Source: a virus. Taken from it: DNA of 49,586 nucleotides. Location of the stretch: UHGV virus genome UHGV-0212814; one strand, given 5' to 3'. A program made the translations under genes and the position numbers. The notes under the pieces are model-generated. The model was not told the origin of the DNA. It saw only the letters and a list, made by a program, of their open reading frames with translations, and did not search any database. Shown here piece after piece: positions 1 to 49,586 of this stretch. The first letter of the stretch is position 1, and every line of letters starts with the position of its first letter.

Positions 1-26
1 CTGACATGTCCTGCACACATCGTTCA

Positions 27-236
27 TCATAGCCCTCCGTCCCCTAAGTCCTTGATGTATACGGACTGGGTATCATTGTTGTACACCAGCCGGAGTGTGT
101 TCCCTACTTCGTCCTCCACCATGGCTTCGTTATTCTCCACGGCCAGTTTCGGGTACCGCATGTTGAAACGCTCCTCAAGCCAGCTACGGACTGCATACTC
201 CGCGATGCTCTTTGCCTTCTTCATCATCTTTCTCAC
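27..236 (-). CDS. hypothetical protein (early region)
   Basis: 69-aa ORF co-oriented with neighbouring early genes; no recognisable motif. Confidence 0.35.
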   Translation of the reverse strand: MRKMMKKAKSIAEYAVRSWLEERFNMRYPKLAVENNEAMVEDEVGNTLRLVYNNDTQSVYIKDLGDGGL

Positions 237-242
237 CTCCTT

Positions 243-509
243 TCATAGTCTCACCCCCAGCGCCCATGCCATGATTACAATGGACACCATCCACATCCCC
301 ACTCCCCAGATGACCATGGGCACCAGCCGCTTGGCCAGCCGCATCCACGGACCGTCATACCGCTTCCTGCGCCGCCGGAGCGTGACCGTCCGCCGTCTGC
401 CCATCACATTGGTAAGCACTGCAGTGGTGGGGCCTACGATGTCCAAGCGCCAGCCAGGGTATCGGATGGCCGCCTTGGCGCGGATGGTTAACTCGGTTGC
501 TCTCGTCAT
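243..509 (-). CDS. hypothetical small membrane protein
   Basis: 88 aa with a hydrophobic C-terminal segment (MVIWGVGMWMVSIVIMAWALGV); overlaps downstream gene by 4 nt. Confidence 0.4.
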   Translation of the reverse strand: MTRATELTIRAKAAIRYPGWRLDIVGPTTAVLTNVMGRRRTVTLRRRRKRYDGPWMRLAKRLVPMVIWGVGMWMVSIVIMAWALGVRL

Positions 510-703
510 TGCTCCTGCCCTCCTGTGATTTTGTATAGTTTTGCTGGATAGATTTTAAACTTCCAGTTCTTTCGTCCAGTTTTTTTGGGGTCTAATGCCA
601 GCCCCAAATCCAGCGCCCCATTCCGCATGTTTCTTCTGATATCTTTCGGGCTTATCCCCAACAACGGAGCGGCTTCTTCTGGACTCATGTATGCTTTTGC
701 CAC
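506..703 (-). CDS. excisionase/MerR-like HTH DNA-binding protein
   Basis: SPEEAAPLLGISPKDIRRNMRNG matches the Xis/HTH_17-type helix-turn-helix pattern; GTG start preceded by GGAGGGGGGG. Confidence 0.55.
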   Translation of the reverse strand: MAKAYMSPEEAAPLLGISPKDIRRNMRNGALDLGLALDPKKTGRKNWKFKIYPAKLYKITGGQEQ

Positions 704-746
704 CTCTCCCCCCTCCTTTCCTTATCTTCCCATTGACACACGCCTA

Positions 747-962
747 CTACATAAACTGTGACAGCGCCGCCCTCATATATGGGCGAATGATAGCATCTTT
801 AGTCTGACATTCGCCCATAGTGGTTTTTTTATAATTCGGCATTTCATCCCACCCAGCCGGTTTTTCCCCGAGCAATGGTGTCCATTCCCAATAGTTCAGA
901 CTTTTATAAATACTTATAAGTGTCAAATTTGACATTTGATTCAAGTCCGAAACTGATATCAT
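747..962 (-). CDS. hypothetical protein
   Basis: 71-aa ORF; TTGACACACG motif upstream. Confidence 0.35.
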   Translation of the reverse strand: MISVSDLNQMSNLTLISIYKSLNYWEWTPLLGEKPAGWDEMPNYKKTTMGECQTKDAIIRPYMRAALSQFM

Positions 963-1013
963 CCTCTCTCACCCTCCTTTTCCAGTTGACACACGTCCCT
1001 CATAGTGGTATAT

Positions 1014-1268
1014 TTATCGAATCGAACGTGTGTTTGTTTCACTTTCCCTCATGTCACATTTCGTGTCATTATTGTTAAAAAAAATGGCCTGCACACTTTT
1101 ATGGTAATACTTTGCTATCCGAATTTTTATTTCATCTCGCGGTATCCGGCTACCATTTTCGTACATTGATAAAGCAGACTTGCTGATTCCGACAGCTTTT
1201 GCAACTTCTTCCTGGGTTTTCTCACCCCTTAGTTGTATAAGGCGTTTAGAAATAGCCTCGGCATCCAT
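1014..1268 (-). CDS. XRE-family HTH regulator (Cro-like)
   Basis: EEVAKAVGISKSALSMYENG HTH_3 motif; RBS GGAGGTG 5 nt before the ATG at 1268 (track ORF extends to 1295); divergent from the ImmR-like gene. Confidence 0.8.
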   Translation of the reverse strand: MDAEAISKRLIQLRGEKTQEEVAKAVGISKSALSMYENGSRIPRDEIKIRIAKYYHKSVQAIFFNNNDTKCDMRESETNTRSIR

Positions 1269-1312
1269 AGATTCACCTCCTTTCCATTCTGACACATATC
1301 GTGTCTGTTCAT

Positions 1313-1341
1313 GTTATACCACCGTTTACACTTCGTGTCAA
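1313..1341 (-). promoter_or_regulatory. sigma70-like promoter for the cro-like gene (TTGACA-17-TATAAC)
   Basis: read on the minus strand; the palindromic GACACATATCGTGTC operator (1291-1305) lies between promoter and RBS. Confidence 0.5.
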
Positions 1342-1382
1342 TACGTAAAACAGATTTTTATTACAAAGTGTGTCATTCTTTC

Positions 1383-1411
1383 TTTACAACGTTCACAAAT
1401 TGTGATATCAT
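1383..1411 (+). promoter_or_regulatory. putative promoter for the ImmR-like repressor (TTTACA-17-TATCAT)
   Basis: sequence inspection upstream of the RBS GAGGTG at 1424-1429. Confidence 0.4.
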
Positions 1412-1435
1412 TTAGTATAGAAGCGAGGTGTAACC

Positions 1436-1780
1436 ATGGGAGAATTTAATAAAATATTTAAATTACTACGACAGACTCGTGGATATTCTCAAGCAGATTT
1501 ATCAGAGGCATTAGAAATCTCAAGAAGTTCTATCAGTATGTATGAAAATGGGAATAGAGAACCCGATTTCGAGACTCTAGAAAAAATTGCTGATTTTTTT
1601 AATGTAGATATAGATTATCTTTTGGGACGTAAGAAAGACACCACGGTAATCCAGTCTCAGATAAGGTTGTATGAACCAACTTATGAGGATATCCAAAGTC
1701 TTATTGCAAGGAACGGAAAAAAACTCACGGTCGAACAAAAACAGGATATCATCAGAACTTTATTATCTGATGATGATTAA
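1436..1780 (+). CDS. XRE-family HTH repressor (ImmR/CI-like)
   Basis: QADLSEALEISRSSISMYENG HTH_3 motif; immediately followed by an ImmA-type protease gene. Confidence 0.8.
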   Translation: MGEFNKIFKLLRQTRGYSQADLSEALEISRSSISMYENGNREPDFETLEKIADFFNVDIDYLLGRKKDTTVIQSQIRLYEPTYEDIQSLIARNGKKLTVEQKQDIIRTLLSDDD

Positions 1781-1794
1781 AGGAGTGGTTTTGT

Positions 1795-2496
1795 TTGGAA
1801 CAATACGACTTTTTCCGCGTTATCTTAGATGCGTATGAAATATGCGGCATCAGAAGTTTTCCTATTGACTGTATAGAAGTCATAAAAAGATTAAAGATTC
1901 CCCTGTTTAAGTATTCTGAGTTATCCGCCAAAAAGGAACGGGAATGTTACAGGGTAAGTGATGATGCATTTAAATTAAAGGGGAAAATTTATTACAATGA
2001 TGCTTTCCCATATATTTATCGCCAACGTTTTACGTTAATGCACGAAGTTGGTCACATACTATTGGGGCATGTTGGAGATACAAAAGAAAACGATGATGAG
2101 GCTGATGACTTTGCCAGTCACTTTCTGGCGCCGCGTATCATGATACATAAATACGGCTACCGGGACGCGGAACAGCTGCATGATGCTTTCGGCCTGTCCT
2201 ATCGGGCCGCCAACCGAGCATTATTGTCCTACAAGGAATGGTTCCGCAACATCTCCTACAGTGCGACTGGAAAGCCCACAAAACCGGAGCTACAGCTTGA
2301 GCATATCTTTTTCCCAGAAGTAGAACTCGTACCAATCCGGCAAGGTATTGTCCAACCAGCCAAGGAATGCTATGTGGATGAAGATTACAAGGAAAACGAT
2401 GAGCGTTCCGATTTTATGAAATTCTTAAGTAGATGGCGCGGAGACTTGGGATTTGGTATGGCAGAAAATAAGTGGCTCTATGGGAATGACTTATGA
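1795..2496 (+). CDS. ImmA/IrrE-family zinc metallopeptidase (anti-repressor protease)
   Basis: HEVGHILLGH HEXXH motif; conserved position downstream of the XRE repressor; TTG start with an AGGAG RBS. Confidence 0.85.
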   Translation: MEQYDFFRVILDAYEICGIRSFPIDCIEVIKRLKIPLFKYSELSAKKERECYRVSDDAFKLKGKIYYNDAFPYIYRQRFTLMHEVGHILLGHVGDTKENDDEADDFASHFLAPRIMIHKYGYRDAEQLHDAFGLSYRAANRALLSYKEWFRNISYSATGKPTKPELQLEHIFFPEVELVPIRQGIVQPAKECYVDEDYKENDERSDFMKFLSRWRGDLGFGMAENKWLYGNDL

Positions 2497-2547
2497 TTAA
2501 AATAGCCTATGGCTTTTTAATAAACCAAATGAAAAGAGGGAATAGGT

Positions 2548-2994
2548 ATGGGAAAAGAAAAATCTGCAACAAAAAAATGTAAGTTCTGCCAGTCGGAAAT
2601 AGACTCTAAGGCTAAAGTATGCCCAGTGTGTAAAAGAGCATTAAAGGGCCGACATGGTTGTCTAATGACAATACTTATATTTTTAATTCTTGTTTGTGGA
2701 GGATTTGCAATCTCTATGAATATGAATAGTTCACTGCAGAAATCTGTATCCGGTGTCAATGATGAATCTGAATATATCACTTTAGATGAGTATAATAAAA
2801 TTGATACTGGTATGACTTATGATGAGGTCAAGGAAATCGTGGGAAGCGAGGGAACCGTTTCTTCCCAAGTTGAATCAAACGGCTATAAGATTGTAATCAT
2901 AACCTGGTATGGCAATGGAACAGCTGGTTCCAACGCCAATGTGACATTTACCAATGACTCTGTATCCGGAAAAGCACAAGTCGGATTAAAATAA
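2548..2994 (+). CDS. zinc-ribbon / single-TM protein with BLIP-like (DUF3862-type) C-terminal domain
   Basis: N-terminal CxxC...CxxC, then TM LMTILIFLILVCGGFAI, then a domain with MTYDEVKEIVGSEG; placed between immA and int, a typical moron position. Confidence 0.6.
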   Translation: MGKEKSATKKCKFCQSEIDSKAKVCPVCKRALKGRHGCLMTILIFLILVCGGFAISMNMNSSLQKSVSGVNDESEYITLDEYNKIDTGMTYDEVKEIVGSEGTVSSQVESNGYKIVIITWYGNGTAGSNANVTFTNDSVSGKAQVGLK

Positions 2995-3012
2995 CATTTT
3001 ACACGGTAAAAT

Positions 3013-3037
3013 CCCCTGTGCAGGTAGCACAGGGGGC
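3013..3037. terminator. hairpin CCCCTGTGC-aggta-GCACAGGGG after the zinc-ribbon gene
   Basis: perfect 9-bp stem; flanking U/A-rich on the minus-strand reading; approximate coordinates. Confidence 0.4.
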
Positions 3038-3124
3038 ACACTGACAACATAATATCCTTACCCGGGCAACCGGGAGGGCGTGCGTGCCATTCGTTCTGAG
3101 TCTTGACAGGAAGGATGGTTGCTT

Positions 3125-3205
3125 ATGAGTACATATGAGGAATTTCAGATTATATTAGGCGTTGCCTTGTTAATCGTTGCAATCCTGAACATGAAAAATA
3201 AGTAA
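3125..3205 (+). CDS. 26-aa hydrophobic peptide (MSTYEEFQIILGVALLIVAILNMKNK)
   Basis: RBS GGAAGGATGG 6 nt upstream; followed by an 11/12-bp inverted repeat; lies in the 520-bp non-coding leader upstream of int. Confidence 0.3.
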   Translation: MSTYEEFQIILGVALLIVAILNMKNK

Positions 3206-3481
3206 GCCGCCCTGCTCCTTGGCCGGATGGGCGACTTACTAAAGTTGTTATAATTCGCCAGGACGGATAGGCTTAATCTATCTCCCGGCTGTCTTGTTAA
3301 GTATATTATACCAAATATACGGAAATTGTCAAATGTGAAAGCGGCCCTGTTACCAGCAGGAGCCGCCCTCACATAGATTTCTCTTACCGGACTGCTCCGG
3401 CACGATATAGTCAACTAACATCTGAATTATATCATTCCTGGAACGTCCTGGCAAGGGGCGTATTATTTATACCCAAAATCA

Positions 3482-3497
3482 GTTGCGATATCGCAAC
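3482..3497. promoter_or_regulatory. perfect 16-bp palindrome GTTGCGATATCGCAAC, 16 nt upstream of the int start
   Basis: the identical palindrome recurs at 6466-6481 upstream of the endolysin. Confidence 0.5.
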
Positions 3498-3513
3498 GGG
3501 AAGGAATGATATC

Positions 3514-4650
3514 ATGCCAAAACGAAAGAAACATCCCAGGCTCCCCAACGGCTACGGCTCCATCCGATACCTTGGCAAGAGCCGGAAGAACCCCTATGCG
3601 GTCCACCCGCCGGCAGACATTGACGGGAACCGGCCTCCGGCCCTCTGTTACGTGGATGACTGGATGAAGGGTTTCATAATCCTCACATCCTACAAGGCAG
3701 GTACCTATACCCCAGGTATGGAGGCCGCCCTGAATCTGCCTAATACCCCCGATACCCTTGATTCCCTGGCAGGGAAAATCATGGCCGATTACAACCGTGT
3801 CAAGGGAATCGAACCTGAGGAACCTGAGAAGACCTTCTCAGCGGTCTACGATGCATTCTATGCCGATAAATTTGCAGAAGGCAATAAATACTCTGCGGCA
3901 ACTAAATATTCAATCAAGGCCGCTTATAAGAACTGTGCATCCCTCTACGGTAAAGTGTTTTCTGCACTCCGTACAAAGGACCTGCAGGATAACCTGGATG
4001 CCTGTGGTCTAAAATATGCCAGCCTGGAACTTATCAGGAATCTGTACAGGCAGATGTATAAATATGCTGACAGTCAAGGGTGGTGCGATAAGGACTATAG
4101 TCAGTATGTTAAAATTAAAAGGGATGACGATGACGAACATGGTGTGCCCTTCTCAGACGCAGACCTGAAAATCCTGTGGGATAACAAAACTGACGAAACT
4201 GCAGAGATGCTTCTCATTATGTGCTATTCCGGATGGCGTATATCAGAATACATTGGCCTTGAAGTCAATCTGCCGGAAAAGTATTTTATGGGTGGAATGA
4301 AAACGGAAGCTGGTAAGGGGCGTATCGTTCCTATCCATTCTGCAATTCTCCCTTTGGTCGGGCGCCGGATGGGAAAGTATGGAAAGCTCCTTCCGTGCAG
4401 CGACAAGGATTTCAGGAAACAAATGGAGGAGCTACTGAACCGGCTCGGAATCCCAGGTGACCCCAAGCATACACCACATGACTGCCGGCATACATTCTCC
4501 ATGTTGTGCGAAAAGTATGAGGTAAAAGAAAACGACCGTAAACGGATGATGGGGCACTCATTCAAAGCCGACATCACCAACAAGGTCTACGGCCACCGCG
4601 ACATGGAAGACCTGAAAAAAGAGATAGAAAAAATAACCGTTGATTTGTGA
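3514..4650 (+). CDS. int: tyrosine site-specific integrase
   Basis: C-terminal HDCRHTFS...MGHS...Y catalytic pattern of phage integrases; 378 aa. Confidence 0.9.
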   Translation: MPKRKKHPRLPNGYGSIRYLGKSRKNPYAVHPPADIDGNRPPALCYVDDWMKGFIILTSYKAGTYTPGMEAALNLPNTPDTLDSLAGKIMADYNRVKGIEPEEPEKTFSAVYDAFYADKFAEGNKYSAATKYSIKAAYKNCASLYGKVFSALRTKDLQDNLDACGLKYASLELIRNLYRQMYKYADSQGWCDKDYSQYVKIKRDDDDEHGVPFSDADLKILWDNKTDETAEMLLIMCYSGWRISEYIGLEVNLPEKYFMGGMKTEAGKGRIVPIHSAILPLVGRRMGKYGKLLPCSDKDFRKQMEELLNRLGIPGDPKHTPHDCRHTFSMLCEKYEVKENDRKRMMGHSFKADITNKVYGHRDMEDLKKEIEKITVDL

Positions 4651-4660
4651 CTTTATTGTG
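4643..4660 (+). repeat. ATTTGTGACTTTATTGTG arm-type repeat (copy 1, overlaps int stop)
   Basis: 17/18 identical to copy 2 at 4853-4870; each copy contains tandem TTGTGAC half-sites. Confidence 0.5.
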
Positions 4661-4852
4661 ACCAATAAACCCTAATAACGTGGTAGAAAGCGGTAGGAAC
4701 CGGAAGTTTCAAAAATGCCGCAAACCCGCATAAAACCTACCATTTTCACCCCATATCTTATATAAATCCTACCATTCTGAAAACCACTCCGTATTAAAGT
4801 GTCGTTAATATTTATGGCCTAAAAAGTACGGTTTTACAAGGTTTTTCAGTGC

Positions 4853-4870
4853 ATTTGTGACTTTACTGTG
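4853..4870 (+). repeat. ATTTGTGACTTTACTGTG arm-type repeat (copy 2)
   Basis: direct repeat of 4643-4660, 210 bp downstream. Confidence 0.5.
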
Positions 4871-4946
4871 TCTAATAGGGCGGCATATATAGGTATGAAA
4901 TAGTATGAAATTGGCGGGTCCGGTCAATCCGGTTCCCGCCTTTTCC

Positions 4947-5204
4947 TTACTTTCCATGTCCATCCTGAATCCGTTTCCACACCTTCTCAAACTCATCTGG
5001 CGCCGGTTGCGGCACCTCGCCATCCGGGATGTGGTCCCTCACCCACTCAAACTCCTTGAGCAGTCCTTCTGGTGGTTCTTCTGGCGGCTTGTCTTCCTGT
5101 TTCCTTTCCATACCGTGTCCCTCCTTTATAAGGACATTGTACGCCTGTCCAGCGCAAATGGAGCATGGTAAATTATGGTAGTTACCGTCTTTTCTTATAT
5201 CCAT
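4947..5204 (-). CDS. hypothetical protein
   Basis: 85 aa; RBS GAGGGGGG upstream; divergent from the XRE gene at 5298. Confidence 0.45.
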   Translation of the reverse strand: MDIRKDGNYHNLPCSICAGQAYNVLIKEGHGMERKQEDKPPEEPPEGLLKEFEWVRDHIPDGEVPQPAPDEFEKVWKRIQDGHGK

Positions 5205-5297
5205 CTCACAATCCCCCCTCGCTACATATTTTAGGCCAAATTAGAGTAAATTTCAATAGGCCAATACAGACTAAATTATAATGCTCTGTATTGGAGG

Positions 5298-5531
5298 ATG
5301 ATTATGAGATTGGAACGACTACGGGATTTACGGGATGACAAGGATTTGACACAGCAATATGTTGCGGATTACCTGCATATAAACCAACGGACCTATTCCA
5401 GGTATGAGAATGACCAACGGATGATACCGTTCCAGATTCTATCTGCGCTTGCTGATTTATATGACACCAGTGTTGATTATCTGATAGGACGGACAGATGT
5501 TAAGGATCCGTATCCCAAGAAGAAAAGGTAA
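5298..5531 (+). CDS. XRE-family HTH regulator
   Basis: LTQQYVADYLHINQRTYSRYENDQ HTH_3 motif; RBS GGAGGA; a 9-bp inverted repeat CCAATACAG/CTGTATTGG brackets the TATAAT -10 just upstream. Confidence 0.75.
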   Translation: MIMRLERLRDLRDDKDLTQQYVADYLHINQRTYSRYENDQRMIPFQILSALADLYDTSVDYLIGRTDVKDPYPKKKR

Positions 5532-5568
5532 CATTACGGCGAGGACCGATAATCCCCGCCGCTTTTTA

Positions 5569-6411
5569 TTACTCTCCTAGTCCTGGCCAGCGCAACGCCC
5601 CATCCTTATCCGGTGTTAGTGTCACAGGCTCCGTGGCCATCTTACCATCCGGCATCAGGTAATAGTAGTTGCCTCCACCGGCCTGCAGTCCCTGAACCAT
5701 AGCCCCATCCGCGCCCAGGTAGTACCAGTCACCTTTGTACTGATACCAGGTATCGGTGACCATGTGGCCGGTGCCGTCAAACCAGTACCACTTGCCATCC
5801 GTATCAAGGTACCAGGAGTTGCGGACCGGCTCACCGGTATTTCCCAGGTAAAAGCTCCAGGCACCGTCCGCATTCTGCTCCCAGCCGGATTTCCTTGGCT
5901 GCTCCGGCTCCTGGATTACATCATCCTGTATGTATCTACGCACACACACCAGCCCCTTACGCCATCCTCCGGACGCCCAGGAATTGTACCGACTCTTACA
6001 GTAGGCCACCAGGTCCTTATAGGACGGCCTGCCGGAACCGTGACCACAGATAATGCCGTTGCCGCAGTACATCTCCACATGGCCTATCCTGAGTGGCCTG
6101 GAAGCATCCGTACCAGCAAACAGTAGCATGTCCCCCGGCCGGAGCCTGGACGTATCCGGGATGCCTTGGGCTATGTCCGCATCCACGGTGGTCAGCTTTT
6201 TGGACTGGTAGATGCCTGCGGTGTTAAGATTTCCGAATCCCATTCCTACCGCCTCATAGGTAAGGCAGATGGAGCTGCTGCAGTCACTGTAGTAATTACC
6301 ATCCTTATATCGTACATAGCAGTAATCCCTCAGGGACTGGCTGTATATGTTACGGCCTATAATCTCTGCGTACTTATCAATTACGGCCTGTCTCCTTAAT
6401 AATGCTGTCAT
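5569..6411 (-). CDS. endolysin: NlpC/P60-like cysteine peptidase plus C-terminal cell-wall-binding repeats
   Basis: Cys...His...His pattern (CLTYEAVG, IGHVEMYCGNG) and YG/W-rich repeats (GWEQNADGAW, WYLDTDGKWYW, WYQYKGDWYYL). The track ORF runs to a TTG at 6480; the ATG at 6411 has RBS TGGAGGAAAG and is preferred. Confidence 0.75.
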   Translation of the reverse strand: MTALLRRQAVIDKYAEIIGRNIYSQSLRDYCYVRYKDGNYYSDCSSSICLTYEAVGMGFGNLNTAGIYQSKKLTTVDADIAQGIPDTSRLRPGDMLLFAGTDASRPLRIGHVEMYCGNGIICGHGSGRPSYKDLVAYCKSRYNSWASGGWRKGLVCVRRYIQDDVIQEPEQPRKSGWEQNADGAWSFYLGNTGEPVRNSWYLDTDGKWYWFDGTGHMVTDTWYQYKGDWYYLGADGAMVQGLQAGGGNYYYLMPDGKMATEPVTLTPDKDGALRWPGLGE

Positions 6412-6480
6412 ATCTTTCCTCCAATCCAAATAAGGCCCAGGGATATCCCCAGGCCTGCCCACATTGTTGCGATATCGCAA

Positions 6481-6705
6481 CTAATCCCGGACAATATTCC
6501 CGGATGTATCCACATGCCAGCCAACGGCAATCACAAACTTCCCGGTATCATCGTGATAGTCAATCCCGTGGTCCGGGCCATCATACAGGGATTTAAGGGT
6601 GCCATATTCAGGTGTTCCCTTGGCAGCCGCAATCTTTGCCTCCAGGTCAGGGATTTCCGCAACATTAATAGGCTTCCATGGTTCGTTGTTCAATGGATAA
6701 TTCAT
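6481..6705 (-). CDS. hypothetical protein in the lysis cassette
   Basis: 74 aa; RBS GAGGGAAAG. Confidence 0.55.
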   Translation of the reverse strand: MNYPLNNEPWKPINVAEIPDLEAKIAAAKGTPEYGTLKSLYDGPDHGIDYHDDTGKFVIAVGWHVDTSGNIVRD

Positions 6706-6785
6706 AGTCTTTCCCTCTCTTTCATGATTTGGTTGATAGTTCCGCCTTAACCCTGACGGCTGGGAGATGTATGGACCACCTCCCC

Positions 6786-6998
6786 TCAGGCATCAGTCTT
6801 GGTATCCAGTTCCGGTAGTCCGGCTATGGATGTAGCCATGGACAGGATGCCCGCCAGTACGGATGCGGATGCTACCATGGGCCAGTTAACCTCACCCATT
6901 ACGGCAGCCGTCCCCACTGTTGCTATAAACGTCTGTGCTACCGTCTTGACCGCCCTGCGCCCTGCTGCCCTGAACCATTTCCTTGTGTTCTCACTCAT
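6786..6998 (-). CDS. holin (XhlB/SPP1-type, two TM segments)
   Basis: 70 aa from the second ATG (RBS AGAGGAG); two hydrophobic stretches; sits between the XhlA-like gene and the endolysin. Confidence 0.7.
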   Translation of the reverse strand: MSENTRKWFRAAGRRAVKTVAQTFIATVGTAAVMGEVNWPMVASASVLAGILSMATSIAGLPELDTKTDA

Positions 6999-7012
6999 AG
7001 ATATATCTCCTC

Positions 7013-7345
7013 TCATTTGATGATGTACTGAGCCATCATTGCGATAAGACCGATTGCCAATGCCGCAGCACCGGCCCCAATCATTTGGTTAAATACAGTC
7101 CGTTTCATACTACTCCACCGCTCTCCTGGCTCCGCCTTTAGTTTCTCAATGTCTTCTCCCTGTTTCTTCTGCTCATGGAGCATGTTCCCCATATTGATAG
7201 TCAGTTCTTTTACTGACAGGGCAAGGTCCTGTATAGCCTGATTCTGTACTTCCAGGTCATCAATCCGGTGTTTTGCTGACTTTGTCTCATGTTCCAACGC
7301 AGTAAGTTTTATGGCGATTTCTTCATCATTCACATGTGGCACCAT
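7013..7345 (-). CDS. xhlA: XhlA-family haemolysin-like lysis protein
   Basis: coiled-coil N-terminus plus C-terminal TM (MIGAGAAALAIGLIAMMAQYII), as in PBSX XhlA. Confidence 0.65.
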   Translation of the reverse strand: MVPHVNDEEIAIKLTALEHETKSAKHRIDDLEVQNQAIQDLALSVKELTINMGNMLHEQKKQGEDIEKLKAEPGERWSSMKRTVFNQMIGAGAAALAIGLIAMMAQYIIK

Positions 7346-7350
7346 CCTTC

Positions 7351-7818
7351 CTATGATATTTGGGGCAACCAGATTATCTTAGGCCTGCGCCGTGTAATGC
7401 CTACGTTATAACGTGGCCGCTCCTCACCCCACCATCGGTACCGCAGCCAGTCATCCAGCACAATCCCGGTCAGGGATACCGGCAGCCAGAGCAGGCAGTA
7501 CTGTGGGCATATCTGCCCCAGGACGTTGCCCGGAAGGCCGCTGTAGTCCCATACCCCCCAACCCAGCCACAGGTTGACGATGCACCCGGTCAGGAACTCC
7601 AGCGCCGTCACGATGCAGGCGCCGGTTAGTATCTGCTGCCACAGGGGCATGTCCCAGGGTAATACCTCATTGATTAGTCCCAACGCCACGAAACAGATGC
7701 CGCCCAGAAGGAACATCGTCCAATGGCTCCTGCCGCGCCAGGCCATCTCCAGGATTATGTACAACAGCCCTCCTGTAACCAGCAGGGCCGCATACTTGTC
7801 AACCTTCCGGTGTGGCAT
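7351..7818 (-). CDS. hypothetical 4-TM membrane protein
   Basis: four hydrophobic segments; start MPHRKV with RBS GAGGTGG; the track ORF extends to 7896. Confidence 0.5.
   Translation of the reverse strand: MPHRKVDKYAALLVTGGLLYIILEMAWRGRSHWTMFLLGGICFVALGLINEVLPWDMPLWQQILTGACIVTALEFLTGCIVNLWLGWGVWDYSGLPGNVLGQICPQYCLLWLPVSLTGIVLDDWLRYRWWGEERPRYNVGITRRRPKIIWLPQIS
7402..7416. promoter_or_regulatory. palindrome ACGTTATAACGTGG (second copy of the 35101-35116 palindrome)
   Basis: 14-15 of 16 nt identical to CCACGTTATAACGTGG at 35101. Confidence 0.35.
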
Positions 7819-8539
7819 CCGTTCCACCTCCTGCAATTGTAGTAATCTCCACCAAGTAGGCCTTAAGCACATCTGACTGATACTGCTCCGGCACATCGGC
7901 GCCGTAGAATATCTCGGCTACCTCATCCGTGGTCTGGCAGCCAGCAATCCACATGTTAAGTGCGTTACAGTACGTGGTGTGATAGGACACATGCCACATG
8001 GCCGCCTGGATGATGGCCTGCATGTCTGCCGCGCTGTAATACCTGCAGGGCTGTCCATCGGCATGGTACTCCAGCTGAGTTGCCCCGGCAGTTATCTGGC
8101 TCAGCTTACCGAACAGGTTAAGCTGGTCCTCGATGGTCAGAGCATAATGCTCCACGCTGCCATCAGCCAACGCCACGTTGATACCGGCATAGATAAGCCC
8201 CTCACACTCCGCTGCCACCTCCCGGCGCTTACCTGCCTGCAGCTCCCCCAAGGTCGGGACATAAGGTTCCGGAGGCTCCCCTGGTCCATCCGGCGTATCA
8301 GGTGCCTGATACACGCTGCCATCATTGGACAGATACACCGTCTGTCCATCGTCCCGATACACCGTGTCATACCCGGTTAGGGTTGCTGCCTCCGTGCCAT
8401 CCTCGGTGTAGATGGTGATGTCTCCCCAGGAGATGGGCACGGGGTCGGCAAACACAATCTGCATGACATTGGGAGACATGGGGCGGATACCCTTAATCTC
8501 ATACAGCGGCTCATCCTTTCCTATTCTGATTTTTTCCAT
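7799..8539 (-). CDS. hypothetical tail-associated protein
   Basis: 246 aa from the ATG with RBS GAAGGT; lies between the fibre genes and the lysis cassette. Confidence 0.5.
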   Translation of the reverse strand: MEKIRIGKDEPLYEIKGIRPMSPNVMQIVFADPVPISWGDITIYTEDGTEAATLTGYDTVYRDDGQTVYLSNDGSVYQAPDTPDGPGEPPEPYVPTLGELQAGKRREVAAECEGLIYAGINVALADGSVEHYALTIEDQLNLFGKLSQITAGATQLEYHADGQPCRYYSAADMQAIIQAAMWHVSYHTTYCNALNMWIAGCQTTDEVAEIFYGADVPEQYQSDVLKAYLVEITTIAGGGTDATPEG

Positions 8540-8610
8540 GTTTTTACCTTCTTTCTGCATTTTTATGTATTATAAAAGGCCCTTGGAGGGCCTGAATTTT
8601 CGTTTTTGCT

Positions 8611-9207
8611 GTGTGTTATACCAATTTAGATGGTAGGACTGCAGTGGCTGATTTGCTTGCAATTGCTAATATTGGGCCATCTGGTAGACGGATTGTACAA
8701 TGCAATGAAAACACGCTTAATACACCGTATGAGGCAGGACTGACCAATGGTAAAAGTGGCACAGCATACATCAACATGTCATCTGTCGATTATGGGACAA
8801 TATTATATATCGTATCTGGGACTAATCGGATATTTTTGCGGTCCAAAGATAACGGAATCTGGAGTAATTGGGGTGAACTCTTAAAAAAAGCGGATTATGA
8901 AGCAAAAAAAATCACTAATTCTTACGGCCTTACAATAGTTTTATTTACGTTTGGCAGTGATACTATTAAAGCAATAAAAATCGGGGGATATGTAAATAAA
9001 GCCCTGTCTGCGGGTACAGCATATACTATTGCTACTAATACTGAGGTCAAATCCCGCGTGGAATGGTATCACAATATACATTGTGGTATCAACGGAATAA
9101 ATACAGTTGCCTATCTGCGTATTACTACAGATGGAAATATTGTACTTACGCCACAAACAGCAATTGCTTCTGGAGTTGGCATAAATATCGCAGAGTATTA
9201 TGTATAA
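8611..9207 (+). CDS. start-less alternative tail-fibre C-terminal cassette (silent in this orientation)
   Basis: 198-codon open frame in low-GC DNA with no ATG or SD; convergent with the fibre gene; begins exactly at a 12-bp inverted repeat shared in frame with that gene; contains a W..W motif similar to the fibre C-terminus. Confidence 0.4.
   Translation: MCYTNLDGRTAVADLLAIANIGPSGRRIVQCNENTLNTPYEAGLTNGKSGTAYINMSSVDYGTILYIVSGTNRIFLRSKDNGIWSNWGELLKKADYEAKKITNSYGLTIVLFTFGSDTIKAIKIGGYVNKALSAGTAYTIATNTEVKSRVEWYHNIHCGINGINTVAYLRITTDGNIVLTPQTAIASGVGINIAEYYV
8618..8629. repeat. inverted repeat ATACCAATTTAG (left copy)
   Basis: its reverse complement lies at 9660-9671; both encode T-N-L in frame. 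Confidence 0.6.
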
Positions 9208-9222
9208 TAATCAGTTAGATGA

Positions 9223-10044
9223 TTATTTATCGAAATAGATATATCCTATCAAAGCATTAGCATTATTGTCATAAACTGCAAGGGATTTTGTTCCTTGTGG
9301 TGATGGTTCGACTTGCAGACGAATCTGATGATAGTTCGAGCCAGCCAGCACACTCCCTGTTGCCATTCGGAAGGCAGAATTCTCATTTAAATCCGCATTT
9401 GACATTACTTTTTCCCATGAGGACCAACCTGTTTCCGCCACATATCGCCGGGTAAATAATTGTCCCATGTTACTTTTTGTTGTACTATACACACATTGGG
9501 CTAACTGCGAAAAGTTGGTATCGCTATCACCATTGGGCTGTACAACAAACGTATTTATGCCTGATATAGGCATATTTAGGCCATCGTAGATTCTATATGT
9601 TAATGCTGTGTTTGTGATATCTGGCTTAGCGTTATTACAATTGGTTATAGTTTTTATTGCTAAATTGGTATTGAGCACAGTATAAAGGTCCATCAAAGCC
9701 TTACCCTGTGCCGCCGAAAGGGGCAGTTTGGCATTATCCGTCACACAGTTGTTGACTATGCTGCCAATCAGGCAGACCCCCGTCATCCAGTTCTTGGTAT
9801 CCTCAAAAAATTTCTTGACCTTCCCCAGGAATGTCTTCGGCTTCTCACCGGCCACCGGGACCGGGAAATCTGTGGTTATGTTATCCAGCGTCTTTACCGT
9901 CATCTCAGATATATCCCCACCGGAGGATTCCGCCTTCTTTTTCAGCGCTGCGTCTACCACATCTGCGTTGTCATTGAAATCCTGTATATCAACCGGATCC
10001 GTACCTTCCGGCTTTTTTAGATTATAATTAGGTGTTAACTGCAT
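9223..10044 (-). CDS. tail fibre / receptor-binding protein (constant N-term plus variable C-term)
   Basis: 273 aa; GC drops from about 48% to about 40% near codon 128, where the inverted repeat sits. Confidence 0.6.
   Translation of the reverse strand: MQLTPNYNLKKPEGTDPVDIQDFNDNADVVDAALKKKAESSGGDISEMTVKTLDNITTDFPVPVAGEKPKTFLGKVKKFFEDTKNWMTGVCLIGSIVNNCVTDNAKLPLSAAQGKALMDLYTVLNTNLAIKTITNCNNAKPDITNTALTYRIYDGLNMPISGINTFVVQPNGDSDTNFSQLAQCVYSTTKSNMGQLFTRRYVAETGWSSWEKVMSNADLNENSAFRMATGSVLAGSNYHQIRLQVEPSPQGTKSLAVYDNNANALIGYIYFDK
9660..9671. repeat. inverted repeat CTAAATTGGTAT (right copy, inside the fibre gene at codons 125-128)
   Basis: perfect reverse complement of 8618-8629; imperfect extension to about 27 nt (21/27). 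Confidence 0.6.
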
Positions 10045-10047
10045 ATC

Positions 10048-10662
10048 CTATGCCTCCTTTAATGTCCTTACGTCATCCCAGGTCATGTCCCCAAGACGGT
10101 TCCATATATATGGTTTCAGTTCGTTCCATGTGGTGTATCGGTACTCAAACCGGTAGGCCAGATGCGCTGGCTTTATGTCCTCCAACATGGAGACAAATGC
10201 CTGCATGTTCCGGGGGATCCCTTTGATGCCGATAAACTGGATAATAAAAAAGTGATTGGGGTTATCCTCAATCACCTTTACCTCCCCGCCCGAAAAGGCC
10301 ACGGCCGTATCCTCTATCATCTTCCGGGTTGTGGTCCCCTGGCCCCGGAGTTTTGCCATGAGTATTTCCCGGCGCTGCTCATAGGTCAGGGACATGTTCG
10401 TGGCCACACCCAGCATCTGCTCCCACCTGGACAGCCCCCAGGTGGCCGTCACGATATAGCATTGGTCAATCAGGTCCTCCAGGTCATGTTGTAGCTGCCC
10501 TACCTCATAGCCCTGTGTCCGGTATATCTCCGCCATCTCCCGGAGCTCTGCCAGGAATGGCGGTGCATACCGCGCCAGGTCCACAAAATACTCCTCCGGG
10601 ACAGTACTGCCTGAGCCCTCCTGGGCGTACTGGCTGCGGCCATATAATGTCTTCCCATACAT
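10048..10662 (-). CDS. phage tail protein (possibly DUF2313/XkdU-like)
   Basis: 204 aa; position between the fibre genes; WGLSRWEQMLG motif. Confidence 0.45.
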   Translation of the reverse strand: MYGKTLYGRSQYAQEGSGSTVPEEYFVDLARYAPPFLAELREMAEIYRTQGYEVGQLQHDLEDLIDQCYIVTATWGLSRWEQMLGVATNMSLTYEQRREILMAKLRGQGTTTRKMIEDTAVAFSGGEVKVIEDNPNHFFIIQFIGIKGIPRNMQAFVSMLEDIKPAHLAYRFEYRYTTWNELKPYIWNRLGDMTWDDVRTLKEA

Positions 10663-10665
10663 GCC

Positions 10666-12741
10666 TTACACCCCCTTCAGGTCATTCCATGTCAGCGCCG
10701 GATTACTGCCGGCCGTCACATGGCCCTGCGCATTGACCGTGACACTCCGGTAGGTTCCGGCTGTCACCCCGCTGCTTGGATGGCTATATTTCGTATCAGG
10801 CGGTGTCTGCCAGGTCCCATCCGCCCTTAAATATTTTGTCTGCGCCCCTGCTGCTGGGGCCGGGACCAGACCAGTCCCGCCAGCGGCGCTTGAGGTGGCT
10901 GCCTTGAATACGGCATATGTGGTATTGTCATCCGCCCCCCACGCCGCAGTCCCATCAGCACTCCATCGTAGTATCTGCCCGCTGGACCCGCCGGATGGGA
11001 CATGCTTATTCCCTGCCGTAGTGGGGTGCACATACTTATTGGCCCCCTCCGCAATCCCCGCCAGCTTATCTAACATGGCCTGGGTGATTTTGTCCAGTAC
11101 CGTCTTATTCGCATGTGTGTGCTCCTGGCTGGTGTCCACATCCGCAGCAGTCAGATAGCCGGAATCGTTCGTGAACTGTGACAGCTTCGTGGGCATGTCC
11201 GTAATCTGGCTCTTGGTATGGCTATGGGAGGATGGCGGGAAGGTTGATGGCTTACTGCCTATCTCTGTCCAGGCATATGCAGGCTTTGCAGATGCCTTTG
11301 CCCAGGCTGGGACATCCGATGCGGGCATGGAGGACGGTTTGTTCCTGATATAGGCATCGGAGCCGGTATCCGTCACATCCCAGTCTGGCTGTACGTTGAC
11401 CTCAGCCCCTGATGCAATCCCCGCCAGCTTATCCAGCATGGCCTGGGTCAGCTTGTCAATCACGCCCTTATTGCTGTGGGCATGCTTCTTGGTATCGGCA
11501 TCGTTCCAGTTCGCCCGTTCCGTTGCCGTGATATGCTGGACCGTATCGGCTTTATGGGTGATGAAATCCGCTATGGCCTTTGCAATCTTCCCCATGGCCG
11601 CACCCAGTTTATCTCCGCTGGTCAGATTGGCCAGTGTGGTCGCCTGCGTATAGGTCGGTACCTGGTCATTGGTCGCCACATTGGGCACGCTCCCCAGCCC
11701 CACCTGTGACTTTGTCACCCCATGTGGATTACTTTTATTACTGATGTGGGTATAGGCATCCGACCAATTGGCCAGCAGTGTTTCCGTCAGCTTATCCAGG
11801 GTGGATTTGTTGCCATGGGAATGACGCTTATTGTATGCGTCATCATAATGGGTCTTATCCTCCTTGCTGAGCAGCCCATCCACACTCTGGGTCGCCTTGG
11901 GGATTGCATTGGCAGATATGGCAATCCAGGCAGTGCCATCCCAACGGTATGTGTAATCCGTGTCCTTGACATTTACCGTCCATCCATCATCGGGGTGAGG
12001 ATACGTTGCTGCAAGGTCTGCATAGGTATCAACCGCCTCTTTCCAGTCGATGGCTGTCTCCAGGGCGGAGAACTTATTGTCCACCTCGTTACGGGTGTAT
12101 TTATCATCCCAACTGGGCTTATTGGTATTGATGGTAGCCCGTATGGCATCCTCTGCAGCCGTGGCCCTGGATTTCTCCGCTGTGACTGCATCGCTATTTA
12201 CTTTCTCCGCTGCCTTTGCCCGCGTCACCTCGGCCGCCAGGTCAACCTTCAGCCCCTGTTCCGCTTCTTCCGCCCGTCTGGCCTCCGTATCAACCCGGCC
12301 ATCCAGACGGTCCTCCTCCTGCGTGGCGCGGTTGGTTTCTGCCTGCAGGTCATCTGTTAATTTCTTCTCTGCCCCCAGGGCCCTGGTTTCCTCCGCATTC
12401 AGCGCCTCCTGTGTTGCAACGATGGATTCCTGCACCCGGTTGATGTCGTCCCCCTCAACGGTATCCCCGTCAGTCTCATAGCTGATGTAGACCACCGGCG
12501 CATCCGCATACACCCGGACTATCCGTTTCCAGGGCGCCAGGCTGGGCGTTGACAGGGTATATGTTTCCAGGCGCTCCCCTGTCAGCTTCGGGCCGGTGAA
12601 CACAGCGAAGGTAGCCTCGTTGATGTTGTCATGCTGCAGCTCCGCCTCATACACGCCATTGGTAAGATGGATTTCCTCCTCCACGACATAGATGTTCCCA
12701 TCAACCTTATTCAATTTCTCATAAAAAACGTTTACCTGCAT
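10666..12741 (-). CDS. tail fibre protein with internal tandem repeats
   Basis: 691 aa; three copies of H-x-H-x-NK..LDK(L/I)TQAMLDKLAGIA plus coiled-coil; about 360-nt DNA direct repeats (11045-11110 and 11405-11470). Confidence 0.7.
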   Translation of the reverse strand: MQVNVFYEKLNKVDGNIYVVEEEIHLTNGVYEAELQHDNINEATFAVFTGPKLTGERLETYTLSTPSLAPWKRIVRVYADAPVVYISYETDGDTVEGDDINRVQESIVATQEALNAEETRALGAEKKLTDDLQAETNRATQEEDRLDGRVDTEARRAEEAEQGLKVDLAAEVTRAKAAEKVNSDAVTAEKSRATAAEDAIRATINTNKPSWDDKYTRNEVDNKFSALETAIDWKEAVDTYADLAATYPHPDDGWTVNVKDTDYTYRWDGTAWIAISANAIPKATQSVDGLLSKEDKTHYDDAYNKRHSHGNKSTLDKLTETLLANWSDAYTHISNKSNPHGVTKSQVGLGSVPNVATNDQVPTYTQATTLANLTSGDKLGAAMGKIAKAIADFITHKADTVQHITATERANWNDADTKKHAHSNKGVIDKLTQAMLDKLAGIASGAEVNVQPDWDVTDTGSDAYIRNKPSSMPASDVPAWAKASAKPAYAWTEIGSKPSTFPPSSHSHTKSQITDMPTKLSQFTNDSGYLTAADVDTSQEHTHANKTVLDKITQAMLDKLAGIAEGANKYVHPTTAGNKHVPSGGSSGQILRWSADGTAAWGADDNTTYAVFKAATSSAAGGTGLVPAPAAGAQTKYLRADGTWQTPPDTKYSHPSSGVTAGTYRSVTVNAQGHVTAGSNPALTWNDLKGV

Positions 12742-13775
12742 CAGCCCACCTCCAGTGTGACCGTACCGGCCACCGCAATCTCATCCTCCATCAGGGCCAC
12801 GTTGCCGGATACGCCGTTAAGCAGCAGGTTGGAATAATCCTCCACGCCCTCAGTCCCCAGCAGCAGGTTCCCTACCCTGGCCAGGCTCACATAGGACAGG
12901 TCCAGGGCCTCATTGTGCAGGTAGCCTGTCAACTTTGCCTGGAATGCATTCTGGACGACCCCCAGGTTCATGCCTGCCTGCAGCTTGATTCCAGCCGATA
13001 CATTGACAGCCTTCTCCACCACAGATGCCACCGTGACATCCGCGCCGATGGGGCGCAACTCCTCGATATGCCCCCGTACCATCTCCAACAGGCCGGTACC
13101 GGCGGCGGACATGTTGGCATCCGCTATGATGACCTTGACCGTCCCCGGTCCGCTGGACAGCGGGAAGACCTTGGCAGCCCCTACGCCCTCACACTCCATG
13201 GCCCAGTTGTAATAATCATACCGGTTGCCACTGGTGGAAGGCTTCTGTACCTTTGTCAGGTACCGCTCCAGCAGGGCCTCCGTGGGTTCCTCATCGCTCC
13301 CGTCCATGATGATTCCTGTCAGTTCCGCCCTCGTGAGTCCCTGGATGTAATCAATGGGGACCAAGGTTCCCAGCTCCCGGTTCCCGGCAGAGCCTGCCGT
13401 CTCGCATTCCATGCGGTAAATACCTTCCTCCATACGGTCTATGGCGACATAATTTAAGGTCCCCAGGGAGAACCGGGAACCTATCTCGATATCAATGTTA
13501 AATTCACCTTTCAAGACAGCCTTGGTTGCCGGATGTGGGGTCATATCCCATTCCGCGCAACGCCTGATTAGGTACTCGCGGGTTGCTGTGCCGGCGAACA
13601 CCTGGTCAAGGGTCCAGTCAAGCCCTATGTACGCATTCTGCAGTTCCACCGCAGTAGGTGCAAGGGCCGTATATATGGGGGAACTCTGCCTTGTATCCAT
13701 CCCCGGGCTATAATCCTTTGCCCTCCGGAGCATCCTGTCAAGGATGACCTCATATGTAGTATCTTCATACATCAC
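12741..13775 (-). CDS. baseplate J-like protein (XkdT-like)
   Basis: 344 aa; conserved order after the XkdS-like gene. Confidence 0.75.
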   Translation of the reverse strand: MMYEDTTYEVILDRMLRRAKDYSPGMDTRQSSPIYTALAPTAVELQNAYIGLDWTLDQVFAGTATREYLIRRCAEWDMTPHPATKAVLKGEFNIDIEIGSRFSLGTLNYVAIDRMEEGIYRMECETAGSAGNRELGTLVPIDYIQGLTRAELTGIIMDGSDEEPTEALLERYLTKVQKPSTSGNRYDYYNWAMECEGVGAAKVFPLSSGPGTVKVIIADANMSAAGTGLLEMVRGHIEELRPIGADVTVASVVEKAVNVSAGIKLQAGMNLGVVQNAFQAKLTGYLHNEALDLSYVSLARVGNLLLGTEGVEDYSNLLLNGVSGNVALMEDEIAVAGTVTLEVG

Positions 13776-14167
13776 ACATCCACCTCCTTGGTTGCACCAA
13801 TATCACCGTACCGGGTATGGACCGTAAACGTCACGGAAAGTTTCCGGCCGGAACCCTCAAAGGAAAACGCATCAACCCCCTGTATCCGGTCATCCTGCAT
13901 CAATGCCTCCTTTATACGCTTCTTTATTTTTGATTTGACCAGACCCATGGGTTTCCCGAACAGTCCCCTCAGTTCCACACCATAATTCCAGTCGTATATA
14001 AGCCAATCATACCTCTCCGTGTTGAGGATGCAGTGTACGGCCTGCTGCACCGCATCCCTTCCATCCACATAACCGGACAATGTGTCATCATTCATCCGGA
14101 ATGCCTTTGATGGAATCTCCTGTACCTCAAAATCAGACTCCAGGATGTCTCCCGTCTTCGGCAGCAT
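13772..14167 (-). CDS. baseplate protein (XkdS/gp25-like)
   Basis: about 131 aa from the ATG with RBS AAGGAGGTG; the track ORF extends to 14221. Confidence 0.55.
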   Translation of the reverse strand: MLPKTGDILESDFEVQEIPSKAFRMNDDTLSGYVDGRDAVQQAVHCILNTERYDWLIYDWNYGVELRGLFGKPMGLVKSKIKKRIKEALMQDDRIQGVDAFSFEGSGRKLSVTFTVHTRYGDIGATKEVDV

Positions 14168-14183
14168 CTTAAACACCTCCTTA

Positions 14184-14495
14184 TTAATACCGGTCCACCA
14201 CAAGATACTGTTGGGCACCACGCTTCTGCACCAGGATTACCGTATCGCCCGCTTTCAAGGCATTCTTAATGGCAGCGGAAACAATACCCACACCGGGGAT
14301 GGACATCTGCTGCGCATGGTCCGTCAGATATTGCGGCACCAGAAGCTGGTTTCCAGTGACCGTGGTCTTCTGGTCAATCTGTACCGCCAGGGGTGTTGCG
14401 GATACAACGGTCCCCTGCATCACGTCACACGGCCTTCCGGCCTCCACGGCCTGCATGGAAATCTGCCGCATATTCTCAATCCACACATTATCCAT
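14184..14495 (-). CDS. XkdR-like small tail protein
   Basis: 103 aa between the XkdQ-like and XkdS-like genes. Confidence 0.5.
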   Translation of the reverse strand: MDNVWIENMRQISMQAVEAGRPCDVMQGTVVSATPLAVQIDQKTTVTGNQLLVPQYLTDHAQQMSIPGVGIVSAAIKNALKAGDTVILVQKRGAQQYLVVDRY

Positions 14496-15447
14496 TGATA
14501 CCAGCTCCTCTCAATGCCAGGTCCATTGTATGTATTCCTTCATCAATCTTATGCGTGACGGACTCCACCAGGAGATAGTTCTTCAGCTGCATGTCCTTCA
14601 CGTCCAGGAACACGGGGATGAGGCATCCTGCACGCACCTTGATGTCCCCAAATGCCCCCTTGACGGACAGGCTCCTGGTGGGACGGTTATACAGCCCCAG
14701 GTACGTCTCCGCTATTTTCTGCCCGTCCACCCCCTTATCCAGTGACTCGCTCATCTGCAGCACACCCCATTTATTGATGTTCTCCGTGTGCCTGGTCATG
14801 AAGACATCCCGTTTCTTGGTATCATCATTGTCGCGGTAAAGCTTAATCTGGTTATAGGTATCCTTATCAATGCTGATTGTGAAGTCATAATCCTGGGCCG
14901 TGCCGTCATCTATCATGATGTCCAGTTTCATGTCCTCTACATTCCTCAGTGCCAGCTTACCGACATCGTCATAAAGGACATACATTTTACCTGTGGCCAT
15001 CATGGTCAGGTCCAGGGCATTCAGGATGATGTCAAACAGGGTGGTGTCCGGCTCATTCCGGTATGGTATCTTATACCCCGTATCGTCAAGCACGCCCGTC
15101 CGTAGGTTGAAATCCCCGGCTATCATCTGGATTACCTCTCCTGCCGTCCTATCCTCATAGCTGTAGCTGTCCTTGTTCTTAAGGTACCGGAGCTGGTCAT
15201 AGGCCGTGACCTTGACTTCCCCATCACTGCTCCAGTTCCGCTCAAAGATGAATCCAAAGAATACCGGTTTCCCGTTCACATCCAGCCGGACGGCATTTCC
15301 TTCCTCAATCTCCAGCTTCCCGTCCGGGATGACAGTGAAGGAACATTTCCCCGGCTGCCCCTTACGTGCGGTATCCCAGGTGACACTCCCCTCCACCACC
15401 GGCTCATAGACCGCCTGGCCATTCTGTATATAGACATGTACATTCAT
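14488..15447 (-). CDS. XkdQ-like tail/baseplate protein
   Basis: 319 aa following the LysM XkdP-like gene. Confidence 0.65.
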   Translation of the reverse strand: MNVHVYIQNGQAVYEPVVEGSVTWDTARKGQPGKCSFTVIPDGKLEIEEGNAVRLDVNGKPVFFGFIFERNWSSDGEVKVTAYDQLRYLKNKDSYSYEDRTAGEVIQMIAGDFNLRTGVLDDTGYKIPYRNEPDTTLFDIILNALDLTMMATGKMYVLYDDVGKLALRNVEDMKLDIMIDDGTAQDYDFTISIDKDTYNQIKLYRDNDDTKKRDVFMTRHTENINKWGVLQMSESLDKGVDGQKIAETYLGLYNRPTRSLSVKGAFGDIKVRAGCLIPVFLDVKDMQLKNYLLVESVTHKIDEGIHTMDLALRGAGING

Positions 15448-15459
15448 GGACCCACCTCC

Positions 15460-16110
15460 TTATGGCATTGTCAATACCTGGCCGGTATTAATTTTATTTG
15501 GGTTGCTTATCTTATCCAGGTTGAGGTTATGGATTTCCTTCCACCTGCCCCCATCCCCAAGCTGCTTCTTTGCTATGTTCCAGAGGCAGTCACCGCCTTG
15601 TACGGTATAGGTCCTGGCCTGTGGCTGCTCCGCCGGCCGGTCATCCTGTGGCGTTTCAGCGGTTGGGGTGGGCTGGTCCTCAACGATAGTGAAGTTCATG
15701 ACCTTTGTCCCGTAATGCCTGGCCTCCTTCATGGTGATGGAGATTACCAGGTCCAGGCCTTCCTTCACATCATCCGATACCTTGTAATCCTCCAGGGTCA
15801 CGTCCATGTTGGTGTCGAAGGAATCACGGATGACGATGAACTCAAAGGAGCCTCTGCTGTCCTTCAGGTCCTGCAGATGGCTTATGAAGTCCTCCGCATC
15901 GTCCACGCTCCCATCCCAGACAGCACTTGGATAGTCCATCTGGGGCAGGATTATGTCCAGGCTGATTTCCGCAAGGCCCGGAGGCCGTAGGAGGTTGATT
16001 TCATCCCCGTTTATCAGCGTGACCGTCTTGTTCTGGCCGGGATACTTGATGGGTATCTTTTGGGGTGGGACTGGGAGGAGCATGTCATCTATGTATACCT
16101 CATATGCCAT
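15460..16110 (-). CDS. LysM-domain tail protein (XkdP-like)
   Basis: C-terminal LysM: YTVQGGDCLWNIAKKQLGDGGRWKEIHNLN...INTGQVLTMP. Confidence 0.8.
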   Translation of the reverse strand: MAYEVYIDDMLLPVPPQKIPIKYPGQNKTVTLINGDEINLLRPPGLAEISLDIILPQMDYPSAVWDGSVDDAEDFISHLQDLKDSRGSFEFIVIRDSFDTNMDVTLEDYKVSDDVKEGLDLVISITMKEARHYGTKVMNFTIVEDQPTPTAETPQDDRPAEQPQARTYTVQGGDCLWNIAKKQLGDGGRWKEIHNLNLDKISNPNKINTGQVLTMP

Positions 16111-18713
16111 CAGATATGCCCTCCTTCCGCGGCGGCCGCCAGGAACTCACTGGTGAACATGGACAGCGCCCGGCCCATGTCATCAAAGTCGGTCTTCTTG
16201 GTCAGGGTGTTGTTGTTCTTGACATCCACCTTTAACTCAGCCAGGGTGAACCGGTTGATGATTTCCTGCTCCGCAGCATCACGCATGTATTTTAAGTCCT
16301 CGTCCATTATGTCCATTGAATCCTTTATGGCTGCAGTATTGGCGGCAGTGCTTCCAGTGTTACCAGCTATTTCCGGGCCTACACCACCGGAATAATAATT
16401 TTCCTCGGCTGTATTCTTAGCGTTCTTCTTTTCTTCTGCCTCCGCCTTCGCTGCAGCAATCCTACGTTCCCGCTCCTTCTGGCTTTGGTTGGCCTCGTAC
16501 TGCATCCAATACAAATTCTGTGCTCTGGCCTTCTTGTCAGCCAGATTCTGGTTCTGCAATGTTGCAAGGTCTGCGGCTCTCTGTTTTTGCTTTGCTTCCT
16601 CTTCCAACGCCGCGCCGGTTGCAAATTCGACGTGTGAAATTACCTCAATGGAAGTTCCCGCGATACTATTGGTCAGCTCAATTAGTCTGTTGATTCGGTC
16701 AATCGCACCATTTATAAAATCCTGCAGGATTGTCAGACCGGCCACCTTTAGGTTTCCAAGGGTGTTTAGTACGCCTGTTCTGAATGCGGCAAAGCCATAC
16801 TGCATGTTGTCTATGCCGTTTTGGATGCCGTTCCACGTGGTCACGAATCCGATTCGTAGCTTATCAGCCCAGGTAAGGACAGAGTTTACTACCGTCAGCC
16901 AGGCCACCTTAATCCCGCCTACGTGATGAATCCATACCAAGATAGCCGCTATGACTGCCATGATAGCGATTACTATCCATGTTAATGGACAGGCTAATAA
17001 AGCCATATTCAATCCATTTTGTGCTCCTGCGGCTGTCGCTGTAGCGGCTGCCTCCGCTAAATCTGCACTTGTTTTTAAAGCTGCCCTTGCCGCCGCAATA
17101 GCTTTTAATCCGTTACTAACTGCCTGTACAGTATTATAAGCAATTACAACTCCCTTATAAGCAATCAAAGCGGCTGCAACACCTCCTATAACAGGTCCAA
17201 GCCATGACCAGTTATCACGTATGAATCCAGCTGCGCCCACCATCGATTCAATCACTTGTCCAACGATAGGTATGATATCACTTAAGACTCCTGCAAAACC
17301 CATCACTGCTGTTTCCGCAGCTGGCATATTGGCATTTACAGTGGCAAAAAACTGCATCATAGCCGGATAGAGCCTAGCCCCCACAGTCTCCTTGATGTCC
17401 CCCCAGGTATTTGCCATCTGTTGAATCTGGCCTTGCGGTGTATTCGCCATGATGGCATTCATGTTGCTCACGTTGTTCGTAACTACCTCCGCAAGGGTGG
17501 CCGCACGCTCCTGCTCATTTCCATACTTTAATATCTTCTCCTGGGCGGCATCGAACGTGACGCCTACCCTCGTAAGCGCTCCGACCTGTCCCTGCATGAC
17601 CTTTCCCATCATGTTACCAATATTGACAGCATCCTGTGTACTTACGTTAACACCATTCTGCTGCACAGCCAGGTTGTTCATAGCAGGTATCAGTGTGTTT
17701 AAGGCATCTGTTGAGTTAAGGAATGTAGCCAATTGTTGAGCGCCTGAAAGCTGCACCTCATCCCCAACAACACCAAGTGCCTGCTGGGCCGCTGTGAGTT
17801 CCTTTACGGATTGTATATCAGCTGGACTTGCTCCCATGCGCTGACTCATGATGGCTCCCAGTTTCGTCTCGGCCTCGCTTTGCACGTTTTGAAGCGAAGT
17901 CGTGTCACTGACGAAATTAACTGCCATCTTGATTCCCTGGACACCCGTATACATTCCTACTAACTGCTTTATGCGGCTCCCCAAGCCATCATAAGCATTT
18001 CCACCGTTTCTGACTGATTGATTAAACTGCTCCTGGGCTGTTATGTTATCCCTTATGTTCCTTTCCGCAGTGGACACGGCAGAATTAAGCTGTTGGTATG
18101 CCTTATTCGCGGCACTGATATCCATACGAGACATGGCATTGTTTAACTCATCCTGTATGGATACAGCCTGGCCCAGTTGTCCCCTCAATGTTTCCAACTG
18201 ATTATTGGTCTGTTCGGTCCGCAAATTTACTGGGATATTATTTAATTCCTGGACTCGCATCGATACGGCCTGTATTCGGTTCTGTAAGGCTGCCATGTCA
18301 TTCAGCATACCCGGAGGGATTACTGACATCCTATTTGCCTGTGATGATATCGCCTGCTGGGTCTGATACAACTTCTGCGCCATCTGATTGGCTGACTGAT
18401 ATTCGGCCGCAAACCTGTCTGCCCCAGAGCTTGTAAATACTTTAGGTTCTGATGTCTGTGCCCAAGAGGGTTCTGGCACACTTACCGGCTTGTTTTGTAC
18501 GCGTTCCAGTTCTTCCTGGTATTGCGCTACTGCTACGGATGCACTATTTACCTGCTGTACTGTTGCTTCCCATTGGGCTGTATTGATTGCTGTCTCGCTG
18601 GCCGTCTGTGCAGCTCCAAAACTGCTTACCATCATATTCATGGCAGTAGTAATGGAGGATAGAACTGGTGACATCCTATCGTCTATTTGGATAGATGTTG
18701 ATATAGCAGACAT
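16110..18713 (-). CDS. tail tape-measure protein
   Basis: 867 aa; extensive coiled-coil; hydrophobic TM-like block (residues about 560-600); RBS AGGAAAGGAG. Confidence 0.9.
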   Translation of the reverse strand: MSAISTSIQIDDRMSPVLSSITTAMNMMVSSFGAAQTASETAINTAQWEATVQQVNSASVAVAQYQEELERVQNKPVSVPEPSWAQTSEPKVFTSSGADRFAAEYQSANQMAQKLYQTQQAISSQANRMSVIPPGMLNDMAALQNRIQAVSMRVQELNNIPVNLRTEQTNNQLETLRGQLGQAVSIQDELNNAMSRMDISAANKAYQQLNSAVSTAERNIRDNITAQEQFNQSVRNGGNAYDGLGSRIKQLVGMYTGVQGIKMAVNFVSDTTSLQNVQSEAETKLGAIMSQRMGASPADIQSVKELTAAQQALGVVGDEVQLSGAQQLATFLNSTDALNTLIPAMNNLAVQQNGVNVSTQDAVNIGNMMGKVMQGQVGALTRVGVTFDAAQEKILKYGNEQERAATLAEVVTNNVSNMNAIMANTPQGQIQQMANTWGDIKETVGARLYPAMMQFFATVNANMPAAETAVMGFAGVLSDIIPIVGQVIESMVGAAGFIRDNWSWLGPVIGGVAAALIAYKGVVIAYNTVQAVSNGLKAIAAARAALKTSADLAEAAATATAAGAQNGLNMALLACPLTWIVIAIMAVIAAILVWIHHVGGIKVAWLTVVNSVLTWADKLRIGFVTTWNGIQNGIDNMQYGFAAFRTGVLNTLGNLKVAGLTILQDFINGAIDRINRLIELTNSIAGTSIEVISHVEFATGAALEEEAKQKQRAADLATLQNQNLADKKARAQNLYWMQYEANQSQKERERRIAAAKAEAEEKKNAKNTAEENYYSGGVGPEIAGNTGSTAANTAAIKDSMDIMDEDLKYMRDAAEQEIINRFTLAELKVDVKNNNTLTKKTDFDDMGRALSMFTSEFLAAAAEGGHI

Positions 18714-18744
18714 GCGTCACTCTCCTTTCCTAAAAATTTGTATA

Positions 18745-18769
18745 AAAAGAACGCCCCGAAGGACGTTCT
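18745..18769 (-). terminator. intrinsic terminator after the mini-CRISPR array
   Basis: GAACGTCC-TTCG-GGGCGTTC stem followed by TTTTTAT on the minus strand; coordinates +/-1. Confidence 0.5.
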
Positions 18770-18777
18770 GATTATTG

Positions 18778-18941
18778 TTGCATTCTACGCTCCCCGAATA
18801 GGGAGCGACTGGGAGATGCCGGAGCAATTTAGTCACTTGCAGGATTTCAATCCACGCCCCCAAATAGGGAGCGACGATATCAACCTTGAGAATTTTTGAT
18901 AATTTTACTATTTCAATCCACGCCCCCAAATAGGGAGCGAC
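18778..18941 (-). CRISPR. mini-CRISPR array: three 32-nt type I-C-like repeats, two 34-nt spacers
   Basis: minus-strand repeat GTCGCTCCCTATTTGGGGGCGTGGATTGAAAT at 18910-18941 and 18844-18875; degenerate terminal copy at 18778-18809; spacers at 18876-18909 and 18810-18843; leader side with TATAAT promoter at high coordinates. Confidence 0.8.
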
Positions 18942-18965
18942 CGCAAGTATTGCTACTTGCAACTA

Positions 18966-18994
18966 CTATTATACTACATTTTGTGCTATCGCAA
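18966..18994 (-). promoter_or_regulatory. leader promoter for the mini-array (TTGCGA-15-TATAAT)
   Basis: consensus -10 hexamer about 26 nt upstream of the first repeat on the minus strand; coordinates approximate. Confidence 0.5.
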
Positions 18995-19034
18995 CACATA
19001 CTACGCATAACTTCCTTTTTGGGGTAGAAAAACT

Positions 19035-19092
19035 GGTGCGAATGCTTTAGCAGTATCATGTCAGCTTGACATTCGCACCGGCCCCTTTTTTA
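19035..19092. terminator. bidirectional intrinsic terminator (GGTGCGAATG...CATTCGCACC)
   Basis: 10-bp stem flanked by a T-run on both strands; ends the Bro-N operon on the minus strand. Confidence 0.55.
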
Positions 19093-19209
19093 CTGCGTCT
19101 TATGTGTTTCCAACTGCTCCCGCAAGGCCATCAGTTCCTTGATTGTATCATCATAACTTTTCAACATCTTCTCATACTGTTCCACGGGGATGATTATTAA
19201 TTTCTGCAT
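19090..19209 (-). CDS. 39-aa hypothetical protein (MQKLIIIPVEQYEKMLKSYDDTIKELMALREQLETHKTQ)
   Basis: RBS GAAGGAGG 7 nt upstream; stop codon lies inside the terminator. Confidence 0.35.
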   Translation of the reverse strand: MQKLIIIPVEQYEKMLKSYDDTIKELMALREQLETHKTQ

Positions 19210-19367
19210 ACCGCGGCCTCCTTCTTTCCATCTTCCAAGCCAGCATAATATGCCCGATTGATTTTGATTGCTATGGCCTTGAATAATTCTCTGTCGCTTT
19301 CATCTGGGTTTTTCAAATCTGCAGCCTTACAATCTGCATATGCTTCTACGTCCACTGGATATGTCAT
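19197..19367 (-). CDS. 56-aa hypothetical protein
   Basis: ATGA overlap with the Bro-N stop (translational coupling); GGAGGTG upstream. Confidence 0.35.
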   Translation of the reverse strand: MTYPVDVEAYADCKAADLKNPDESDRELFKAIAIKINRAYYAGLEDGKKEAAVCRN

Positions 19368-19945
19368 GAGCATGCCACCTCCCCACTTTTACCAAAGGTC
19401 ATTGCCAATTGCTCATACGCAGGAATCCGTATAACATAATCCGGCACATTAATGCCAGCCTGGAGGAATATATCTCGTACTGCCATTGCAATTTCGTGGG
19501 GAGGAATACCCTCACTTTTCATAATACGCTCAAAGAGACGGCCCGCATTTGTTGCACTCTCAATAGCTGCCGCCGATACTGGGTACTGACAAGTAGTGGT
19601 CACGGAATATGTACCGGTTTTGTGGAGGGCGGGAAGAACTTCGTCTGTAACCCAATCAGAAAATGCTTCAGCATTTGGCTTACGGCTTTTAAAAATCAAC
19701 TTGAATACGCCGCTTTCGGTAAGAAAATTTTCACCAGCATTGTTCAACTTTCGGATGTGAACATTAGTCACATCCGGATTTTTAAGTTTTCGCACCTGCC
19801 TGCCATTCATATGAGATACAGCCTTCCTAACCGCCTCATCGCTAAGCTCCAAACATTCACCCACATGATATGGGTTAAAGTATACTCGTCCGTCTAATTC
19901 AAATGCTTCTACCTCATGTCCATTAAAAATCATTAATTCCTGCAT
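19364..19945 (-). CDS. Bro-N domain protein (antirepressor-like)
   Basis: N-terminal IFNGHEVEAFELDGRVYFNPYHVGECLELS, typical of the Bro-N/KilA-N family; RBS GAAAGGAG. Confidence 0.65.
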   Translation of the reverse strand: MQELMIFNGHEVEAFELDGRVYFNPYHVGECLELSDEAVRKAVSHMNGRQVRKLKNPDVTNVHIRKLNNAGENFLTESGVFKLIFKSRKPNAEAFSDWVTDEVLPALHKTGTYSVTTTCQYPVSAAAIESATNAGRLFERIMKSEGIPPHEIAMAVRDIFLQAGINVPDYVIRIPAYEQLAMTFGKSGEVACS

Positions 19946-20059
19946 AACCTTTTATCTCCTTTCAAATTTGACAATTCGGAGAAAATAAGGTATAGTAACC
20001 CTAAGGATAGGACATACCCTATTCCCTCATGATTGAGTAAACACACTGCCGACCAAAGC

Positions 20060-20203
20060 TTACTGTGTTTGCTCTTTTTTTGTTTCTAAATCCTTTTGAA
20101 TCAAATCAATCACATACTGCATAAATGTCTTATCTTGCATAACAGCTTTTATCTTAGCTGTTTTATGCATTTCATCATTCATTTTAATTGTTATCCGTTT
20201 CAT
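20060..20203 (-). CDS. ribbon-helix-helix (CopG/Arc-like) DNA-binding protein
   Basis: 47 aa, MKRITIKMNDEMHKTAKIKAVMQDKTFMQYVIDLIQKDL; RBS AAAGGAGAT; divergent from the XRE gene. Confidence 0.5.
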   Translation of the reverse strand: MKRITIKMNDEMHKTAKIKAVMQDKTFMQYVIDLIQKDLETKKEQTQ

Positions 20204-20332
20204 CCCTATCTCCTTTCCCACAATTTAATTGTATGTATATTGTAGATTATACGCAATTAAATTACGTTCGTCAAGTGAAACTTGAATTAAATTGCGTATT
20301 ATGATACACTCAAAGAAAAAGGGGCGATTAAT
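20204..20332. promoter_or_regulatory. divergent promoter/operator region with three AATTnAATT sites
   Basis: ACAATTTAATTGT palindrome, plus GCAATTAAATT and its inverted copy. Confidence 0.45.
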
Positions 20333-20797
20333 ATGGCAAGTAATAAAACCATTGGAAACAACATAAAATCATATCGTCAAAAAAAAGGTATTACACAAAA
20401 ACAATTGGCTTCTCTTATTGGAAAAACTGAAAGTTCAATACAAAAATACGAAGCTGGCAAAGTTGAAATTCCTAAAAATGTACTTATTAAAATAGCCAAG
20501 CAATTGGACTGTTCCTTCTTACAACTAAATGGTATTAATGCTGATGACTTTCTTCCTCGGCTAAAAGAAGCAAACACTGATCCTGTATTAGTATTTTTAG
20601 ATTCTATAGGATATAAAGTTTCTGTTGGCGATACTGGAGGGGTTTTTATCGAAATATTTGATGAGGAAATCCCGCTAATGAGAAAACAGTATAATATCCT
20701 AAAAGAACAAATAATTTCATACGCAAAATTTGCTACCGAACGAACTCTCTATCCTCCTATTATGGAGCCTTGCGATGATTCACCCGCCACCGAGTAG
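20333..20797 (+). CDS. XRE-family HTH regulator with C-terminal extension
   Basis: ITQKQLASLIGKTESSIQKYEAG HTH_3 motif; 154 aa. Confidence 0.75.
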   Translation: MASNKTIGNNIKSYRQKKGITQKQLASLIGKTESSIQKYEAGKVEIPKNVLIKIAKQLDCSFLQLNGINADDFLPRLKEANTDPVLVFLDSIGYKVSVGDTGGVFIEIFDEEIPLMRKQYNILKEQIISYAKFATERTLYPPIMEPCDDSPATE

Positions 20798-20825
20798 ATG
20801 GCTTTTTCTGCATTATAAAAGCACC

Positions 20826-20856
20826 TGGATTCCTCCGGGTGCTTTTGTCCCTATAA
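20826..20856. terminator. bidirectional terminator between the convergent XRE gene and the SHOCT gene
   Basis: GCACCTGG-attcct-CCGGGTGC hairpin with T-runs on both sides. Confidence 0.5.
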
Positions 20857-21600
20857 ACCTAAAAGCTGTCTCTTCTTATCATCATATTCTTCTTGTGTGA
20901 TAGCCCCTGCGTCAAGAAGATTTTTATATTTTAAAATCTCATCAGCTGGTGATACTTCCGTGTTATTGCAGCCCTCAGTACTTTTTTCTATACCTCCCAT
21001 ATCACTTAATCCTAACATTATCTTCTCAGCCTTTTCACAGTAAGACTTAAATAGTATTGAATCAGATTTTACTTTTCCGGTAGGTAACAAATTTATGCTT
21101 AACTGAGGATACGAATTATTATAAAGATTAACAATAATTTTAAATTCATTTATTTCTTCTTTCTGTTTAGAGCCCGATAATCCTCCCAGAATCGCACCGA
21201 CGCCGCCAAATAGTAATCCTCCTACCAAAGCGCTTCCTACACCTACGGACAAAACACCCGTACCATTTTTTTGACATTCATAGTTAATAATATCATCAAA
21301 TGTGAAATATAAATTCCCATATGATTTTAGTTTCCACAGCCTATTTTGTTCATCAATAAAAAGTTCTTTTTCAATAACTTTAGTTTGATGAAATATTCTA
21401 CTTCTTTGTTGATTTATTTCATTATCATTAATAGCATCTTTTACTCTTTTTAGAGATATATCTTTCCATGCAAGTGTGATTAAACAAACTCCGCATTTAG
21501 CGATACATTCCTTACAAACATATCCATCTGCTATCTGCTTAACACCTTTCTGCCCACCACATATAGAACAGTTTTCCTTATTCCCCCCAAACAATCCCAT
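20851..21600 (-). CDS. MGLFG-headed zinc-ribbon / glycine-zipper TM / SHOCT-domain protein
   Basis: CSICGG...CKECIAKCG zinc ribbon; VGVGSALVGGLLFGGVGAILGGLSG TM; C-terminal SHOCT-like YKNLLDAGAITQEEYDDKKRQLLGL; ATG at 21600 with RBS GGAGGTAGG (the track ORF starts 2 codons earlier at a TTG). Confidence 0.7.
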   Translation of the reverse strand: MGLFGGNKENCSICGGQKGVKQIADGYVCKECIAKCGVCLITLAWKDISLKRVKDAINDNEINQQRSRIFHQTKVIEKELFIDEQNRLWKLKSYGNLYFTFDDIINYECQKNGTGVLSVGVGSALVGGLLFGGVGAILGGLSGSKQKEEINEFKIIVNLYNNSYPQLSINLLPTGKVKSDSILFKSYCEKAEKIMLGLSDMGGIEKSTEGCNNTEVSPADEILKYKNLLDAGAITQEEYDDKKRQLLGL

Positions 21601-21692
21601 TCTCAATACCTACCTCCGCGCCATAATAATCTATCCTTATTATAGCGTGGATTGGAAACTATTTCTACCTTTTCCTCCGGGTGCTTTACTCC
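21601..21692 (-). repeat. duplicated 5' leader (copy 1) upstream of the SHOCT gene
   Basis: about 60-nt near-identity with 22107-22191; minus-strand reading contains CGCTATAAT. Confidence 0.5.
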
Positions 21693-22106
21693 TTAAATTT
21701 CATAGCTTGATGATTGTTGATTTTCAGCTATCTTAGTTCTTATTTTCATCATCTTACTTGTTTCACTTGACACTCCCCAAAAATCAATATGCTTACTATC
21801 CCCATTCTTATCCAAGTAATTAATAACGTAATAGTGCTTAGGTATAGACTTGCATTTAGTCGTTGTTATATTCGTTCCTTTGTATTTCGCCATATATTGA
21901 TTTTCCTGCATGAAGATATCAATACTCAAAACTCTCTGCCTATCCAATCTAGCTTCAACTAATGGATTTGCTTTAGTTAGTAAGATTGCGTCATCTGTCA
22001 ATTGCAAACTACATGGAAAATTACAGACAAATCCCGGTAAATCCCCATCATAGAATTGCACAGTAACCTTTTCTGGTATCTTCTCTTTCTTCCCAAACAG
22101 TCCCAT
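21693..22106 (-). CDS. MGLFG-headed paralog B (hypothetical, beta-rich)
   Basis: about 45% identity with paralog A; identical first 11 residues MGLFGKKEKIP; shared YYVINYLDKNGD and SYEI end; the track ORF extends to 22202. Confidence 0.65.
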   Translation of the reverse strand: MGLFGKKEKIPEKVTVQFYDGDLPGFVCNFPCSLQLTDDAILLTKANPLVEARLDRQRVLSIDIFMQENQYMAKYKGTNITTTKCKSIPKHYYVINYLDKNGDSKHIDFWGVSSETSKMMKIRTKIAENQQSSSYEI

Positions 22107-22191
22107 AACATCCCCTCCACACCATAATAATCTATCCTTATTATAGCGTGGATTGGAAGTTATTTCTACCTTTTTCTCCCATACTCTACTG
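22107..22191 (-). repeat. duplicated 5' leader (copy 2) upstream of paralog B
   Basis: CCATAATAATCTATCCTTATTATAGCGTGGATTGGAA..TATTTCTACCTTTT core shared with copy 1. Confidence 0.5.
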
Positions 22192-22602
22192 CTAAATTTC
22201 ATAACTTTTTGACTTTTGTTTATTAGTCAATTCGTCCCTCAATCTCATCACTTTTAATGCTGATGACGATGCACTCCAAAAAACGATTTGTTTCTTATCC
22301 CCATTCTTATCTAAATAGTTTATGACATAATATGACGTCGGAATATCGCCCTTTCTAAAACCGCTTTCAGCGTTCCCTTTATACCTTTGCATATAATCAT
22401 TTTTACCAAGGACTTCCACAGACAATATCCGGTTTCTGTCAAGTCTCACCTCCGTGTATGGATTATTTTTAGTGATGCGCAGACAATCCTCCATTAATAA
22501 TATCTGGCAAGGCTGATTAACAGGAAACTCATTCAGCTCCCCCTCGTAATACATAACTCTTATCCCATCTGGTATCTTCTCTTTCTTCCCAAACAGTCCC
22601 AT
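22192..22602 (-). CDS. MGLFG-headed paralog A (hypothetical)
   Basis: 136 aa; RBS GGTGGAGGGG; a TATAAT lies about 30 nt upstream. Confidence 0.7.
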   Translation of the reverse strand: MGLFGKKEKIPDGIRVMYYEGELNEFPVNQPCQILLMEDCLRITKNNPYTEVRLDRNRILSVEVLGKNDYMQRYKGNAESGFRKGDIPTSYYVINYLDKNGDKKQIVFWSASSSALKVMRLRDELTNKQKSKSYEI

Positions 22603-22661
22603 AACATCCCCTCCACCTTTGCTTAATCTGGGAATATTATACCATCTCTTCTTTTCATATT

Positions 22662-22829
22662 CTACCGTTTCTTTCCCTTTTTCAGTCTCTGCGCTTCTTT
22701 TTTATCCCTTTCCAGCTTCATTTCAACCGCCGCCATCACATAAGCCTGTTCATCAATATCAAGGGCCAAGAACTCATGTGGCCACTTATGGAGTTTATGG
22801 AGGCAATAGTAGGCCACATTTGCCTCCAT
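22662..22829 (-). CDS. 55-aa protein downstream of the tail chaperone
   Basis: RBS GAAGGAGG 4 nt upstream; MEANVAYYCLHKLHKWPHEF...; may be the second (T-like) chaperone partner. Confidence 0.4.
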   Translation of the reverse strand: MEANVAYYCLHKLHKWPHEFLALDIDEQAYVMAAVEMKLERDKKEAQRLKKGKKR

Positions 22830-22843
22830 ATCGCCTCCTTCAA

Positions 22844-23275
22844 TTAGTTTTTTGCCTCATCCACCTTTTCCTGCATGGTCCTATCAAACCCATGGTACTC
22901 CTGCAGCTGGCCCATAAAAGCATTGTATTCCCCAGGGTCATCCAGCATCTCCACTATCAGCTGCTCCGCACCCATTACACCGTAAGAGTCCTGAAGTTCC
23001 TTATCATTCAGGTTTGGATATACCACACATGCAGCTGCCATCTTAGCCAGGTAACGATTGGCGTAAAACTTTGGCCGGTACATTCCTGGCTTTCCCGTCA
23101 CCTGTATATCCACGGTACAATCATCCCGCAGTGCATTATCCTCTTTTGTAGACAGCGGCCGGATTTCCCACATCATCGGTTTACCATTCTCGTCCAAAAA
23201 GGAGGCCGTTGCTGCAATCTTTAAATTCTCCTTAGTTCTCTTATTCTTCTTTAAAAATCTGCTCAAATCTCCCAT
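22844..23275 (-). CDS. XkdN-like tail assembly chaperone
   Basis: 143 aa immediately after the tail tube gene, as in PBSX-type myophages. Confidence 0.7.
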   Translation of the reverse strand: MGDLSRFLKKNKRTKENLKIAATASFLDENGKPMMWEIRPLSTKEDNALRDDCTVDIQVTGKPGMYRPKFYANRYLAKMAAACVVYPNLNDKELQDSYGVMGAEQLIVEMLDDPGEYNAFMGQLQEYHGFDRTMQEKVDEAKN

Positions 23276-23295
23276 ATCCTCTTATCCTCTCTTTC

Positions 23296-23769
23296 TTACT
23301 GCATTCCCGGAATATCAGCAAAGGCTTCCGGCATTTCAAATCCTTCGAAGGTGAAATCAAACTCATCCTCCAGGTATTCCGCATCTGCATCAAATCTTGC
23401 CAAGACCAGATTGTCTATATTGCAATCCGTCAGGATGATTGTCTGCCGCCCCACGCTGGACGATGGATCTTCGTTCGTCACTTGTATGTCAAAATATACG
23501 TCTTTCCCTGTGTTCTGGAACCTATACATCAATTCCCTAAAACGGCTCGTATTATAATGGAATGTTGCGGAACCGGACCCCTTCAGGCCGATGGCCTTGT
23601 TGCCTTTCATCATGCGACCAAGTATTGGAACCTCTGTTTTTACCTTTTCAAGCTTTGCCTCCAGGTTTAGCGCCTGCATGAACAGGAACCGTTCATTATC
23701 AATTGTAATGAAACACTCTGCCTTCGTTGCGCTGATTGCCTCCCATGCATTCATGGTTATATCATTCAT
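23296..23769 (-). CDS. tail tube protein (XkdM-like)
   Basis: 157 aa following the sheath gene. Confidence 0.8.
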   Translation of the reverse strand: MNDITMNAWEAISATKAECFITIDNERFLFMQALNLEAKLEKVKTEVPILGRMMKGNKAIGLKGSGSATFHYNTSRFRELMYRFQNTGKDVYFDIQVTNEDPSSSVGRQTIILTDCNIDNLVLARFDADAEYLEDEFDFTFEGFEMPEAFADIPGMQ

Positions 23770-23785
23770 CTATGTATCTCCTTTC

Positions 23786-25084
23786 TCAGCTAACCACCAC
23801 TGTCATATATAATTGCGACATACAGTTAATCGGCGTCACCGGGCAGTTCACCACAACAGACCGCTTGCTGTTCCCGCGCCCTACCGTGATTTCTTTGGCC
23901 TCCACGGCCTCAATCGCCCGCAGCCTTGCCAGCTCCTTGTTGTAGGTCACGATGTCATTCCAGAGGCTCACCCTGCCCGCGTCATCGTTCGGCATGATGC
24001 CCAGGTACTTCGTGTTGAACATGGATGCGATGTCATTGCCAATCTGGTCCAGTACCCTTATGGTCTGGTTGCCGGAAAAGTCCTCGCCTTTTTCCTCCGT
24101 GAAAGTCGTCAGTGTGTTGATGTCCATCAGGACACGCACGTCATCGCCCACCCGGTGGAACATGAACTTCCCGGACCGTACACCCGCTGACAGCTGCCCC
24201 TGGGTGTAATCCACATCCACGGTAAGTTCCCCATCATACACACGGTTCTCATTGGTCTTATTGACAGCACAGGCCGCCTGGGCCCCGGTTGTCCAGTACA
24301 CAAGCCCCTGCTCCTGTTCTGCTGCCTTGTTCTCAACAGATATGATTCCCTCATAGTCAGCACCGGCATTCCGGTACATGACCGTCTGGAACTTGACGCC
24401 GGCTTCATCACGCATCCGTTTTGTGTACTCCGCAAACACGGCCTTGACCGCATCATCCATGGATGGGCAGCATAATGTCTGGAATGTATGGGATTCCATT
24501 TTTGCCAGGAACCGCGCATAATCCTCACCTGTCACCGCATCCCCATCAGTCCCTCCGGTAAAGGGCATCCCGGCCGTTGCCGCAAGGGTCGCATCCTTCT
24601 TGAACACAACGTACCGGTTGTCTGTAAGCTCCGTGGCTGCCGCTACTGTCTGATGGTCCACTTCCTTCCTGTCAAGCAGTGTCCTCACATCAAATTTCGT
24701 GCTGTCATCCACATTGGCGCTGACAACCAGCGTGAGGTCCTTGCCACGTACACCGCTGTATCTTGCCTGCCCGTAATCACAGGCAGCCTTCACGCCTGCA
24801 TTGAGCCTGTAGAAGATACCCTTGGTCAAATTCCTGAACAATTCCCTTATCATCCACATCTGTGGCGCATCTGCCGGATAGCCGAATATCTCCTGGCACC
24901 GCTCCTGGTAATCCTGGGCTGTCACAATGAAAGCCTCCTTTTCCGGTCCCCAGCCGAATTCCAGAGGGATTGCCGCCGTCCCGCGGTCTGAAAGCACTGC
25001 CACACTGCTGGCAGCACTGACAAAATTGATATAAGCCCCGGGAAGTGTTTTATTCTGAGCCGTAAAGCTTCCGCCTCCTAACAT
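23786..25084 (-). CDS. contractile tail sheath protein (XkdK-like)
   Basis: 432 aa; position and size typical of the sheath; a sheath-tube-chaperone-TMP order would follow but for the intervening island. Confidence 0.85.
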   Translation of the reverse strand: MLGGGSFTAQNKTLPGAYINFVSAASSVAVLSDRGTAAIPLEFGWGPEKEAFIVTAQDYQERCQEIFGYPADAPQMWMIRELFRNLTKGIFYRLNAGVKAACDYGQARYSGVRGKDLTLVVSANVDDSTKFDVRTLLDRKEVDHQTVAAATELTDNRYVVFKKDATLAATAGMPFTGGTDGDAVTGEDYARFLAKMESHTFQTLCCPSMDDAVKAVFAEYTKRMRDEAGVKFQTVMYRNAGADYEGIISVENKAAEQEQGLVYWTTGAQAACAVNKTNENRVYDGELTVDVDYTQGQLSAGVRSGKFMFHRVGDDVRVLMDINTLTTFTEEKGEDFSGNQTIRVLDQIGNDIASMFNTKYLGIMPNDDAGRVSLWNDIVTYNKELARLRAIEAVEAKEITVGRGNSKRSVVVNCPVTPINCMSQLYMTVVVS

Positions 25085-25258
25085 CTATCTCACCTTTCCT
25101 TTCATGAATTTCTCGATTACCGCATCCACTTCTTTCAGCGAATATTTCCTGCCATCCTCCAGCAGGGCACTCACCAGGTCCTTCTTTCCCTGGTAACACT
25201 CCGCCTGTAACAGCTCCTGTTTTGAAAATGTTGCTTCTCCCTGTTTTGTTTCCTTCAA
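25085..25258 (-). CDS. 57-aa hypothetical protein (TTG start)
   Basis: GGAGGT RBS 6 nt before the TTG; fills the gap between the neck protein and the sheath exactly; not in the ORF track. Confidence 0.3.
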   Translation of the reverse strand: MKETKQGEATFSKQELLQAECYQGKKDLVSALLEDGRKYSLKEVDAVIEKFMKGKVR

Positions 25259-25259
25259 T

Positions 25260-25697
25260 TCACGACCTCCTTAACTGCGTGCTGGCCTCCAGCCCCTCCA
25301 TTGGTTCCTCCTGGGGCTCCGGTTTCATGATGAACATATTGTAGCTGACAAAGAAGGTGAGCACACCATCCTCTGTCCTGTGACTGCGTCCGTTCCCCCG
25401 CAGCAGGCTGCCATCCCCCAATGTGATATATTCCAGCCCGTCCATGAGGATGTCCGCCACACGGTTCAGTTCCCGGGAGGGTTGGACGGTATCGCCAGGA
25501 AGATGCTGGATACACATAGCCGTCTCACGATAATATCGCCGACCAACCATTGGCTTTTCAGACGGCTCCAGGAACCGCACAAAAAAACAAGGCTCCGTAA
25601 GGCCCTGTCCTACCGCATCTGTGTAAATTTCATATCCATCGCCAAACAGCTCATTCAGCCGCCTGGTGACGGCATCCATGATATCGTTAAGCATCAA
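25260..25697 (-). CDS. tail completion / neck protein
   Basis: 145 aa between the HK97 gp10-like gene and the sheath. Confidence 0.5.
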   Translation of the reverse strand: MMLNDIMDAVTRRLNELFGDGYEIYTDAVGQGLTEPCFFVRFLEPSEKPMVGRRYYRETAMCIQHLPGDTVQPSRELNRVADILMDGLEYITLGDGSLLRGNGRSHRTEDGVLTFFVSYNMFIMKPEPQEEPMEGLEASTQLRRS

Positions 25698-26259
25698 ATA
25701 CTCCCTTCAAATATTCCCTTAACTTCTTTTCCAACACACCCGGAGCCTGAGCCTCCAGTTCCTTCTCTGATATGGTAAGCATGAACTTTCCTGGAACCCA
25801 GGCTTTCTTTGCACTCACACCTAAAGCGGGGATATAGCGGCCGGGCGTCTGCCGATGACCATATTCCACGTAGGATGCATATTCGGTCGGGTTGATTATC
25901 TCAATCTGGTAGTTATCCCCTACCTTCTGGATATCACCCACCGTCCAGCCGCGTCTTAATGTCCCTCCCTGGTATCCAGCCCAGTATTTCTGCTTTATGG
26001 CGCCATTCTTTGACAGGAAGGTCCTTGACTTCCCATCGGAACCCTTTACCTTTACAGTCTTTGGCCCGTCCAGCTTTGGTGCCTTCCCTACCGACGTCCT
26101 TTGCTTGACCTTCCTCAGAAGCCGGGATGCCAGTTCCTGGATACACTCCTGGTTGAAGGCCTCCCGCTCCTGTTCAAGGCGCTCAATCTGTCTCTGCAGC
26201 TTCCTGACATCCTTAAAATCAAAACTTCCACCCTTTGCCATCATGCATACCCCTTCCAC
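25687..26259 (-). CDS. HK97 gp10-family head-tail joining protein
   Basis: 190 aa in the neck module; WAGYQGG, EYGHRQTPGRYIP motifs. Confidence 0.55.
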   Translation of the reverse strand: MEGVCMMAKGGSFDFKDVRKLQRQIERLEQEREAFNQECIQELASRLLRKVKQRTSVGKAPKLDGPKTVKVKGSDGKSRTFLSKNGAIKQKYWAGYQGGTLRRGWTVGDIQKVGDNYQIEIINPTEYASYVEYGHRQTPGRYIPALGVSAKKAWVPGKFMLTISEKELEAQAPGVLEKKLREYLKGVFDA

Positions 26260-26627
26260 AGCTCCAGCAGGATTTCCTGGTGGGAAGGGTATACGGCAGC
26301 CTTACCACTCTGGGCATAGCTTTCCGCCTGTCCCTGCTGTGTTACCTCAATCCGGCATCCGGGCGGTACTGTCAGCTCCGGGGCCAGGAACAGCTTTATG
26401 GCCTGCGCCACAGCCGTGACCGTATCACTTCCAGCCGCCGGTGACGTACTGGAATAGGACAGATGGCAGGCTATACCATCCTGTACCAGAACCTCTTCCT
26501 GCCTTGTCACCTTCGTCACAGGGTCCTTTACAGGCTTCATCCCATAAATCCTGCATGCCCCATCATAAGTGGCCTCCACGGCCTTCCTGTGCATCCTCTG
26601 GGCCTGCCTGATTGCATCCCTTATCAT
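26241..26627 (-). CDS. head closure / head-tail adaptor protein
   Basis: 128 aa after the gp6-like connector. Confidence 0.55.
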   Translation of the reverse strand: MIRDAIRQAQRMHRKAVEATYDGACRIYGMKPVKDPVTKVTRQEEVLVQDGIACHLSYSSTSPAAGSDTVTAVAQAIKLFLAPELTVPPGCRIEVTQQGQAESYAQSGKAAVYPSHQEILLELWKGYA

Positions 26628-26628
26628 C

Positions 26629-26967
26629 CTACCACCCCAGCTTCCTATACCGGTTCAGCTGTCCCTGATAATCCTTCAGGATACCGCCTGACAAGGCATC
26701 CGCCGCGCTGGTGAAGCTTGTGGATGTGTCCCCTTCTGATATGGATGACACCTGCACCGGAGCATCCCCATCCCCAGGGCGCTCATACCGATACAGGTCC
26801 ATAGCCATCCGGTATGATGTGCTGGCCAATCCCGCCGGAACTGCCTTTAAGTTACAGTAGTTCCGGATAGTCTCGTCCACATCCTCCATAAGGAACTGCA
26901 GCGCGATATCCTGTGCTGTGTCACCCTCCGGTATCCCTAACAGCCCCTTCAGCTTCTTTAGTTCCAT
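26629..26967 (-). CDS. gp6-like head-tail connector protein
   Basis: 112 aa; MELKKLKGLLGI...DIALQFLMEDVDETI, typical of Phage_connect_1. Confidence 0.65.
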   Translation of the reverse strand: MELKKLKGLLGIPEGDTAQDIALQFLMEDVDETIRNYCNLKAVPAGLASTSYRMAMDLYRYERPGDGDAPVQVSSISEGDTSTSFTSAADALSGGILKDYQGQLNRYRKLGW

Positions 26968-26978
26968 GACATCCCTCC

Positions 26979-27998
26979 TTAAGAGATGGTCGCGATGAAT
27001 ACCTGGTCCGCATACGGGAAGGAAGGCATGGCTGTTGCAACTGCCTTAATCCATCTTCCGACCGGGTCTATTGTGTCATACTGCACGACCACGACATTAC
27101 CCACTGCGGATACATCCACATCCGGGTTCTTACGCAGTTCCAGTTCCTCGGCTGTAAGCCCATAGAAGGTATCCCCAAGTTTCCCATCCGGCATCATGAT
27201 GAATGCGGATTCCGGGAGGAAGCGCGCGGACGAGTATTTCCCTTTCGCATCCTGCTGGCGGTACTGCTTGTCATAGATGGCAATCTGCGGGAGGCTCTGC
27301 TGGGCCAGGAAGGCGTTCAGTTCCGCCCTGGTAAGCACCCGGTCACTGTTCACCCCGTAGATTGCGGCGCGTATCCTGTGGTCCCGTAAGATGCGGTTCA
27401 GGTTGGTCTTGGATGTCAGGGCCCGCGTCGGCGTGAACCCGGTATCCTTGACAATCCGGTCCACGAAGGCATCCATATCCTCCAGGATGGTGGGGTCACC
27501 GCTCCCCCATGTCTTATCAGCCTTATGCGTGCTTGGAATCCCATAATCGATGCTTGCCTTGAAGCCATTCTCGTTGATGGACAGCTTACCTGTTGACAGG
27601 GCCTCCATCCTCAGGCACTCGACCCTGGTCCTCACGCCCGCCACCAGGTTGTCCACGTCATTGTAGATTTTGCGGACCATCTCGGCCTCCTCCTGGTCAT
27701 TCCTCGGACTCTCAAGGGCAATGATTTCCTTCTCATTCAGGCGGATTTTCCTCTTGATGAGGGCCAGGTCCTGCATGCTGTAATCGGCACCTTCCCTGGA
27801 CCCCAGTTCCGTCTCAGTATCGAACGCATGGATGTGGGCGGACACGGGGAGGTCGGATGCCCCCTTAATCATCCTGATTTCCATGGCTTCAGTCTTACGT
27901 TCCGGGAACAGCACTTCACCCATGTAGGCCTCGGTCTGTCTTTCCTTCGTATAATCAATCAGCTCCTGCGGTGTTAATAATTCCTCTACTCTCGGCAT
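26979..27998 (-). CDS. major capsid protein
   Basis: 339 aa after the scaffold and decoration genes; size and position as for lambda gpE-like coat proteins. Confidence 0.7.
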   Translation of the reverse strand: MPRVEELLTPQELIDYTKERQTEAYMGEVLFPERKTEAMEIRMIKGASDLPVSAHIHAFDTETELGSREGADYSMQDLALIKRKIRLNEKEIIALESPRNDQEEAEMVRKIYNDVDNLVAGVRTRVECLRMEALSTGKLSINENGFKASIDYGIPSTHKADKTWGSGDPTILEDMDAFVDRIVKDTGFTPTRALTSKTNLNRILRDHRIRAAIYGVNSDRVLTRAELNAFLAQQSLPQIAIYDKQYRQQDAKGKYSSARFLPESAFIMMPDGKLGDTFYGLTAEELELRKNPDVDVSAVGNVVVVQYDTIDPVGRWIKAVATAMPSFPYADQVFIATIS

Positions 27999-28011
27999 GT
28001 CTTAATCCTCC

Positions 28012-28434
28012 TTATACTGTGGGGGCGGCGGCCTTGACCTTCAGGCTCCCGTCCACAAAAAATTTGATGAATGGCATCTTTTCTACCAGCTGGTCCACGG
28101 CATCAACTAGGTATTCCCCCTGCAGCCGCTCCGTGTTGACGGAACCGGCTATCATCAATGCTCCGGCCTGGGGTCCATGGGTGACTTCCGTGGTCGCGAA
28201 CAGGATGCCTACCGGTTCCGTGGAAAACGCATAGGTATAAGCCCCGGAACTTCCCGCGCGGGTTACTTTGACCGCTTTCCCATCCTTATCCAACAGGCTG
28301 CCTGCCAGGACGGACTTCTTCCCCTCCGCATCTGCTGTCACCCCGGTATCCGCTACCGTACAGGTGATGTTCTCATAGTGTTCATTCCTCAGGAACTCCG
28401 GGGAATTATCGTACGTCTTCTTTACTAAATACAT
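28012..28434 (-). CDS. head decoration-like protein
   Basis: 140 aa between the scaffold and major capsid genes (gpD position). Confidence 0.45.
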   Translation of the reverse strand: MYLVKKTYDNSPEFLRNEHYENITCTVADTGVTADAEGKKSVLAGSLLDKDGKAVKVTRAGSSGAYTYAFSTEPVGILFATTEVTHGPQAGALMIAGSVNTERLQGEYLVDAVDQLVEKMPFIKFFVDGSLKVKAAAPTV

Positions 28435-28452
28435 GTCTTTTCCTCTCTTTCC

Positions 28453-29064
28453 TTATTTTGTTGCCCATGCATCTGCATAGGGGTTCCTGGCTGATTCCTT
28501 GTTCAGGCTCTCCGCCACTGTCTTGGCCCAGCCGCCTTCTGACGCCTCACCGGCCTTGGGTGCATAGGATGGCTTCTTTCCCGGTTTGTCCGGTCCGGAA
28601 GCCGTGGATTCCTTGAACAGGAATGCCTTCCCTTCCTTCAGTGTCTTAACCTGTTCGTCAAGGCCGGTAACCTTCCCGTCATCCGACAGGATTAGCTTCG
28701 ACCGGTCCAGCAATCCTGCCACCAGGTCGGCATCATGGGCGGACTCACCGATGGCAAGCTTGATGGCGGTTGTCAGCTTCAGCTCCTTCATGTCCGCCTC
28801 ATACTTCTCTTTGGCGGCCTTATTCTCCGCCTGGAGGTCCGTAATCTGTTTCTGGAGTTCCTCATTGCTGCCACTGGCCTTCTTCAGTTCCTCCAGTTGT
28901 TTGTCCCTGGTCCTGATGTCCTTCTCCAGCTGCGCCTTCGTGGTGTTGGCTGCTTCCAAATCCGTTTTTGGGACATAGGCCTCCAGTTCCTTCTTTGATT
29001 CCTGCTCCGCCTTGGCTGCCAGTTCCTCACTGATGCCAAGGGCAACAAAATCTTCTTTTTTCAT
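28453..29064 (-). CDS. capsid scaffolding protein
   Basis: highly charged coiled-coil; RBS AAAGGAAAG at the MKKEDF start; the track ORF extends to 29130. Confidence 0.65.
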   Translation of the reverse strand: MKKEDFVALGISEELAAKAEQESKKELEAYVPKTDLEAANTTKAQLEKDIRTRDKQLEELKKASGSNEELQKQITDLQAENKAAKEKYEADMKELKLTTAIKLAIGESAHDADLVAGLLDRSKLILSDDGKVTGLDEQVKTLKEGKAFLFKESTASGPDKPGKKPSYAPKAGEASEGGWAKTVAESLNKESARNPYADAWATK

Positions 29065-29204
29065 GTTCTCTTTCCTTTCTTTTTGGCATATTTCAATCCA
29101 CAAGGTCCGCATAGACCTTGACCTGACCAATCATTATTAGGGCATAAAAATAACACGTCAGGATAAACCTGCGTGCTTCCCTCTGCGCTGTTACTGCGAT
29201 ATCT

Positions 29205-29236
29205 AAACAAAATACCACCGGCCATTACTGACTGGT
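29205..29236 (-). terminator. intrinsic terminator after the putative immunity gene
   Basis: ACCACC..GGTGGT stem followed by ATTTTGTTT on the minus strand; approximate coordinates. Confidence 0.4.
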
Positions 29237-29242
29237 GGTACT

Positions 29243-29527
29243 CTATAATCTGTATTCCGCAGGAATCTCAACATTAACCGCAGAATCTAACAACCTGAAA
29301 TTACTTATATCGGGGAGATAAAACAGCTCCTGTTTTCCGCTATCCTTGACGATTGCAATTCCTTGTTTTCCGTAAACTGCTTCCCCTTCTCTGTTGGCCC
29401 CATCAAACAGCCATCTATCCCCCAAATCCTTAATTGAACATAATCCGGTATCTCCATATCCTGTTTTAAAGTACTCCATTGCAGCCTTACATGCTTCTTC
29501 AAATTTCATCCTTATCACCCGCCTCAC
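29243..29527 (-). CDS. small protein downstream of the MuF toxin-like gene (candidate immunity protein)
   Basis: 88-94 aa; overlaps the MuF gene stop; followed by a terminator. Confidence 0.4.
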   Translation of the reverse strand: MRRVIRMKFEEACKAAMEYFKTGYGDTGLCSIKDLGDRWLFDGANREGEAVYGKQGIAIVKDSGKQELFYLPDISNFRLLDSAVNVEIPAEYRL

Positions 29528-31115
29528 AAGCAGTTATGCCTCTATCTGAGGGCTCAATATTATCAATTCTCCAAAACTTCGTTTTTCCCTCTTGCACATA
29601 ATCAAAAATCTCGCTTGAAAATTCTTTGCCTGATTGTACATCATAAAAATGGACTTCCTTATCCCTCATCTCCGCGACAAAGACATGACCGTTAGCACTA
29701 TTTTTCCATCTAACTGATACCTCTGCCCTTGCTCCATCCTGCCATTCCCTCAATGTTCTTTTAATATCATTTAATCCACTTTCCGCGGTTTCTCGTACTT
29801 CCGGATTTATCCAGGCTTCCTCTGGATGTCTCTGTAAATAATGATTTCCCTTAATTGGCTTTGCAGTTACATTATACCCTCTCCTCCGCATTTCATAGGC
29901 AGAAACACAGTTTGTGCAGTTTTCGCTGTATCCGTTCTTTACATAATGTTTAAAATTCGGATTAACACTGTTAAGAGGGACTTCATCCTCATGTATCCGC
30001 TTCCAATTTTTGGGTATGCCTCCATATATGGTTCCCTTTTCTTTTATTATATCAGAATTATATGTCTTTTCAACCACGAACTGTTTTTCCCATTCCCTAT
30101 TCTTCATGTCAGAGGGAACATAATATGTTTTCCCACTACTGTCTCTGGCGGCTCTCATCTCACCCTCCGTAAATTCGTCGTCAAAATACGGCACCGTAGT
30201 GGACCTGCAGTTTGGGTGGAAGGGCGGCGCCGTAGTCCCGACTTCATAATCCTTCATGTCAAAGACCTTGCCGTCCATATCCCTGCATATCTCAGAAGTC
30301 TGACCATCCAACGTGGCCAGGATTTCATACTTCCCCACCCCCAGCCCCTTCAGGCAGTCCCTCTGGGCCGCCGAAGAGATGGCTGCTGACTCGGTCATGA
30401 TGAGACGCCCGGCCTGGCCCCGGCTGACCTCCATGGTCCTCAACAGGCTGTCTATGGCCTTCTGAGGTGACTCACCACGGATGATGTTCTGGGTCAGTTC
30501 GGTATGCAGGTTCCTGACCAGCTTATCCTTATTGGTCCAGATACGGCTTGAGAAGTTTTCCCCATCCTGTGCCCAGGGATGCCTGATGATGGCATCCATC
30601 CTCCGGTCATCCAGCCGTGCAAGGTTGGTACCCACCCCGGTTCCCTTTGCCACCTCAAAAGCGGTCCGGTAATACTGTTCCCTATAGGCTTCATGCAGAT
30701 AATCCGTCATGCCTCCATCAAACTCCGTTGACAGCAGTTCCGCATGCTGCTGCATCTGGAGCTTCATGGCCTCCAGGTATGAGATGTGGTGCCGGGCGGA
30801 TGCATTCTCCAGTTCCTTCATCCAGCGCTGGTCCACGGCATTTTCCTTGCCGGCCTTTATGTAATCCTCGACCGTCCATTTAAACTCTTCCAGTTCATCC
30901 TTTTTAAGCAGCTTCTTGGCCCCGGCATAGCTGACCCCATTATTGTCGGCCAGGCGCTGATACCACCGCATAACGTCCATCTGTATGCTGTTGGTCGCCC
31001 GCATGTATTGCCTCTGGACATCCTTGTAGTAAGCAGCACCGCGCTGGTACTGGTCATCCTCCAGGGCAGCCATGCGTTTCCCCCAATAGTCCTTATTCTT
31101 TGCCGCGGGACCCAC
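29499..31115 (-). CDS. MuF/SPP1 gp7-like minor head protein fused to a C-terminal toxin-like domain
   Basis: N-terminal Phage_Mu_F features ending in the HPNCRSTTVPYF motif. A roughly 200-aa extension follows, with a papain-like Cys...His...Asp/Gln order (NCTNCVSAY, GHVFVAE, FYDVQ). The start is uncertain: GTG at 31115 or ATG at 31073. Confidence 0.75.
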   Translation of the reverse strand: MGPAAKNKDYWGKRMAALEDDQYQRGAAYYKDVQRQYMRATNSIQMDVMRWYQRLADNNGVSYAGAKKLLKKDELEEFKWTVEDYIKAGKENAVDQRWMKELENASARHHISYLEAMKLQMQQHAELLSTEFDGGMTDYLHEAYREQYYRTAFEVAKGTGVGTNLARLDDRRMDAIIRHPWAQDGENFSSRIWTNKDKLVRNLHTELTQNIIRGESPQKAIDSLLRTMEVSRGQAGRLIMTESAAISSAAQRDCLKGLGVGKYEILATLDGQTSEICRDMDGKVFDMKDYEVGTTAPPFHPNCRSTTVPYFDDEFTEGEMRAARDSSGKTYYVPSDMKNREWEKQFVVEKTYNSDIIKEKGTIYGGIPKNWKRIHEDEVPLNSVNPNFKHYVKNGYSENCTNCVSAYEMRRRGYNVTAKPIKGNHYLQRHPEEAWINPEVRETAESGLNDIKRTLREWQDGARAEVSVRWKNSANGHVFVAEMRDKEVHFYDVQSGKEFSSEIFDYVQEGKTKFWRIDNIEPSDRGITACEAGDKDEI

Positions 31116-31124
31116 CTCCCTTCG

Positions 31125-31153
31125 TTGCTTTTCATTCTCCTCCTGGTTATAAT
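31125..31153 (+). promoter_or_regulatory. sigma70-like promoter TTGCTT-17-TATAAT for the opposite-strand Cys-rich gene
   Basis: perfect -10 hexamer and 17-nt spacer. Confidence 0.5.
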
Positions 31154-31204
31154 GTACTTACAGGCCCCTGCCAGGGCTGAATCCGAGAGAAAGGAGTTAC
31201 ACTT

Positions 31205-31393
31205 ATGTGCACAGAAGATTACTGCGAAATTGTTTCCCAGACCGTCTCAATAGAATACCATGCTATGGATGTGCCTGTTCTTGGGGAAAAACATTCGCCT
31301 GGTAGTTTTATGATTGATGACTGTTCCTGTGGAGATGATTGCTGCACCAGAACATCAGAATGTCCCATGTTCCGCAAATTAAATAACCTTTAG
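31205..31393 (+). CDS. small acidic cysteine-rich protein (7 Cys in 62 aa)
   Basis: RBS AAAGGAG 7 nt upstream; own promoter; followed by a 10-bp-stem hairpin; opposite strand inside the head module. Confidence 0.5.
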   Translation: MCTEDYCEIVSQTVSIEYHAMDVPVLGEKHSPGSFMIDDCSCGDDCCTRTSECPMFRKLNNL

Positions 31394-31596
31394 TATTTGA
31401 GGGTGAGTCCATCAGTAATCCCATCGTTTGGATCACCCTCAAGTATTTCAAGTCTGTAACCTGAATGTTTAAACGCTTCCGGTTCTTCGTTCCCGTCCTT
31501 GTACATAAACACAATTCCCTGATCTTCATCAATCAGAATTTTGTCAACGGCTTTGCGTTCTAAAACAACCCTCTTGCGCTTGGCTAAATCTGACAT
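31390..31596 (-). CDS. small hypothetical protein after the portal gene
   Basis: about 69 aa from the ATG just downstream of the portal stop; the track ORF extends to 31701. Confidence 0.35.
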   Translation of the reverse strand: MSDLAKRKRVVLERKAVDKILIDEDQGIVFMYKDGNEEPEAFKHSGYRLEILEGDPNDGITDGLTLKY

Positions 31597-31618
31597 TCTT
31601 AATGGGGGATGCGTGGGC

Positions 31619-33055
31619 TCATACACCCGTATCGTCAATTGCTTCACCCTCTTCCTTTTGTGGAGGTTTTCCCTTCTGCCCAAATGCTTGCTGGTAGACA
31701 TCCACCTTCTGGGCCTCTTCCTCTTCTTCCTTTTTCAACTGTTTCTCTTCCTCCTCCGCATTCTCCACCCACGGGTGGTTCTTGAGGATGGTCTTGTGTG
31801 AAATGACGCCCACGCTTTTTGTGGCGATGTCGGCCAGTTCTGATTCACTCCGGATGGCCGTCCTGGTCCAGGTCTGGGTAATCTGTTTACACTCAGAACC
31901 CAGATGATGGCAGATTGCGCGCACCAGCCGGCCGAAACCCAGCTTGAACTCAGTCTCCATCAGCCCTGCCTTCAACTCCAGGAGAGAATACAGGTACTTC
32001 AGTGCCTCGCCGGATGAATTGCCGAACTTCTGCGGGTCCGGGTCCACTCCCTGTCCCTGCTCAAAGATTGCCTTCCTGGTTATCTCCAGGAACTTCTCCC
32101 TGGCCTCAATCGGGATGCTGATGGTCAGCGCCTCCACTCCACCTCCACCCCCGGTTCCGTCGGTCTCCACCTTGATTGCCTTATACTGCTTCAGTTCATT
32201 TACAAAGGTCTTCAAATCCTCACCGCCATAATTGGTCAGTATGAAGATGATTTCCTGTATGTCCTCCAAGTCATTCAGGAAACCGCTGAATACCTTGTCA
32301 TAGGCATCTATCAACGGCTTCACATTGACCAGGTCATCCGTGGGGATATTGTTATTGTAGAACGGGATGAATGGGACCTCCCCGAAGCCGTGCTCAAACT
32401 CATTGGTCATCTGGACACCTCCATCCGGGGAATCGGCCATCTCATACATGTTATAGGCCTCCAGCCCCAACTCTGAGATGGAACTGCCCTTCTTCCTGTA
32501 CACATGGCATTTTTCTGCCGTCCAGTATTCCCATACATAGATGACCTTCCCATCCACGGCATCCCTTGTCTTATAATTCCGCAGCACGGCCTCCAACTGG
32601 CGGTCCAGGTCGGCGGAATAAACCGGGATGATCTGCTTCGGGTCTATGGTCCCATACTTCCACTGGCCATCATCATCCTTCCAGTAATGCAACCATGCCA
32701 CCCTATAGTTCGAAGCCTTGACACACAGGTCCTTGCATACCTTGGCATATTTGTCCCCCAGCATGTCCGCAATCTGTTTATTCATGTTTTCATTACCTAC
32801 ATCAAATAGTGGCGGGGCAGAAAACATATAGGCCGCCTTCTGGTTGACCAATAGCCCATGGAAGTTCCGTGGTATCCGGTTGTCCGCATTCCGCAACGGG
32901 TCATTATCCCGGTTCTTCCTTACGCCATAGAGGATGTCATTCTTATTCTCATAATACCGTTCCGCCACCTTGGATTCCCGTATGAAACGCCGATGTCCAA
33001 CAGAACAGCTTTTTATCAGTTCCTTCACCACATCGATTGGCATAACCTGTGGCAT
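31619..33055 (-). CDS. portal protein (SPP1 gp6-like)
   Basis: 478 aa; acidic C-terminal tail; RBS AGGAGGTG; follows terL. Confidence 0.85.
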   Translation of the reverse strand: MPQVMPIDVVKELIKSCSVGHRRFIRESKVAERYYENKNDILYGVRKNRDNDPLRNADNRIPRNFHGLLVNQKAAYMFSAPPLFDVGNENMNKQIADMLGDKYAKVCKDLCVKASNYRVAWLHYWKDDDGQWKYGTIDPKQIIPVYSADLDRQLEAVLRNYKTRDAVDGKVIYVWEYWTAEKCHVYRKKGSSISELGLEAYNMYEMADSPDGGVQMTNEFEHGFGEVPFIPFYNNNIPTDDLVNVKPLIDAYDKVFSGFLNDLEDIQEIIFILTNYGGEDLKTFVNELKQYKAIKVETDGTGGGGGVEALTISIPIEAREKFLEITRKAIFEQGQGVDPDPQKFGNSSGEALKYLYSLLELKAGLMETEFKLGFGRLVRAICHHLGSECKQITQTWTRTAIRSESELADIATKSVGVISHKTILKNHPWVENAEEEEKQLKKEEEEEAQKVDVYQQAFGQKGKPPQKEEGEAIDDTGV

Positions 33056-33068
33056 CACACCACCTCCT

Positions 33069-34469
33069 TTATTTTAAGACTGAGATTCCACCCTTCCTTG
33101 CGCAGTTCTCAGCAATACCTGTCGTGGCATCCGGTGCATCATCATGCTTGTTCTGGCCCTCACGTTGGTACTTTATCATTGCATTATGGTACTCAAGCCA
33201 ACGGTTCTTCCAATCCTCCGGGAAATAGATATGCTGCATCACCCAGGCTGAGTTGGAATATATCCTGGCCTGCTTGTTCTGTGTCTGGGTAAACCACTTT
33301 ATCGTGGTATAGTTGCTGCCCAGCTCCTGCTCCAGGATACGGCGCACATTCCGAGCAAATCCACGCCCACCATTGTTGGACTCAATCCTTGCCAGATTGA
33401 CTCCTCCGGCCTGTAACATCTTAGCCGTGGCCGGTTCCGTGACCTCCATAGGCTCCTTGGTATACAGGACATCCAGTACATACGCTTCATTGGCGAACGT
33501 AACACCATAGTTGATGCTGCACAGGTAGTCCCCGCCGGTGTCAGCCGTATCCGTATAGTTGCGTATCTCCTTGAACTGAGGCAGTTCCCCGCTGTAGGTC
33601 TTGAAGCTGGTATATAGCCTGCCCTTCAGGTCAATCGGCTCCTGCTGGTAGTTGGCTGATGCAATGTCGGCGCCCATGGCCCGTATCTTGGCCTGGTAGG
33701 ATTTATAGGACAGAACCTCAGGGCATAGCATCTCATGTGTGTACGGATTCTGGAGTGCTTTCATGGAGATATGCCGCACCTTTGCCCCTGCCTCCTTGAA
33801 ATGCTCCAGCGCACGTCCTGCCAGGTCATCGCTGGCCCACCGGGTCATGATGATGATAATCTTCCCACCCTCTTCCAGACGGGACAGCATCGTATCCGTG
33901 AACCAGGTCCAGTGCTTCTCCTTGGTCAGCTCGTTGTTGGCCTCCTCGGCGTTCTTGATAAGGTCGTCAATGATAAGAAGAGACGCGCCAAAGCCTGTTG
34001 CTGTTCCGGTCGGGGATGTGGCCAGGTAGTTGTTGTATCCGCCCTCCAGGCTCCAGAGATTCATGGCGCCGTCACCGCGCTTGATGGATACACCCGGGAA
34101 TATGTCGGAGAACACAATCCGGTTCTCATCCGCCTTCTCCTCCTGGATGTCATTACGGACGTTCTTGGAGAACATGGTGGAAAGCGTCTCGTTGTAGGAG
34201 CCGGTCATGATTTTCTGCGTCTGGTCGTTGCCCAGTACCCATTCAACCAGCAGGCCAGCCGTGCGGCTTTTTCCGTGCCTGGGAGGTTCGTTGACAATCA
34301 TTACCTCATCGTCAGACTGTATGAAGTCCTGAAACTCGCTACAGAGGTCAACCAGATACTTTCTGTCCTCCTTATAGAAGTCCGGGGCTTTGAGACTGCA
34401 ATAAAAAAAGAACTCGCGCCGCGCAAGCTCCATCTTCGCACCCCTGATTATGGTTTCCCTATCCACCAT
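33069..34469 (-). CDS. terL: terminase large subunit
   Basis: 466 aa; ATPase N-half (PRHGKSRTAG Walker A-like) plus nuclease C-half; overlaps terS. Confidence 0.9.
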   Translation of the reverse strand: MVDRETIIRGAKMELARREFFFYCSLKAPDFYKEDRKYLVDLCSEFQDFIQSDDEVMIVNEPPRHGKSRTAGLLVEWVLGNDQTQKIMTGSYNETLSTMFSKNVRNDIQEEKADENRIVFSDIFPGVSIKRGDGAMNLWSLEGGYNNYLATSPTGTATGFGASLLIIDDLIKNAEEANNELTKEKHWTWFTDTMLSRLEEGGKIIIIMTRWASDDLAGRALEHFKEAGAKVRHISMKALQNPYTHEMLCPEVLSYKSYQAKIRAMGADIASANYQQEPIDLKGRLYTSFKTYSGELPQFKEIRNYTDTADTGGDYLCSINYGVTFANEAYVLDVLYTKEPMEVTEPATAKMLQAGGVNLARIESNNGGRGFARNVRRILEQELGSNYTTIKWFTQTQNKQARIYSNSAWVMQHIYFPEDWKNRWLEYHNAMIKYQREGQNKHDDAPDATTGIAENCARKGGISVLK

Positions 34470-35010
34470 GTATCAGCTTCTTCAGTTCCTCGGTGGTCAG
34501 GCCGACATAAGGGTTTGTGGTATCAATCTGGCCAGACAGCTCCAGTTTATCCTTGAACATGCCCAGATGGCGGCCCATCAGTTCGATTGCCCTTAATTTA
34601 TCAGTCAGCTTATACTTCTTTACATATCCCGCAAACTCCCTGTCCTCGCCAGCTCCTTCGAAATAATCCACCACTTCCAGCCCTGCAATACAGGCAGCCG
34701 TGTCATCATCAAGTATCGATATATCCACTGGTTTTCCATTACTGTCAAACAACTTCCTGATATCGAATAGGACCAGTTTCTCCAGTTCCTGTAGCACCCT
34801 GTCCTGGGTAATCTCGGTACGCTTTTCCCGCTCCTTCATGCGCTCTTGTATGTATTCTGCAACGTTAACATTGGTTAACAATCTGCTCCCTGCAGCTTTT
34901 GCCACCTCATCCTTCTTTACCTTCGGGTATGCCACCTTGTAGGCCCTGGTGGCATTCAGGTCTATCAGGTACTCATCCGCAAATATTTTCTGTTTTGGCG
35001 TTAATGCCAT
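34459..35010 (-). CDS. terS: terminase small subunit
   Basis: KQKIFADEYLIDLNATRAYKVAYP, typical of the Terminase_2 family; ATG with RBS AAGAAGGTG (the track ORF starts at a GTG at 35019). Confidence 0.8.
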   Translation of the reverse strand: MALTPKQKIFADEYLIDLNATRAYKVAYPKVKKDEVAKAAGSRLLTNVNVAEYIQERMKEREKRTEITQDRVLQELEKLVLFDIRKLFDSNGKPVDISILDDDTAACIAGLEVVDYFEGAGEDREFAGYVKKYKLTDKLRAIELMGRHLGMFKDKLELSGQIDTTNPYVGLTTEELKKLIHGG

Positions 35011-35093
35011 CAGGTTCACCTTCTTTCATGCAATAAAATAGCACCTACCAGTATCAGCAGATGCAACAAACTTATAAAATATCCATATTCCGC

Positions 35094-35122
35094 TTGACTC
35101 CCACGTTATAACGTGGTATAAT
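35094..35122 (+). promoter_or_regulatory. near-consensus promoter TTGACT-17-TATAAT with palindromic spacer CCACGTTATAACGTGG
   Basis: a perfect 16-bp palindrome occupies the spacer (operator-like). Confidence 0.55.
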
Positions 35123-35152
35123 TGTATTATCAAAAGGAAAGGAGGATAGCCG

Positions 35153-35266
35153 ATGGGTAAGAAACAAAAGAAAAATGAGAACTTGTTCAACCAAATAATC
35201 AAAGCCATGGTCGCCACCGCCGCTCTGATTACCGCAATCGCACAGTTGATACAAGCTCTCAAATAG
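35153..35266 (+). CDS. 37-aa basic/hydrophobic peptide (MGKKQKKNENLFNQIIKAMVATAALITAIAQLIQALK)
   Basis: RBS AAAGGAAAGGAGG; strong promoter; followed by hairpin GGGGAGA-gaaa-TCTCCCC; type I toxin-like architecture. Confidence 0.45.
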   Translation: MGKKQKKNENLFNQIIKAMVATAALITAIAQLIQALK

Positions 35267-35470
35267 GACACCGGGGAGAGAAATCTCCCCTCCTAATAAA
35301 ATCTTACCACATCAGCTAAATTTAATCAATGAAGTTTGATACAGTACTATTAATATTCACCCTTATTTACGCCCTCGGTACAGATTGGTCCATCCCGTCA
35401 TGCATTCTTGTGATATGCTGCTCCATTTATGTACTGTGCTGTACACTCCCCAGGATAAGGAGGTCATACC

Positions 35471-35662
35471 ATGAACTTAAAAAAGATAAGAAATAACCAT
35501 GGCTTAAGCATCCGTGCCCTGTCCGAATTGGCCAACGTACCACAACGGACAATCGAAGACATAGAGAGGTTTGACCGTTGCAAGGTAGATACTGCAATCA
35601 AACTGGCGGATGCCTTGGGCGTCACACTGGATGAACTCTGTAGGGATGAGGCGGCCGAATAG
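35471..35662 (+). CDS. XRE-family HTH regulator
   Basis: LSIRALSELANVPQRTIEDIER HTH_3 motif. Confidence 0.7.
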   Translation: MNLKKIRNNHGLSIRALSELANVPQRTIEDIERFDRCKVDTAIKLADALGVTLDELCRDEAAE

Positions 35663-35733
35663 GCTGCCTTTTGTTTGTTTTGGGGTATGTAAAAGAGCCG
35701 CCCGGAGGTGGCCCTTAATCTTATAGTATGTAA

Positions 35734-36060
35734 TTAACAACGACTGACAATATCATTTAACCACGAGATATGACTTTCAAGGCTTCGCTTCTTTGCCAAC
35801 AGCTCTGGATTTTGCTCTAACTCTCTAAAACTCTTTAAAGCATCATTTAGTTGCGCATAAGCTTCCTCAATTTTTGAATCGCGCTCAAACTCTTTTGACA
35901 ATTCCCACAACACTTCTTTTTGGGCAACATCTTCTCTTTTTTTATTAAAGAGGTCTTTTAAATCTTCGTACTCTTCTAGCTTCTTATTTCTCAAATTTAA
36001 ATATTCATTTTTTATGTCGCTCAAAAACTCTTGCCGATTAATATCTGTCCAGCTTTCCAT
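35734..36060 (-). CDS. hypothetical coiled-coil protein (low-GC cassette)
   Basis: 108 aa; about 38% GC against about 53% phage background. Confidence 0.5.
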   Translation of the reverse strand: MESWTDINRQEFLSDIKNEYLNLRNKKLEEYEDLKDLFNKKREDVAQKEVLWELSKEFERDSKIEEAYAQLNDALKSFRELEQNPELLAKKRSLESHISWLNDIVSRC

Positions 36061-36149
36061 GTAAATACCCCCACAATCTTTTTTCTATTATCATACACCA
36101 AAATCTGACATAAGAAAATCCCCTGCCAAATTTTTATCCGGCAACACAT

Positions 36150-36716
36150 TTAGAACCTCGGTAAATTCTCATTAATCTCTTTCACAGATTCTTCTGATAT
36201 TTCATTAGCACATACTTTCTCATTAACTTTTTTCTTCTCACTAAGCAACAGACTAATAATTATGCTAATAAATCTATAAGAATTACATGCAAAGTTAAAA
36301 ATAATCCCTATCCATAGAAAAATCACTATCTTTAATACTTCTTGTCCAAAATCGTCACTTAGATAAAGTAAAACTGACAACAAAATACCACTAAGCCCAG
36401 ACAATACCACACTTTTTATTTTACCTACGAATACATCCATATTAGCGTTTTCAATAAAATATTTGACCATGGTATCATTTTTAGCCGATATTAAAGAAGG
36501 GATTAAAAAACCAAATATGCTGATAATAATTGACATGCACGTTATCAATGCTGTAAGCATATCACTGAATAACGAATTTTTACATATTTGTAAAATCTGG
36601 ATTTTTTGTTTGACTTCGGCAAAAAGTAAAATGCTTATTATAGTCATTGGAATTATTAAAGCATAATGTGAATACCAAAAAGCATGAAAATCTCCTTTAC
36701 CCCCTATTTCATTCAT
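36150..36716 (-). CDS. 4-TM membrane protein (low-GC cassette)
   Basis: 188 aa; four hydrophobic helices plus a cytoplasmic C-tail; follows the 302-aa gene by 6 nt. Confidence 0.6.
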   Translation of the reverse strand: MNEIGGKGDFHAFWYSHYALIIPMTIISILLFAEVKQKIQILQICKNSLFSDMLTALITCMSIIISIFGFLIPSLISAKNDTMVKYFIENANMDVFVGKIKSVVLSGLSGILLSVLLYLSDDFGQEVLKIVIFLWIGIIFNFACNSYRFISIIISLLLSEKKKVNEKVCANEISEESVKEINENLPRF

Positions 36717-36722
36717 TTAACC

Positions 36723-37631
36723 TCACCCTTTTTTTAATAAATTAGCTATTTGTGCCCTTGAGCCTCCTTCACTATATTTTTTAGACATCTCTTTAGAAAG
36801 CGTATAGAAGGACAACTCCCCTCTTGGCGGAACCTTATAATTAATCTTATCATTTAAGATATTTTGTAATAAATCAAATACCTCCGACTTTTGATCATCA
36901 CTCAATGTTATTCGGGCAGAAGAAATTAATTCTCGGTTATCTCCACTCCTTATTTCCCGAACTATTCCTTGCATCGTTTCAGCCTCCAACTCATCATGAT
37001 GACCATAATTATATCCCAAGCCAAATTCAAGATGTGCCGTCTTGCATTCCACCTGATTACATAATTTAATAATATCCTCAAACGTTTTGCTATTCTTAGA
37101 TACTAAACTGCGGGTATTAGCAAAACGAACATCCAGTTTCAAAAATTGTTTTTTTAACAAATCAACATTGTCATAGTCATAGTCAATTGGCCTGAAATAG
37201 CATAGATTACCATCCCCAATAAAACTATTCACATAGCTTTGTAAAGCAAATGTTCCATAACTACCTCGATTGCATTGAACCATTGCAACATGATATCTTG
37301 GATCATACAATACAACTGTATTCTTCCCAATATACTCATTTTCTCCAAGATCCACATGGCGAGCCATTGTGTCTGGAGCCAATACATATGTATTACTTAC
37401 AACATCTAAACGCATAAAATTCAATACATAAAACTCATCATTATGCACTAAAGCAATATTTTCAAGGCGCCCACTAATTCCATCAATATCTTTTATACGA
37501 TCTTGCAACGAAAGTGATTTTAGCCTCCCTATCCATTCACGTAAATCATAAGTATATTCCGTTGTTTCATCTCCTATAATTGTACACAGCTGATAATACT
37601 GATACTTAATAGTGACTCTTTTTCCATCCAT
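36723..37631 (-). CDS. 302-aa cytoplasmic protein (low-GC cassette; candidate defence sensor/effector)
   Basis: about 33% GC; own extended -10 promoter TGTGATATAAT (37661-37673) and RBS GGGGAGA. Confidence 0.6.
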   Translation of the reverse strand: MDGKRVTIKYQYYQLCTIIGDETTEYTYDLREWIGRLKSLSLQDRIKDIDGISGRLENIALVHNDEFYVLNFMRLDVVSNTYVLAPDTMARHVDLGENEYIGKNTVVLYDPRYHVAMVQCNRGSYGTFALQSYVNSFIGDGNLCYFRPIDYDYDNVDLLKKQFLKLDVRFANTRSLVSKNSKTFEDIIKLCNQVECKTAHLEFGLGYNYGHHDELEAETMQGIVREIRSGDNRELISSARITLSDDQKSEVFDLLQNILNDKINYKVPPRGELSFYTLSKEMSKKYSEGGSRAQIANLLKKG

Positions 37632-37799
37632 ATCGTTCTCCCCAATTCGACGTTTTTCTTACATTATATCACACGCCGAATGGAAAGAATATACAAATAT
37701 CCCCCTCCCAATTCCACAAATCTTACAAAAACATACCCATATCTTCTCTTCGTAACCAAAGTATAGAACATATGTTCTGTCGAGTCAAGGGTCAAATAA

Positions 37800-37832
37800 T
37801 AAAAAGGACATCTTATTTCTAGGATGTCCTAA
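37800..37832 (-). terminator. intrinsic terminator AGGACATC-N10-GATGTCCT plus TTTTTATTATTT
   Basis: 8-bp stem followed by a T-run on the minus strand. Confidence 0.55.
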
Positions 37833-38040
37833 TCGTATCTGGAAAACGTCATGGGGGATGAAACCAGATACCTCACCGCTCGCGTACCCTGCGGCATTGC
37901 CCCGTTAAAGTACAGGTCTATCTTATGAGGGATTACACATAACCGGTTAGTCAGCCACCAGGGTATGACACCTGGCGGCCGTTATCAATGGGGAGGATAA
38001 CAAAATTGAAGGCTTTTCCGCTTCATCCAATTTTGCATAT
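37833..38040 (-). ncRNA. candidate about 200-nt non-coding transcript
   Basis: TTGTCA-17-TATAAT promoter at 38045-38073 and the terminator at 37800-37832 bracket a GC-rich, structured, ORF-free segment. Confidence 0.3.
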
Positions 38041-38105
38041 TACAATTATAAATCGTCCAAGCGGACATGACAAGGACATGATTTTGACACGCTCCTGTCA
38101 AGCCC

Positions 38106-38606
38106 CTAATCCAACATGAGGGCATCCGCCCCAAAGAGATATACGCTGAGTATTCCCGTAAGCTCTGTTATCCACCGTCTGGCCGTCCGTTCCCCATATC
38201 CATAAATCTCTGCAATACTCTCATATGTCATCCCATCCAGATAGAAATACTTGAATGCCAGATACTTCTCATGCGTATTCTTTCGGCACTCCTCGTCCTC
38301 CAGGAGTTGCAGGCACTTGTCTATGTGTCCTATCATGACAATACTCCGGAGCTTACTCTTGAGGATGCTGTTAATAAAGATATCTTCCTCCGTGAACTCC
38401 TCCAGTTCATCGCCATTATCCATGTCGGACAGTTCTGCCACCCCCTCCTCCACGCTCTGACAAATGCGGTTATAATTCTCCATCAGCTTCTTGGTGTTCT
38501 GGAATACCTTTATTCTCTTTTCCCTCCGGAGCTGCTTCTCATGCTCCTTAAGGGCTTCCTTCGCGGCCAGCCTGGCCACCTCCTCCAACGCTTCTGCCTG
38601 TTTCAT
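38106..38606 (-). CDS. sigma-70 region-4-like / ArpU-type late-gene regulator
   Basis: C-terminal HTH YESIAEIYGYGERTARRWITELTGIL; start MKQAEAL with RBS GGAGGAGGTG; the track ORF extends to 38690. Confidence 0.5.
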   Translation of the reverse strand: MKQAEALEEVARLAAKEALKEHEKQLRREKRIKVFQNTKKLMENYNRICQSVEEGVAELSDMDNGDELEEFTEEDIFINSILKSKLRSIVMIGHIDKCLQLLEDEECRKNTHEKYLAFKYFYLDGMTYESIAEIYGYGERTARRWITELTGILSVYLFGADALMLD

Positions 38607-38723
38607 CGGCATCACCTCCTCCCACATCCAGGTACGGACACGCCCAACACCCGTACCGTATCCTGCCCTTATTGTTGCGCTGTCCATCACAGCTGTGGTG
38701 CCCGTTGTCTATGTAGCACTGTC

Positions 38724-38924
38724 TCATAGTACCGTATCACCCCTCATCGGCGGTCTGCGCAGTTCCGGGTCCGGGCACAGGCTGGTGTATGCATAGGCCG
38801 GCATCCTGACAGGCCACGTGTCCGGCGGCGGTTCCCGGATGGCTGATTCAGCCGATGCCGCCACGGCCGATGCCCGCAAGACCTTGTTGGCCTTGGCCTG
38901 CTTACTATCTGCTTTCTTTCTCAT
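38724..38924 (-). CDS. hypothetical basic protein
   Basis: 66 aa; RBS GAAGGAGG 6 nt upstream. Confidence 0.45.
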   Translation of the reverse strand: MRKKADSKQAKANKVLRASAVAASAESAIREPPPDTWPVRMPAYAYTSLCPDPELRRPPMRGDTVL

Positions 38925-39186
38925 CCGACGCCTCCTTCATATCGAAAATATCAGTTTAAGGGAACAACTTTCCCATTTACAAATCGAAACACTGATGCAT
39001 CCGCATCGGTGAATCCTCTTACCACATCTTTTTTTATCGGTACAGCTTGCCATTCATACTGTAGATACGCTCCCCATGCAGCACGCCTTATAGACAATTA
39101 CAAATGTCATATTCAAAATGACATATGACACCTAACTTATTAATACATAAAATGATACAATATAGATAAATTCAGGAGGTGAAAAT

Positions 39187-39588
39187 ATGAAATGGTATTT
39201 ATTATCACATCTTCTAAACCTTTATGTTTTACCCGTAACGGGTTATATGATTTTAAAATATATCTTTGTAGATGCCGATATTTTTGCTTATGAGGAGGCG
39301 CTGTTTTTTGGTTATATTCCATTAGGTTGCTTCTTGATTTCTTTTGTTTATGGTCTACGCAAAAGGAAATCTCCTTTTTCTTATTGTTTTGTATGTTCGT
39401 TTTTATGTATTCCCTTGGCGATTCTTGATAGTACCGCAAAAGATGGGCTTTTTAACTACATATCAGTAATATCATTTCTGTATTATACATATTTTTTAAT
39501 AGCATTCATGGGTAACATCACGGCTCTTGCCATCTATTCGGGCTGTGCTGCTATCAAAAAAATTTGGAATATAATCACAAAACGCTAA
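39187..39588 (+). CDS. AT-rich 4-TM membrane protein (moron)
   Basis: RBS AGGAGGTG; extended -10 TGATACAAT upstream; opposite strand to the surrounding genes; about 33% GC. Confidence 0.55.
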   Translation: MKWYLLSHLLNLYVLPVTGYMILKYIFVDADIFAYEEALFFGYIPLGCFLISFVYGLRKRKSPFSYCFVCSFLCIPLAILDSTAKDGLFNYISVISFLYYTYFLIAFMGNITALAIYSGCAAIKKIWNIITKR

Positions 39589-40712
39589 TTTTGAGAAATA
39601 AACCCGCCTGTAAAAAAATCTATCTGCCCAGGCAAGTCTACTCCATCCGGTACATTCTCCCACTCAACGCCGATGTAATCCAGCACCCGGCCCCAACCGA
39701 ATTTCTCTCCAGTCTCTGGGTCCGTACAACAGCGGTACATCCAAAACTCCCATTCTTTCTGATTCCTGACTCGCAACTGGTCAAACCGATGTGGTCGCGT
39801 CTCCATGTGTACGCCAAATCCGCACATGCTGCACCCGGTCCGCTGCGCCCCTGTGGTGTACAGGGTTCCATCTGGCCTGCGCTCGATGGTGCCGTATATC
39901 TCCGGTACCGGTGCCTCCAGGTCAAGAGCCAGCTGCAAGATATCCTGGCGCAGGAATGGCGCAAATGGCGCACTACGGATAACCCCCTTGCCGAAATAGT
40001 TACAACCGTGTTCTGTCAACGCTTCCTCCCGCTGCCCCCCTTCTGACGCCATCAGCCCCAGGTAGGGCCGGCTCTTGTGTTCTTTTGCCCACTTGTCGCA
40101 AGGCTGTTCTTTCATGTATAAGCAACACTTGTTACTGACCTTGAAAGGTGCAATCCTATAATTCACACCTTCATTCTCATTTTCATATCCCGCGAATAGT
40201 TCCAGCCATTTCTGTGGTAATTTCATGCGACTGTTCTTGGCATAATGCCCCTGGACACCACACTCGCCAGTAATGATGGCATGACGTACAGTCTTATTTT
40301 TCTCAGTTGGGCGTTGCAGTGTATCAATCCTACCTGCAACCTTTTTTGAGATGACCGGGAATCCATACTCCTGTAAAATCTGTATCTTGGGTTTTCCCGG
40401 GGCTATCGGTATCACTCCTAGTTCCCGATGTATCCGCTGGATGCTCTTATCCTCCAGTGCTGATACCGATATGGCCGGAACGTCTATGCCAATCTTCCGC
40501 AGAAACAGCAACAGCACAATACTGTCCAGCCCACCAACGCTCACATGGGCGTTCAGTTCCATGTCGTCCAGTTTCTCTATGTACTCCCTAGCCCGTAATT
40601 CTGCCTGCTTTATCTTCACCTCATAGGGCAAGGCCTGCATGGCTACCATCTGGGCTTTCTTCTTTTTTTTCTCTTCTTTCCACTCTTCTGTGGTTAATTC
40701 TGTCTTTTCCAT
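39585..40712 (-). CDS. PAPS-reductase-family (PP-loop) protein
   Basis: SVGGLDS PP-loop motif (SGGxDS); 375 aa; common phage replication-region accessory. Confidence 0.7.
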   Translation of the reverse strand: MEKTELTTEEWKEEKKKKKAQMVAMQALPYEVKIKQAELRAREYIEKLDDMELNAHVSVGGLDSIVLLLFLRKIGIDVPAISVSALEDKSIQRIHRELGVIPIAPGKPKIQILQEYGFPVISKKVAGRIDTLQRPTEKNKTVRHAIITGECGVQGHYAKNSRMKLPQKWLELFAGYENENEGVNYRIAPFKVSNKCCLYMKEQPCDKWAKEHKSRPYLGLMASEGGQREEALTEHGCNYFGKGVIRSAPFAPFLRQDILQLALDLEAPVPEIYGTIERRPDGTLYTTGAQRTGCSMCGFGVHMETRPHRFDQLRVRNQKEWEFWMYRCCTDPETGEKFGWGRVLDYIGVEWENVPDGVDLPGQIDFFTGGFISQN

Positions 40713-40997
40713 GATTGGTTGGAGTAAATCCGGATTTATTGCGGCCGCAAACCTCTTTACTCCCTTCTAAATTTTATTTACAACTTCCGTAGCAAAATCT
40801 TTATTCCTTTTCTCGATACCCTCATCTCTTAAATTACGATTTTAGTGTCCCAAATACATAACTGTCACTGCCCAGAACCCTACTGCACAGCCCGCTCCAA
40901 TCCACACTCCGATAAATATACAGGTGGCCATGTCCTCAATGTATTTCTTAATCTTCTCTTTCATTGCATTCTCCTTATAATGATTTACGGTAACAAT

Positions 40998-41480
40998 TTA
41001 CAGAAAGCTCAACTGCCCTTCTAGTTCCTTTGGCTTTGCCTTCTCCTTAACAGGTCCTGAAGGATTCCGTGCTTCCTCCTTCTTCCGCTCCTCATTCGCA
41101 TTCTTCCTGGCGAGAAGTACCAGGGCCTCCTCACCCACATCATCATCTGATTGTCTGGCACGGCGCTTCTGGCATTTCTCGATGGCCTTATACCGGTCGT
41201 ATCCCATCTGCTGTTCCAGGGATTTCTGGATTTTCCTGCAGCGGTTAGCCTGGTATTCGTAGGTCATGGACTGGAATGCATTCAGCCTTTCCGGATACAT
41301 CATGCGGTAGTCATCCAATAACCCGGCGTAATCAGCCATTGCATTTATGATGATGATGATGTCACCATAGCATGAATGGATTTCCTTAAGTTCCCCATCC
41401 AGTTCCAGGTAACGGATAGGGACCATGTTCTGTTCGTCCTCATTAATCTCTGACGTCATACTGACCGTATCACATATCAT
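40998..41480 (-). CDS. hypothetical protein
   Basis: 160 aa with a basic/acidic C-terminal tail. Confidence 0.45.
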   Translation of the reverse strand: MICDTVSMTSEINEDEQNMVPIRYLELDGELKEIHSCYGDIIIIINAMADYAGLLDDYRMMYPERLNAFQSMTYEYQANRCRKIQKSLEQQMGYDRYKAIEKCQKRRARQSDDDVGEEALVLLARKNANEERKKEEARNPSGPVKEKAKPKELEGQLSFL

Positions 41481-41722
41481 TTTCCAATCCTCCTCTTACT
41501 CCTGGCTTCCAGCTGGTCCATCAGGTCCTGGAGCATGTGCAGTACCAGCGGGCAGGACCGGTACCTCTCCCGCAGCATCTTCTCCCGCTTCACCACATCC
41601 TCCCATTCTGGGGACTGCCAGTCCGGAGGGTTCTTATACTGGCGCCAGAACCCGCTATAGACATCGTTGTATATCCCCTTAACGTCCTGATCACTCAGGA
41701 TTACCACATCATCCAGGGTCAT
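41477..41722 (-). CDS. hypothetical protein
   Basis: 81 aa; 4-nt overlaps with both neighbours. Confidence 0.45.
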   Translation of the reverse strand: MTLDDVVILSDQDVKGIYNDVYSGFWRQYKNPPDWQSPEWEDVVKREKMLRERYRSCPLVLHMLQDLMDQLEARSKRRIGK

Positions 41723-42114
41723 AGGCTTTCCACCCTCACATAGATTCCGGGCTGCTTTGCCCAGTACTTGCAGATTACCTCACTGGCCACCTGCGCATCA
41801 TCCTTCCAGAACCCAAGGTCCGTCATGACATCCTTAATCATCTTGACCAGGTTGTCCGTATCTGGCTTACTGGTCTTATACTCACCGTCCCGATGGCCGC
41901 CCTGGAGTGGGAAGCACCACCAGGTTGTCAGCCGGAGTGCGCCCTGGGCCGGTTCCTCAGGTACGTGCCTGGACATGTGCGCCCTCAGCTTCGCCCTGGC
42001 CACCTTCAGCTCTGCCGGCTCATAGAATACCGGCTTTCCCTTCACCACATGCACCTGCTTCTCTTGGTGGGTGCAGGTGGGAGGTTCCATTGCCATGAAA
42101 AAATCAATCATCAT
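41719..42114 (-). CDS. rusA: RusA-family Holliday junction resolvase
   Basis: 131 aa; KPDTDNLVKMIKD (DxDN catalytic motif). Confidence 0.7.
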   Translation of the reverse strand: MMIDFFMAMEPPTCTHQEKQVHVVKGKPVFYEPAELKVARAKLRAHMSRHVPEEPAQGALRLTTWWCFPLQGGHRDGEYKTSKPDTDNLVKMIKDVMTDLGFWKDDAQVASEVICKYWAKQPGIYVRVESL

Positions 42115-42299
42115 CGCTTCACCTCTTTAAAGTAATACATCAAACTTTATTTTGAAAATCTCTTTTGTCAAAGGACAGGGGAAGGAAGGACGGCGGGCAG
42201 CGCTTAAGCCCGCCTTTCTTTCCCCCTTTGACCGTCAGGGAAAATGTATATATTACCCCCTTTAGGGGGTACCATTTTCCTTCCCTCGGAAAAACCCGG

Positions 42300-42470
42300 T
42301 ATTTTATCGACTTTTTCCCTCATAGGGAAATTCTCGGTAATTTTCGGGTTTTTCACTTTAAAAGGGAAAGGGAAATTTATCGAAGTTTTCCTTGTAAGGG
42401 AAATTGTTTCCCTTCGATTTTTTCCTTCACAGGGATATGACTTCCCTCCGTGTTTTTCCTTCTACTTTTT
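42300..42470. repeat. iteron array: 4-5 copies of about 34-nt AGGGAAAtT...CGA(A/T)NTTTTCCTT
   Basis: tandem units at about 42325, 42363, 42397 and 42431; flanked by hairpin GGCGGGC-N9-GCCCGCC (42192-42214) and palindrome TACCCCCTTTAGGGGGTA (42253-42270); adjacent to the primase gene. Confidence 0.6.
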
Positions 42471-44675
42471 ACCCACATTCCCCTCATCAATCCAGAATCC
42501 TCCATGCTCCTTTATCCGGTTCCGGACTGTTTTTTCGGTCGTCCCCATGCTCTCCGCAAGTTCCTTCACGGTCACTTTTCCATCCTGATTAAAACTTTTT
42601 AAGGACTCATACTGCTCTTCCAGGCTATCCATCCGGTCCTTCTTTGCCTGCTCCGGCGTCCGTTTCTTCTTGAAATTCTTCTGCCAGCCGGGACTATCTG
42701 CTTCTGGCTGTATGTCCCCCAGGACGCCTACGGTGTCCACTCTGTGGCACGGGTAATCAAACCATAGGTTGACTGCAGGGAACTTCGGGAACTCCCTCAG
42801 TGTCCCCTCGATGCGCCAGGCCGTCACGGCCCTGGCCCTTGTCTTAGCGGCCTCCACGATGCGCTGCAGGGCCTCCCACTGCCACTTATCAAGATTCTCC
42901 TCACAGTATTTAAGCATCTGGTAACTGCTACATAAATCATCGTCTGACAGGTCATCCTCCCATTTGAAATGGGCATCCAGGTACTGCCTGCAGACCGCGC
43001 ACACCGCCTTGTCCTCCCCGGCCTTCAGCACATCCTCAGACAGTTCCAGCTCTATCATATCCAGCATGGCATCCGGGTCGCGGGCAAACACACCGGAACC
43101 GGATGCCCGGTCCATGGCCTTCTTCCCGCCCTGGCCGCCCTTACTGTGATGATGGCAGTAGATGACCGCCACGCCCAGCTCCGTGCAGACCTTATCGAAC
43201 TGGTTACAGAAATTGGCCATCTGGTCCGCGCTGTTCTCGTCACCGGTGATGACCTTATAGATGGGGTCAATCACGATGGCTATGTAGTTCTTCTTGGCGG
43301 CCCTGCGTATGAGCATCGGCGCCAGTTTGTCCATGGGCCTGGACTTCCCACGCAGGTTCCAGATATCGATGTTCCTGAGGTTATCAGGCTTATATCCCAG
43401 GGACTGGTATACGTCCCTGAAACGGTGCAGGCAGCTTGCCCGGTCCAGCTCCAGGTTCACGTACATGACCCGCCCCTGGGTACACTTCCATCCCAGCCAC
43501 TCACGCCCCTCGGCGATTGCGATGCACATCTCAATCTGCAGGAAGGACTTACCGGCCTTGGACGGCCCGGCTATGAGCATCTTATGGCCCTGGCGGAGCA
43601 CGCCATCAATTAGGCATGGTGCCAGTTCCGGGAGGTCATCCCAGACATCCTCCAGGCTCTCCGGGTCCGGCAGGTCATCATTGACGGACTCAATCCATTC
43701 CTTCCACTCGGCCCAGTTCGCTTTCCCGATATTGGTATCCATCAGGAACTGCTTATGTCCCCCGCGGATGATGCCTGGCATCCTGGACAGCCTGGAAGGG
43801 TTCTTATTCTGCGGGTCTATCTCAAGGCCGTTCTTTTTGCAGATGGTATATAGGTAGTCCACGCGCTTCTTATATTCCATGAAGTCAGCCGCATCCACCC
43901 GCACGATGGCGTGCAGGCTCTTCTTCCCGCTATGGACCAGGCATGCCACCGGAAGTTCAAGTTCCCTTATGATGGCGTGCTGCTTCTCAATGTCCATCCC
44001 ATCCGACTCCACCAGGGAGTAGCGGTAGTCAGCCACGTTCCTGTCCTTGACATCCATCCCATCCATAGGGTTGAAACGTATCCAGGCCCCTGCCTTCGGG
44101 TTGTAATCCCCCAGCACGCTTCCGATATCACCGTTGCAGCTGGACAATGCCTCAATCAGTTGGCCAGCCGTGCGGTCGTAAGCGCCTCTGTCTGCCGGGA
44201 TCCACTTCTCATCCTTCTTCCAGCTCTTTACCACATATCCGACATTCTCCCCGGCTTCGAACAGGGTCTCCAGATAAGTGATGAGCTGTTTCACTGGGTC
44301 CCAGCTGTCCGGTTCCTTCACGTCACGGCCTTCCACCCAGTCCGTATCCACGATGATGCCATCCGATGAGATGGTATCGTCCCAGTCCAGGGCCTGGCCC
44401 GGGTCATGGGACGGGGTCCATCCCTGCTCCCTGGCATACTGTACGATGGTGCCTCCCGTCACCGGCGTTCCATGACCGTGGAAACCATTCCATTTTTTCT
44501 GGCATTCCCCAGGATGATACCTGCCGGGGTCTTTCTGGCTCCAGGCATCCCATATATCCACGCCATAGCCCTCCTGGTCCAGGGCCATGCCGACATTCAG
44601 CCATTGCTGGTAATCCAGCCCCGCCGGCTCTATGCTGTTCAAGACCTCCAACAGGTCATACTGGTTATTGTCCAT
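42462..44675 (-). CDS. replicative primase/helicase (primase-polymerase-like N-term, RecA/AAA_25 ATPase, C-terminal HTH)
   Basis: Walker A IAGPSKAGKSF; Walker B VIDPIY; 737 aa; origin iterons immediately downstream. Confidence 0.75.
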   Translation of the reverse strand: MDNNQYDLLEVLNSIEPAGLDYQQWLNVGMALDQEGYGVDIWDAWSQKDPGRYHPGECQKKWNGFHGHGTPVTGGTIVQYAREQGWTPSHDPGQALDWDDTISSDGIIVDTDWVEGRDVKEPDSWDPVKQLITYLETLFEAGENVGYVVKSWKKDEKWIPADRGAYDRTAGQLIEALSSCNGDIGSVLGDYNPKAGAWIRFNPMDGMDVKDRNVADYRYSLVESDGMDIEKQHAIIRELELPVACLVHSGKKSLHAIVRVDAADFMEYKKRVDYLYTICKKNGLEIDPQNKNPSRLSRMPGIIRGGHKQFLMDTNIGKANWAEWKEWIESVNDDLPDPESLEDVWDDLPELAPCLIDGVLRQGHKMLIAGPSKAGKSFLQIEMCIAIAEGREWLGWKCTQGRVMYVNLELDRASCLHRFRDVYQSLGYKPDNLRNIDIWNLRGKSRPMDKLAPMLIRRAAKKNYIAIVIDPIYKVITGDENSADQMANFCNQFDKVCTELGVAVIYCHHHSKGGQGGKKAMDRASGSGVFARDPDAMLDMIELELSEDVLKAGEDKAVCAVCRQYLDAHFKWEDDLSDDDLCSSYQMLKYCEENLDKWQWEALQRIVEAAKTRARAVTAWRIEGTLREFPKFPAVNLWFDYPCHRVDTVGVLGDIQPEADSPGWQKNFKKKRTPEQAKKDRMDSLEEQYESLKSFNQDGKVTVKELAESMGTTEKTVRNRIKEHGGFWIDEGNVGKK

Positions 44676-44689
44676 GCTACATGTCCCTC

Positions 44690-46273
44690 CTACGGCGTAT
44701 AGTTCCTTGGGTCAATGCCTGACGGGACACGGTTCCATCCCATGGCGGCTATCCGGTCTATCATGTTCTTTGCGTCCTCCTTCTGCCAGGTACCTACATG
44801 CTGGAAGCCATATTTCTCCAGGCAGCGTATCTGTTTGGGGGATGATAGCCCTTCCCTCCTCCGCATGTCCAGGCGGTCAAGTAATTTCGCGGCCTTACCC
44901 GCGTTGTCAATCTGGTCCGGCAGTATGCCCTGTTTCTCAAGGGCTGCCTTCTGCCTATCGGTCGGCGGCGCCATCTCCCATCCGAATGCCGGGACATAGC
45001 TGCTCAGGTCCTCCGCCTGGATGCTCATCTCATACTGCAGCGGGTCGACCAGCTTCTTCTTCCTGTTCTTCATCTCCGCAAGCTGCTTGGCCAGGGCCTC
45101 CTCGCGTTCCGCAATCACATCCTTGGATGCCTTGTTTTCCGCTTCCTCTATATCCATCGGACAGCCGCAGGCCTCCTCCATGTTTTCGGTCATCTTCTGC
45201 GCCACTTCCCGGTCCGTACAGATGAGGTCTGCCGGATGGCATAGTTCATGGCGTTCCGTATGCCACAGGAAGTCCAGGAGCAGCAGATGCTCCTTACCGG
45301 GATGCAGCCGGGTTCCACGCCCTACCATCTGGCTGTACAGGCTCCTGACCTTGGTCGGCCTCAGTACCACGATACAGTCAACGGATGGGCAGTCCCACCC
45401 TTCGGTCAGCAGCATGGAGTTGCACAGGACGTTATGGTCCCCGCGGTCAAATGCTTCCAGTACCTCCGCCCGGTCCTTACTTTCCCCGTTGACCTCGGCG
45501 GCCCTGAATCCCTTTTCAATCAGGATGTCCCTGAATTTCTGGCTGGTCCTCACCAGCGGGAGGAATACCACGGTCTTCCGGTCCTTACAGTACTTTCCCA
45601 TCTCGTCCGCAATCTGGTACAGGTACGGGTCAAGGGCTGTCGCGATATCCCCGGCCTTGAAGTCCCCGGACTGCATCGCCACGCCTGACAGGTCCAGCTT
45701 CAACGGTATGGTCAGCGCCTTGATGGGTGACAGGTATCCACCCTTGATGGCCTTGGGGAGGGTATATTCATAGGCCAGGCTGTCAAACACCTGACCCAGG
45801 TTCTGCATGTCCCCACGGTCCGGTGTCGCTGTCACACCCAGGACCTTGGCGCTGTCAAAATGGTCCAGTATCTTCCGGTAGCTGTCTGATATGCAGTGGT
45901 GGGCCTCGTCAATGATGATGGTATTGAAATAACCGGCCGGGAACTGTCCCAGCCGTTTCTCCCTCATCAGGGTCTGGACGGAACCGACCACAATCCGGAA
46001 CCAGCTGCCCAGGCATGACTGCCCCGCCTTCTCCGTGGCACATCCCAGTTTCGTTGTCTTTGCGATCTTGTCCGCCGCCTGGTCCAGTAGTTCGCCCCGG
46101 TGGGCCAGGATCAGCACCCGGTCCCCACGGCGGACACAGTCCTCGGCCACCTTCGCAAAAACTATGGTCTTGCCGCAACCTGTCGGAAGGACCAGGATCG
46201 TCTTAAGGACGCCCTTGTCCCACTCCTCAAAGATGGCTGCCTTCGCTTCAGACTGGTATGGTCTCAGTTCCAT
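44690..46273 (-). CDS. DEAD/DEAH-box (SF2) DNA helicase
   Basis: PTGCGKT Walker A; DEAH (IIDEAHH); TAT motif III; 527 aa. Confidence 0.8.
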   Translation of the reverse strand: MELRPYQSEAKAAIFEEWDKGVLKTILVLPTGCGKTIVFAKVAEDCVRRGDRVLILAHRGELLDQAADKIAKTTKLGCATEKAGQSCLGSWFRIVVGSVQTLMREKRLGQFPAGYFNTIIIDEAHHCISDSYRKILDHFDSAKVLGVTATPDRGDMQNLGQVFDSLAYEYTLPKAIKGGYLSPIKALTIPLKLDLSGVAMQSGDFKAGDIATALDPYLYQIADEMGKYCKDRKTVVFLPLVRTSQKFRDILIEKGFRAAEVNGESKDRAEVLEAFDRGDHNVLCNSMLLTEGWDCPSVDCIVVLRPTKVRSLYSQMVGRGTRLHPGKEHLLLLDFLWHTERHELCHPADLICTDREVAQKMTENMEEACGCPMDIEEAENKASKDVIAEREEALAKQLAEMKNRKKKLVDPLQYEMSIQAEDLSSYVPAFGWEMAPPTDRQKAALEKQGILPDQIDNAGKAAKLLDRLDMRRREGLSSPKQIRCLEKYGFQHVGTWQKEDAKNMIDRIAAMGWNRVPSGIDPRNYTP

Positions 46274-46734
46274 TAAAAATCACCAGCCTTGAACTGCTTC
46301 GGCTGCGGCGCAAGATACTCGTCCACCTTGTTGTTCCTGCGTGGCTTCCCATTCTTGTCCGTATATTCATTCAGATATATCTTAAACCTTCCGGTGGAAC
46401 CGACCACCTCATTCCATCTGGGTTTCAGCTTCTCCCCTTTCGCACGCTGTCCGATGCACAGGAAGAACTGGCATAACTTCCACTCCATCTTGCTGTTCAG
46501 GATGAGGTCATCGTACACATGATGTTCCTTCCCCTCGGCGTCCTTGATGATACAGTCAATGGTCGCCTTGTTGCAGGCCGCCATCTTGTCACTCCCGGCA
46601 AACCGCCCGCGTTCCATGGTCCTGACCTCAAAATCATACTCACCGTCCGGTAACGGTTCAAAGTCCGCCCCATCATTCTCTATCTGGTCATCCCAGCCTA
46701 ATTCCCTGCCTAATGCCTCGTTCATGTCTGCCAT
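46273..46734 (-). CDS. DUF669-like phage protein (Sak4-associated)
   Basis: 153 aa directly downstream of the Sak4-like ATPase; C-terminal PKQFKAGDF. Confidence 0.55.
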   Translation of the reverse strand: MADMNEALGRELGWDDQIENDGADFEPLPDGEYDFEVRTMERGRFAGSDKMAACNKATIDCIIKDAEGKEHHVYDDLILNSKMEWKLCQFFLCIGQRAKGEKLKPRWNEVVGSTGRFKIYLNEYTDKNGKPRRNNKVDEYLAPQPKQFKAGDF

Positions 46735-46747
46735 ATCTGTTTACCTC

Positions 46748-47893
46748 CTAATTAAACACCAATCCGTCTTTTTCCTTCATTTCCTTAATTATTGGATATA
46801 CCTTGTCGCTCCAGCGGGCCACCAGGCATCCATCAATAAAATCTTTTGGATAATTCCATATAGGGACATCATCTGGGAAATACCCCTTTGCCCCAACCAC
46901 GGCCTGCACATCCCACTCATCCACCTGGTTGGCCACCATGAGGTCACGCAGGTTCTTCGGGATGCGTTCATCCACATCGGATGGTCCAGGCGGGTTCATG
47001 GGTCCATCATCAGCTGGTGGCGCTGTTTCCGTTTCTTTTGCAGGCTCCGTCCTGCCCTTGTCCTTGTTAGAAGCTGTTTCCTTTGTTGGGGACTGGCTGC
47101 TTTTAGGAGGGGTTGTGTCTGTTCCATCATGTCCCGTCATCCTGTCAGCAACCGGGGGCGTAGTGGCCTGTCCCTCAATGATATGGCGGATGCTGTCATA
47201 TTCAAACGGCACCTCATCCGGAAGTCCATATCGGTTCTTGGCATCCCAGCAGCTGTGGTGGGTGGTGTACATGACGCGTTTCCCGCCCTGGGCCTTGTTC
47301 TTCCCCTTCTGGGCTCCCTGTCCATCCACATTGACCACGAACGTCTTATAGTTACAGAACAGCACCATGTCGGCCCATTCCTTCACCATGGGGGATGTCT
47401 GCTTGGTCAGCTTCATCTCCCAGCGGTCATAGGCCCCAAGTTCGTCCGGCTGTTCGAATTTCCTCATCTTTGCATGGGCTGTCAGCACGACATTGACGCC
47501 GGTCCTGACCACTTCCTCTAACAGGTTCAGGAGCCGTCCGAATTCCTCCTGGACAAATGTATACCCCTTTCCATATCCGAAGTCCTCAATACTGCCCTTA
47601 TGGTTCTTGTCGCATATCTGGGTGATGCAGAGCATCTCCGCCCAGTCTGCCGTGTCAATGACCAGTGTCCTGCACAGGCCTGGTGTGCGTCTGACCTCCA
47701 TTACCTGTTCCATGAGCATCATCCAGCTGCTGGGCGTTGGTGTCCGGGCCACATCCATGTCCTTGGTCGAACCCTCCGTGTCAATGAAGAGCGGGTCCGG
47801 GAACATGGATGCGAATGTGGACTTCCCTATCCCCTCCGGGCCATATACGACCACCTTTTTTGCCCCGGGTATCTTTCCTTTGATGATTTCCAT
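46748..47893 (-). CDS. Sak4-like AAA_24 ATPase (single-strand annealing/recombination) with C-terminal extension
   Basis: YGPEGIGKST Walker A; VIDTAD Walker B; proline-rich linker then an extra domain. Confidence 0.7.
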   Translation of the reverse strand: MEIIKGKIPGAKKVVVYGPEGIGKSTFASMFPDPLFIDTEGSTKDMDVARTPTPSSWMMLMEQVMEVRRTPGLCRTLVIDTADWAEMLCITQICDKNHKGSIEDFGYGKGYTFVQEEFGRLLNLLEEVVRTGVNVVLTAHAKMRKFEQPDELGAYDRWEMKLTKQTSPMVKEWADMVLFCNYKTFVVNVDGQGAQKGKNKAQGGKRVMYTTHHSCWDAKNRYGLPDEVPFEYDSIRHIIEGQATTPPVADRMTGHDGTDTTPPKSSQSPTKETASNKDKGRTEPAKETETAPPADDGPMNPPGPSDVDERIPKNLRDLMVANQVDEWDVQAVVGAKGYFPDDVPIWNYPKDFIDGCLVARWSDKVYPIIKEMKEKDGLVFN

Positions 47894-47899
47894 CTATCT

Positions 47900-48160
47900 T
47901 CACTCCTTCTCAATTTTTTGGACCGTATCAACAAACTGGTAGAAGGTCCTGCCGCGCTCCGTTCTGCCCATACGTCTGCCAACCTGACGGAATATACATG
48001 TGCCGGTTGTTGGGTAATAGGAGTGTACGGCCCCTTTCCTGTCAGTCACGTTGACCTGGATACCCGCATTGTAGAACTGATACTGCAGGCCGGTCTCATT
48101 CTCCAGATAGTCAGCCATCCATCTGAACTGTGGTTTGATTTCGTAATATGTATCTGCCAT
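47900..48160 (-). CDS. hypothetical protein
   Basis: 86 aa from the ATG overlapping the upstream stop (TAATG); the track ORF extends to 48181. Confidence 0.4.
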   Translation of the reverse strand: MADTYYEIKPQFRWMADYLENETGLQYQFYNAGIQVNVTDRKGAVHSYYPTTGTCIFRQVGRRMGRTERGRTFYQFVDTVQKIEKE

Positions 48161-49440
48161 TAAAAATCGCCTGCCTTCCACCCTGTCTGTTTCGGTGGCT
48201 CAGGGGCTGCCGGCACATCCTGCCCTGACACATAGCCGTCCTCGATTATGATGCTGCACTCATCTCCCGTGCTTACCCTGGTTGCAATTGCCTGCAGGCC
48301 TTCCTGTTCCAGCCACTTCCCAAACTCCTGCAGGGTGTCCAGGTCCATCTGTTCCAGCTTGTCCAGGAGTACAAAACCACAGTTGGGGTTAAGCCTGCGT
48401 ACAATGGCTGTGGAGACCTTGAGCTGTTCGGACCCGGACATGTTGTCCCATTTCTGGCCGTTATAGATAAGTTCCCCTTCCTCCACGGACAGGCCGGGAA
48501 GCGGGAGGTCGGCTCCCTTTAACAGTTCAATCTTCTGTTCCCTTACCGCCTCTATCCTGGTGGTGAGGGCGTTGTACTGCGCCCTATAGTCCTTGGCATC
48601 CTCCTCGGCCTTGTCCTTATCCAGGTTTGCCCGTACCTTACGGTTGGTTTCCTCAATATCCGCAATGTTCTGCTCCAGCTCTGCCGTGGACTGGTCCACA
48701 AGGTCCTCAGCGCTTTCCCTGGCCACCTTAAGGTCCTCCTCAAGCCGGGACTGTTCCTGCAGCAGGGCCTGTATCTGCTCCGTGACCTTCTGGTATTCCT
48801 GCTCCAGCTGATGGCGCCGTTCCCGTTTCCTCTGGTTCTCCCCATTCCGCGCCAGGATCTCCTGCTGCTGACGGATAAGTTCGGATGCGGATATGGGGGT
48901 GGATGGTACATCCGGGAAATACGGCTGTTCCTTGGCGTACTTCTCCTTCTGGTCTGCCGTCCGGCCTATGTAGGTCCGCTCGTTGAACATCTCCTTCTCC
49001 TGACGCTCCAGTTCCACCAGCTGGGGGCCGACCCCTATAATCTGCAGCAGGGTGTTTGCCTTTTCTTTACTGCTTCCCTCCATGAACTTCGGAAGGTTTA
49101 GGGCCAGCTGTTCCACGAACCCATCCAGGAGTTGCTGCCCGGCCTTCTGGCCACTTGGGTCCGTCACCTTAAGGCTGCTGTTCTTCCCCTTGCGCTCCAC
49201 GACCAGGCCGTTGTTCATGACGATTTTAAGGTTAGGTGGGATGGTGGAGCCTTCCCTGGAGGCCTGCGATGGCCTGAAGCGCTCCCCTCCCAATGTCCAG
49301 GCTATGGCATCCAGCACGGACGTCTTCCCCTGGTTGTTCTTACCTCCGATGATGGTCAGGCCGTTAGCTGATGGCTCAATCTTTACGGCTTTGACACGTT
49401 TTACATTCTCAATCTCAAGCTTGTTAATCTTCATTGACAT
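48160..49440 (-). CDS. SbcC/Rad50-like AAA ATPase
   Basis: GKNNQGKTSVLDAIAWTLGG Walker A; long coiled-coil; C-terminal ABC signature region; ends PKQTGWKAGDF. Confidence 0.7.
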   Translation of the reverse strand: MSMKINKLEIENVKRVKAVKIEPSANGLTIIGGKNNQGKTSVLDAIAWTLGGERFRPSQASREGSTIPPNLKIVMNNGLVVERKGKNSSLKVTDPSGQKAGQQLLDGFVEQLALNLPKFMEGSSKEKANTLLQIIGVGPQLVELERQEKEMFNERTYIGRTADQKEKYAKEQPYFPDVPSTPISASELIRQQQEILARNGENQRKRERRHQLEQEYQKVTEQIQALLQEQSRLEEDLKVARESAEDLVDQSTAELEQNIADIEETNRKVRANLDKDKAEEDAKDYRAQYNALTTRIEAVREQKIELLKGADLPLPGLSVEEGELIYNGQKWDNMSGSEQLKVSTAIVRRLNPNCGFVLLDKLEQMDLDTLQEFGKWLEQEGLQAIATRVSTGDECSIIIEDGYVSGQDVPAAPEPPKQTGWKAGDF

Positions 49441-49586
49441 CTTGCATTTCCTCCAAGAATCCCTTATACTAAGGGTGTAAATAAGTTTTAGTTACCTGGA
49501 CTCCGGACGGCTCCACCCGTCTGGGTCCATTTTTTGTATGACCGGCACGGTATCATCCGGCTCCGCTCCGGGTACCTGTTCCTGTA

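What the first reader, a model, noticed from the sequence alone, without database searches (positions are those of the whole stretch)
2548..2994. Lysogeny-region moron: zinc-ribbon, single TM, extracytoplasmic BLIP-like domain
It is expressed from the repressor-side operon, so presumably in the lysogen. The membrane topology places a small beta-lactamase-inhibitor-like domain outside the cell. This is a plausible superinfection-exclusion or envelope-modifying factor.
Basis: inference. Interest (0 to 1): 0.4.

Follow-up and report, generated by a model that had tools for sequence, protein, structure and literature searches.

The report
Prophage membrane protein with BLIP-like ectodomain
A gut-bacterium prophage carries, between its repressor/protease genes and its integrase, a small accessory gene for a membrane-anchored protein that displays a protein-binding domain outside the cell; the family is already catalogued but uncharacterised, and it most plausibly shields the lysogen from other phages.

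Summary

It follows an XRE repressor and an ImmA protease on the same strand and precedes the integrase. That is the slot of the proven exclusion lipoprotein Ltp in phage TP-J34.

The slot is a cargo hotspot. Related phages carry other envelope or toxin genes there, and one variant of this prophage adds a SIR2 (PDC-S25) defence candidate. In 16 of 42 homologue clusters the gene lies just upstream of a recombinase.

The function is untested. Close orthologues also sit as terminator-bracketed morons in late head operons, there is no defence-database hit, and no experimental paper was found. It is not a functional BLIP: it has a single repeat, and neither BLIP hot-spot (Asp49 or Phe142) is retained in the conserved AGSNA hairpin loop.

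The exact protein is already in RefSeq (Enterocloster/Lachnoclostridium pacaense). Verdict: an ordinary but uncharacterised moron, most likely a membrane-surface blocker acting in superinfection exclusion. Moderate-low interest.

The parts
1383..1411 (+). Promoter-like site (TTTACA-17-TGnTATCAT) in front of the lysogeny operon
   Evidence: Consensus scan, 10/12 matches. The number of sites in the region is not above shuffles, so this is only a candidate.
1436..1780 (+). XRE/CI-type (ImmR-like) repressor, first gene of the operon
   Evidence: Pfam HTH_3 1.7e-19; PHROG 8 and PHROG 3.
1795..2496 (+). ImmA/IrrE-type metalloprotease (HEVGH motif)
   Evidence: Pfam Peptidase_M78 4.1e-10, 40 bits against a cut-off of 22.
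2535..2540 (+). Shine-Dalgarno-like AGAGGG, 7 nt before the ATG
   Evidence: Read directly from the sequence.
2548..2994 (+). The gene: a 148-aa zinc-ribbon / TM / DUF3862 protein (identical to WP_227116883.1)
2575..2634 (+). Codons 10-29: cytoplasmic C4 zinc ribbon (C11, C14, C25, C28)
   Evidence: The four Cys are invariant in alignment A1. AF2 predicts beta-hairpins with pLDDT about 85. Pfam DZR scores 18.7 bits, below its cut-off.
2656..2718 (+). Codons 37-57: single TM helix, opening with the conserved G-C-L motif
   Evidence: Hydropathy 2.6 and positive-inside charge. AF2 helix at 37-68. The GC[L] motif occurs in 113 of 117 close homologues.
2776..2991 (+). Codons 77-148: extracytoplasmic helix-loop-helix plus four-stranded sheet (one BLIP/DUF3862 repeat). 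Its most conserved element is the loop NGTAGSNAN (residues 123-131).
3012..3036 (.). Stable 10-bp GC hairpin 17 nt after the stop codon. A U-run follows it only on the minus strand.
   Evidence: Folding energy -21.8 kcal/mol, z -4.2.
3125..3205 (+). 26-aa hydrophobic peptide ORF (Hol_Tox-like), neighbouring cargo in the same slot
   Evidence: Pfam Hol_Tox 16.9 bits, E 0.006, below its cut-off. Rfam BsrG 17.6 bits, E 0.35.
3305..3332 (-). Perfect sigma-70-type promoter (TTGACA-16-TGnTATAAT) pointing antisense to the small ORF
   Evidence: 12/12 matches.
3371..3385 (.). Insertion point of a 1.84-kb SIR2 (PDC-S25) gene in a 99.97%-identical prophage variant (L010)
   Evidence: blastn break points. 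PADLOC PDC-S25 3.7e-145.
3514..4650 (+). Tyrosine integrase, at the end of the lysogeny module
   Evidence: Pfam Phage_integrase 30.1 bits; PHROG 1 at 6.5e-29.

Best explanation
This is a prophage accessory gene (a moron) carried in the immR-immA-...-int lysogeny operon of an Enterocloster phage.

Its product is a type-II membrane protein. A small C4 zinc ribbon stays in the cytoplasm and one helix crosses the membrane. A ~20-residue linker then holds a single BLIP/DUF3862 (PepSY-clan) protein-binding domain against the outer face of the membrane.

Shown here: the gene is real and conserved, the fold and topology are as described, the slot is a variable cargo hotspot, and the gene recurs next to recombinases.

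Inferred: the gene is made in the lysogen. Its ectodomain binds a protein that operates at the membrane surface, most likely a tail-tip or tape-measure component of an incoming phage, or the membrane protein that phage uses for DNA entry. It thereby blocks genome injection, i.e. superinfection exclusion in the manner of Ltp or Sie2009.

The conserved beta-hairpin loop AGSNA is the likely contact element.
For: - Gene and domains.
- Same strand and short gaps after the repressor and ImmA, with no terminator-like structure in the gaps.
- TP-J34 has the order cI-like repressor - metalloproteinase - ltp (142 aa, tethered outside the membrane, blocks DNA injection, transcribed in the prophage) - int (PMC3952083). 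That is the same slot, size and topology.
- 16 of 42 homologue clusters have a same-strand tyrosine or serine recombinase within 5 ORFs downstream, usually with an XRE gene upstream. Pfam counts agree: upstream HTH_3 14, S24 4, M78 3; downstream Phage_integrase 9, Resolvase 5.
- Cultured phages: in Exiguobacterium vB_EalM-137 the gene lies in the same slot, between the XRE repressor and the integrase. In Paenibacillus Jacopo the homologue is in the lysogeny module but downstream of the integrase (repressor - integrase - DUF3862), i.e. a neighbouring position.
- The slot holds other envelope, toxin or defence cargo in relatives: a choline-binding secreted protein, a PemK toxin and SIR2 PDC-S25.
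- Phage homologues use either a Zn-ribbon/TM anchor or a lipoprotein anchor for the same domain. This argues that membrane-surface display is what matters.
- Fold relatives are protein binders or inhibitors: BLIP, BamE and the T6SS immunity protein BtiO (PMC11836899).
- The hairpin loop at residues 123-131 is the most conserved segment. It aligns with BLIP's Phe142 loop.
Against: - No experiment exists, and no paper on DUF3862 function was found.
- There is no PADLOC or NCBIfam match.
- A 66%-identical orthologue lies between the MuF and scaffold genes in a late operon, bracketed by terminator-like hairpins. Lysogen-only expression is therefore not general.
- About a third or more of the homologue loci show no obvious phage context, and DUF3862 lipoproteins are ordinary chromosomal genes in streptococci.
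- The ectodomain is strongly conserved across hosts (57-80% identity). That is unlike the rapid diversification expected of a protein in a phage-phage arms race.
- The hairpin after the stop codon and the lack of a detected dedicated promoter leave the transcription unit unproven.
Confidence: 0.4

Rival explanations
1. Immunity or inhibitor protein against an extracellular enzyme or toxin rather than against phage entry. The membrane-displayed BLIP-fold domain would neutralise a peptidoglycan hydrolase, a bacteriocin or contact-dependent effector, or endolysin released by induced siblings. That would protect the lysogen's envelope.
Against: No cognate toxin or effector gene lies next to the gene in the window or in most loci. 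The short linker keeps the domain at the membrane, away from most of the wall. There is no experimental precedent for DUF3862.
Confidence: 0.2
2. Lysogenic-conversion or envelope-homeostasis factor borrowed from the host. Like chromosomal DUF3862/BamE/OsmE-type lipoproteins, it would bind a host membrane or cell-wall-synthesis component and change envelope physiology or stress tolerance. It would have no direct anti-phage role.
For: The family is large: 2553 representative clusters. Many members are chromosomal. Structural neighbours include BamE, OsmE and YjgB. Conservation across hosts is high.
Against: The gene is strongly enriched next to prophage recombinases and repressors and in phage structural modules. 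It co-localises with defence and toxin cargo.
Confidence: 0.2
3. A lytic-cycle function. The protein would be made late as well as, or instead of, in lysogeny. It would block re-adsorption or injection of progeny into already infected cells or debris (as T5 Llp does), or modulate lysis.
For: The orthologue P0035 lies between the MuF and scaffold genes on the late strand in many E. ventriosum-type prophages. Other homologues lie near tail genes (YQBQ, TAC).
Against: In those phages the gene is bracketed by terminator-like hairpins: 2 found against 0.2 expected. That is the signature of an autonomous moron rather than a late gene. In the window it is on the strand opposite to all lytic genes.
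Confidence: 0.1
4. A transmembrane sensor or regulator. The ectodomain would sense an extracellular cue and the conserved cytoplasmic zinc ribbon would relay it to ImmA/ImmR, or another partner, to tune prophage induction (anti-sigma-factor-like logic).
For: The zinc ribbon is well conserved beyond its Cys residues (mean commonest-residue frequency 0.77). The gene follows immA directly.
Against: Only 3 of 114 upstream neighbours in homologue loci are M78 proteases. The same domain is displayed by lipoprotein anchors with no cytoplasmic part. There is no HxxxCxxC anti-sigma motif and no sigma factor nearby.
Confidence: 0.05
5. A genuine beta-lactamase inhibitor, as the BLIP name suggests.
Against: The protein has a single 76-aa-type repeat instead of BLIP's tandem pair, which forms the concave binding face (PMC6121496). 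At the loop that aligns with BLIP's Phe142 loop the family has AGSNA instead, and no Asp49 equivalent is evident. BLP, which scores equally well, is a separate BLIP-like protein. Being membrane-anchored on the producer itself makes no sense for this role.
Confidence: 0.02

Closest known systems
DUF3862 (PF12978; founding structure PDB 3D4E, 'putative beta-lactamase inhibitor protein', Streptococcus mutans)
   Different: 3D4E-type proteins are lipoproteins with two repeats. This protein has one repeat and a zinc-ribbon/TM anchor. The subfamily-specific GNGxAGSNANVTF loop is not present in 3D4E.
BLIP / BLIP-I / BLP of Streptomyces
   Different: BLIP is a secreted tandem of two repeats whose joint concave face and hairpin loops (Asp49, Phe142) bind the enzyme (PMC6121496). 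Here there is a single, membrane-anchored repeat without those residues.
Ltp, superinfection-exclusion lipoprotein of S. thermophilus phage TP-J34
   Same: The genomic slot is the same (repressor - metalloprotease - X - integrase, all co-oriented). The size is similar (142 vs 148 aa) and both are tethered to the outer face of the cytoplasmic membrane. [quoted passage not shown]
   Different: There is no sequence or fold relationship: no Ltp-family hit appeared in Pfam at E<=1. Ltp has a lipid anchor rather than a zinc ribbon and TM helix.
Sie2009-type exclusion proteins of lactococcal P335 phages and HK97 gp15 (own knowledge; cited in PMC3952083 as Mahony 2008 and Cumby 2012)
   Same: They are small prophage-expressed proteins with one membrane-spanning helix, encoded in the lysogeny region.
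   Different: They are unrelated in sequence and have no zinc ribbon or BLIP-fold ectodomain.
BamE / OsmE / BtiO (BLIP-like fold in Gram-negatives)
   Different: They are outer-membrane or periplasmic lipoproteins of diderms, with only 15-20% identity and different partners.

Membership tests
DUF3862 (PF12978) | Sequence reaches the Pfam gathering score | tested here: met
   40.1 bits against a cut-off of 25, residues 55-147. All listed homologues carry PF12978.
DUF3862 (PF12978) | Helix-loop-helix plus four-stranded sheet fold, as in PDB 3D4E | tested here: met
DUF3862 (PF12978) | Extracytoplasmic, membrane-tethered location | tested here: met
   Positive-inside charge, net +8 before the TM helix. 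Paralogues carry lipoprotein signals. This is a prediction only.
BLIP (functional beta-lactamase inhibitor) | Pfam BLIP domain score | tested here: met
   30.9 bits against a cut-off of 26.7.
BLIP (functional beta-lactamase inhibitor) | Tandem pair of 76-aa repeats forming one concave binding surface | tested here: not met
   Only one repeat, residues 77-148. The definition comes from PMC6121496.
BLIP (functional beta-lactamase inhibitor) | Hot-spot hairpin residues Asp49 / Phe142 | tested here: not met
   hhalign places the invariant AGSNA loop opposite BLIP's GFYRGSA (Phe142) loop. No Asp or Phe equivalent is present.
BLIP (functional beta-lactamase inhibitor) | Inhibits class A beta-lactamases | not testable with these tools
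   Needs an enzyme assay.
Ltp-type superinfection-exclusion lipoproteins | Gene in the lysogeny module between the metalloprotease/repressor and the integrase, co-oriented | tested here: met
   compared with the TP-J34 ORF table.
Ltp-type superinfection-exclusion lipoproteins | Lipobox signal peptide and Ltp repeat domain | tested here: not met
   No lipobox. No Ltp-family hit in Pfam at E<=1.
Ltp-type superinfection-exclusion lipoproteins | Blocks DNA injection by superinfecting phage | not testable with these tools
   Needs phage challenge, adsorption and DNA-entry assays.
Moron (autonomous accessory gene of a prophage) | Present or absent, or replaced, among otherwise related phages | tested here: met
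   Phages with 67-83% identical ImmA carry unrelated genes in the slot. The same gene family sits at a different position in E. ventriosum-type phages.
Moron (autonomous accessory gene of a prophage) | Own promoter and terminator | tested here: inconclusive
   In the window no dedicated promoter was found, and the hairpin at 3012-3036 has no U-run on the + strand. In L001 the homologous block is flanked by two terminator-like hairpins.
C4 zinc ribbon | Two CxxC knuckles, conserved | tested here: met
   C11, C14, C25 and C28 are invariant in 35 sequences. 86 of 150 distant representatives keep the pattern.
C4 zinc ribbon | Pfam zinc-ribbon model above its cut-off | tested here: not met
   DZR 18.7 bits (cut-off 27.3) and Zn_Ribbon_1 12.7 bits (cut-off 25). 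Several homologues have precomputed PF13240/PF13248 hits.
ZAS-type anti-sigma factor | HxxxCxxC motif and an adjacent sigma factor gene | tested here: not met
   The motif is absent from the sequence. There is no zf-HC2 hit and no sigma factor in the neighbourhood.
Known anti-phage defence systems (PADLOC) | Match to any PADLOC model | tested here: not met
   0 families at E<=0.01.

The most novel reading that the evidence does not exclude
DUF3862/BLIP-fold ectodomains define a new, widespread class of superinfection-exclusion proteins in prophages of gut Clostridia and Bacillales, displayed on a zinc-ribbon/TM or lipoprotein anchor. On this reading they stop genome entry by clamping a tail-tip or tape-measure protein, or its membrane receptor, with the conserved AGSNA hairpin. 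The conserved cytoplasmic zinc ribbon would be more than an anchor: it would couple that binding to an intracellular partner.
Probability: 0.25. Interest if true: 0.6.

Novelty: new member of a known kind. Interest (0 to 1): 0.35.

Why it matters
Exclusion proteins of Gram-positive phages are few and have been studied mainly in dairy bacteria. None is known for the abundant Lachnospiraceae prophages of the human gut. This protein is carried by a prophage seen in more than 200 assembly blocks. Its family has more than 2,500 clusters and occupies the classic exclusion slot in many unrelated phages.

Showing that it blocks phage entry would give a function to a large DUF and a new fold for exclusion. 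It would also supply a handle on phage receptors and entry in gut Firmicutes. If the protein has no anti-phage role, it remains one more uncharacterised envelope moron.

Tried and rejected
- Single-sequence search of PDB sequences gave only weak hits, E >= 0.16. The profile search improved 3d4e to E 0.001.
- NCBIfam and PADLOC gave nothing for the target.
- Literature searches found only annotation-level mentions. The terms tried were DUF3862; BLIP + prophage + superinfection exclusion; beta-lactamase inhibitor protein + prophage + lipoprotein; zinc ribbon + superinfection exclusion; and BLIP-like + phage.
- The afdb50 fold library was unavailable.
- BFVD gave only unannotated or name-transferred viral hits.
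- dN/dS could not be computed because dS is saturated.
- My iterative local HMM for ImmA and S24 found almost nothing, so I used Pfam counts on pooled neighbours instead.
- A first attempt to count the GC[L] motif failed because TM-start detection was poor. It was redone with a regex.
- L103's 'DUF3862' hit in my local HMM search was due to the zinc ribbon only and was discarded.
- I rejected the anti-sigma-factor reading, the true BLIP reading and the possibility that the opposite-strand ORFs (2517-2780, 2883-3050) are genes.

Full report

Yes. Window 2548-2994(+) is an ATG-started ORF of 148 codons with AGAGGG 7 nt upstream. It has 183 homologues in a 5.8-billion-protein collection, at 57-99% identity over the full length. 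The exact sequence is RefSeq WP_227116883.1, 'DUF3862 domain-containing protein', from Lachnoclostridium pacaense / Enterocloster; JGI names it 'beta-lactamase inhibitor (BLIP)'. It occurs in 228 blocks of public assemblies.

Against nine homologous loci, synonymous sites are saturated while dN is only 0.18-0.35. The reading frame is therefore under purifying selection. The overlapping minus-strand ORFs have no support.

**2. Anatomy**

- *Zinc ribbon.* Residues 10-29 form CxxC-x10-CxxC. All four Cys, and several flanking residues, are invariant or nearly so in 35 diverse homologues. Pfam zinc-ribbon models score below their cut-offs for this sequence (DZR 18.7 bits). Homologues carry PF13240/PF13248 hits, and AF2 builds two beta-hairpins there.
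- *TM helix.* Residues 37-57 are the only hydrophobic stretch, with a Kyte-Doolittle mean of 2.6. The N-flank has net charge +8 and the rest -6, and there is no lipobox or signal-peptide pattern. The predicted topology is N-in, C-out.
- *Ectodomain.* A ~20-residue linker precedes residues 77-148. AF2 folds these, at pLDDT above 90, as helix-loop-helix plus four antiparallel strands.
- *Clan.* These families form the PepSY/BLIP-like clan of small protein binders and inhibitors (PMC11836899).

**3. It is one BLIP repeat, not a BLIP**

BLIP is a secreted tandem of two 76-aa repeats. Their joint concave face and two hairpin loops, carrying Asp49 and Phe142, bind beta-lactamase (PMC6121496). Here there is a single repeat.

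The most conserved segment of the whole protein is the beta2-beta3 hairpin loop NGTAGSNAN, residues 123-131, with a mean commonest-residue frequency of 0.91. Profile alignment puts it opposite BLIP's Phe142 loop, but without the hot-spot residue. The most variable extracellular part is beta1-beta2, residues 100-118.

**4. Genomic context in the window**

The window is a circularly permuted temperate-phage genome. Replication genes at its right end continue into the small early genes at its left end, exactly as in contigs L010-L014.

Homology to the integrated variant L010 ends at about window 4812, 162 nt after the integrase stop. Integrated copies (L010-L012) carry a Na/Pi-cotransporter/PhoU gene just beyond the integrase.

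The + strand from 1436 to 4650 carries, in order:
- an XRE repressor;
- an ImmA/IrrE M78 protease;
- the target gene;
- a 519-bp spacer;
- a tyrosine integrase.

All lytic genes are on the minus strand. Gaps before the target are 14 and 51 nt, with no terminator-like structure. A candidate promoter lies at 1383-1411. By analogy with immR-immA-int operons (own knowledge of ICEBs1) and with TP-J34 (below), expression in the lysogen is likely, but it is not shown.

**5. The slot is a cargo hotspot**

- A 99.97%-identical prophage variant (L010) has a 1.84-kb insertion at window 3371-3385. It carries a 541-aa SIR2 protein that matches the PADLOC candidate defence system PDC-S25 at 3.7e-145.
- Ten viral contigs whose ImmA is 67-83% identical carry other genes between immA and their recombinase. 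These include a signal-peptide choline-binding-repeat protein plus a DUF898 membrane protein, a PemK/MazF-domain protein, and several unknowns.
- The window's own spacer holds a 26-aa hydrophobic ORF (see section 10).

**6. Context of homologues**

I fetched 72 loci from genome and viral collections and collapsed them to 42 clusters at 90% identity.

- Sixteen clusters have a same-strand tyrosine integrase or large serine recombinase within five ORFs downstream, usually with an XRE regulator upstream.
- Pfam scans of pooled neighbours agree. Among the upstream three ORFs: HTH_3 14, Peptidase_S24 4, Peptidase_M78 3, ANT/Bro 2 each. Among the downstream three: Phage_integrase 9, Resolvase/Recombinase 5.
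- Because the recombinases are of two unrelated classes, the arrangement is not simply inherited with one phage lineage.
- Cultured phages show related placements. Exiguobacterium phage vB_EalM-137 has XRE - homologue - two ORFs - integrase. Paenibacillus larvae Fernviruses have repressor - integrase - DUF3862 lipoprotein.
- Other homologues lie in structural modules. P0035 (66% identical, E. ventriosum type, 307 blocks) lies between the MuF and scaffold genes, where the block is bracketed by two terminator-like hairpins, 2 found against 0.2 expected. P0020 (71% identical) follows an HSDR_N nuclease-like gene beside XRE regulators.
- Some loci show no phage context.

**7. Family size and architecture**

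An exhaustive HMMER search of 1.84 billion cluster representatives found 2553 hits at E <= 1e-3 and 384 at E <= 1e-10. Of the best 150, 86 keep the N-terminal CxxC...CxxC pattern, 84 of these together with a TM segment. Another 23 have a lipobox, and 21 have two or more repeats.

The same ectodomain on two unrelated anchors argues that display at the outer membrane face is the selected property. The zinc-ribbon/TM unit also matches other PHROGs with different C-termini, so it behaves as a generic N-in anchor.

**8. Comparison with known systems**

The closest functional analogue is Ltp of S. thermophilus phage TP-J34. The TP-J34 ORF table reads int (orf1) - ltp (orf2, 142 aa) - putative metalloproteinase (orf3) - cI-like repressor, all transcribed together. 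[quoted passage not shown]

Slot, size and topology are the same here. Fold and anchor are not, and no Ltp-family hit appeared in Pfam. The protein therefore 'works like' Ltp only by inference and is not a member of that family. By sequence and fold it is a member of DUF3862, whose function is unknown. The two papers that mention DUF3862 give only a classification and a transcriptome table entry. P. larvae prophage surveys merely list 'BLIP' as a putative resistance-related gene.

**9. Mechanism and rivals**

Most likely (about 0.4): a lysogen-expressed blocker at the membrane surface. The short linker confines the domain to the membrane-proximal zone. That is where tail-tip and tape-measure proteins and membrane receptors act during genome entry, and the conserved hairpin loop is the probable contact.

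Rivals:
- an immunity or inhibitor protein against an extracellular hydrolase or toxin (0.2; precedents BtiO and BLIP);
- a host-derived envelope-homeostasis factor (0.2; a large chromosomal family with BamE/OsmE neighbours);
- a late-cycle anti-reinfection role (0.1; the late-operon orthologues);
- a sensor coupled to ImmA (0.05; ImmA is rarely a neighbour);
- a true beta-lactamase inhibitor (0.02; defining features not met).

Two points argue against an arms-race exclusion protein. The ectodomain is strongly conserved across hosts, and there is no match to any known defence model.

**10. Seen in passing**

- The spacer ORF at 3125-3205 (MSTYEEFQIILGVALLIVAILNMKNK) resembles Hol_Tox peptides at 16.9 bits, below the cut-off. 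It overlaps a weak Rfam BsrG match.
- A perfect sigma-70 promoter at 3332-3305 points antisense to it. The GC hairpin at 3012-3036 is followed by a U-run only on the minus strand. Together these suggest a type I toxin/antisense-RNA pair.
- Phage Jacopo also has a 'holin-like toxin' beside its DUF3862 gene.
- A G-C-L motif opens the TM helix in 113 of 117 close homologues. It is unexplained.

**11. Verdict**

This is an already-annotated member of an uncharacterised family, sitting in a classic exclusion/moron slot. It is worth a simple phage-challenge experiment but is not surprising to a specialist. Interest 0.35.

Noticed in passing
window 3125-3205 (+), 3305-3332 (-), 3012-3036: A 26-aa hydrophobic ORF resembles Hol_Tox (16.9 bits, below cut-off) and overlaps a weak Rfam BsrG hit. 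A perfect sigma-70 promoter points antisense to it, and a GC hairpin looks like a terminator only for the minus strand. Together these are a candidate type I toxin/antisense-RNA module inside the moron slot.
   Followed up: partly
L010 10838-12677 (insertion at window 3371-3385): An otherwise 99.97%-identical prophage carries a 1.84-kb insertion between the DUF3862 gene and the integrase. It encodes a 541-aa SIR2 protein matching the PADLOC candidate defence system PDC-S25 (E 3.7e-145). The break points share about 15 bp.
   Followed up: partly
window 4651-5300 (about 4812): Homology between the window and the integrated variant L010 stops at about 4812, which marks the attP crossover region. 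Integrated prophage copies (L010-L012) sit next to a Na/Pi-cotransporter/PhoU gene. The window itself is the circular, permuted phage form.
   Followed up: partly
window 2656-2664 (residues G37-C38-L39): An invariant Gly-Cys-Leu motif lies at the cytoplasmic start of the TM helix in 113 of 117 close homologues, and in some relatives that lack the zinc ribbon. It is not a lipobox and its role is unknown.
   Followed up: partly
L009 5441-5602 (Paenibacillus phage Jacopo): An annotated 'putative holin-like toxin' lies directly beside the phage's DUF3862 lipoprotein gene. This is the same pairing as in the window although the phages are unrelated.
   Followed up: no
L001 5687-5714 and 6462-6485: In E. 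ventriosum-type prophages the orthologue, together with a 63-aa ORF, is bracketed by two terminator-like hairpins between the MuF and scaffold genes (2 found against 0.2 expected). That is a textbook moron insertion in a late operon.
   Followed up: partly
window 986-1014 (+): A promoter-like site (TTGACA-17-TGnTATATT, 11/12) lies on the + strand at the 3' end of the minus-strand cro-like gene. It would read antisense through that gene towards the repressor.
   Followed up: no
window 4947-5204 (-) and 5298-5531 (+): Between attP and the choline-binding lysin lie an 85-aa ORF with no Pfam or PADLOC hit and a divergent 77-aa XRE regulator. This may be a second small accessory or regulatory unit at the other prophage end.
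   Followed up: no
L096 5756-6607; L102 5726-6562: Phages with 68-78% identical ImmA carry different cargo in the same slot. One set has a signal-peptide choline-binding-repeat protein plus a DUF898 membrane protein. Another has a 278-aa PemK/MazF-domain protein.
   Followed up: partly
L016 3885-4922: The 71%-identical homologue P0020 follows a 345-aa HSDR_N/HSDR_N_2 (restriction-enzyme N-terminal, nuclease-like) protein beside two XRE regulators. This may be a small defence islet or a prophage remnant.
   Followed up: no

What the first reader, a model, noticed from the sequence alone, without database searches (positions are those of the whole stretch)
8611..10044. Candidate invertible tail-fibre host-range switch: a start-less opposite-strand cassette joined in frame by a 12-bp inverted repeat
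The fibre gene (9223-10044, minus) and a convergent 198-codon plus-strand ORF (8611-9207) share a perfect 12-bp inverted repeat, ATACCAATTTAG. It sits at 8618-8629 and, reverse-complemented, at 9660-9671. In both copies the repeat encodes T-N-L in the same frame, at codons 126-128 of the fibre gene and codons 4-6 of the plus ORF. The plus ORF has no ATG or SD. Inverting the 1054-bp segment between the repeats would therefore replace the present 145-aa fibre tip with an alternative 194-aa tip. The alternative carries a similar W..W motif (DNGIWSNWGEL against ETGWSSWEKV). Similarity extends imperfectly to about 27 nt on the upstream side only (21/27), as expected at a constant/variable junction. 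The segment also has lower GC (about 40%) than the constant N-terminal region (about 48%). This resembles the Mu G-segment or P1 C-segment design, but no Gin/Hin/Cin-like serine invertase is visible in the window.
Basis: seen in the sequence. Interest (0 to 1): 0.85.

Follow-up and report, generated by a model that had tools for sequence, protein, structure and literature searches.

The report
Recombinase-less remnant of phage fibre shufflon
The inverted repeat marks a real flip-able pair of alternative tail-fibre tips belonging to a multi-cassette, tyrosine-recombinase 'shufflon' common in gut Lachnospiraceae prophages, but this copy has lost the recombinase and is probably locked in one state.

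Summary
In detail: ATACCAATTTAG lies at 8618-8629 (+) and 9660-9671 (-), and encodes T-N-L in frame in both ORFs. A 12-mer inverted pair alone is not beyond chance (11 in the window, about 5 expected). Comparative data settle it. Across about 40 related phage loci the fibre junction recurs as a downstream inverted repeat whose sequence co-varies between lineages. Seventeen of 80 related contigs end at that junction. Near-identical copies of this phage carry the same A/B segment (>=99.5% identical) in both orientations and in different slots. They also carry two more cassette pairs and a 331-aa XerD/XerA-like tyrosine recombinase inside the invertible region. Cassette B is a genuine fibre tip, because full-length fibres elsewhere read ...NSNL-DDRTAVADLLAIAN... 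So this is a tyrosine-recombinase fibre shufflon, closest to the Rin system of Bifidobacterium prophages, not a Gin/Cin serine-invertase switch. The window holds only the minimal form (N-terminus | A> <B | flank) with no recombinase. The same layout recurs in two independent assemblies, always in this orientation. The fusion of the N-terminus with B was never found. The most likely history is site-specific deletion between directly oriented sites, which locked the switch unless a recombinase acts in trans. It is a new member of a known kind, of moderate interest.

The parts
9672..10044 (-). Constant N-terminal part of the short tail-fibre gene (codons 1-124), the 'expression slot' of the shufflon
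   Evidence: ORF 9223-10044. It carries a Phage_fiber_rpt hit and phrog_30004. 780 database proteins share this N-terminus with many different C-termini, all diverging right after ...LYTVLNTNL.
9660..9686 (-). Recombination site sN: context arm TATACTGTGCTCA plus the shared core ATACCAATTT(A/G). The core lies at 9660-9671 and encodes T-N-L.
   Evidence: Homology with L002 ends here. 17 of 80 related contigs end within -12..+66 nt of this point.
9223..9659 (-). Cassette A, the currently expressed fibre tip (codons 129-273 plus stop)
   Evidence: The identical cassette is found behind five different slot contexts (sN, sR1, sM1, sM2, sF) in other assemblies.
8630..9207 (+). Cassette B, a silent, start-less alternative fibre tip (192 codons plus stop) convergent with A
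   Evidence: phrog_257 minor tail protein, E 5e-5. It is 55-63% identical over its full length to the C-terminal parts of full-length fibres joined after (S/T)-N-L. The identical cassette sits behind sR1, sR2, sM2 and sF in other contigs.
8603..8629 (+). Recombination site sF (flank slot): context arm TTTTTGCTGTGTGTT plus the core ATACCAATTTAG at 8618-8629
   Evidence: The 99-100% identity with the flank of L002, L094-L098 and L089 ends inside this core.
8577..8593 (.). GC-rich hairpin with T-runs on both strands (terminator-like), between the shufflon and the next gene
   Evidence: It is conserved in L005 and L052 at the same position. Its function is inferred only.
7799..8539 (-). Constant flank gene (DUF4376, 246 aa from the MEKIRIG start), the fixed right-hand border of the shufflon in all relatives
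   Evidence: Pfam PF14301. The exact protein is present in 208 blocks of the assembly collection.
3514..4650 (+). Phage integrase, the only recombinase in the window. It is not a homologue of the shufflon recombinase and is listed for completeness as the only cis-encoded candidate.
   Evidence: PF00589 and phrog_1. tblastn of the shufflon recombinase against the window gives E 4.4 here. The att junction lies at about 4793.

Best explanation
The segment 8618-9671 is one 'cassette pair' (A> <B) of a tail-fibre shufflon driven by a tyrosine recombinase.

**Complete form.** In complete copies of this prophage (hosts: Enterocloster and other Lachnospiraceae) the layout is N-terminus | pair | recombinase segment | pair | short spacer | pair | flank. 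There are six sites, and all share the core ATACCAATTT(A/G). Each site has a conserved arm only on its fixed (context) side. A 331-aa XerD/XerA-like recombinase encoded inside the region recombines oppositely oriented sites within this core. This inverts whatever lies between them and places a different start-less cassette in frame behind codon 128 (T-N-L) of the fibre gene.

**This window.** It holds only the minimal form, N | A> <B | flank. The recombinase segment, the spacer and the other two pairs are absent. That is what recombination between two directly oriented sites (for example sR1 and sF) would leave.

**Consequence.** In this genome the fibre is most likely fixed as N+A, and B is a silent spare. 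It would flip only if a recombinase of this family were supplied in trans, for example by a co-resident related prophage.

**Shown:** the architecture, the in-frame joints, the tip identity of B, inversion and permutation of the identical modules between assemblies, and absence of the recombinase here.

**Inferred:** the crossover position inside the 10-11-nt core, the deletion origin, the locked state, and the effect on host range.
For: 1. **Conserved, co-varying architecture.** In about 40 of 56 related viral loci the DNA at fibre residue ~128 recurs as an exact 12-47-nt inverted repeat 0.5-3.2 kb downstream. Lineages carry different repeat sequences, and many loci have 3-5 sites on both strands.
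2. **Recombinase in relatives.** L002 has the same backbone (95-99% identity, stopping exactly at the two sites). Between its sites lie 3.76 kb holding a 331-aa tyrosine recombinase and five start-less xxTNL cassettes. The recombinase hits PF00589+PF13495, approaches the XerA/C/D NCBIfam models, matches PDB XerA at 2e-29 and XerD at 5e-27, and has intact catalytic GCRVSE/HLLRH/TRIY motifs.
3. **Same modules, many arrangements.** With elements >=99.5% identical, the maps are:
   - window, L103, L105: N|AB+|FL
   - L096: N|CD+|M|AB+|FL
   - L095: N|CD+|M|AB-|FL
   - L094: N|FE+|R+|CD+|M|AB-|FL
   - L098: R+|AB-|M|FE+|FL
   - L101: N|AB+|M|FE-|R+
   - L083: N|CD+|M|AB+|R+|FE-

   These come; the junction matrix is. 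The inverted state flank+A is seen at 100% identity in L089 and L090.
4. **Heterogeneity within single assemblies.** One cassette start is attached to two contexts in the same contig (L081, L097, L098). In addition, 17 of 51 contigs that end downstream do so within 70 nt of the junction, against about 1 expected.
5. **B is a fibre tip.** The identical N-terminus is fused after TNL to the B-like cassette F (P0040) and to at least 10 other tips.
6. **No recombinase in the window.** L098 is 100% identical to window 8631->1 yet carries the recombinase.
7. **The recombinase-less layout recurs.** It appears in two independent Logan assemblies that run through both sites without a break.
Against: - No read-level data were available, so neither inversion nor its absence has been shown for this genome.
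- The recombinase-less layout could be an assembly shortcut.
- N+B was never observed. This fits locking but also leaves the expressibility of B itself untested.
- Recombinase-less two-cassette layouts are common in diverged lineages with well-kept repeats (L005, L042). That could mean they are maintained and served in trans rather than being dead remnants.
- The receptor-binding role of the tips is by analogy only. No solved-structure or Pfam match exists for A or B.
Confidence: 0.75

Rival explanations
1. The two-cassette segment is an active two-state switch in this genome, flipped by a recombinase supplied in trans (a related prophage in the same Lachnospiraceae host, or another Xer-like enzyme). 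The minimal form would then be a maintained design, not a remnant.
For: - The window's two sites are identical to sites used in recombinase-bearing copies.
- Recombinase-less two-cassette layouts with intact 13-22-nt repeats occur in several diverged lineages.
- The two recombinase-less four-cassette contigs L095 and L096 differ by inversion of AB.
- A recombinase-less fibre inversion was proposed for Bifidobacterium prophages (PMC6109161).
- The recombinase family is widespread in Enterocloster and Lachnospiraceae genomes.
Against: - The window-type layout was seen 3 of 3 times in one orientation.
- The L005-type segment was seen 7 of 7 times in one orientation.
- N+B was never seen.
- Contigs without the recombinase run through the sites unbroken, whereas recombinase-bearing ones tend to break there.
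Confidence: 0.2
2. The recombinase-less layout is an assembly shortcut. The real phage carries the full six-cassette shufflon with its recombinase, and the assembler walked N -> AB -> flank through a tangled graph created by inversion heterogeneity.
For: - All local junctions in the window (sN:A, sF:B) exist in full-length shufflon populations.
- L098 is 100% identical to window 1-8631 but has the recombinase.
- Many assemblies of this locus are visibly fragmented or carry duplicated cassette starts.
Against: - In one molecule with a single AB module, sN:A and sF:B can coexist only in the minimal layout. For both to dominate enough to give an unbranched contig, the minimal genotype must be real.
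- The same layout was assembled independently from two other runs by a different assembler (Logan contigs L103, L105).
- An intermediate four-cassette, recombinase-less form was also assembled twice (L095, L096).
- The shared core is only 10-12 nt, too short to collapse at usual k-mer sizes.
Confidence: 0.2
3. It is a Gin/Cin/Pin-type serine-invertase switch (Mu G-segment design) served by a host-encoded invertase.
For: The overall logic is the same: a constant fibre N-terminus and an invertible segment with alternative C-termini.
Against: - No PF00239 protein was found in the window or in any related locus examined.
- Relatives instead carry a tyrosine recombinase inside the segment.
- The sites are asymmetric, with one conserved arm plus a 10-nt core, unlike the 26-bp dyad-symmetric gix/cix sites (from established knowledge).
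- There are no cassette-linked chaperone genes.
Confidence: 0.02
4. The repeat is a chance match or a relic of modular exchange by homologous recombination at a conserved linker, and the plus ORF is an unrelated or independently expressed gene.
For: - 12-mer inverted pairs are common by chance.
- The DNA encoding ...LYTVLNT... is conserved among many fibres and marks a mosaic boundary.
Against: - The repeats co-vary across lineages.
- A recombinase is present in relatives.
- Identical modules are permuted between assemblies.
- B has no start or SD, and it begins exactly at the core.
Confidence: 0.02

Closest known systems
Rin shufflon of Bifidobacterium breve/longum prophages (Mavrich et al. 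2018, Sci Rep 8:12772, PMC6109161); also reported in Eggerthella lenta prophages (PMC8778435)
   Same: - A phage-encoded, arm-less XerD-like tyrosine recombinase.
- A constant N-terminal receptor-binding/fibre gene followed by start-less variable C-terminal cassettes.
- A short (11-bp) asymmetric crossover repeat in front of each cassette.
- Multiple inversions seen when genomes are compared.

The same paper also describes a two-segment inversion at an 8-bp repeat with no flanking recombinase, which is the direct analogue of this window.
   Different: - Hosts here are Lachnospiraceae (Bacillota), not Actinobacteria.
- The tail module is contractile-tail/baseplate-J/Mu-gp48 type rather than a TP901-1-like siphovirus RBP.
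- The recombinase sits inside the invertible region between cassette pairs, so it flips itself, rather than at one end.
- Cassettes are arranged as convergent pairs.
- The core sequence is different (ATACCAATTT against TTCCCTAACCC).
- Sequence relatedness of the two recombinases was not tested.
R64/IncI plasmid shufflon (Rci tyrosine recombinase, sfx sites, PilV tips); from established knowledge
   Same: - A multiple-inversion system run by a tyrosine recombinase.
- Asymmetric sites in which only the core and one arm are conserved.
- A constant N-terminus with switchable C-terminal segments of an adhesin.
- Occasional deletion derivatives.
   Different: - The target there is a conjugative-pilus adhesin, not a phage fibre.
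- Rci lies outside the shufflon.
- No sequence comparison was made here.
Mu Gin/G segment, P1 Cin/C segment, e14 Pin, p15B Min
   Same: The biological logic is the same: inversion swaps the C-terminal part of a tail fibre behind a constant N-terminal part. Min is also a multi-site shufflon.
   Different: - Those systems use small serine invertases with dyad-symmetric 26-bp sites, an enhancer and Fis.
- Their variable parts come with their own chaperone genes.
- None of these features is present here.
Type I restriction-modification hsdS shufflons with Xer-like recombinases (for example pneumococcal ivr, Mycoplasma, Bacteroides); from established knowledge and PMC9881135
   Same: Xer-like tyrosine recombinases flip start-less half-gene cassettes into an expressed specificity gene in Bacillota.
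   Different: The target gene and the repeats differ, and those systems are not phage structural genes.

Membership tests
Tyrosine-recombinase tail-fibre/RBP shufflon (Rin-type) | Constant N-terminal fibre/RBP coding part followed by start-less alternative C-terminal cassettes | tested here: met
   The window has N (9672-10044), A (9223-9659) and B (8630-9207). B lacks a start or SD. B-type tips occur in full-length fibres.
Tyrosine-recombinase tail-fibre/RBP shufflon (Rin-type) | Short asymmetric crossover repeat in front of every cassette, keeping the reading frame | tested here: met
   The core ATACCAATTT(A/G) sits at both window sites and at all six slots of relatives. Only the context arm is conserved, and the T-N-L frame is kept.
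Tyrosine-recombinase tail-fibre/RBP shufflon (Rin-type) | Arm-less XerD-like tyrosine recombinase encoded at the locus | tested here: not met
   It is absent from the window (Pfam). It is present in near-identical relatives L081-L085, L094, L097, L098, L101 and in 19 of 80 viral loci. The window is therefore a recombinase-less derivative, not a complete member.
Tyrosine-recombinase tail-fibre/RBP shufflon (Rin-type) | Inversions at the sites actually observed (between genomes or within a population) | tested here: met
   This holds for the lineage. The AB module is in both orientations and several slots at >=99.5% identity, and the recombinase is flipped in L014 and L038 relative to L002. For the window's own minimal layout only one orientation was seen (3/3).
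Tyrosine-recombinase tail-fibre/RBP shufflon (Rin-type) | Recombinase orthologous to Rin | not tested
Only the general XerA/XerD-like affinity is shown.
Serine-invertase fibre switches (Gin/Cin/Pin/Min) | Small serine recombinase (resolvase/invertase domain) adjacent to the segment | tested here: not met
   No PF00239 hit in 30 window ORFs, no YxRVSTxxQ motif, and no Hin similarity. None was found in the related loci inspected.
Serine-invertase fibre switches (Gin/Cin/Pin/Min) | 26-bp dyad-symmetric crossover sites and cassette-linked tail-fibre assembly genes | tested here: not met
   The sites are asymmetric. The segment holds only the two convergent tips, with 15 nt between their stop codons.
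Diversity-generating retroelement (considered) | Direct template/variable repeats of about 100 nt plus a reverse transcriptase | tested here: not met
   No direct repeat of that kind lies around the fibre, and the architecture is inverted cassettes. A reverse transcriptase was not searched for exhaustively.

The most novel reading that the evidence does not exclude
Loss of the recombinase by recombination between directly oriented sites may be a regular outcome, not an accident. Under this reading, shufflon-bearing phages continually spawn 'locked' single-tip derivatives such as this window. These derivatives keep a silent spare tip that can be re-activated in trans when they co-reside with a recombinase-positive relative. 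Fibre-tip switching in gut Lachnospiraceae prophages would then be a communal, trans-complemented system.
Probability: 0.15. Interest if true: 0.7.

Novelty: new member of a known kind. Interest (0 to 1): 0.45.

Why it matters
- **Prevalence.** The prophage is common in human-gut metagenomes: its flank protein occurs in 208 blocks of the assembly collection. Its fibre N-terminus is joined to dozens of different tips (780 related proteins).
- **What the shufflon explains.** It accounts for the tip diversity. It also explains why metagenomic contigs of these phages so often end at one codon, and why a mid-genome 'integrase' appears in their tail modules.
- **Extension of known biology.** Phage-encoded tyrosine invertases for receptor-binding proteins were previously described in Actinobacteria prophages. 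This extends them to contractile-tailed prophages of Lachnospiraceae.
- **A natural comparison.** The lineage offers complete, four-cassette and two-cassette recombinase-less forms of one phage. These can be used to study how such switches are lost or locked.
- **Practical use.** Host-range prediction and annotation pipelines should treat the silent cassettes as alternative fibre ends, not as hypothetical genes.

Tried and rejected
- **Statistics on the bare repeat.** It is not significant, so the repeat alone was rejected as evidence.
- **Cultured or deposited phages.** Megablast of 7800-10700 and tblastn of the fibre both gave no match.
- **Serine invertase in the window.** None was found.
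- **Shufflon recombinase homologue in the window.** None was found. The phage integrase is unrelated beyond the family fold.
- **Predicted N+B protein and N+B DNA junction.** Neither was found in viral, metagenome or genome collections, or in the protein database.
- **Extending the inverted-state contig L089 with an internal AB probe.** There was no match, so that contig simply ends at the site.
- **Integron-like horizontal movement of cassette pairs.** The 507-nt L005-type pair is 99.8% identical in phages with 37%-identical N-termini. However, the shared block starts about 100 nt upstream of the site and runs on through the flank. This is ordinary mosaicism, not site-bounded transfer. Rejected.
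- **Solved-structure sequence searches for tips A and B.** Nothing was found.
- **Inverted repeats around the mid-genome Xer-like 'integrase' of cultured phages phiCp-D and TPELB_ph1.** The result was inconclusive in AT-rich DNA.
- **First look-up of the flank protein.** Using the upstream ATG found one contig only. The MEKIRIG start is the one gene callers use.
Full report
**1. The observation**

The sequence is as described.
- ATACCAATTTAG occurs at 8618-8629 (+) and, reverse-complemented, at 9660-9671. There are no other copies in the window, even with one mismatch.
- The repeat finder reports arms 8603-8629 / 9660-9686 of 27 nt at 78% complementarity. The extra similarity lies on the outer side only: 9/15 outer against 5/15 inner.
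- The fibre ORF is 9223-10044 (minus, 273 aa) and the plus ORF is 8611-9207.
- Codons 126-128 of the fibre and codons 4-6 of the plus ORF are both ACC AAT TTA = T-N-L.
- The plus ORF has no ATG, no Shine-Dalgarno sequence and no promoter-like site upstream.
- GC content is 38.4% inside the segment, 48.5% in the fibre constant part and 55-60% in the neighbouring genes.

A perfect 12-mer inverted pair within 2 kb is not unusual. The window has 11 such pairs, and shuffles give 5.2 +/- 2.7. The repeat alone proves nothing.

**2. Context**

The window is a complete-looking temperate phage genome.
- It carries an integrase (3514-4650), a repressor/ImmA module, replication genes, terminase, an SPP1-type portal, Mu F, scaffold, baseplate J (12741-13775), a 691-aa fibre, a Mu gp48-like protein (10048-10662), the 273-aa fibre, and then DUF4376, a CmpB-like protein, holin and lysin.
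- Integrated copies in bacterial contigs lose homology at window position 4793. The window therefore shows the excised or circular arrangement.
- Source names for related proteins and genome titles point to Enterocloster, Dorea and other Lachnospiraceae as hosts.

**3. Comparative evidence that the junction is a recombination site**

- A scan of IMG/VR with the fibre gave 80 loci, and most match only residues 1 to about 128.
- Seventeen of these contigs end within -12..+66 nt of residue 128. About one would be expected among the 51 contigs that end anywhere in the 3.9 kb downstream.
- In about 40 of 56 loci with enough downstream DNA, the junction sequence recurs as an exact inverted repeat of 12-47 nt, 0.5-3.2 kb downstream. 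Different lineages have different repeat sequences, for example TACTGTGCTCAATACCAAGATA, CTCAATTGTATAGTGA... and AATAACAATTTGAGTAA. The two arms therefore co-vary.
- Many loci have three to five copies on both strands.

**4. The recombinase**

- L002 has the window's backbone: 95% identity up to the right site and 99% from the left site outward, with homology ending at window 9657 and 8627. It carries 3.76 kb between the sites.
- That region holds five start-less cassettes, all beginning x-x-T-N-L, and a 331-aa ORF.
- The ORF is a tyrosine recombinase. It hits PF00589 + PF13495, with nearest NCBIfam models XerA/XerC/XerD. It matches PDB XerA at 2e-29 and XerD at 5e-27, and its GCRVSE, HLLRH and TRIY motifs are intact.
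- Homologues lie in the same place in 19 of 80 viral loci, on either strand relative to the fibre.
- The window has no homologue and no serine recombinase.

**5. Cassette B is a fibre tip**

- B hits phrog_257, a minor tail protein.
- A protein search found full-length fibres of 285-333 aa whose C-terminal parts are 55-63% identical to all of B. They are joined as ...N-S-N-L-D-D-R-T-A-V-A-D-L-L-A-I-A-N..., which is exactly the joint that inversion would create here.
- The identical N-terminus is fused after T-N-L to the B-like cassette F (P0040, 297 aa) and to at least ten other tips.

**6. The same A/B segment in other states**

- P0001 is B at 100% identity with a different upstream context. 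It led to contigs L081-L088. L081 is 99.87% identical to window 8595-14000 but has the recombinase directly beside B.
- A degenerate junction pattern found L089 and L090 (SKEY01000047.1). There the window's left flank, at 100% identity, is joined at the core to A instead of B. This is the inverted state.
- Contigs fetched through the flank gene and the fibre gave explicit maps with all elements >=99.5% identical:

| Contigs | Layout |
|---|---|
| window, L103, L105 | N\|AB+\|FL |
| L096 | N\|CD+\|M\|AB+\|FL |
| L095 | N\|CD+\|M\|AB-\|FL |
| L094 | N\|FE+\|R+\|CD+\|M\|AB-\|FL |
| L097 | [A start]\|R+\|CD+\|M\|AB-\|FL |
| L098 | R+\|AB-\|M\|FE+\|FL |
| L101 | N\|AB+\|M\|FE-\|R+ |
| L083 | N\|CD+\|M\|AB+\|R+\|FE- |

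- Six slot contexts (sN, sR1, sR2, sM1, sM2, sF) and six cassettes reassort freely. Contexts differ right up to ATACCAATTT, and cassettes differ right after it. The exchange must therefore occur within these 10-11 nt (inference).
- In L081, L097 and L098 one cassette start is attached to two contexts within one contig, which indicates mixed states inside single samples.

**7. What the window itself is**

- It is the minimal form: two sites, one pair, no recombinase.
- L098 is 100% identical to window 1-8631 yet carries the recombinase, so the loss is recent.
- Recombination between directly oriented sites would produce exactly the window's hybrid left site (sF context + B). An example is sR1 next to B, as in L081, recombining with sF. 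An intermediate (L095/L096: four cassettes, no recombinase) also exists.
- An assembly shortcut cannot be excluded, but it is disfavoured. sN:A and sF:B can both dominate only if the minimal molecule is real, and two other runs assembled by a different pipeline give the same unbroken layout.
- The minimal layout was seen three times, always AB+. N+B was never found.
- In another lineage a recombinase-less 507-nt pair is in one orientation in 7 of 7 loci.

I therefore consider this copy probably locked. Trans-activation is the main alternative.

**8. Comparison with known systems**

- The closest is the Rin shufflon of Bifidobacterium prophages. It has an arm-less XerD-like tyrosine invertase, a constant Rc plus variable Rv, and 11-bp asymmetric rix sites. 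The same paper reports a recombinase-less two-segment inversion. Rin was later reported in Eggerthella prophages.
- Tail-fibre genes are a recognised class of programmed-inversion targets.
- I found no description for Lachnospiraceae phages in the searchable literature.
- Differences from Rin are the host phylum, the contractile-tail baseplate context, the recombinase embedded inside the invertible DNA, the convergent cassette pairs and a different core sequence.
- The system works like Mu G / P1 C only at the level of logic. The serine-invertase features were tested and not met.

**9. Verdict**

The enzymology, the scale (a shufflon, not a two-state switch) and the status of this copy (recombinase lost) differ from the proposal. 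It is a new member of a known kind, of moderate interest.

Noticed in passing
window 8577-8593: GC-rich hairpin (AGGCCCTTGGAGGGCCT) with T-runs on both strands, lying between the shufflon and the DUF4376 gene. A similar hairpin sits at the same place in L005 and L052. It could terminate the fibre transcript after the silent cassette, or insulate B from outside transcription.
   Followed up: partly
window ~4793 (between lysin 5569-6480 and integrase 3514-4650): Homology with integrated copies in bacterial contigs (L094, L095, L097, L099) stops exactly at 4793, whereas L096 and L098 continue into the integrase as the window does. This is probably the att core, and the window is the excised or circular form.
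   Followed up: partly
window 29499-31115 (-): A Mu F-like head morphogenesis protein carries a C-terminal 'Papain fold toxin 1 / glutamine deamidase' domain (PF04233 + PF15644). This may be a virion-delivered effector.
   Followed up: no
window 2548-2994 (+): A small protein with DUF3862/BLIP (beta-lactamase inhibitor protein-like) domains and an N-terminal zinc-ribbon hit lies in the lysogeny module next to the integrase. It looks like a moron-like gene.
   Followed up: no
window 11042-11126 and 11405-11489 (inside the 691-aa fibre gene 10666-12741): An 85-nt direct repeat, 73% identical and 363 nt apart. It corresponds to a repeated H-x-H-x-NK..LDK(L/I)TQAMLDKLAGIA motif in the long fibre.
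   Followed up: no
L117 (Clostridium phage phiCp-D, MW478291.1 21639-22616) and L118 (Terrisporobacter phage TPELB_ph1, PP197244.1 17645-18640): Cultured Clostridia phages carry a Xer-like gene, 31-35% identical to the shufflon recombinase and annotated 'integrase', between the last tail gene and the holin. TPELB_ph1 has a second integrase in its lysogeny module. These may be unrecognised tail-gene invertases. The inverted repeats found nearby were inconclusive.
   Followed up: partly
L114 (Enterocloster citroniae DSM 19261, NZ_JBEPLZ010000005.1) 5100-8500: An isolate type strain carries an 86%-identical recombinase with start-less cassettes beginning x-x-N-T-D-L. They sit behind a different, 169-aa fibre gene (...GLNTDLKLL...). 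The recombinase and site system is therefore attached to unrelated fibre N-termini.
   Followed up: partly
L005 4385-4891; L011, L052-L056: A 507-nt recombinase-less cassette pair is 99.8% identical in phages whose fibre N-termini are only about 37% identical. It is in the same orientation in 7 of 7 loci. The shared block starts about 100 nt upstream of the site and runs through the lysis genes, which indicates mosaic exchange.
   Followed up: yes
L081 1-62 versus 1270-1331; L097 1-87; L098 1-43: Contigs that begin inside the shufflon carry a short copy of a cassette start that also occurs elsewhere in the same contig behind another slot. This is a signature of mixed inversion states in the sample, and a useful marker for finding such loci in assemblies.
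   Followed up: partly

What the first reader, a model, noticed from the sequence alone, without database searches (positions are those of the whole stretch)
18714..22843. About 4-kb accessory island splitting the conserved tail chaperone-TMP junction
In PBSX-type tails the chaperone gene is followed directly by the tape-measure gene. Here 4.1 kb intervene. The island carries three MGLFG-headed genes, an XRE regulator, an RHH protein, a Bro-N protein, two tiny coupled ORFs, two terminators and the mini-CRISPR array. It encodes its own regulation and several independently promoted units, but no integrase or replication gene. This looks like a defence or competition hotspot rather than a structural segment, and the combination appears undescribed.
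Basis: partly seen in the sequence, partly recalled or inferred. Interest (0 to 1): 0.7.

Follow-up and report, generated by a model that had tools for sequence, protein, structure and literature searches.

The report
Prophage tail-gene hotspot carrying mini-CRISPR
A 3.9-kb block of accessory genes wedged between two tail genes of a gut Enterocloster prophage includes a tiny CRISPR array whose spacers match sibling phages, so the prophage probably uses its host's CRISPR machinery to keep rivals out; the same trick at the same spot is already known from C. difficile phages.

Summary
The island is real. About 3.95 kb of low-GC DNA (0.375 against 0.49-0.50 in the flanks) sits between the tail-chaperone genes and the tape-measure gene of an Enterocloster/Lachnoclostridium pacaense prophage. 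The gene list is right, with one correction. The 55-aa ORF at 22662-22829 is conserved in all 80 relatives and belongs to the tail module, so the island spans 18714-22661.

In most distant relatives the junction is contiguous. In the close clade it holds 0.5-2.8 kb of variable cargo.

The most informative part is a type I-C mini-CRISPR array with a conserved leader, two spacers, a degenerate last repeat and a terminator. Sibling prophages keep the leader and trailer but carry other spacers. Six of eight spacers match tube, chaperone or island genes of sibling phages, next to TTC or TTT PAMs. One sibling's spacer matches this window perfectly.

The other cargo:
- Three PH-like 'MGLFG' proteins, one with a Gly-zipper and a SHOCT domain.
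- An XRE / RHH-Bro-N (Ant-like) switch with a clustered operator.

The 'competition hotspot' reading is supported. 'Undescribed' is not:
- C. difficile phiC2-like prophages carry CRISPR arrays between xkdN and TMP (Hargreaves 2014).
- Phage CDMH1 has Bro-N and MGLFG/SHOCT genes at this junction.

This is a new member of a known kind.

The parts
22844..23275 (-). XkdN-like tail assembly chaperone gene (upstream flank, not island)
   Evidence: PF08890 E 1.4e-44, phrog_389.
22662..22829 (-). Conserved 55-aa second chaperone-region ORF. It belongs to the tail module, not the island. It holds the protospacer 22720-22756 (PAM TTC) matched 37/37 by a spacer of the Enterocloster hominis sibling prophage L172.
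   Evidence: Present directly after the chaperone gene in all 80 relatives and in phiC2/CDMH1. Spacer match.
22192..22602 (-). MGLFG1: 136-aa stand-alone PH-like domain protein, preceded by an extended -10 (TGGTATAAT, 22636-22644)
21693..22106 (-). MGLFG2: 137-aa paralog of MGLFG1 (50% identity), with the duplicated promoter-like TAGAAA-17-TATAAT at 22140-22168
   Evidence: (repeats D1-D3). Absent from the otherwise identical island L217.
20851..21600 (-). MGLFG3: 249-aa protein with DUF4428 zinc ribbon, PH_gly_zipper and SHOCT; promoter-like site 21639-21667
   Evidence: SHOCT E 2e-8, DUF4428 E 2e-5, phrog_888 E 2e-55. PF27000 PH_gly_zipper is precomputed on the identical protein. 37% identical to C. 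difficile phage CDMH1 gp21.
20821..20846 (-). Terminator-like hairpin with U-tract between the convergent MGLFG3 and XRE genes
   Evidence: Fold -17.3 kcal/mol, z -3.9.
20333..20797 (+). XRE-family HTH regulator (154 aa), divergent from the RHH/Bro-N operon
   Evidence: HTH_3 E 1e-15. 100% identical in L172 and L207. Replaced by another allele in L084.
20221..20302 (.). Divergent promoter/operator region. It has an 18-bp inverted repeat (20246-20263 / 20285-20302), three CAATTWAATTG-like sites and back-to-back promoter-like hexamers.
   Evidence: I1; TTGACG-17-TATAAT 11/12 on the minus strand; GTGAAA-16-TATTAT on the plus strand. All 4 window matches to CAATTWAATTG fall in 20180-20294.
20060..20203 (-). 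47-aa ribbon-helix-helix-like protein, first gene of the operon repressible by XRE (inferred)
   Evidence: Pfam ParD E 1.6e-4, RHH_10 E 2e-3, both below the curated cut-offs. PDB ParD 2an7 E 5e-4.
19364..19945 (-). Bro-N domain protein (193 aa), Ant-like anti-repressor candidate
   Evidence: Bro-N E 5e-15; PHROG 'anti-repressor Ant' families E 2e-32 to 1e-18.
19090..19373 (-). Two overlapping small ORFs (58 aa 19197-19373; 39 aa 19090-19209), translationally coupled to the Bro-N gene; function unknown
   Evidence: No family hits. Conserved with the cassette in L084, L172 and L207. The 39-aa protein is indexed in 184 blocks of the assembly collection.
19030..19079 (-). Terminator-like hairpin (11-bp stem) after the 39-aa ORF
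   Evidence: Fold -25.5 kcal/mol, z -3.5.
18942..19029 (-). CRISPR leader with a TATAAT at 18968-18973; identical in sibling prophages that carry different spacers
   Evidence: The -35 spacing is non-canonical, so the promoter call is tentative.
18777..18941 (-). Type I-C-type mini-CRISPR array: R1 18910-18941, spacer 1 18876-18909, R2 18844-18875, spacer 2 18810-18843, degenerate terminal repeat 18777-18809
   Evidence: Repeat family GTCGCTCCCT-N4-GGGNGCGTGGATTGAAAT is found in at least 120 genomic arrays. Hairpin plus 11-nt 3' tail. Spacer turnover among siblings. Targets with TTC/TTT PAMs.
18748..18769 (-). Intrinsic terminator directly after the array, about 30 nt before the tape-measure RBS. 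It is conserved in L001, L084, L172 and L207, even where the TMP is only 39% identical.
   Evidence: (z -6.6).
16110..18713 (-). Tape-measure protein gene (downstream flank)
   Evidence: 867-aa ORF followed by LysM and XkdQ/YqbQ-like genes. Homologs sit in the same position in relatives.

Best explanation
The segment 18714-22661 is a recombination-exchanged accessory ('moron') hotspot at the chaperone/tape-measure junction of a temperate XkdN-type myophage of Enterocloster. It carries three cargo modules that most likely serve competition with other phages.

(1) Mini-CRISPR array. This module is shown at sequence level; its activity is inferred. A leader-driven type I-C mini-array without cas genes is transcribed in the lysogen and processed by the host's type I-C Cas proteins. 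Its crRNAs guide Cascade/Cas3 to sibling phages, whose tube, chaperone or island alleles differ from the prophage's own. The array takes up new spacers at the leader end through the host adaptation machinery. A strong terminator after the array stops its transcript from running into the tape-measure gene.

(2) XRE / RHH-Bro-N switch (inferred). An XRE repressor binds a clustered operator between divergent promoters. It controls an operon of a small RHH protein, a Bro-N/Ant-like anti-repressor and two tiny ORFs. This is a second-immunity switch that works like the immI region of P22 and occurs in alternative alleles.

(3) PH-like proteins (inferred; the weakest step). One to three small PH-like proteins carry the conserved MGLFG N-terminus, one of them with a Gly-zipper membrane segment and SHOCT. 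Each has its own promoter. They act as lysogen-expressed exclusion or abortive-infection factors at the membrane.

Late transcription must read through three terminators to reach the tape-measure gene. This implies antitermination or leaky termination, which is not resolved here.
For: Hotspot:
- Most of the 75 measurable relatives have under 70 bp between the small chaperone ORF and the TMP gene.
- In the close clade (L001-L018), 16 of the 17 measurable loci carry 0.5-2.8 kb of low-GC cargo there. L003 carries none and L004 could not be measured.
- That cargo is varied: MGLFG genes, Zn-ribbon/TM proteins, lipoproteins, XRE+RHH+Bro-N, a Rha-like protein.
- L172 (E. hominis) shares the XRE-to-terminator cassette at 84-100% protein identity, while its chaperone (49%) and TMP (39%) differ.

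Array:
- The repeat belongs to the widespread I-C repeat family and folds as a 7-bp hairpin with an 11-nt tail.
- Siblings share the leader and the trailer repeat. They carry one spacer (L083), another leader-proximal spacer (L207), or wholly different spacers (L084, L172).
- Window spacer 1 matches the L084 XRE allele 34/34.
- Window spacer 2 matches the L010 tube gene 33/34, next to PAM TTC.
- L172 spacer 1 matches window 22720-22756 37/37, next to PAM TTC.
- Every non-self hit is flanked by TTC or TTT. The array copies are flanked by AAT.
- The window holds no cas gene.
- C. clostridioforme LM41 has a chromosomal type I-C system (PMC11318856).

Switch:
- Divergent promoters with an 18-bp inverted repeat, and operator sites clustered only there.
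- The L084 allele has different repeats.
- PHROG Ant families match the Bro-N protein.
- The primary ImmR/ImmA/integrase module lies elsewhere, at 1436-4650.

PH-like proteins.

Precedent at the same site in C. difficile phages.
Against: - No expression, crRNA or interference data exist.
- The type I-C cas operon of the actual host strain was not seen.
- No spacer target was found in IMG/VR by exact match or among cultured phages. All targets come from loci fetched around the same tail region, so the apparent clustering of targets near the junction is partly a search bias.
- Two of eight spacers have no known target.
- PADLOC recognises nothing but the HTH.
- The role of the MGLFG proteins is inferred only from context. 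Their steady association with tail-gene clusters could point to a virion or assembly role.
- The RHH assignment is below Pfam thresholds.
- Three terminators inside a late operon are unexplained.
Confidence: 0.75

Rival explanations
1. The MGLFG genes, and perhaps the whole block, are a conserved tail-assembly or structural module such as extra chaperones. They would be needed to build the tail and would not be accessory cargo.
For: - One MGLFG homolog sits at exactly this junction in L001 and L011-L018.
- Other homologs lie between other tail genes: LysM/XkdQ in L210-212 and tube/TAC in L213.
- They are always in the late-gene orientation.
- The family is small and appears phage-restricted.
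Against: - Absent in L003 and in most relatives with the same tail genes.
- Copy number runs from 0 to 3 among near-identical phages (L084, L217).
- The position is not fixed.
- GC is about 0.35 against 0.50, and the genes have their own promoter-like sites.
- The fold is PH-like, not the XkdN chaperone fold.
Confidence: 0.07
2. The mini-array is not an interference guide set. It would instead be an anti-CRISPR or regulatory device: repeat RNA that soaks up Cas proteins (Racr-like), or a crRNA-like repressor of host cas genes, as proposed for some prophage mini-arrays.
For: - Phage mini-arrays with regulatory spacers are described (bioRxiv 10.1101/2023.03.03.530964).
- The same phage carries a solitary repeat-like unit at 29069-29101.
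- L001 retains only decayed repeats.
Against: - Spacers match sibling-phage genes perfectly or nearly so, next to canonical TTC PAMs.
- They turn over at the leader end while leader and trailer stay fixed. That is the signature of normal adaptation and interference, not of a fixed regulatory guide.
Confidence: 0.1
3. The XRE, RHH and small ORFs form a toxin-antitoxin or abortive-infection module, not an immI-like anti-repressor switch. The HTH or RHH protein would be the antitoxin and a small ORF or the Bro-N protein the toxin. It would stabilise the prophage, as the type I TA systems next to C. difficile prophage arrays do.
For: - Weak ParD, HicB and MqsA-antitoxin hits for the RHH and XRE proteins.
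- TA modules adjoin CRISPR arrays in C. difficile prophages (PMC5961336).
- CDMH1 gp18 at the same junction looks like a type I toxin.
Against: - No recognisable toxin domain was found in the island by Pfam, PHROG or PADLOC.
- No small hydrophobic Lys-rich ORF was seen in the island.
- The Bro-N protein matches Ant families strongly.
- The gene order repressor / small RHH / Ant is that of an antirepressor switch.
Confidence: 0.1
4. The island is an autonomous mobile element (transposon, satellite or integrative element) that happened to insert into the tail operon.
For: Sharp GC drop; its own regulators; presence or absence among relatives.
Against: - No integrase, transposase or replication gene.
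- No flanking direct or inverted repeats.
- Different sub-modules come and go independently at the same site. This fits homologous or illegitimate recombination between phages better than transposition.
Confidence: 0.03

Closest known systems
CRISPR arrays of C. difficile phiC2-like prophages (phiCD630-1/-2, phi027 and others), located between xkdN and the tape-measure gene (Hargreaves et al. 2014, PMC4173771; Maikova et al. 2018, PMC5961336)
   Same: - Same genomic junction in the same kind of XkdN-type myophage. The chaperone is 43% identical to that of phiC2.
- The arrays have no cas genes, rely on the host system, and carry spacers that match other phages of the same host.
- Accessory genes sit alongside. 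CDMH1 has Bro-N and MGLFG/DUF4428/SHOCT genes there.
   Different: - The host is a Lachnospiraceae (Enterocloster) and the repeats are type I-C, not type I-B.
- There is one array of two spacers, where C. difficile prophages have 2-4 arrays with 7-24 spacers.
- No type I toxin-antitoxin was recognised next to it.
- An XRE/RHH/Bro-N switch lies directly upstream.
Virus-borne mini-CRISPR arrays of Sulfolobales viruses SPV1/SPV2 (Medvedeva et al. 2019, PMC6858448)
   Same: - 1-2 spacers, a leader, and no cas genes.
- Same position in sibling genomes with different spacers.
- Reciprocal targeting of close relatives.
- Own alleles diverged enough to avoid self-targeting.
- Targets lie close to the array.
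   Different: The hosts are archaea, the viruses are non-tailed, and the CRISPR type differs. Here the carrier is an integrated temperate phage and the array sits inside a late operon.
immI region of Salmonella phage P22: mnt / arc-ant, next to sieA in the late region (own knowledge of the P22 literature; not checked with tools)
   Same: - A repressor gene is divergent from a small RHH gene followed by an antirepressor gene.
- The module lies among late/structural genes, away from the primary immunity region.
- It sits beside candidate exclusion genes.
   Different: - The repressor here is an XRE-HTH, whereas Mnt is an RHH protein.
- The antirepressor candidate is a Bro-N protein with no shown homology to P22 Ant.
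- No function has been tested. This is an analogy of architecture only.
Accessory/defence hotspots of temperate phages, e.g. the P2/P4 hotspots (Rousset et al. 2022) and lambdoid morons (own knowledge)
   Same: A fixed junction between conserved genes carries interchangeable, compositionally foreign cargo with its own promoters and terminators.
   Different: The location is inside the tail-assembly operon, between the chaperone and the tape measure. Apart from the CRISPR array, the cargo matches no catalogued defence system.
Solitary repeat units / RNA anti-CRISPRs (Racr; Camara-Wilpert et al. 2023, own knowledge), relevant to the unit at 29069-29101 only
   Same: A single repeat-like hairpin with the exact 12-nt 3' handle of the cognate repeat, in a phage genome, behind a promoter-like site.
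   Different: It was not tested. It lies in the head-gene operon and outside the island. It coexists with an array that needs active Cas proteins.

Membership tests
Type I-C CRISPR array | 32-nt repeat of the GTCGC(T/G)CCC...GCGTGGATTGAAA(C/T) family that forms a stem-loop with an 11-nt 3' tail | tested here: met
   Repeat GTCGCTCCCTATTTGGGGGCGTGGATTGAAAT. The degenerate pattern finds at least 120 genomic arrays of up to 91 repeats. Fold: 7-bp stem and 11-nt tail. The assignment of this repeat family to subtype I-C rests on my own knowledge.
Type I-C CRISPR array | Spacers of about 33-37 nt at regular spacing, a leader at one end and a degenerate repeat at the other | tested here: met
   34-nt spacers, period 66. 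Conserved leader and degenerate trailer repeat in all siblings.
Type I-C CRISPR array | Protospacers flanked by a 5'-TTC PAM | tested here: met
   All non-self matches have TTC (most) or TTT. The array copies have AAT.
Type I-C CRISPR array | Cognate cas genes (cas3, cas5c, cas8c, cas7c, cas4, cas1, cas2) in the same genome | not testable with these tools
   None in the window. The host chromosome is not available. A type I-C system is reported for C. clostridioforme LM41 (PMC11318856).
Type I-C CRISPR array | Transcription, Cas5c processing and interference | not testable with these tools
   Needs RNA-seq or northern blots and plaque assays.
Virus-borne mini-CRISPR arrays for interviral conflict (Medvedeva 2019) | 1-2 spacers with a leader and no cas genes, carried on a viral genome | tested here: met
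Virus-borne mini-CRISPR arrays for interviral conflict (Medvedeva 2019) | Spacers target closely related viruses reciprocally, while the carrier's own alleles escape | tested here: met
   Window spacers match L084, L010 and L172. An L172 spacer matches the window. L084 spacers match L207 and L172. The window's own tube gene is diverged at the spacer-2 site.
Virus-borne mini-CRISPR arrays for interviral conflict (Medvedeva 2019) | Spacer turnover at a fixed genomic position | tested here: met
   L083, L207, L084 and L172 against the window.
C. difficile prophage xkdN-TMP CRISPR locus | Array located between the XkdN-like chaperone gene and the tape-measure gene | tested here: met
   the statement in PMC4173771.
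C. difficile prophage xkdN-TMP CRISPR locus | Type I-B repeats of C. difficile | tested here: not met
   The repeat is of the I-C family.
C. difficile prophage xkdN-TMP CRISPR locus | Adjacent type I toxin-antitoxin: a toxin of about 50 aa, hydrophobic and Lys-rich, plus an antisense RNA | tested here: inconclusive
   No such ORF was seen in the island. Antisense RNAs cannot be detected from sequence alone. CDMH1 gp18 at the same site does look like one.
P22 immI-type antirepressor switch | Repressor gene divergent from a small RHH gene followed by an antirepressor gene, with the operator between them | tested here: inconclusive
   The architecture and clustered operator are present. The RHH call is sub-threshold. 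No binding or genetic data exist.
P22 immI-type antirepressor switch | Homology to Mnt, Arc and Ant | not tested
   No comparison with the P22 proteins was run. The repressor here is an XRE-HTH, so at most this is a functional analog.
Pfam PH_gly_zipper (PF27000) / SHOCT proteins | PH-like domain interrupted by a Gly-zipper segment, with a C-terminal SHOCT | tested here: met
Known anti-phage defence systems (PADLOC) | Match to any catalogued defence protein | tested here: not met
   Only generic HTH models hit the XRE protein.

The most novel reading that the evidence does not exclude
The island would be a coordinated 'incompatibility cassette'.
- The alternative alleles of the XRE/RHH-Ant switch and of the neighbouring tube and chaperone genes would define phage incompatibility groups.
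- The adjoining mini-array would be kept loaded, by primed adaptation, with spacers against exactly the alleles the carrier lacks.
- The phage would also carry a repeat-mimic RNA in its late operon (29069-29101) to blunt the reciprocal arrays of its siblings during lytic infection.

CRISPR-based allele-specific exclusion would then drive the mosaic diversification of this tail region in gut Lachnospiraceae phages. The MGLFG PH-like proteins would be a new class of membrane exclusion factor.
Probability: 0.15. Interest if true: 0.7.

Novelty: new member of a known kind. Interest (0 to 1): 0.45.

Why it matters
This extends a phenomenon shown for C. difficile (type I-B) and for archaeal viruses to common human-gut Lachnospiraceae and to type I-C systems. 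The cassette's 39-aa gene is indexed in 184 blocks of public assemblies.

It gives a compact, testable example of phage-against-phage CRISPR use with clear reciprocal spacer-target pairs:
- the window against L084, L010 and L172;
- L172 against the window.

It shows that the chaperone/tape-measure junction is a recurrent cargo site across clostridial families. That helps in annotating prophages and in finding new exclusion genes.

It also flags a small, uncharacterised family of PH-like 'MGLFG' proteins, and PH_gly_zipper/SHOCT proteins, as the commonest cargo at that site. These are reasonable candidates for new superinfection-exclusion factors.

Tried and rejected
- Megablast of 15400-25100 against 50,697 cultured phages gave no match.
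- Exact searches of both window spacers, the exact repeat and the leader in IMG/VR gave 0 hits each.
- blastn of the spacers against cultured phages gave only chance-level partial matches, such as Lak phages and E. coli phages.
- The exact repeat gave 0 hits in 185,579 species-representative genomes.
It yielded only one Enterocloster locus, and that is itself a prophage mini-array (L172), so the host chromosomal array could not be shown.
- The leader search in JGI metagenomes gave one contig (L207).
- Rfam found no CRISPR-DR or other family in 18500-29400 and nothing in the odd 2.4-kb gap of L005.
- PADLOC found nothing in the island beyond HTH models, and nothing in the other low-GC blocks.
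- hhalign of the MGLFG1/2 profile against MGLFG3 was not significant.
- A generic mini-array scan found none in the gaps of the other IMG/VR relatives or in phiC2/CDMH1.
- Literature searches for SHOCT, DUF4428, Gly-zipper or superinfection exclusion gave nothing useful.
- The autonomous-element idea was rejected: no integrase and no terminal repeats.
- The chaperone-paralog idea was rejected on distribution and fold.

Full report
**1. What is there**

The window is one temperate phage. Its late genes run on the minus strand.
- The primary lysogeny module lies at 1436-4650: ImmR-like HTH, ImmA/IrrE protease, a DUF3862/BLIP-like protein and a tyrosine integrase.
- Terminase, head, tail and replication genes fill the rest. 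No cas gene is present.

In the tail module the order is:
- sheath 23786-25084
- tube 23296-23769
- XkdN-like chaperone 22844-23275 (PF08890, E 1e-44)
- a 55-aa ORF 22662-22829
- 3.95 kb of DNA with GC 0.375, against 0.49-0.50 in the flanks
- tape-measure gene 16110-18713
- LysM and XkdQ-like genes

- The 55-aa ORF follows the chaperone gene in all 80 relatives fetched, and also in C. difficile phiC2 and CDMH1, where it is unannotated. It is part of the tail module, so the island spans 18714-22661.
- There are three terminator-like hairpins, not two.

**2. Is the junction normally contiguous?**

Yes. I fetched 80 IMG/VR loci that encode a relative of the chaperone and measured the distance from the small ORF's stop to the TMP start.
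- Most loci with 44-54% chaperone identity have under 70 bp.
- In the close clade (L001-L018, 75-92% identity), 16 of the 17 measurable loci carry 0.5-2.8 kb of low-GC DNA there. L003 carries none and L004 could not be measured.

The cargo differs from locus to locus:
- a single MGLFG gene (L001, L011-L018)
- Zn-ribbon/TM proteins (L005, L006)
- lipoproteins (L002, L042)
- multi-TM proteins (L009, L017, L078)
- a TM + Gly-zipper PH protein (L010)
- an XRE + RHH + Bro-N set (L006)
- a Rha-like protein (L078)

The same island as in the window occurs on many gut-metagenome contigs and in Lachnoclostridium pacaense GCA_020554935.1. Its sub-modules vary.
- L217 lacks MGLFG2.
- L085 has another third gene.
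- L084 lacks MGLFG3. It also has a different XRE allele, with a Cro-like HTH in place of the RHH gene.

An Enterocloster hominis prophage (L172) has the XRE-to-terminator cassette at 84-100% protein identity. Its chaperone (49%) and TMP (39%) are different. So the junction is a recombinational hotspot and the cassette moves between phages with different tail genes.

**3. The mini-CRISPR array**

On the minus strand the array reads as follows:
- leader, with a TATAAT at 18968-18973
- GTCGCTCCCTATTTGGGGGCGTGGATTGAAAT (repeat)
- 34-nt spacer
- the same repeat
- 34-nt spacer
- a degenerate repeat
- a strong terminator, about 30 nt before the TMP ribosome-binding site

The repeat folds into a 7-bp hairpin with an 11-nt tail. 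It belongs to the repeat family GTCGCTCCCT-N4-GGGNGCGTGGATTGAAAT. That family forms long arrays in many Bacillota genomes, many of them Lachnospiraceae. By my own knowledge this is the type I-C repeat family.

Sibling prophages keep the leader, the trailer repeat and the terminator but differ in spacers.
- L083 has only the distal spacer.
- L207 has the same distal spacer and a different leader-proximal one.
- L084 has three other spacers.
- L172 has two other spacers.

This is the pattern expected from leader-end acquisition by a working adaptation machinery.

**4. What the spacers match**

Exact searches in IMG/VR and BLAST against cultured phages found nothing meaningful. The targets are among the sibling loci.

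| Spacer | Target | Match | PAM |
|---|---|---|---|
| Window 1 | XRE allele of L084 | 34/34 | TTT |
| Window 2 | 3' end of the L010 tube gene | 33/34 | TTC |
| Window 2 | L172 tube gene | 31/34 | TTC |
| L084 1 | Bro-N allele of L207 | 35/35 | TTT |
| L084 2 | tube genes of L172 and L207 | 3-4 mismatches | TTC |
| L172 1 | window 22720-22756, in the small chaperone ORF | 37/37 | TTC |
| L172 2 | L010 chaperone gene | 3 mismatches | TTC |

L084 spacer 3 and L207 spacer 1 have no target.
- Every non-self hit is flanked by TTC or TTT. TTC is the canonical I-C PAM, by my own knowledge. The array copies are flanked by AAT.
- The window's own tube gene is strongly diverged at the spacer-2 site.
- All targets lie within about 2.5 kb of the junction and on the same strand. 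Medvedeva et al. noted the same proximity for the archaeal viruses SPV1 and SPV2.
- My target search space was limited to +/-10 kb around the chaperone gene. The clustering is therefore suggestive and not proven.
- It could reflect primed adaptation. It could also reflect the fact that only the mosaic, diverged segments can be targeted without self-targeting.

The host genus has type I-C systems (C. clostridioforme LM41; PMC11318856). I could not examine the actual host chromosome.

**5. The regulatory module**

XRE (+ strand) and the RHH/Bro-N/58-aa/39-aa operon (- strand) diverge from an intergenic region of about 110 bp (20204-20332). That region contains:
- a TTGACG-17-TATAAT promoter-like site (11/12) for the operon
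- a weaker site for XRE
- an 18-bp inverted repeat whose arms overlap the two -10 elements

All four window matches to CAATTWAATTG (at most 1 mismatch) lie in 20180-20294. The L084 allele has different repeats, GCTACAAAATG twice. Different operators would be expected of heteroimmune alleles.

The Bro-N protein matches PHROG 'anti-repressor Ant' families at E 2e-32. The 47-aa protein resembles the RHH domain of ParD, but below Pfam cut-offs.

By architecture this resembles the P22 immI region (mnt / arc-ant beside sieA, in the late region). That comparison rests on my own knowledge and is an analogy, not homology.

**6. The MGLFG proteins**

MGLFG1 and MGLFG2 are 50% identical paralogs with duplicated upstream regions. 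They belong to a small family:
- 50 proteins by word-indexed search
- 108 clusters at 50% identity among 1.84 billion representatives
- no Pfam, PHROG or PADLOC annotation

A profile comparison links the family to a 166-aa junction protein of L019 that has a Gly-zipper inserted (hhalign 88%).

MGLFG3 is DUF4428 + PH_gly_zipper (PF27000) + SHOCT, and matches phrog_888.

Homologs of MGLFG1/2 also sit between the LysM and XkdQ genes (L210-212) and between the tube and chaperone genes (L213). The gene therefore hops between junctions of the tail cluster. I infer a lysogen-expressed, membrane-associated exclusion or abortive function. This is the least supported step.

**7. Comparison with what is known**

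The cultured phages with the closest chaperone are C. difficile phiC2, phiMMP01/03 and CDMH1, at 43% identity.
- Hargreaves et al. 2014 state that the CRISPR arrays of phiC2-like prophages lie between xkdN and the TMP gene, and that their spacers match other C. difficile phages.
- Maikova et al. 2018 show that such prophage arrays are expressed and flanked by type I TA modules.
- phiC2 has 2.2 kb of accessory genes at the junction and CDMH1 has 3.1 kb.
- In CDMH1 these include a Bro-N protein and gp21, which starts MGLFGSKDNCCICG and is 37% identical to MGLFG3 over its full length.

The site, the array and two of the cargo families are therefore already on record, although the non-CRISPR cargo has not been studied. 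What is new here:
- the host family and the CRISPR subtype
- the very small array with clear reciprocal targeting between sibling prophages
- the linked XRE/RHH-Ant cassette with alternative alleles that are themselves targets

**8. Open points**

- Three terminators lie between the chaperone genes and the tape-measure gene. Late transcription must pass them, and I found no basis for deciding how.
- Expression, processing and interference are all untested.

**9. Verdict**

- The 'competition hotspot' interpretation is supported, strongly for the array and by inference for the rest.
- The novelty claim is not supported.
- This is a new member of a known kind, of moderate interest.

Noticed in passing
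window 29069-29101 (minus strand): A solitary CRISPR-repeat-like unit, GTCAAGGTCTATGCGGACCTTGTGGATTGAAAT. It has a different 8-bp stem but the same 12-nt 3' handle as the array repeat, with about 0.006 such matches expected by chance in the window. It sits behind a promoter-like stretch and about 25 nt upstream of the scaffold gene ATG. It folds like a repeat. It is present in L081-L083 and absent in L084. It is a candidate repeat-mimic RNA (Racr-like), or a Cas5c processing site in the late mRNA.
   Followed up: partly
window 22720-22756: The window phage is itself a perfect target (37/37, PAM TTC) of spacer 1 of the mini-array in the Enterocloster hominis CLA-SR-H021 prophage (L172). The targeting between siblings is reciprocal.
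   Followed up: yes
window 29499-31115 and 29243-29527: The MuF-like head protein carries a C-terminal Gln_amidase (papain-fold glutamine deamidase toxin) domain, so it is a phage MuF polymorphic toxin. The 94-aa ORF downstream has no family hit and could be its immunity protein.
   Followed up: partly
window 35700-37700: A second low-GC block (GC 0.31-0.37) lies between the small terminase gene and an HTH gene. It holds a DUF6731 protein (302 aa) and ORFs of 188 and 108 aa with no Pfam or PADLOC hit. It is probably another accessory island.
   Followed up: partly
L001 11097-11151: In the closest IMG/VR relative, its single MGLFG gene is followed by a decayed repeat (6 mismatches) and a partial repeat with no spacer. 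The same terminator and TMP leader as in the window come next. This is either a remnant of the array or a solitary repeat unit.
   Followed up: partly
L210-L212 (5001-5405) and L213 (5001-5405): Homologs of MGLFG1/2 (about 47-50% identity) occupy other junctions of related tail clusters: between the LysM and XkdQ/YqbQ genes, and between the tube and chaperone genes.
   Followed up: partly
all protospacers listed: Every identified protospacer lies on the strand antisense to the late genes and within about 2.5 kb of the junction. Possible causes are primed adaptation, self/non-self constraints or search bias.
   Followed up: no
L083 13824-16870: In one otherwise near-identical prophage the tape-measure gene is split into two ORFs (515 + 495 aa) and the array has only one spacer.
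   Followed up: no
L209 (CDMH1) 6762-6923 and L208 (phiC2) about 6750-6910: The small ORF gp18 (MDNFLLSILASLIASLIGYIVCRCIKNVKSHSTRGKSKSGWELGFKIKFRKFK) at the C. difficile junction looks like the type I toxins described next to C. difficile CRISPR arrays. The same sequence is present but unannotated in phiC2. So is the small second chaperone ORF, at 6459-6572.
   Followed up: no
L005 6960-8407: About 1.4 kb of this relative's junction has no convincing ORF and no Rfam hit, and the downstream TMP ORF is only 376 aa. The locus may be degraded or rearranged.
   Followed up: partly
window 8611-9207 (+ strand): A 198-aa ORF lies on the opposite strand, in a low-GC pocket (0.385) among the tail-fibre genes. 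It has no Pfam or PADLOC hit and may be another moron.
   Followed up: partly
window MGLFG1/2/3 N-termini; CDMH1 gp21; L019-L021 junction proteins: The N-terminal motif MGLFG(K/G) is nearly invariant across otherwise diverged PH-like and PH_gly_zipper proteins, and is disordered in the model. Its function (membrane anchoring, or a processing or recognition signal) is unexplained.
   Followed up: no

What the first reader, a model, noticed from the sequence alone, without database searches (positions are those of the whole stretch)
18778..18941. Solitary mini-CRISPR array (type I-C-like repeats) with its own promoter and terminator inside a tail-gene island
There are two perfect 32-nt repeats and one degenerate terminal repeat. 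Read on the minus strand the repeat is GTCGCTCCCTATTTGGGGGCGTGGATTGAAAT, which matches the type I-C repeat family (GTCGC...GTGGATTGAAAT). Two 34-nt spacers separate them. The degenerate repeat lies at the low-coordinate (trailer) end. A consensus TATAAT promoter lies about 26 nt upstream of the first repeat, and a strong intrinsic terminator follows the last repeat. There are no cas genes within 49 kb, so the array would depend on a host I-C system. Virus-borne mini-arrays of this kind are known to target competing mobile elements.
Basis: partly seen in the sequence, partly recalled or inferred. Interest (0 to 1): 0.8.

Follow-up and report, generated by a model that had tools for sequence, protein, structure and literature searches.

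The report
Phage-borne type I-C mini-CRISPR array
A temperate phage of the human-gut bacterium Enterocloster carries a real two-spacer CRISPR array without cas genes, and both spacers match close sibling phages, one of which carries a spacer against this phage; this kind of element is already known.

Summary
On the minus strand, 18941-18777 holds two identical 32-nt repeats, two 34-nt spacers and a degenerate 33-nt terminal repeat. An intrinsic terminator follows.

The repeat belongs to the type I-C class. It has a 7-bp hairpin and an 11-nt 3' handle, and it differs by one loop base from long native arrays. The cassette also carries a complete I-C-type leader.

The window is a whole temperate myovirus-like phage of Enterocloster. 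I found no cas genes in it. An IMG/VR relative shows the empty site: same terminator, no leader, no array.

Sibling phages carry array alleles at the same site with different leader-end spacers. Seven of the eight distinct spacers match sibling phages, five next to TTC and two next to TTT, the known I-C PAMs.
- Window spacer 1 matches a sibling's HTH regulator gene 34/34.
- Window spacer 2 matches relatives' tail-tube gene with 1-3 mismatches.
- A spacer of the E. hominis prophage matches the window 37/37 at 22720-22756, so targeting is reciprocal.

I could not verify that the hosts carry I-C cas genes or a native array with this repeat. Expression and interference were not tested.

Verdict: a well-supported new member of the known class of virus-borne mini-CRISPR arrays used in conflicts between viruses.

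The parts
19036..19078 (-). Distal leader element, GTGCGAA-N29-TTCGCAC (43 nt), 137 nt upstream of R1. It marks the start of the captured cassette.
   Evidence: The same fixed-length element starts 0-15 nt after the cas2 stop codon in 35 of 42 native I-C loci. It is absent from the array-less relative L131.
18942..19035 (-). Proximal leader. It holds a -35-like TTGCGA (18994-18989), TATAAT (18973-18968) and the leader-repeat junction CTTGCG (18947-18942).
   Evidence: Read directly from the sequence. It is identical in the window, L125 and the E. hominis-type alleles, and L141 has one substitution. TTGC occupies -5..-2 in 24 of 44 native I-C leaders, with G at -3 in 41 of 44. The promoter scan did not call this site.
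18910..18941 (-). Repeat 1 (leader-proximal), GTCGCTCCCTATTTGGGGGCGTGGATTGAAAT.
   Evidence: It folds into a 7-bp hairpin followed by an 11-nt single-stranded tail, at -13.1 kcal/mol.
18876..18909 (-). Spacer 1, AGTAAAATTATCAAAAATTCTCAAGGTTGATATC.
   Evidence: Matches 34/34 in sibling phage L141 (5361-5394, minus strand). The site is inside that phage's allele-specific HTH regulator gene, with 5' flank TTT. It has no other copy in the window. It is absent from allele L002 and replaced by another spacer in L125.
18844..18875 (-). Repeat 2, identical to repeat 1.
18810..18843 (-). Spacer 2 (trailer-proximal, shared by the window-type alleles and L125), CCTGCAAGTGACTAAATTGCTCCGGCATCTCCCA.
   Evidence: Matches the 3' end of the tail-tube gene in 10 IMG/VR relatives (33/34 or 32/34) and in E. 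hominis-type prophages (31/34), always next to TTC.
18777..18809 (-). Degenerate terminal repeat, GTCGCTCCCTATTCGGGGAGCGTAGAATGCAAC. The hairpin half is intact and the handle half is decayed.
   Evidence: It folds into an 8-bp hairpin at -14.4 kcal/mol. By inference from established I-C processing, only the hairpin half is needed to mature the spacer 2 crRNA.
18743..18769 (-). Intrinsic terminator (stem-loop 18769-18748 plus T run), ancestral to the site.
   Evidence: The same sequence directly follows the 39-aa ORF in the array-less relative L131.
22717..22756 (+). Protospacer in the window (22720-22756) with TTC PAM (22717-22719). It is targeted by spacer 1 of the E. hominis prophage's mini-array.
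   Evidence: Matches 37/37. It lies in the 55-aa ORF 22662-22829(-) just downstream of the tail assembly chaperone gene.
23307..23340 (+). The window's own homologue of the spacer 2 target, at the 3' end of the tail-tube gene. It has diverged, so the array does not target its own phage.
   Evidence: 14 of 34 positions differ from spacer 2.

Best explanation
**What it is.** A complete type I-C CRISPR leader plus a short array was captured from a bacterial CRISPR locus. It sits in a temperate Enterocloster phage between a small accessory operon and the tape-measure gene.

**How it most likely works (inferred).**
1. In a lysogen, or early in infection, the array is transcribed from its leader.
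2. The host's I-C Cas5 endoribonuclease (Cas5d) cuts at the base of each repeat hairpin. This yields two crRNAs, each with an 11-nt 5' handle, a 34-nt guide and a 3' hairpin.
3. Host Cascade and Cas3 then destroy incoming or co-resident sibling phages that carry the matching TTC/TTT-flanked protospacers.
4. Spacer 1 is aimed at the HTH regulator allele of one sibling lineage. Spacer 2 is aimed at the tail-tube allele of another.
5. The phage itself is spared because its own alleles have diverged.
6. The host's Cas1-Cas2-Cas4 can add new spacers at the leader end of the phage-borne array. That would explain why siblings differ in their leader-end spacers.

**Shown here:** the anatomy, I-C class membership of the repeat and leader, the insertion relative to an empty site, allelic spacer turnover, protospacer matches with I-C PAMs, and reciprocal targeting.

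**Inferred only:** transcription, processing, interference, and that the hosts actually carry a compatible I-C system.
For: **Array and repeat class.**
- Array confirmed.
- The repeat folds as an I-C-type hairpin plus an 11-nt tail.
- It is one loop base away from the repeat of long native arrays.
- Native arrays of this class sit beside a cas5-cas8c-cas7-cas4-cas1-cas2 operon whose Cas1 a source names 'type I-C Cas1c'.

**Leader.**
- The TTGC junction motif matches native leaders.
- The 43-nt post-cas2 element occurs in 35 of 42 native loci and at the start of the phage cassette.

**Insertion.** L131 shows the empty site.

**Array alleles at the same site.**
- Window type: spacer 1 + spacer 2.
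- L002: spacer 2 only.
- L125: a new spacer + spacer 2.
- E. hominis type: two other spacers.
- L141: three other spacers.

**Protospacers.**
- Seven of eight distinct spacers have protospacers in sibling phages. Five are perfect matches (win_sp1, L125_sp1, L041_sp1, L041_sp2, L141_sp1), win_sp2 has 1-3 mismatches and L141_sp2 has 3 or more.
- PAMs are TTC for five spacers and TTT for two. The chance probability is about 1e-10.
- TTC is the canonical and TTT the alternative I-C PAM, and I-C spacers are 33-37 nt (PMC5602111).

**Reciprocal targeting.** The E. hominis prophage spacer matches window 22720-22756 at 37/37 next to TTC.

**No self-targeting.**

**Host.** Enterocloster: L. pacaense isolate GCA_020709765.1 and E. 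hominis. A type I-C system is reported on the chromosome of E. clostridioformis LM41 (PMC11318856).

**Known class.**
Against: - No native array with the identical repeat was found in any GTDB species representative. The nearest native arrays are in unrelated Clostridia. The E. hominis lysogen genome has no second locus of this repeat subclass.
- I could not show I-C cas genes in the actual host genomes.
- The promoter has a poorly spaced -35 and was not called by the scan.
- Spacer 2's best targets carry 1-3 mismatches. These lie outside the seed, at positions 14, 17 and 23.
- Two PAMs are TTT rather than TTC.
- There are no expression or interference data.
- Most sibling loci were fetched as +/-6-10 kb around the array. 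Where protospacers could be seen is therefore biased.
Confidence: 0.78

Rival explanations
1. **RNA decoy (Racr-like anti-CRISPR).** The repeat RNAs soak up host Cas5 and Cas7 proteins and blunt the host's I-C immunity against the phage itself. On this reading the spacers are incidental.
For: A solitary I-C repeat from a prophage (RacrIC1) inhibits I-C immunity (PMC10651486). The array sits in an accessory island next to small unannotated ORFs. No native array with the same repeat was found.
Against: It is not a solitary repeat. It has a full leader and canonical spacer lengths. Seven of eight spacers across alleles match rival phages next to I-C PAMs, and the leader-end spacers turn over. A decoy needs none of these. 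The two roles are not mutually exclusive.
Confidence: 0.1
2. **Inert relic.** A fragment of a bacterial CRISPR locus was picked up by recombination and is carried passively, with no function in current hosts.
For: There are no cas genes in cis. Host cas genes are unverified. The terminal repeat is degenerate. The promoter was not called by the scan.
Against: R1 and R2 are identical to each other. The leader is identical in most alleles and has one substitution in L141. The hairpin is kept in all four repeat variants. Spacer content differs between very close siblings (99% identity outside the island). The spacers match current sibling phages perfectly, with PAMs. This points to recent, Cas-dependent acquisition rather than decay.
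Confidence: 0.07
3. **Regulatory mini-array (crRNA-like RNA).** A partially complementary guide directs host Cascade to repress host cas or defence genes.
For: Phage and prophage mini-arrays of this regulatory kind have been described (bioRxiv 10.1101/2023.03.03.530964; a further preprint listed).
Against: The spacers here match phage structural and regulator genes over their full length. They are not partial matches to promoters. I could not test for matches to host cas promoters because no host cas locus was in hand.
Confidence: 0.03

Closest known systems
Virus-borne mini-CRISPR arrays involved in interviral conflicts. The validated example is the archaeal portoglobovirus pair SPV1/SPV2 (Medvedeva et al. 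2019, PMC6858448). Bacterial prophage mini-arrays were surveyed by Faure et al. 2019, as summarised in PMC7099407 and PMC11656645.
   Same: - One or two spacers on a viral genome without cas genes.
- Spacers aimed at closely related viruses of the same host.
- Mutual targeting between siblings.
- Carried by temperate or non-lytic viruses.
   Different: - This is type I-C, in a phage of a human-gut Lachnospiraceae genus.
- Identity of the repeat to a host array, which is part of the published description, could not be shown.
- Several array alleles at one conserved site point to repeated leader-end acquisition within the phage lineage.
- The whole native-type leader is retained.
Native type I-C CRISPR arrays of Bacillota, for example the loci L048, L042 and L017 fetched here, and the experimentally studied Legionella pneumophila I-C system (PMC5602111).
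   Same: - Repeat architecture: GTCGC, a hairpin, then GTGGATTGAAAT.
- Spacers of 33-37 nt.
- TTC or TTT PAM.
- The TTGC leader-repeat junction.
- The 43-nt element that follows cas2 in native loci.
   Different: - No adjacent cas operon.
- Only two spacers.
- The distal leader element lies 137 nt from R1, against 157-185 nt in native loci.
- It is located inside a phage.
RacrIC1 and other solitary repeat units (RNA anti-CRISPRs, PMC10651486).
   Same: A phage-encoded copy of a type I-C repeat that depends on host Cas proteins binding it.
   Different: Racrs are single repeats without spacers or a leader, and they inhibit immunity. This is a leader-driven array with targeting spacers.

Membership tests
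CRISPR array of the type I-C repeat class | Two or more near-identical direct repeats of about 32 nt, separated by unique spacers of similar length. | tested here: met
   Two identical 32-nt repeats plus a degenerate third, with 34-nt spacers that are unique in the window.
CRISPR array of the type I-C repeat class | Repeat with 5' GTCGC, an internal hairpin, and a 3' GTGGATTGAAAT tail that gives the 11-nt crRNA handle. | tested here: met
   The fold shows a 7-bp stem and an 11-nt tail. The repeat is one loop base away from long native arrays. A native array of the class lies next to a cas5-cas8c-cas7-cas4-cas1-cas2 operon whose Cas1 is named Cas1c. No Rfam family matched.
CRISPR array of the type I-C repeat class | A leader of the I-C kind upstream of the first repeat. 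| tested here: met
   The leader ends CTTGCG next to GTCGC, and TTGC is found in 24 of 44 native leaders. The 43-nt GTGCGAA-N29-TTCGCAC element is present in 35 of 42 native loci and in the phage cassette.
CRISPR array of the type I-C repeat class | Protospacers flanked by the I-C PAM, 5'-TTC (TTT as the alternative). | tested here: met
   All seven mapped spacers of the phage-borne alleles qualify: five with TTC and two with TTT, p about 1e-10. PAM hierarchy from PMC5602111.
CRISPR array of the type I-C repeat class | Cognate cas genes adjacent to the array. | tested here: not met
   No cas domain in any ORF I scanned, which include most of the large ones; the head and baseplate genes rest on Pfam annotation of a near-identical contig. 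It is an orphan array by construction.
CRISPR array of the type I-C repeat class | Transcription and Cas5 endoribonuclease (Cas5d) processing into crRNAs. | not testable with these tools
   Only sequence signals are available: TATAAT at 18973-18968, intact hairpins and a terminator.
Virus-borne mini-CRISPR array for interviral conflict | Located on a viral genome that lacks cas genes and carries one or two spacers. | tested here: met
   The window is a complete temperate phage with integrase, repressor, lysin, tail, head, terminase and replication modules. It has two spacers.
Virus-borne mini-CRISPR array for interviral conflict | Spacers target closely related viruses, not the carrier. | tested here: met
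   Spacer 1 matches L141, which is 99% identical to the window outside the island. Spacer 2 matches relatives at about 80% identity and the E. hominis prophage. There is no self match. A sibling spacer matches the window in return.
Virus-borne mini-CRISPR array for interviral conflict | Repeats identical to those of the host's own CRISPR-Cas locus. | tested here: inconclusive
   No identical native repeat was found in 185,579 GTDB species representatives. The nearest, one mismatch away, are in non-Enterocloster Clostridia. The E. hominis lysogen has no second locus of this subclass. The scan pattern fixed part of the loop, and strains other than the representatives were not searched.
Virus-borne mini-CRISPR array for interviral conflict | The host encodes a compatible CRISPR-Cas system. 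| not tested
   The only support is a published statement that E. clostridioformis LM41 has a chromosomal type I-C system (PMC11318856). Attempts to reach Enterocloster cas loci failed.
RNA anti-CRISPR (Racr, solitary repeat unit) | A single repeat not associated with other repeats or spacers. | tested here: not met
   Three repeats, two spacers and a leader. There are no further repeat copies in the window.

The most novel reading that the evidence does not exclude
The phage-borne array may be a live, adaptation-competent locus. While the phage sits as a prophage, the host's I-C adaptation machinery would add spacers to the phage's own leader. A family of near-identical gut prophages would then carry different 'immunity alleles' aimed at each other's variable genes.

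Several observations are compatible with this.
- All mapped protospacers lie on one strand and near the array, which fits primed acquisition.
- L125 carries spacer 2 and also an own tube-gene allele with a mutated PAM (TCC) and 5 mismatches. That looks like escape from self-targeting after recombination.

The array would then act as a heritable, updatable superinfection-exclusion module of the phage, additional to repressor immunity. It may use a phage-specific repeat variant not found in any native array.
Probability: 0.4. Interest if true: 0.6.

Novelty: new member of a known kind. Interest (0 to 1): 0.5.

Why it matters
Mini-CRISPR arrays on viruses are known, but the validated example is an archaeal virus pair. 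This is a clean natural case in phages of Enterocloster, a common human-gut genus.

It has several features that make it usable as a test system:
- an empty-site relative;
- at least five array alleles at one locus;
- perfect protospacers with the correct PAMs;
- reciprocal targeting between siblings found in cultured isolates (L. pacaense and E. hominis).

The isolates make the idea directly testable: prophages may use host CRISPR-Cas to exclude close relatives, and such arrays may acquire spacers while on the phage.

It also has a practical consequence. CRISPR-spacer-based host assignment and spacer catalogues from gut metagenomes will include phage-borne spacers that record phage-versus-phage conflict, not host-versus-phage conflict.

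Tried and rejected
- **Rfam**: only chance-level hits, no CRISPR repeat family.
- **INPHARED phages**: no similar phage, array or spacer target.
- **IMG/VR, array-bearing phage**: the exact repeat and the leader are absent. The degenerate repeat pattern gave one unrelated contig, so the array-bearing phages are not in IMG/VR.
- **IMG/VR, spacer targets**: spacer 1 and the L125 spacer had no IMG/VR target. Their targets turned up only in assemblies fetched through the Ant protein.
- **JGI metagenome scan with the leader**: only one contig, L125, though it was an informative one.
- **Host spacers against this phage**: none among the 115 native I-C loci.
- **Native Enterocloster I-C locus.** The Cas1c homologue search gave no Enterocloster names, and cluster look-ups gave no names. 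An abundant human-gut Cas1c locus turned out to have a different repeat, GTCAGCCTCCTTGCGAGGCTGTGAATTGAAAT, and none of its 217 spacers hit the phage family. This line was a dead end.
- **Hairpin at 19079-19035.** I first read it as the terminator of the upstream operon. I rejected that once the same element was found after cas2 in native I-C loci.
- **ORF 18717-18962(-).** This 81-aa ORF overlaps the array and is spurious. A gene caller made a similar spurious call in L140.

Full report
**1. The observation**

Read on the minus strand, the window has two identical 32-nt repeats, GTCGCTCCCTATTTGGGGGCGTGGATTGAAAT, at 18941-18910 and 18875-18844. Two 34-nt spacers lie at 18909-18876 and 18843-18810. 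A degenerate 33-nt third repeat lies at 18809-18777.

- No shuffle of the window gave even one copy of the repeat.
- Both spacers are unique in the window.
- No further repeat copies exist.
- A 9-bp G+C-rich hairpin with a T run follows at 18769-18748.
- TATAAT lies at 18973-18968, 26 nt before the first repeat. Its only -35-like hexamer (TTGCGA) is 15 nt away, and the promoter scan did not call the site.
- Each repeat folds into a 7-bp hairpin followed by an 11-nt single-stranded tail. The degenerate terminal repeat keeps an even better hairpin and has lost only the tail.
- By established type I-C biology, the Cas5 endoribonuclease (Cas5d) cuts at the 3' base of the hairpin. This leaves an 11-nt 5' handle on the next crRNA. 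The hairpin half of the terminal repeat is therefore all that maturation of the second crRNA needs. This step is inferred.

**2. The surroundings**

The window is a complete temperate phage with a PBSX/XkdK-M-N-type contractile tail.

| Module | Window coordinates |
|---|---|
| Repressor and IrrE-like protease | 1436-2496 |
| Integrase | 3514-4650 |
| Choline-binding lysin | 5569-6480 |
| Baseplate and fibres | about 7.8-16 kb |
| Tape measure | 16110-18713 |
| Tube, sheath, head, portal, terminase | 23.3-35 kb |
| Replication genes | 42-49 kb |

Between the tail assembly chaperone gene (22844-23275) and the tape-measure gene lies an accessory island. It holds small ORFs, a DUF4428/SHOCT protein, a divergently oriented HTH_3 regulator (20333-20797), an RHH protein, a Bro-N antirepressor (19364-19945) and two tiny ORFs. 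The array is the last item of this island.

No cas gene turned up in the PHROG, Pfam and PADLOC scans of the ORFs I tested, which include most of the large ones. Pfam annotation of a near-identical contig covers the head and baseplate genes.

**3. Host**

- The Bro-N protein is identical in an isolate of Lachnoclostridium pacaense (GCA_020709765.1) and is assigned to the genus Enterocloster by UniRef.
- A 90%-cluster sibling of that protein belongs to Enterocloster hominis.
- The protein is indexed in 144 blocks of the assembly collection. Many of the records carry metagenome names.

**4. It is an insertion of a whole I-C leader plus array**

An IMG/VR relative, L131, is about 83% identical in this region. 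There the stop codon of the 39-aa ORF is followed directly by the same terminator and then the tape-measure gene, with no leader or array. The terminator is therefore ancestral to the site. The inserted piece is window 19089-18777.

I compared its leader with the leaders of native type I-C arrays fetched from GTDB genomes. Two shared features emerged.

- **Leader-repeat junction.** TTGC occupies positions -5..-2 in 24 of 44 native leaders, with G at -3 in 41 of 44. The phage leader ends CTTGCG next to GTCGC.
- **Distal element.** A fixed-length 43-nt element, GTGCGAA-N29-TTCGCAC, begins 0-15 nt after the cas2 stop codon in 35 of 42 native loci. The phage cassette begins with this same element at 19078-19036.

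The phage thus carries everything that lies between cas2 and the end of an array in a bacterial I-C locus.

The repeat itself is one loop base away from the repeat of long native arrays in several Clostridia. It is four bases from that of a Lachnospiraceae locus with a cas5-cas8c-cas7-cas4-cas1-cas2 operon, whose Cas1 is named type I-C Cas1c by NCBI.

**5. Array alleles**

Contigs fetched through the Bro-N protein and through the leader sequence carry the array at the same site with the same leader and terminator. Their content differs.

| Allele | Where seen | Spacers |
|---|---|---|
| Window type | Window and eight other samples | spacer 1 + spacer 2 |
| L002 | One sample | spacer 2 only |
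| L125 | One sample | a different leader-end spacer + spacer 2 |
| E. hominis type | L041, L138-L140, L145 | two other spacers; repeat variant ...TATTCGGGAGC... |
| L141 | One sample | three other spacers; third repeat variant |

A shared trailer-end spacer with different leader-end spacers is the pattern expected from polarised acquisition. Five assemblies break exactly at the first repeat (L008, L142-L144, L146). That is compatible with array heterogeneity within samples. It could equally be an assembler effect.

**6. What the spacers match**

Seven of the eight distinct spacers have protospacers in sibling phages.

| Spacer | Target | Match | 5' flank |
|---|---|---|---|
| Window spacer 1 | L141, in its HTH regulator gene | 34/34 | TTT |
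| Window spacer 2 | Tail-tube gene 3' end, 10 IMG/VR relatives | 33/34 or 32/34 | TTC |
| Window spacer 2 | Tail-tube gene 3' end, E. hominis-type prophages | 31/34 | TTC |
| L125 leader-end spacer | Tape-measure gene of the E. hominis type | 34/34 | TTC |
| E. hominis spacer 1 | Window 22720-22756 | 37/37 | TTC (22717-22719) |
| E. hominis spacer 2 | IMG/VR relative L136 | 34/34 | TTC |
| L141 spacer 1 | L125 | 35/35 | TTT |
| L141 spacer 2 | Tail-tube gene of several siblings | 3 or more mismatches | TTC |

- The HTH gene hit by spacer 1 lies in the only segment where L141 differs strongly from the window. The two are 99% identical across the head-tail region.
- The mismatches of spacer 2 to its targets are at positions 14, 17 and 23, outside the PAM-proximal seed.
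- TTC and TTT each make up about 2% of trinucleotides in the window. Seven of seven by chance has a probability of about 1e-10.
- In the experimentally studied Legionella type I-C system, TTC is the canonical PAM and TTT the second best, for both acquisition and interference. Native spacers there are 33-37 nt (PMC5602111). Both properties match what is seen here.
- The window does not target itself. Its own homologue of the spacer 2 site differs at 14 of 34 positions.

**7. Mechanism**

The best-supported reading is the known one for virus-borne mini-arrays. The phage supplies guides and the host supplies Cas proteins. The result is destruction of closely related competitors during superinfection or co-infection.

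*Shown here:*
- the anatomy;
- class membership of repeat and leader;
- the insertion;
- the turnover of spacers;
- the matches with correct PAMs;
- the reciprocity of targeting.

*Inferred:*
- transcription, processing and interference;
- that the hosts have a compatible I-C system.

On the last point I have only a paper stating that E. clostridioformis LM41 has a chromosomal type I-C system (PMC11318856). My scan of GTDB species representatives found no native array with the identical repeat. It also found no second locus of this repeat subclass in the E. hominis lysogen. Attempts to reach an Enterocloster cas locus through Cas1c homologues failed.

The natural acquisition of PAM-correct spacers into the phage leader is indirect evidence that some host's I-C adaptation machinery recognises this leader and repeat.

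**8. Rivals**

- **RNA decoy role.** RacrIC1 is a solitary I-C repeat that inhibits I-C immunity (PMC10651486). A decoy role is possible as a side effect. It does not explain the leader, the spacer lengths, the matches or the PAMs.
- **Inert relic.** This is contradicted by the identical R1 and R2, the nearly invariant leader, the preserved hairpins and the recent spacer differences between near-identical phages.
- **Regulatory mini-array.** This reading is unlikely because the spacers match phage genes over their full length.

**9. Comparison with what is known, and novelty**

Viral mini-arrays with one or two spacers against related viruses have been described and modelled. This includes mutual targeting and a bias towards temperate viruses (PMC6858448, PMC7099407, PMC11656645).

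This locus is a new, unusually well-documented member of that class. It is type I-C, in phages of a human-gut Lachnospiraceae genus, with an empty-site relative and several alleles. One defining feature of the published class, repeat identity with the host's own array, could not be confirmed.

Interest is moderate. The case is confirmatory for specialists. It is also directly testable in cultured isolates, and it is relevant to how spacers from gut metagenomes are interpreted.

Noticed in passing
window 19036-19078 (-); native loci such as L090, L042, L017 and L088, just after cas2: A fixed-length 43-nt inverted-repeat element, GTGCGAA-N29-TTCGCAC, with conserved inner AAG..ACAT. It starts 0-15 nt after the cas2 stop codon in 35 of 42 native type I-C loci across Bacillota, and it also starts the phage cassette. 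One arm pair covaries (U-A to C-G in three loci). No Rfam family matched the window copy. I do not know its function; candidates are a protein-binding site, a cas-operon terminator, or a cofactor site for spacer integration.
   Followed up: partly
L125:4733-4766 (+), flank 4730-4732: L125 carries window spacer 2 in its array and also has the sibling-type tail-tube allele. In L125 that site has 5 mismatches, including seed position 5, and the PAM is TCC instead of TTC. This looks like escape from self-targeting after recombination.
   Followed up: partly
Protospacers mapped to window-equivalent positions of about 18-23.4 kb: All seven mapped protospacers lie on the window-plus-equivalent strand and within about 5 kb of the array (tube, chaperone, small ORF, HTH, Bro-N and tape-measure alleles). 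This could reflect strand-biased primed adaptation. The sibling loci were fetched only around the array, so position is ascertainment-biased. The IMG/VR hits came from whole-collection scans.
   Followed up: no
L008, L142, L143, L144, L146 (contig ends): Five independent assemblies end exactly inside the first repeat of the array. This is compatible with several array variants in one sample, or with an assembler breaking at the repeat.
   Followed up: no
window 19090-22829 (-/+): The accessory island between the tail chaperone gene and the tape-measure gene looks like a second immunity-type module: a divergent HTH_3 regulator, an RHH protein and a Bro-N antirepressor, plus a DUF4428/SHOCT protein. 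It is the most variable part between otherwise 99%-identical siblings. L141 has a different HTH gene plus a Cro-like gene there.
   Followed up: partly
window 42386-42462: A 34-nt tandem repeat (2.3 copies, 76% matches) lies immediately after the stop of the PriCT-2/AAA_25 primase-helicase gene (42462-44675, minus strand). It may be a set of origin iterons.
   Followed up: no
L002:11005-12695 compared with window 17185-17627: In L002 the tape-measure gene carries a 443-nt internal duplication, and the gene caller split it into 515-aa and 495-aa genes. In L009 and L141 the gene was called at 757 aa, against 867 aa in the window.
   Followed up: no
L148-L157: A native type I-C locus common in the assembly collection (some records are named human gut metagenome), whose Cas1c is indexed in 131 blocks of the collection. 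Its repeat is GTCAGCCTCCTTGCGAGGCTGTGAATTGAAAT and its arrays reach 67 repeats. None of 217 distinct spacers matches this phage family.
   Followed up: yes
window 18717-18962 (-); L140:4693-4935 (-): An ORF of about 80 aa runs through the array. A gene caller called it as a gene in one public assembly. It is spurious.
   Followed up: yes
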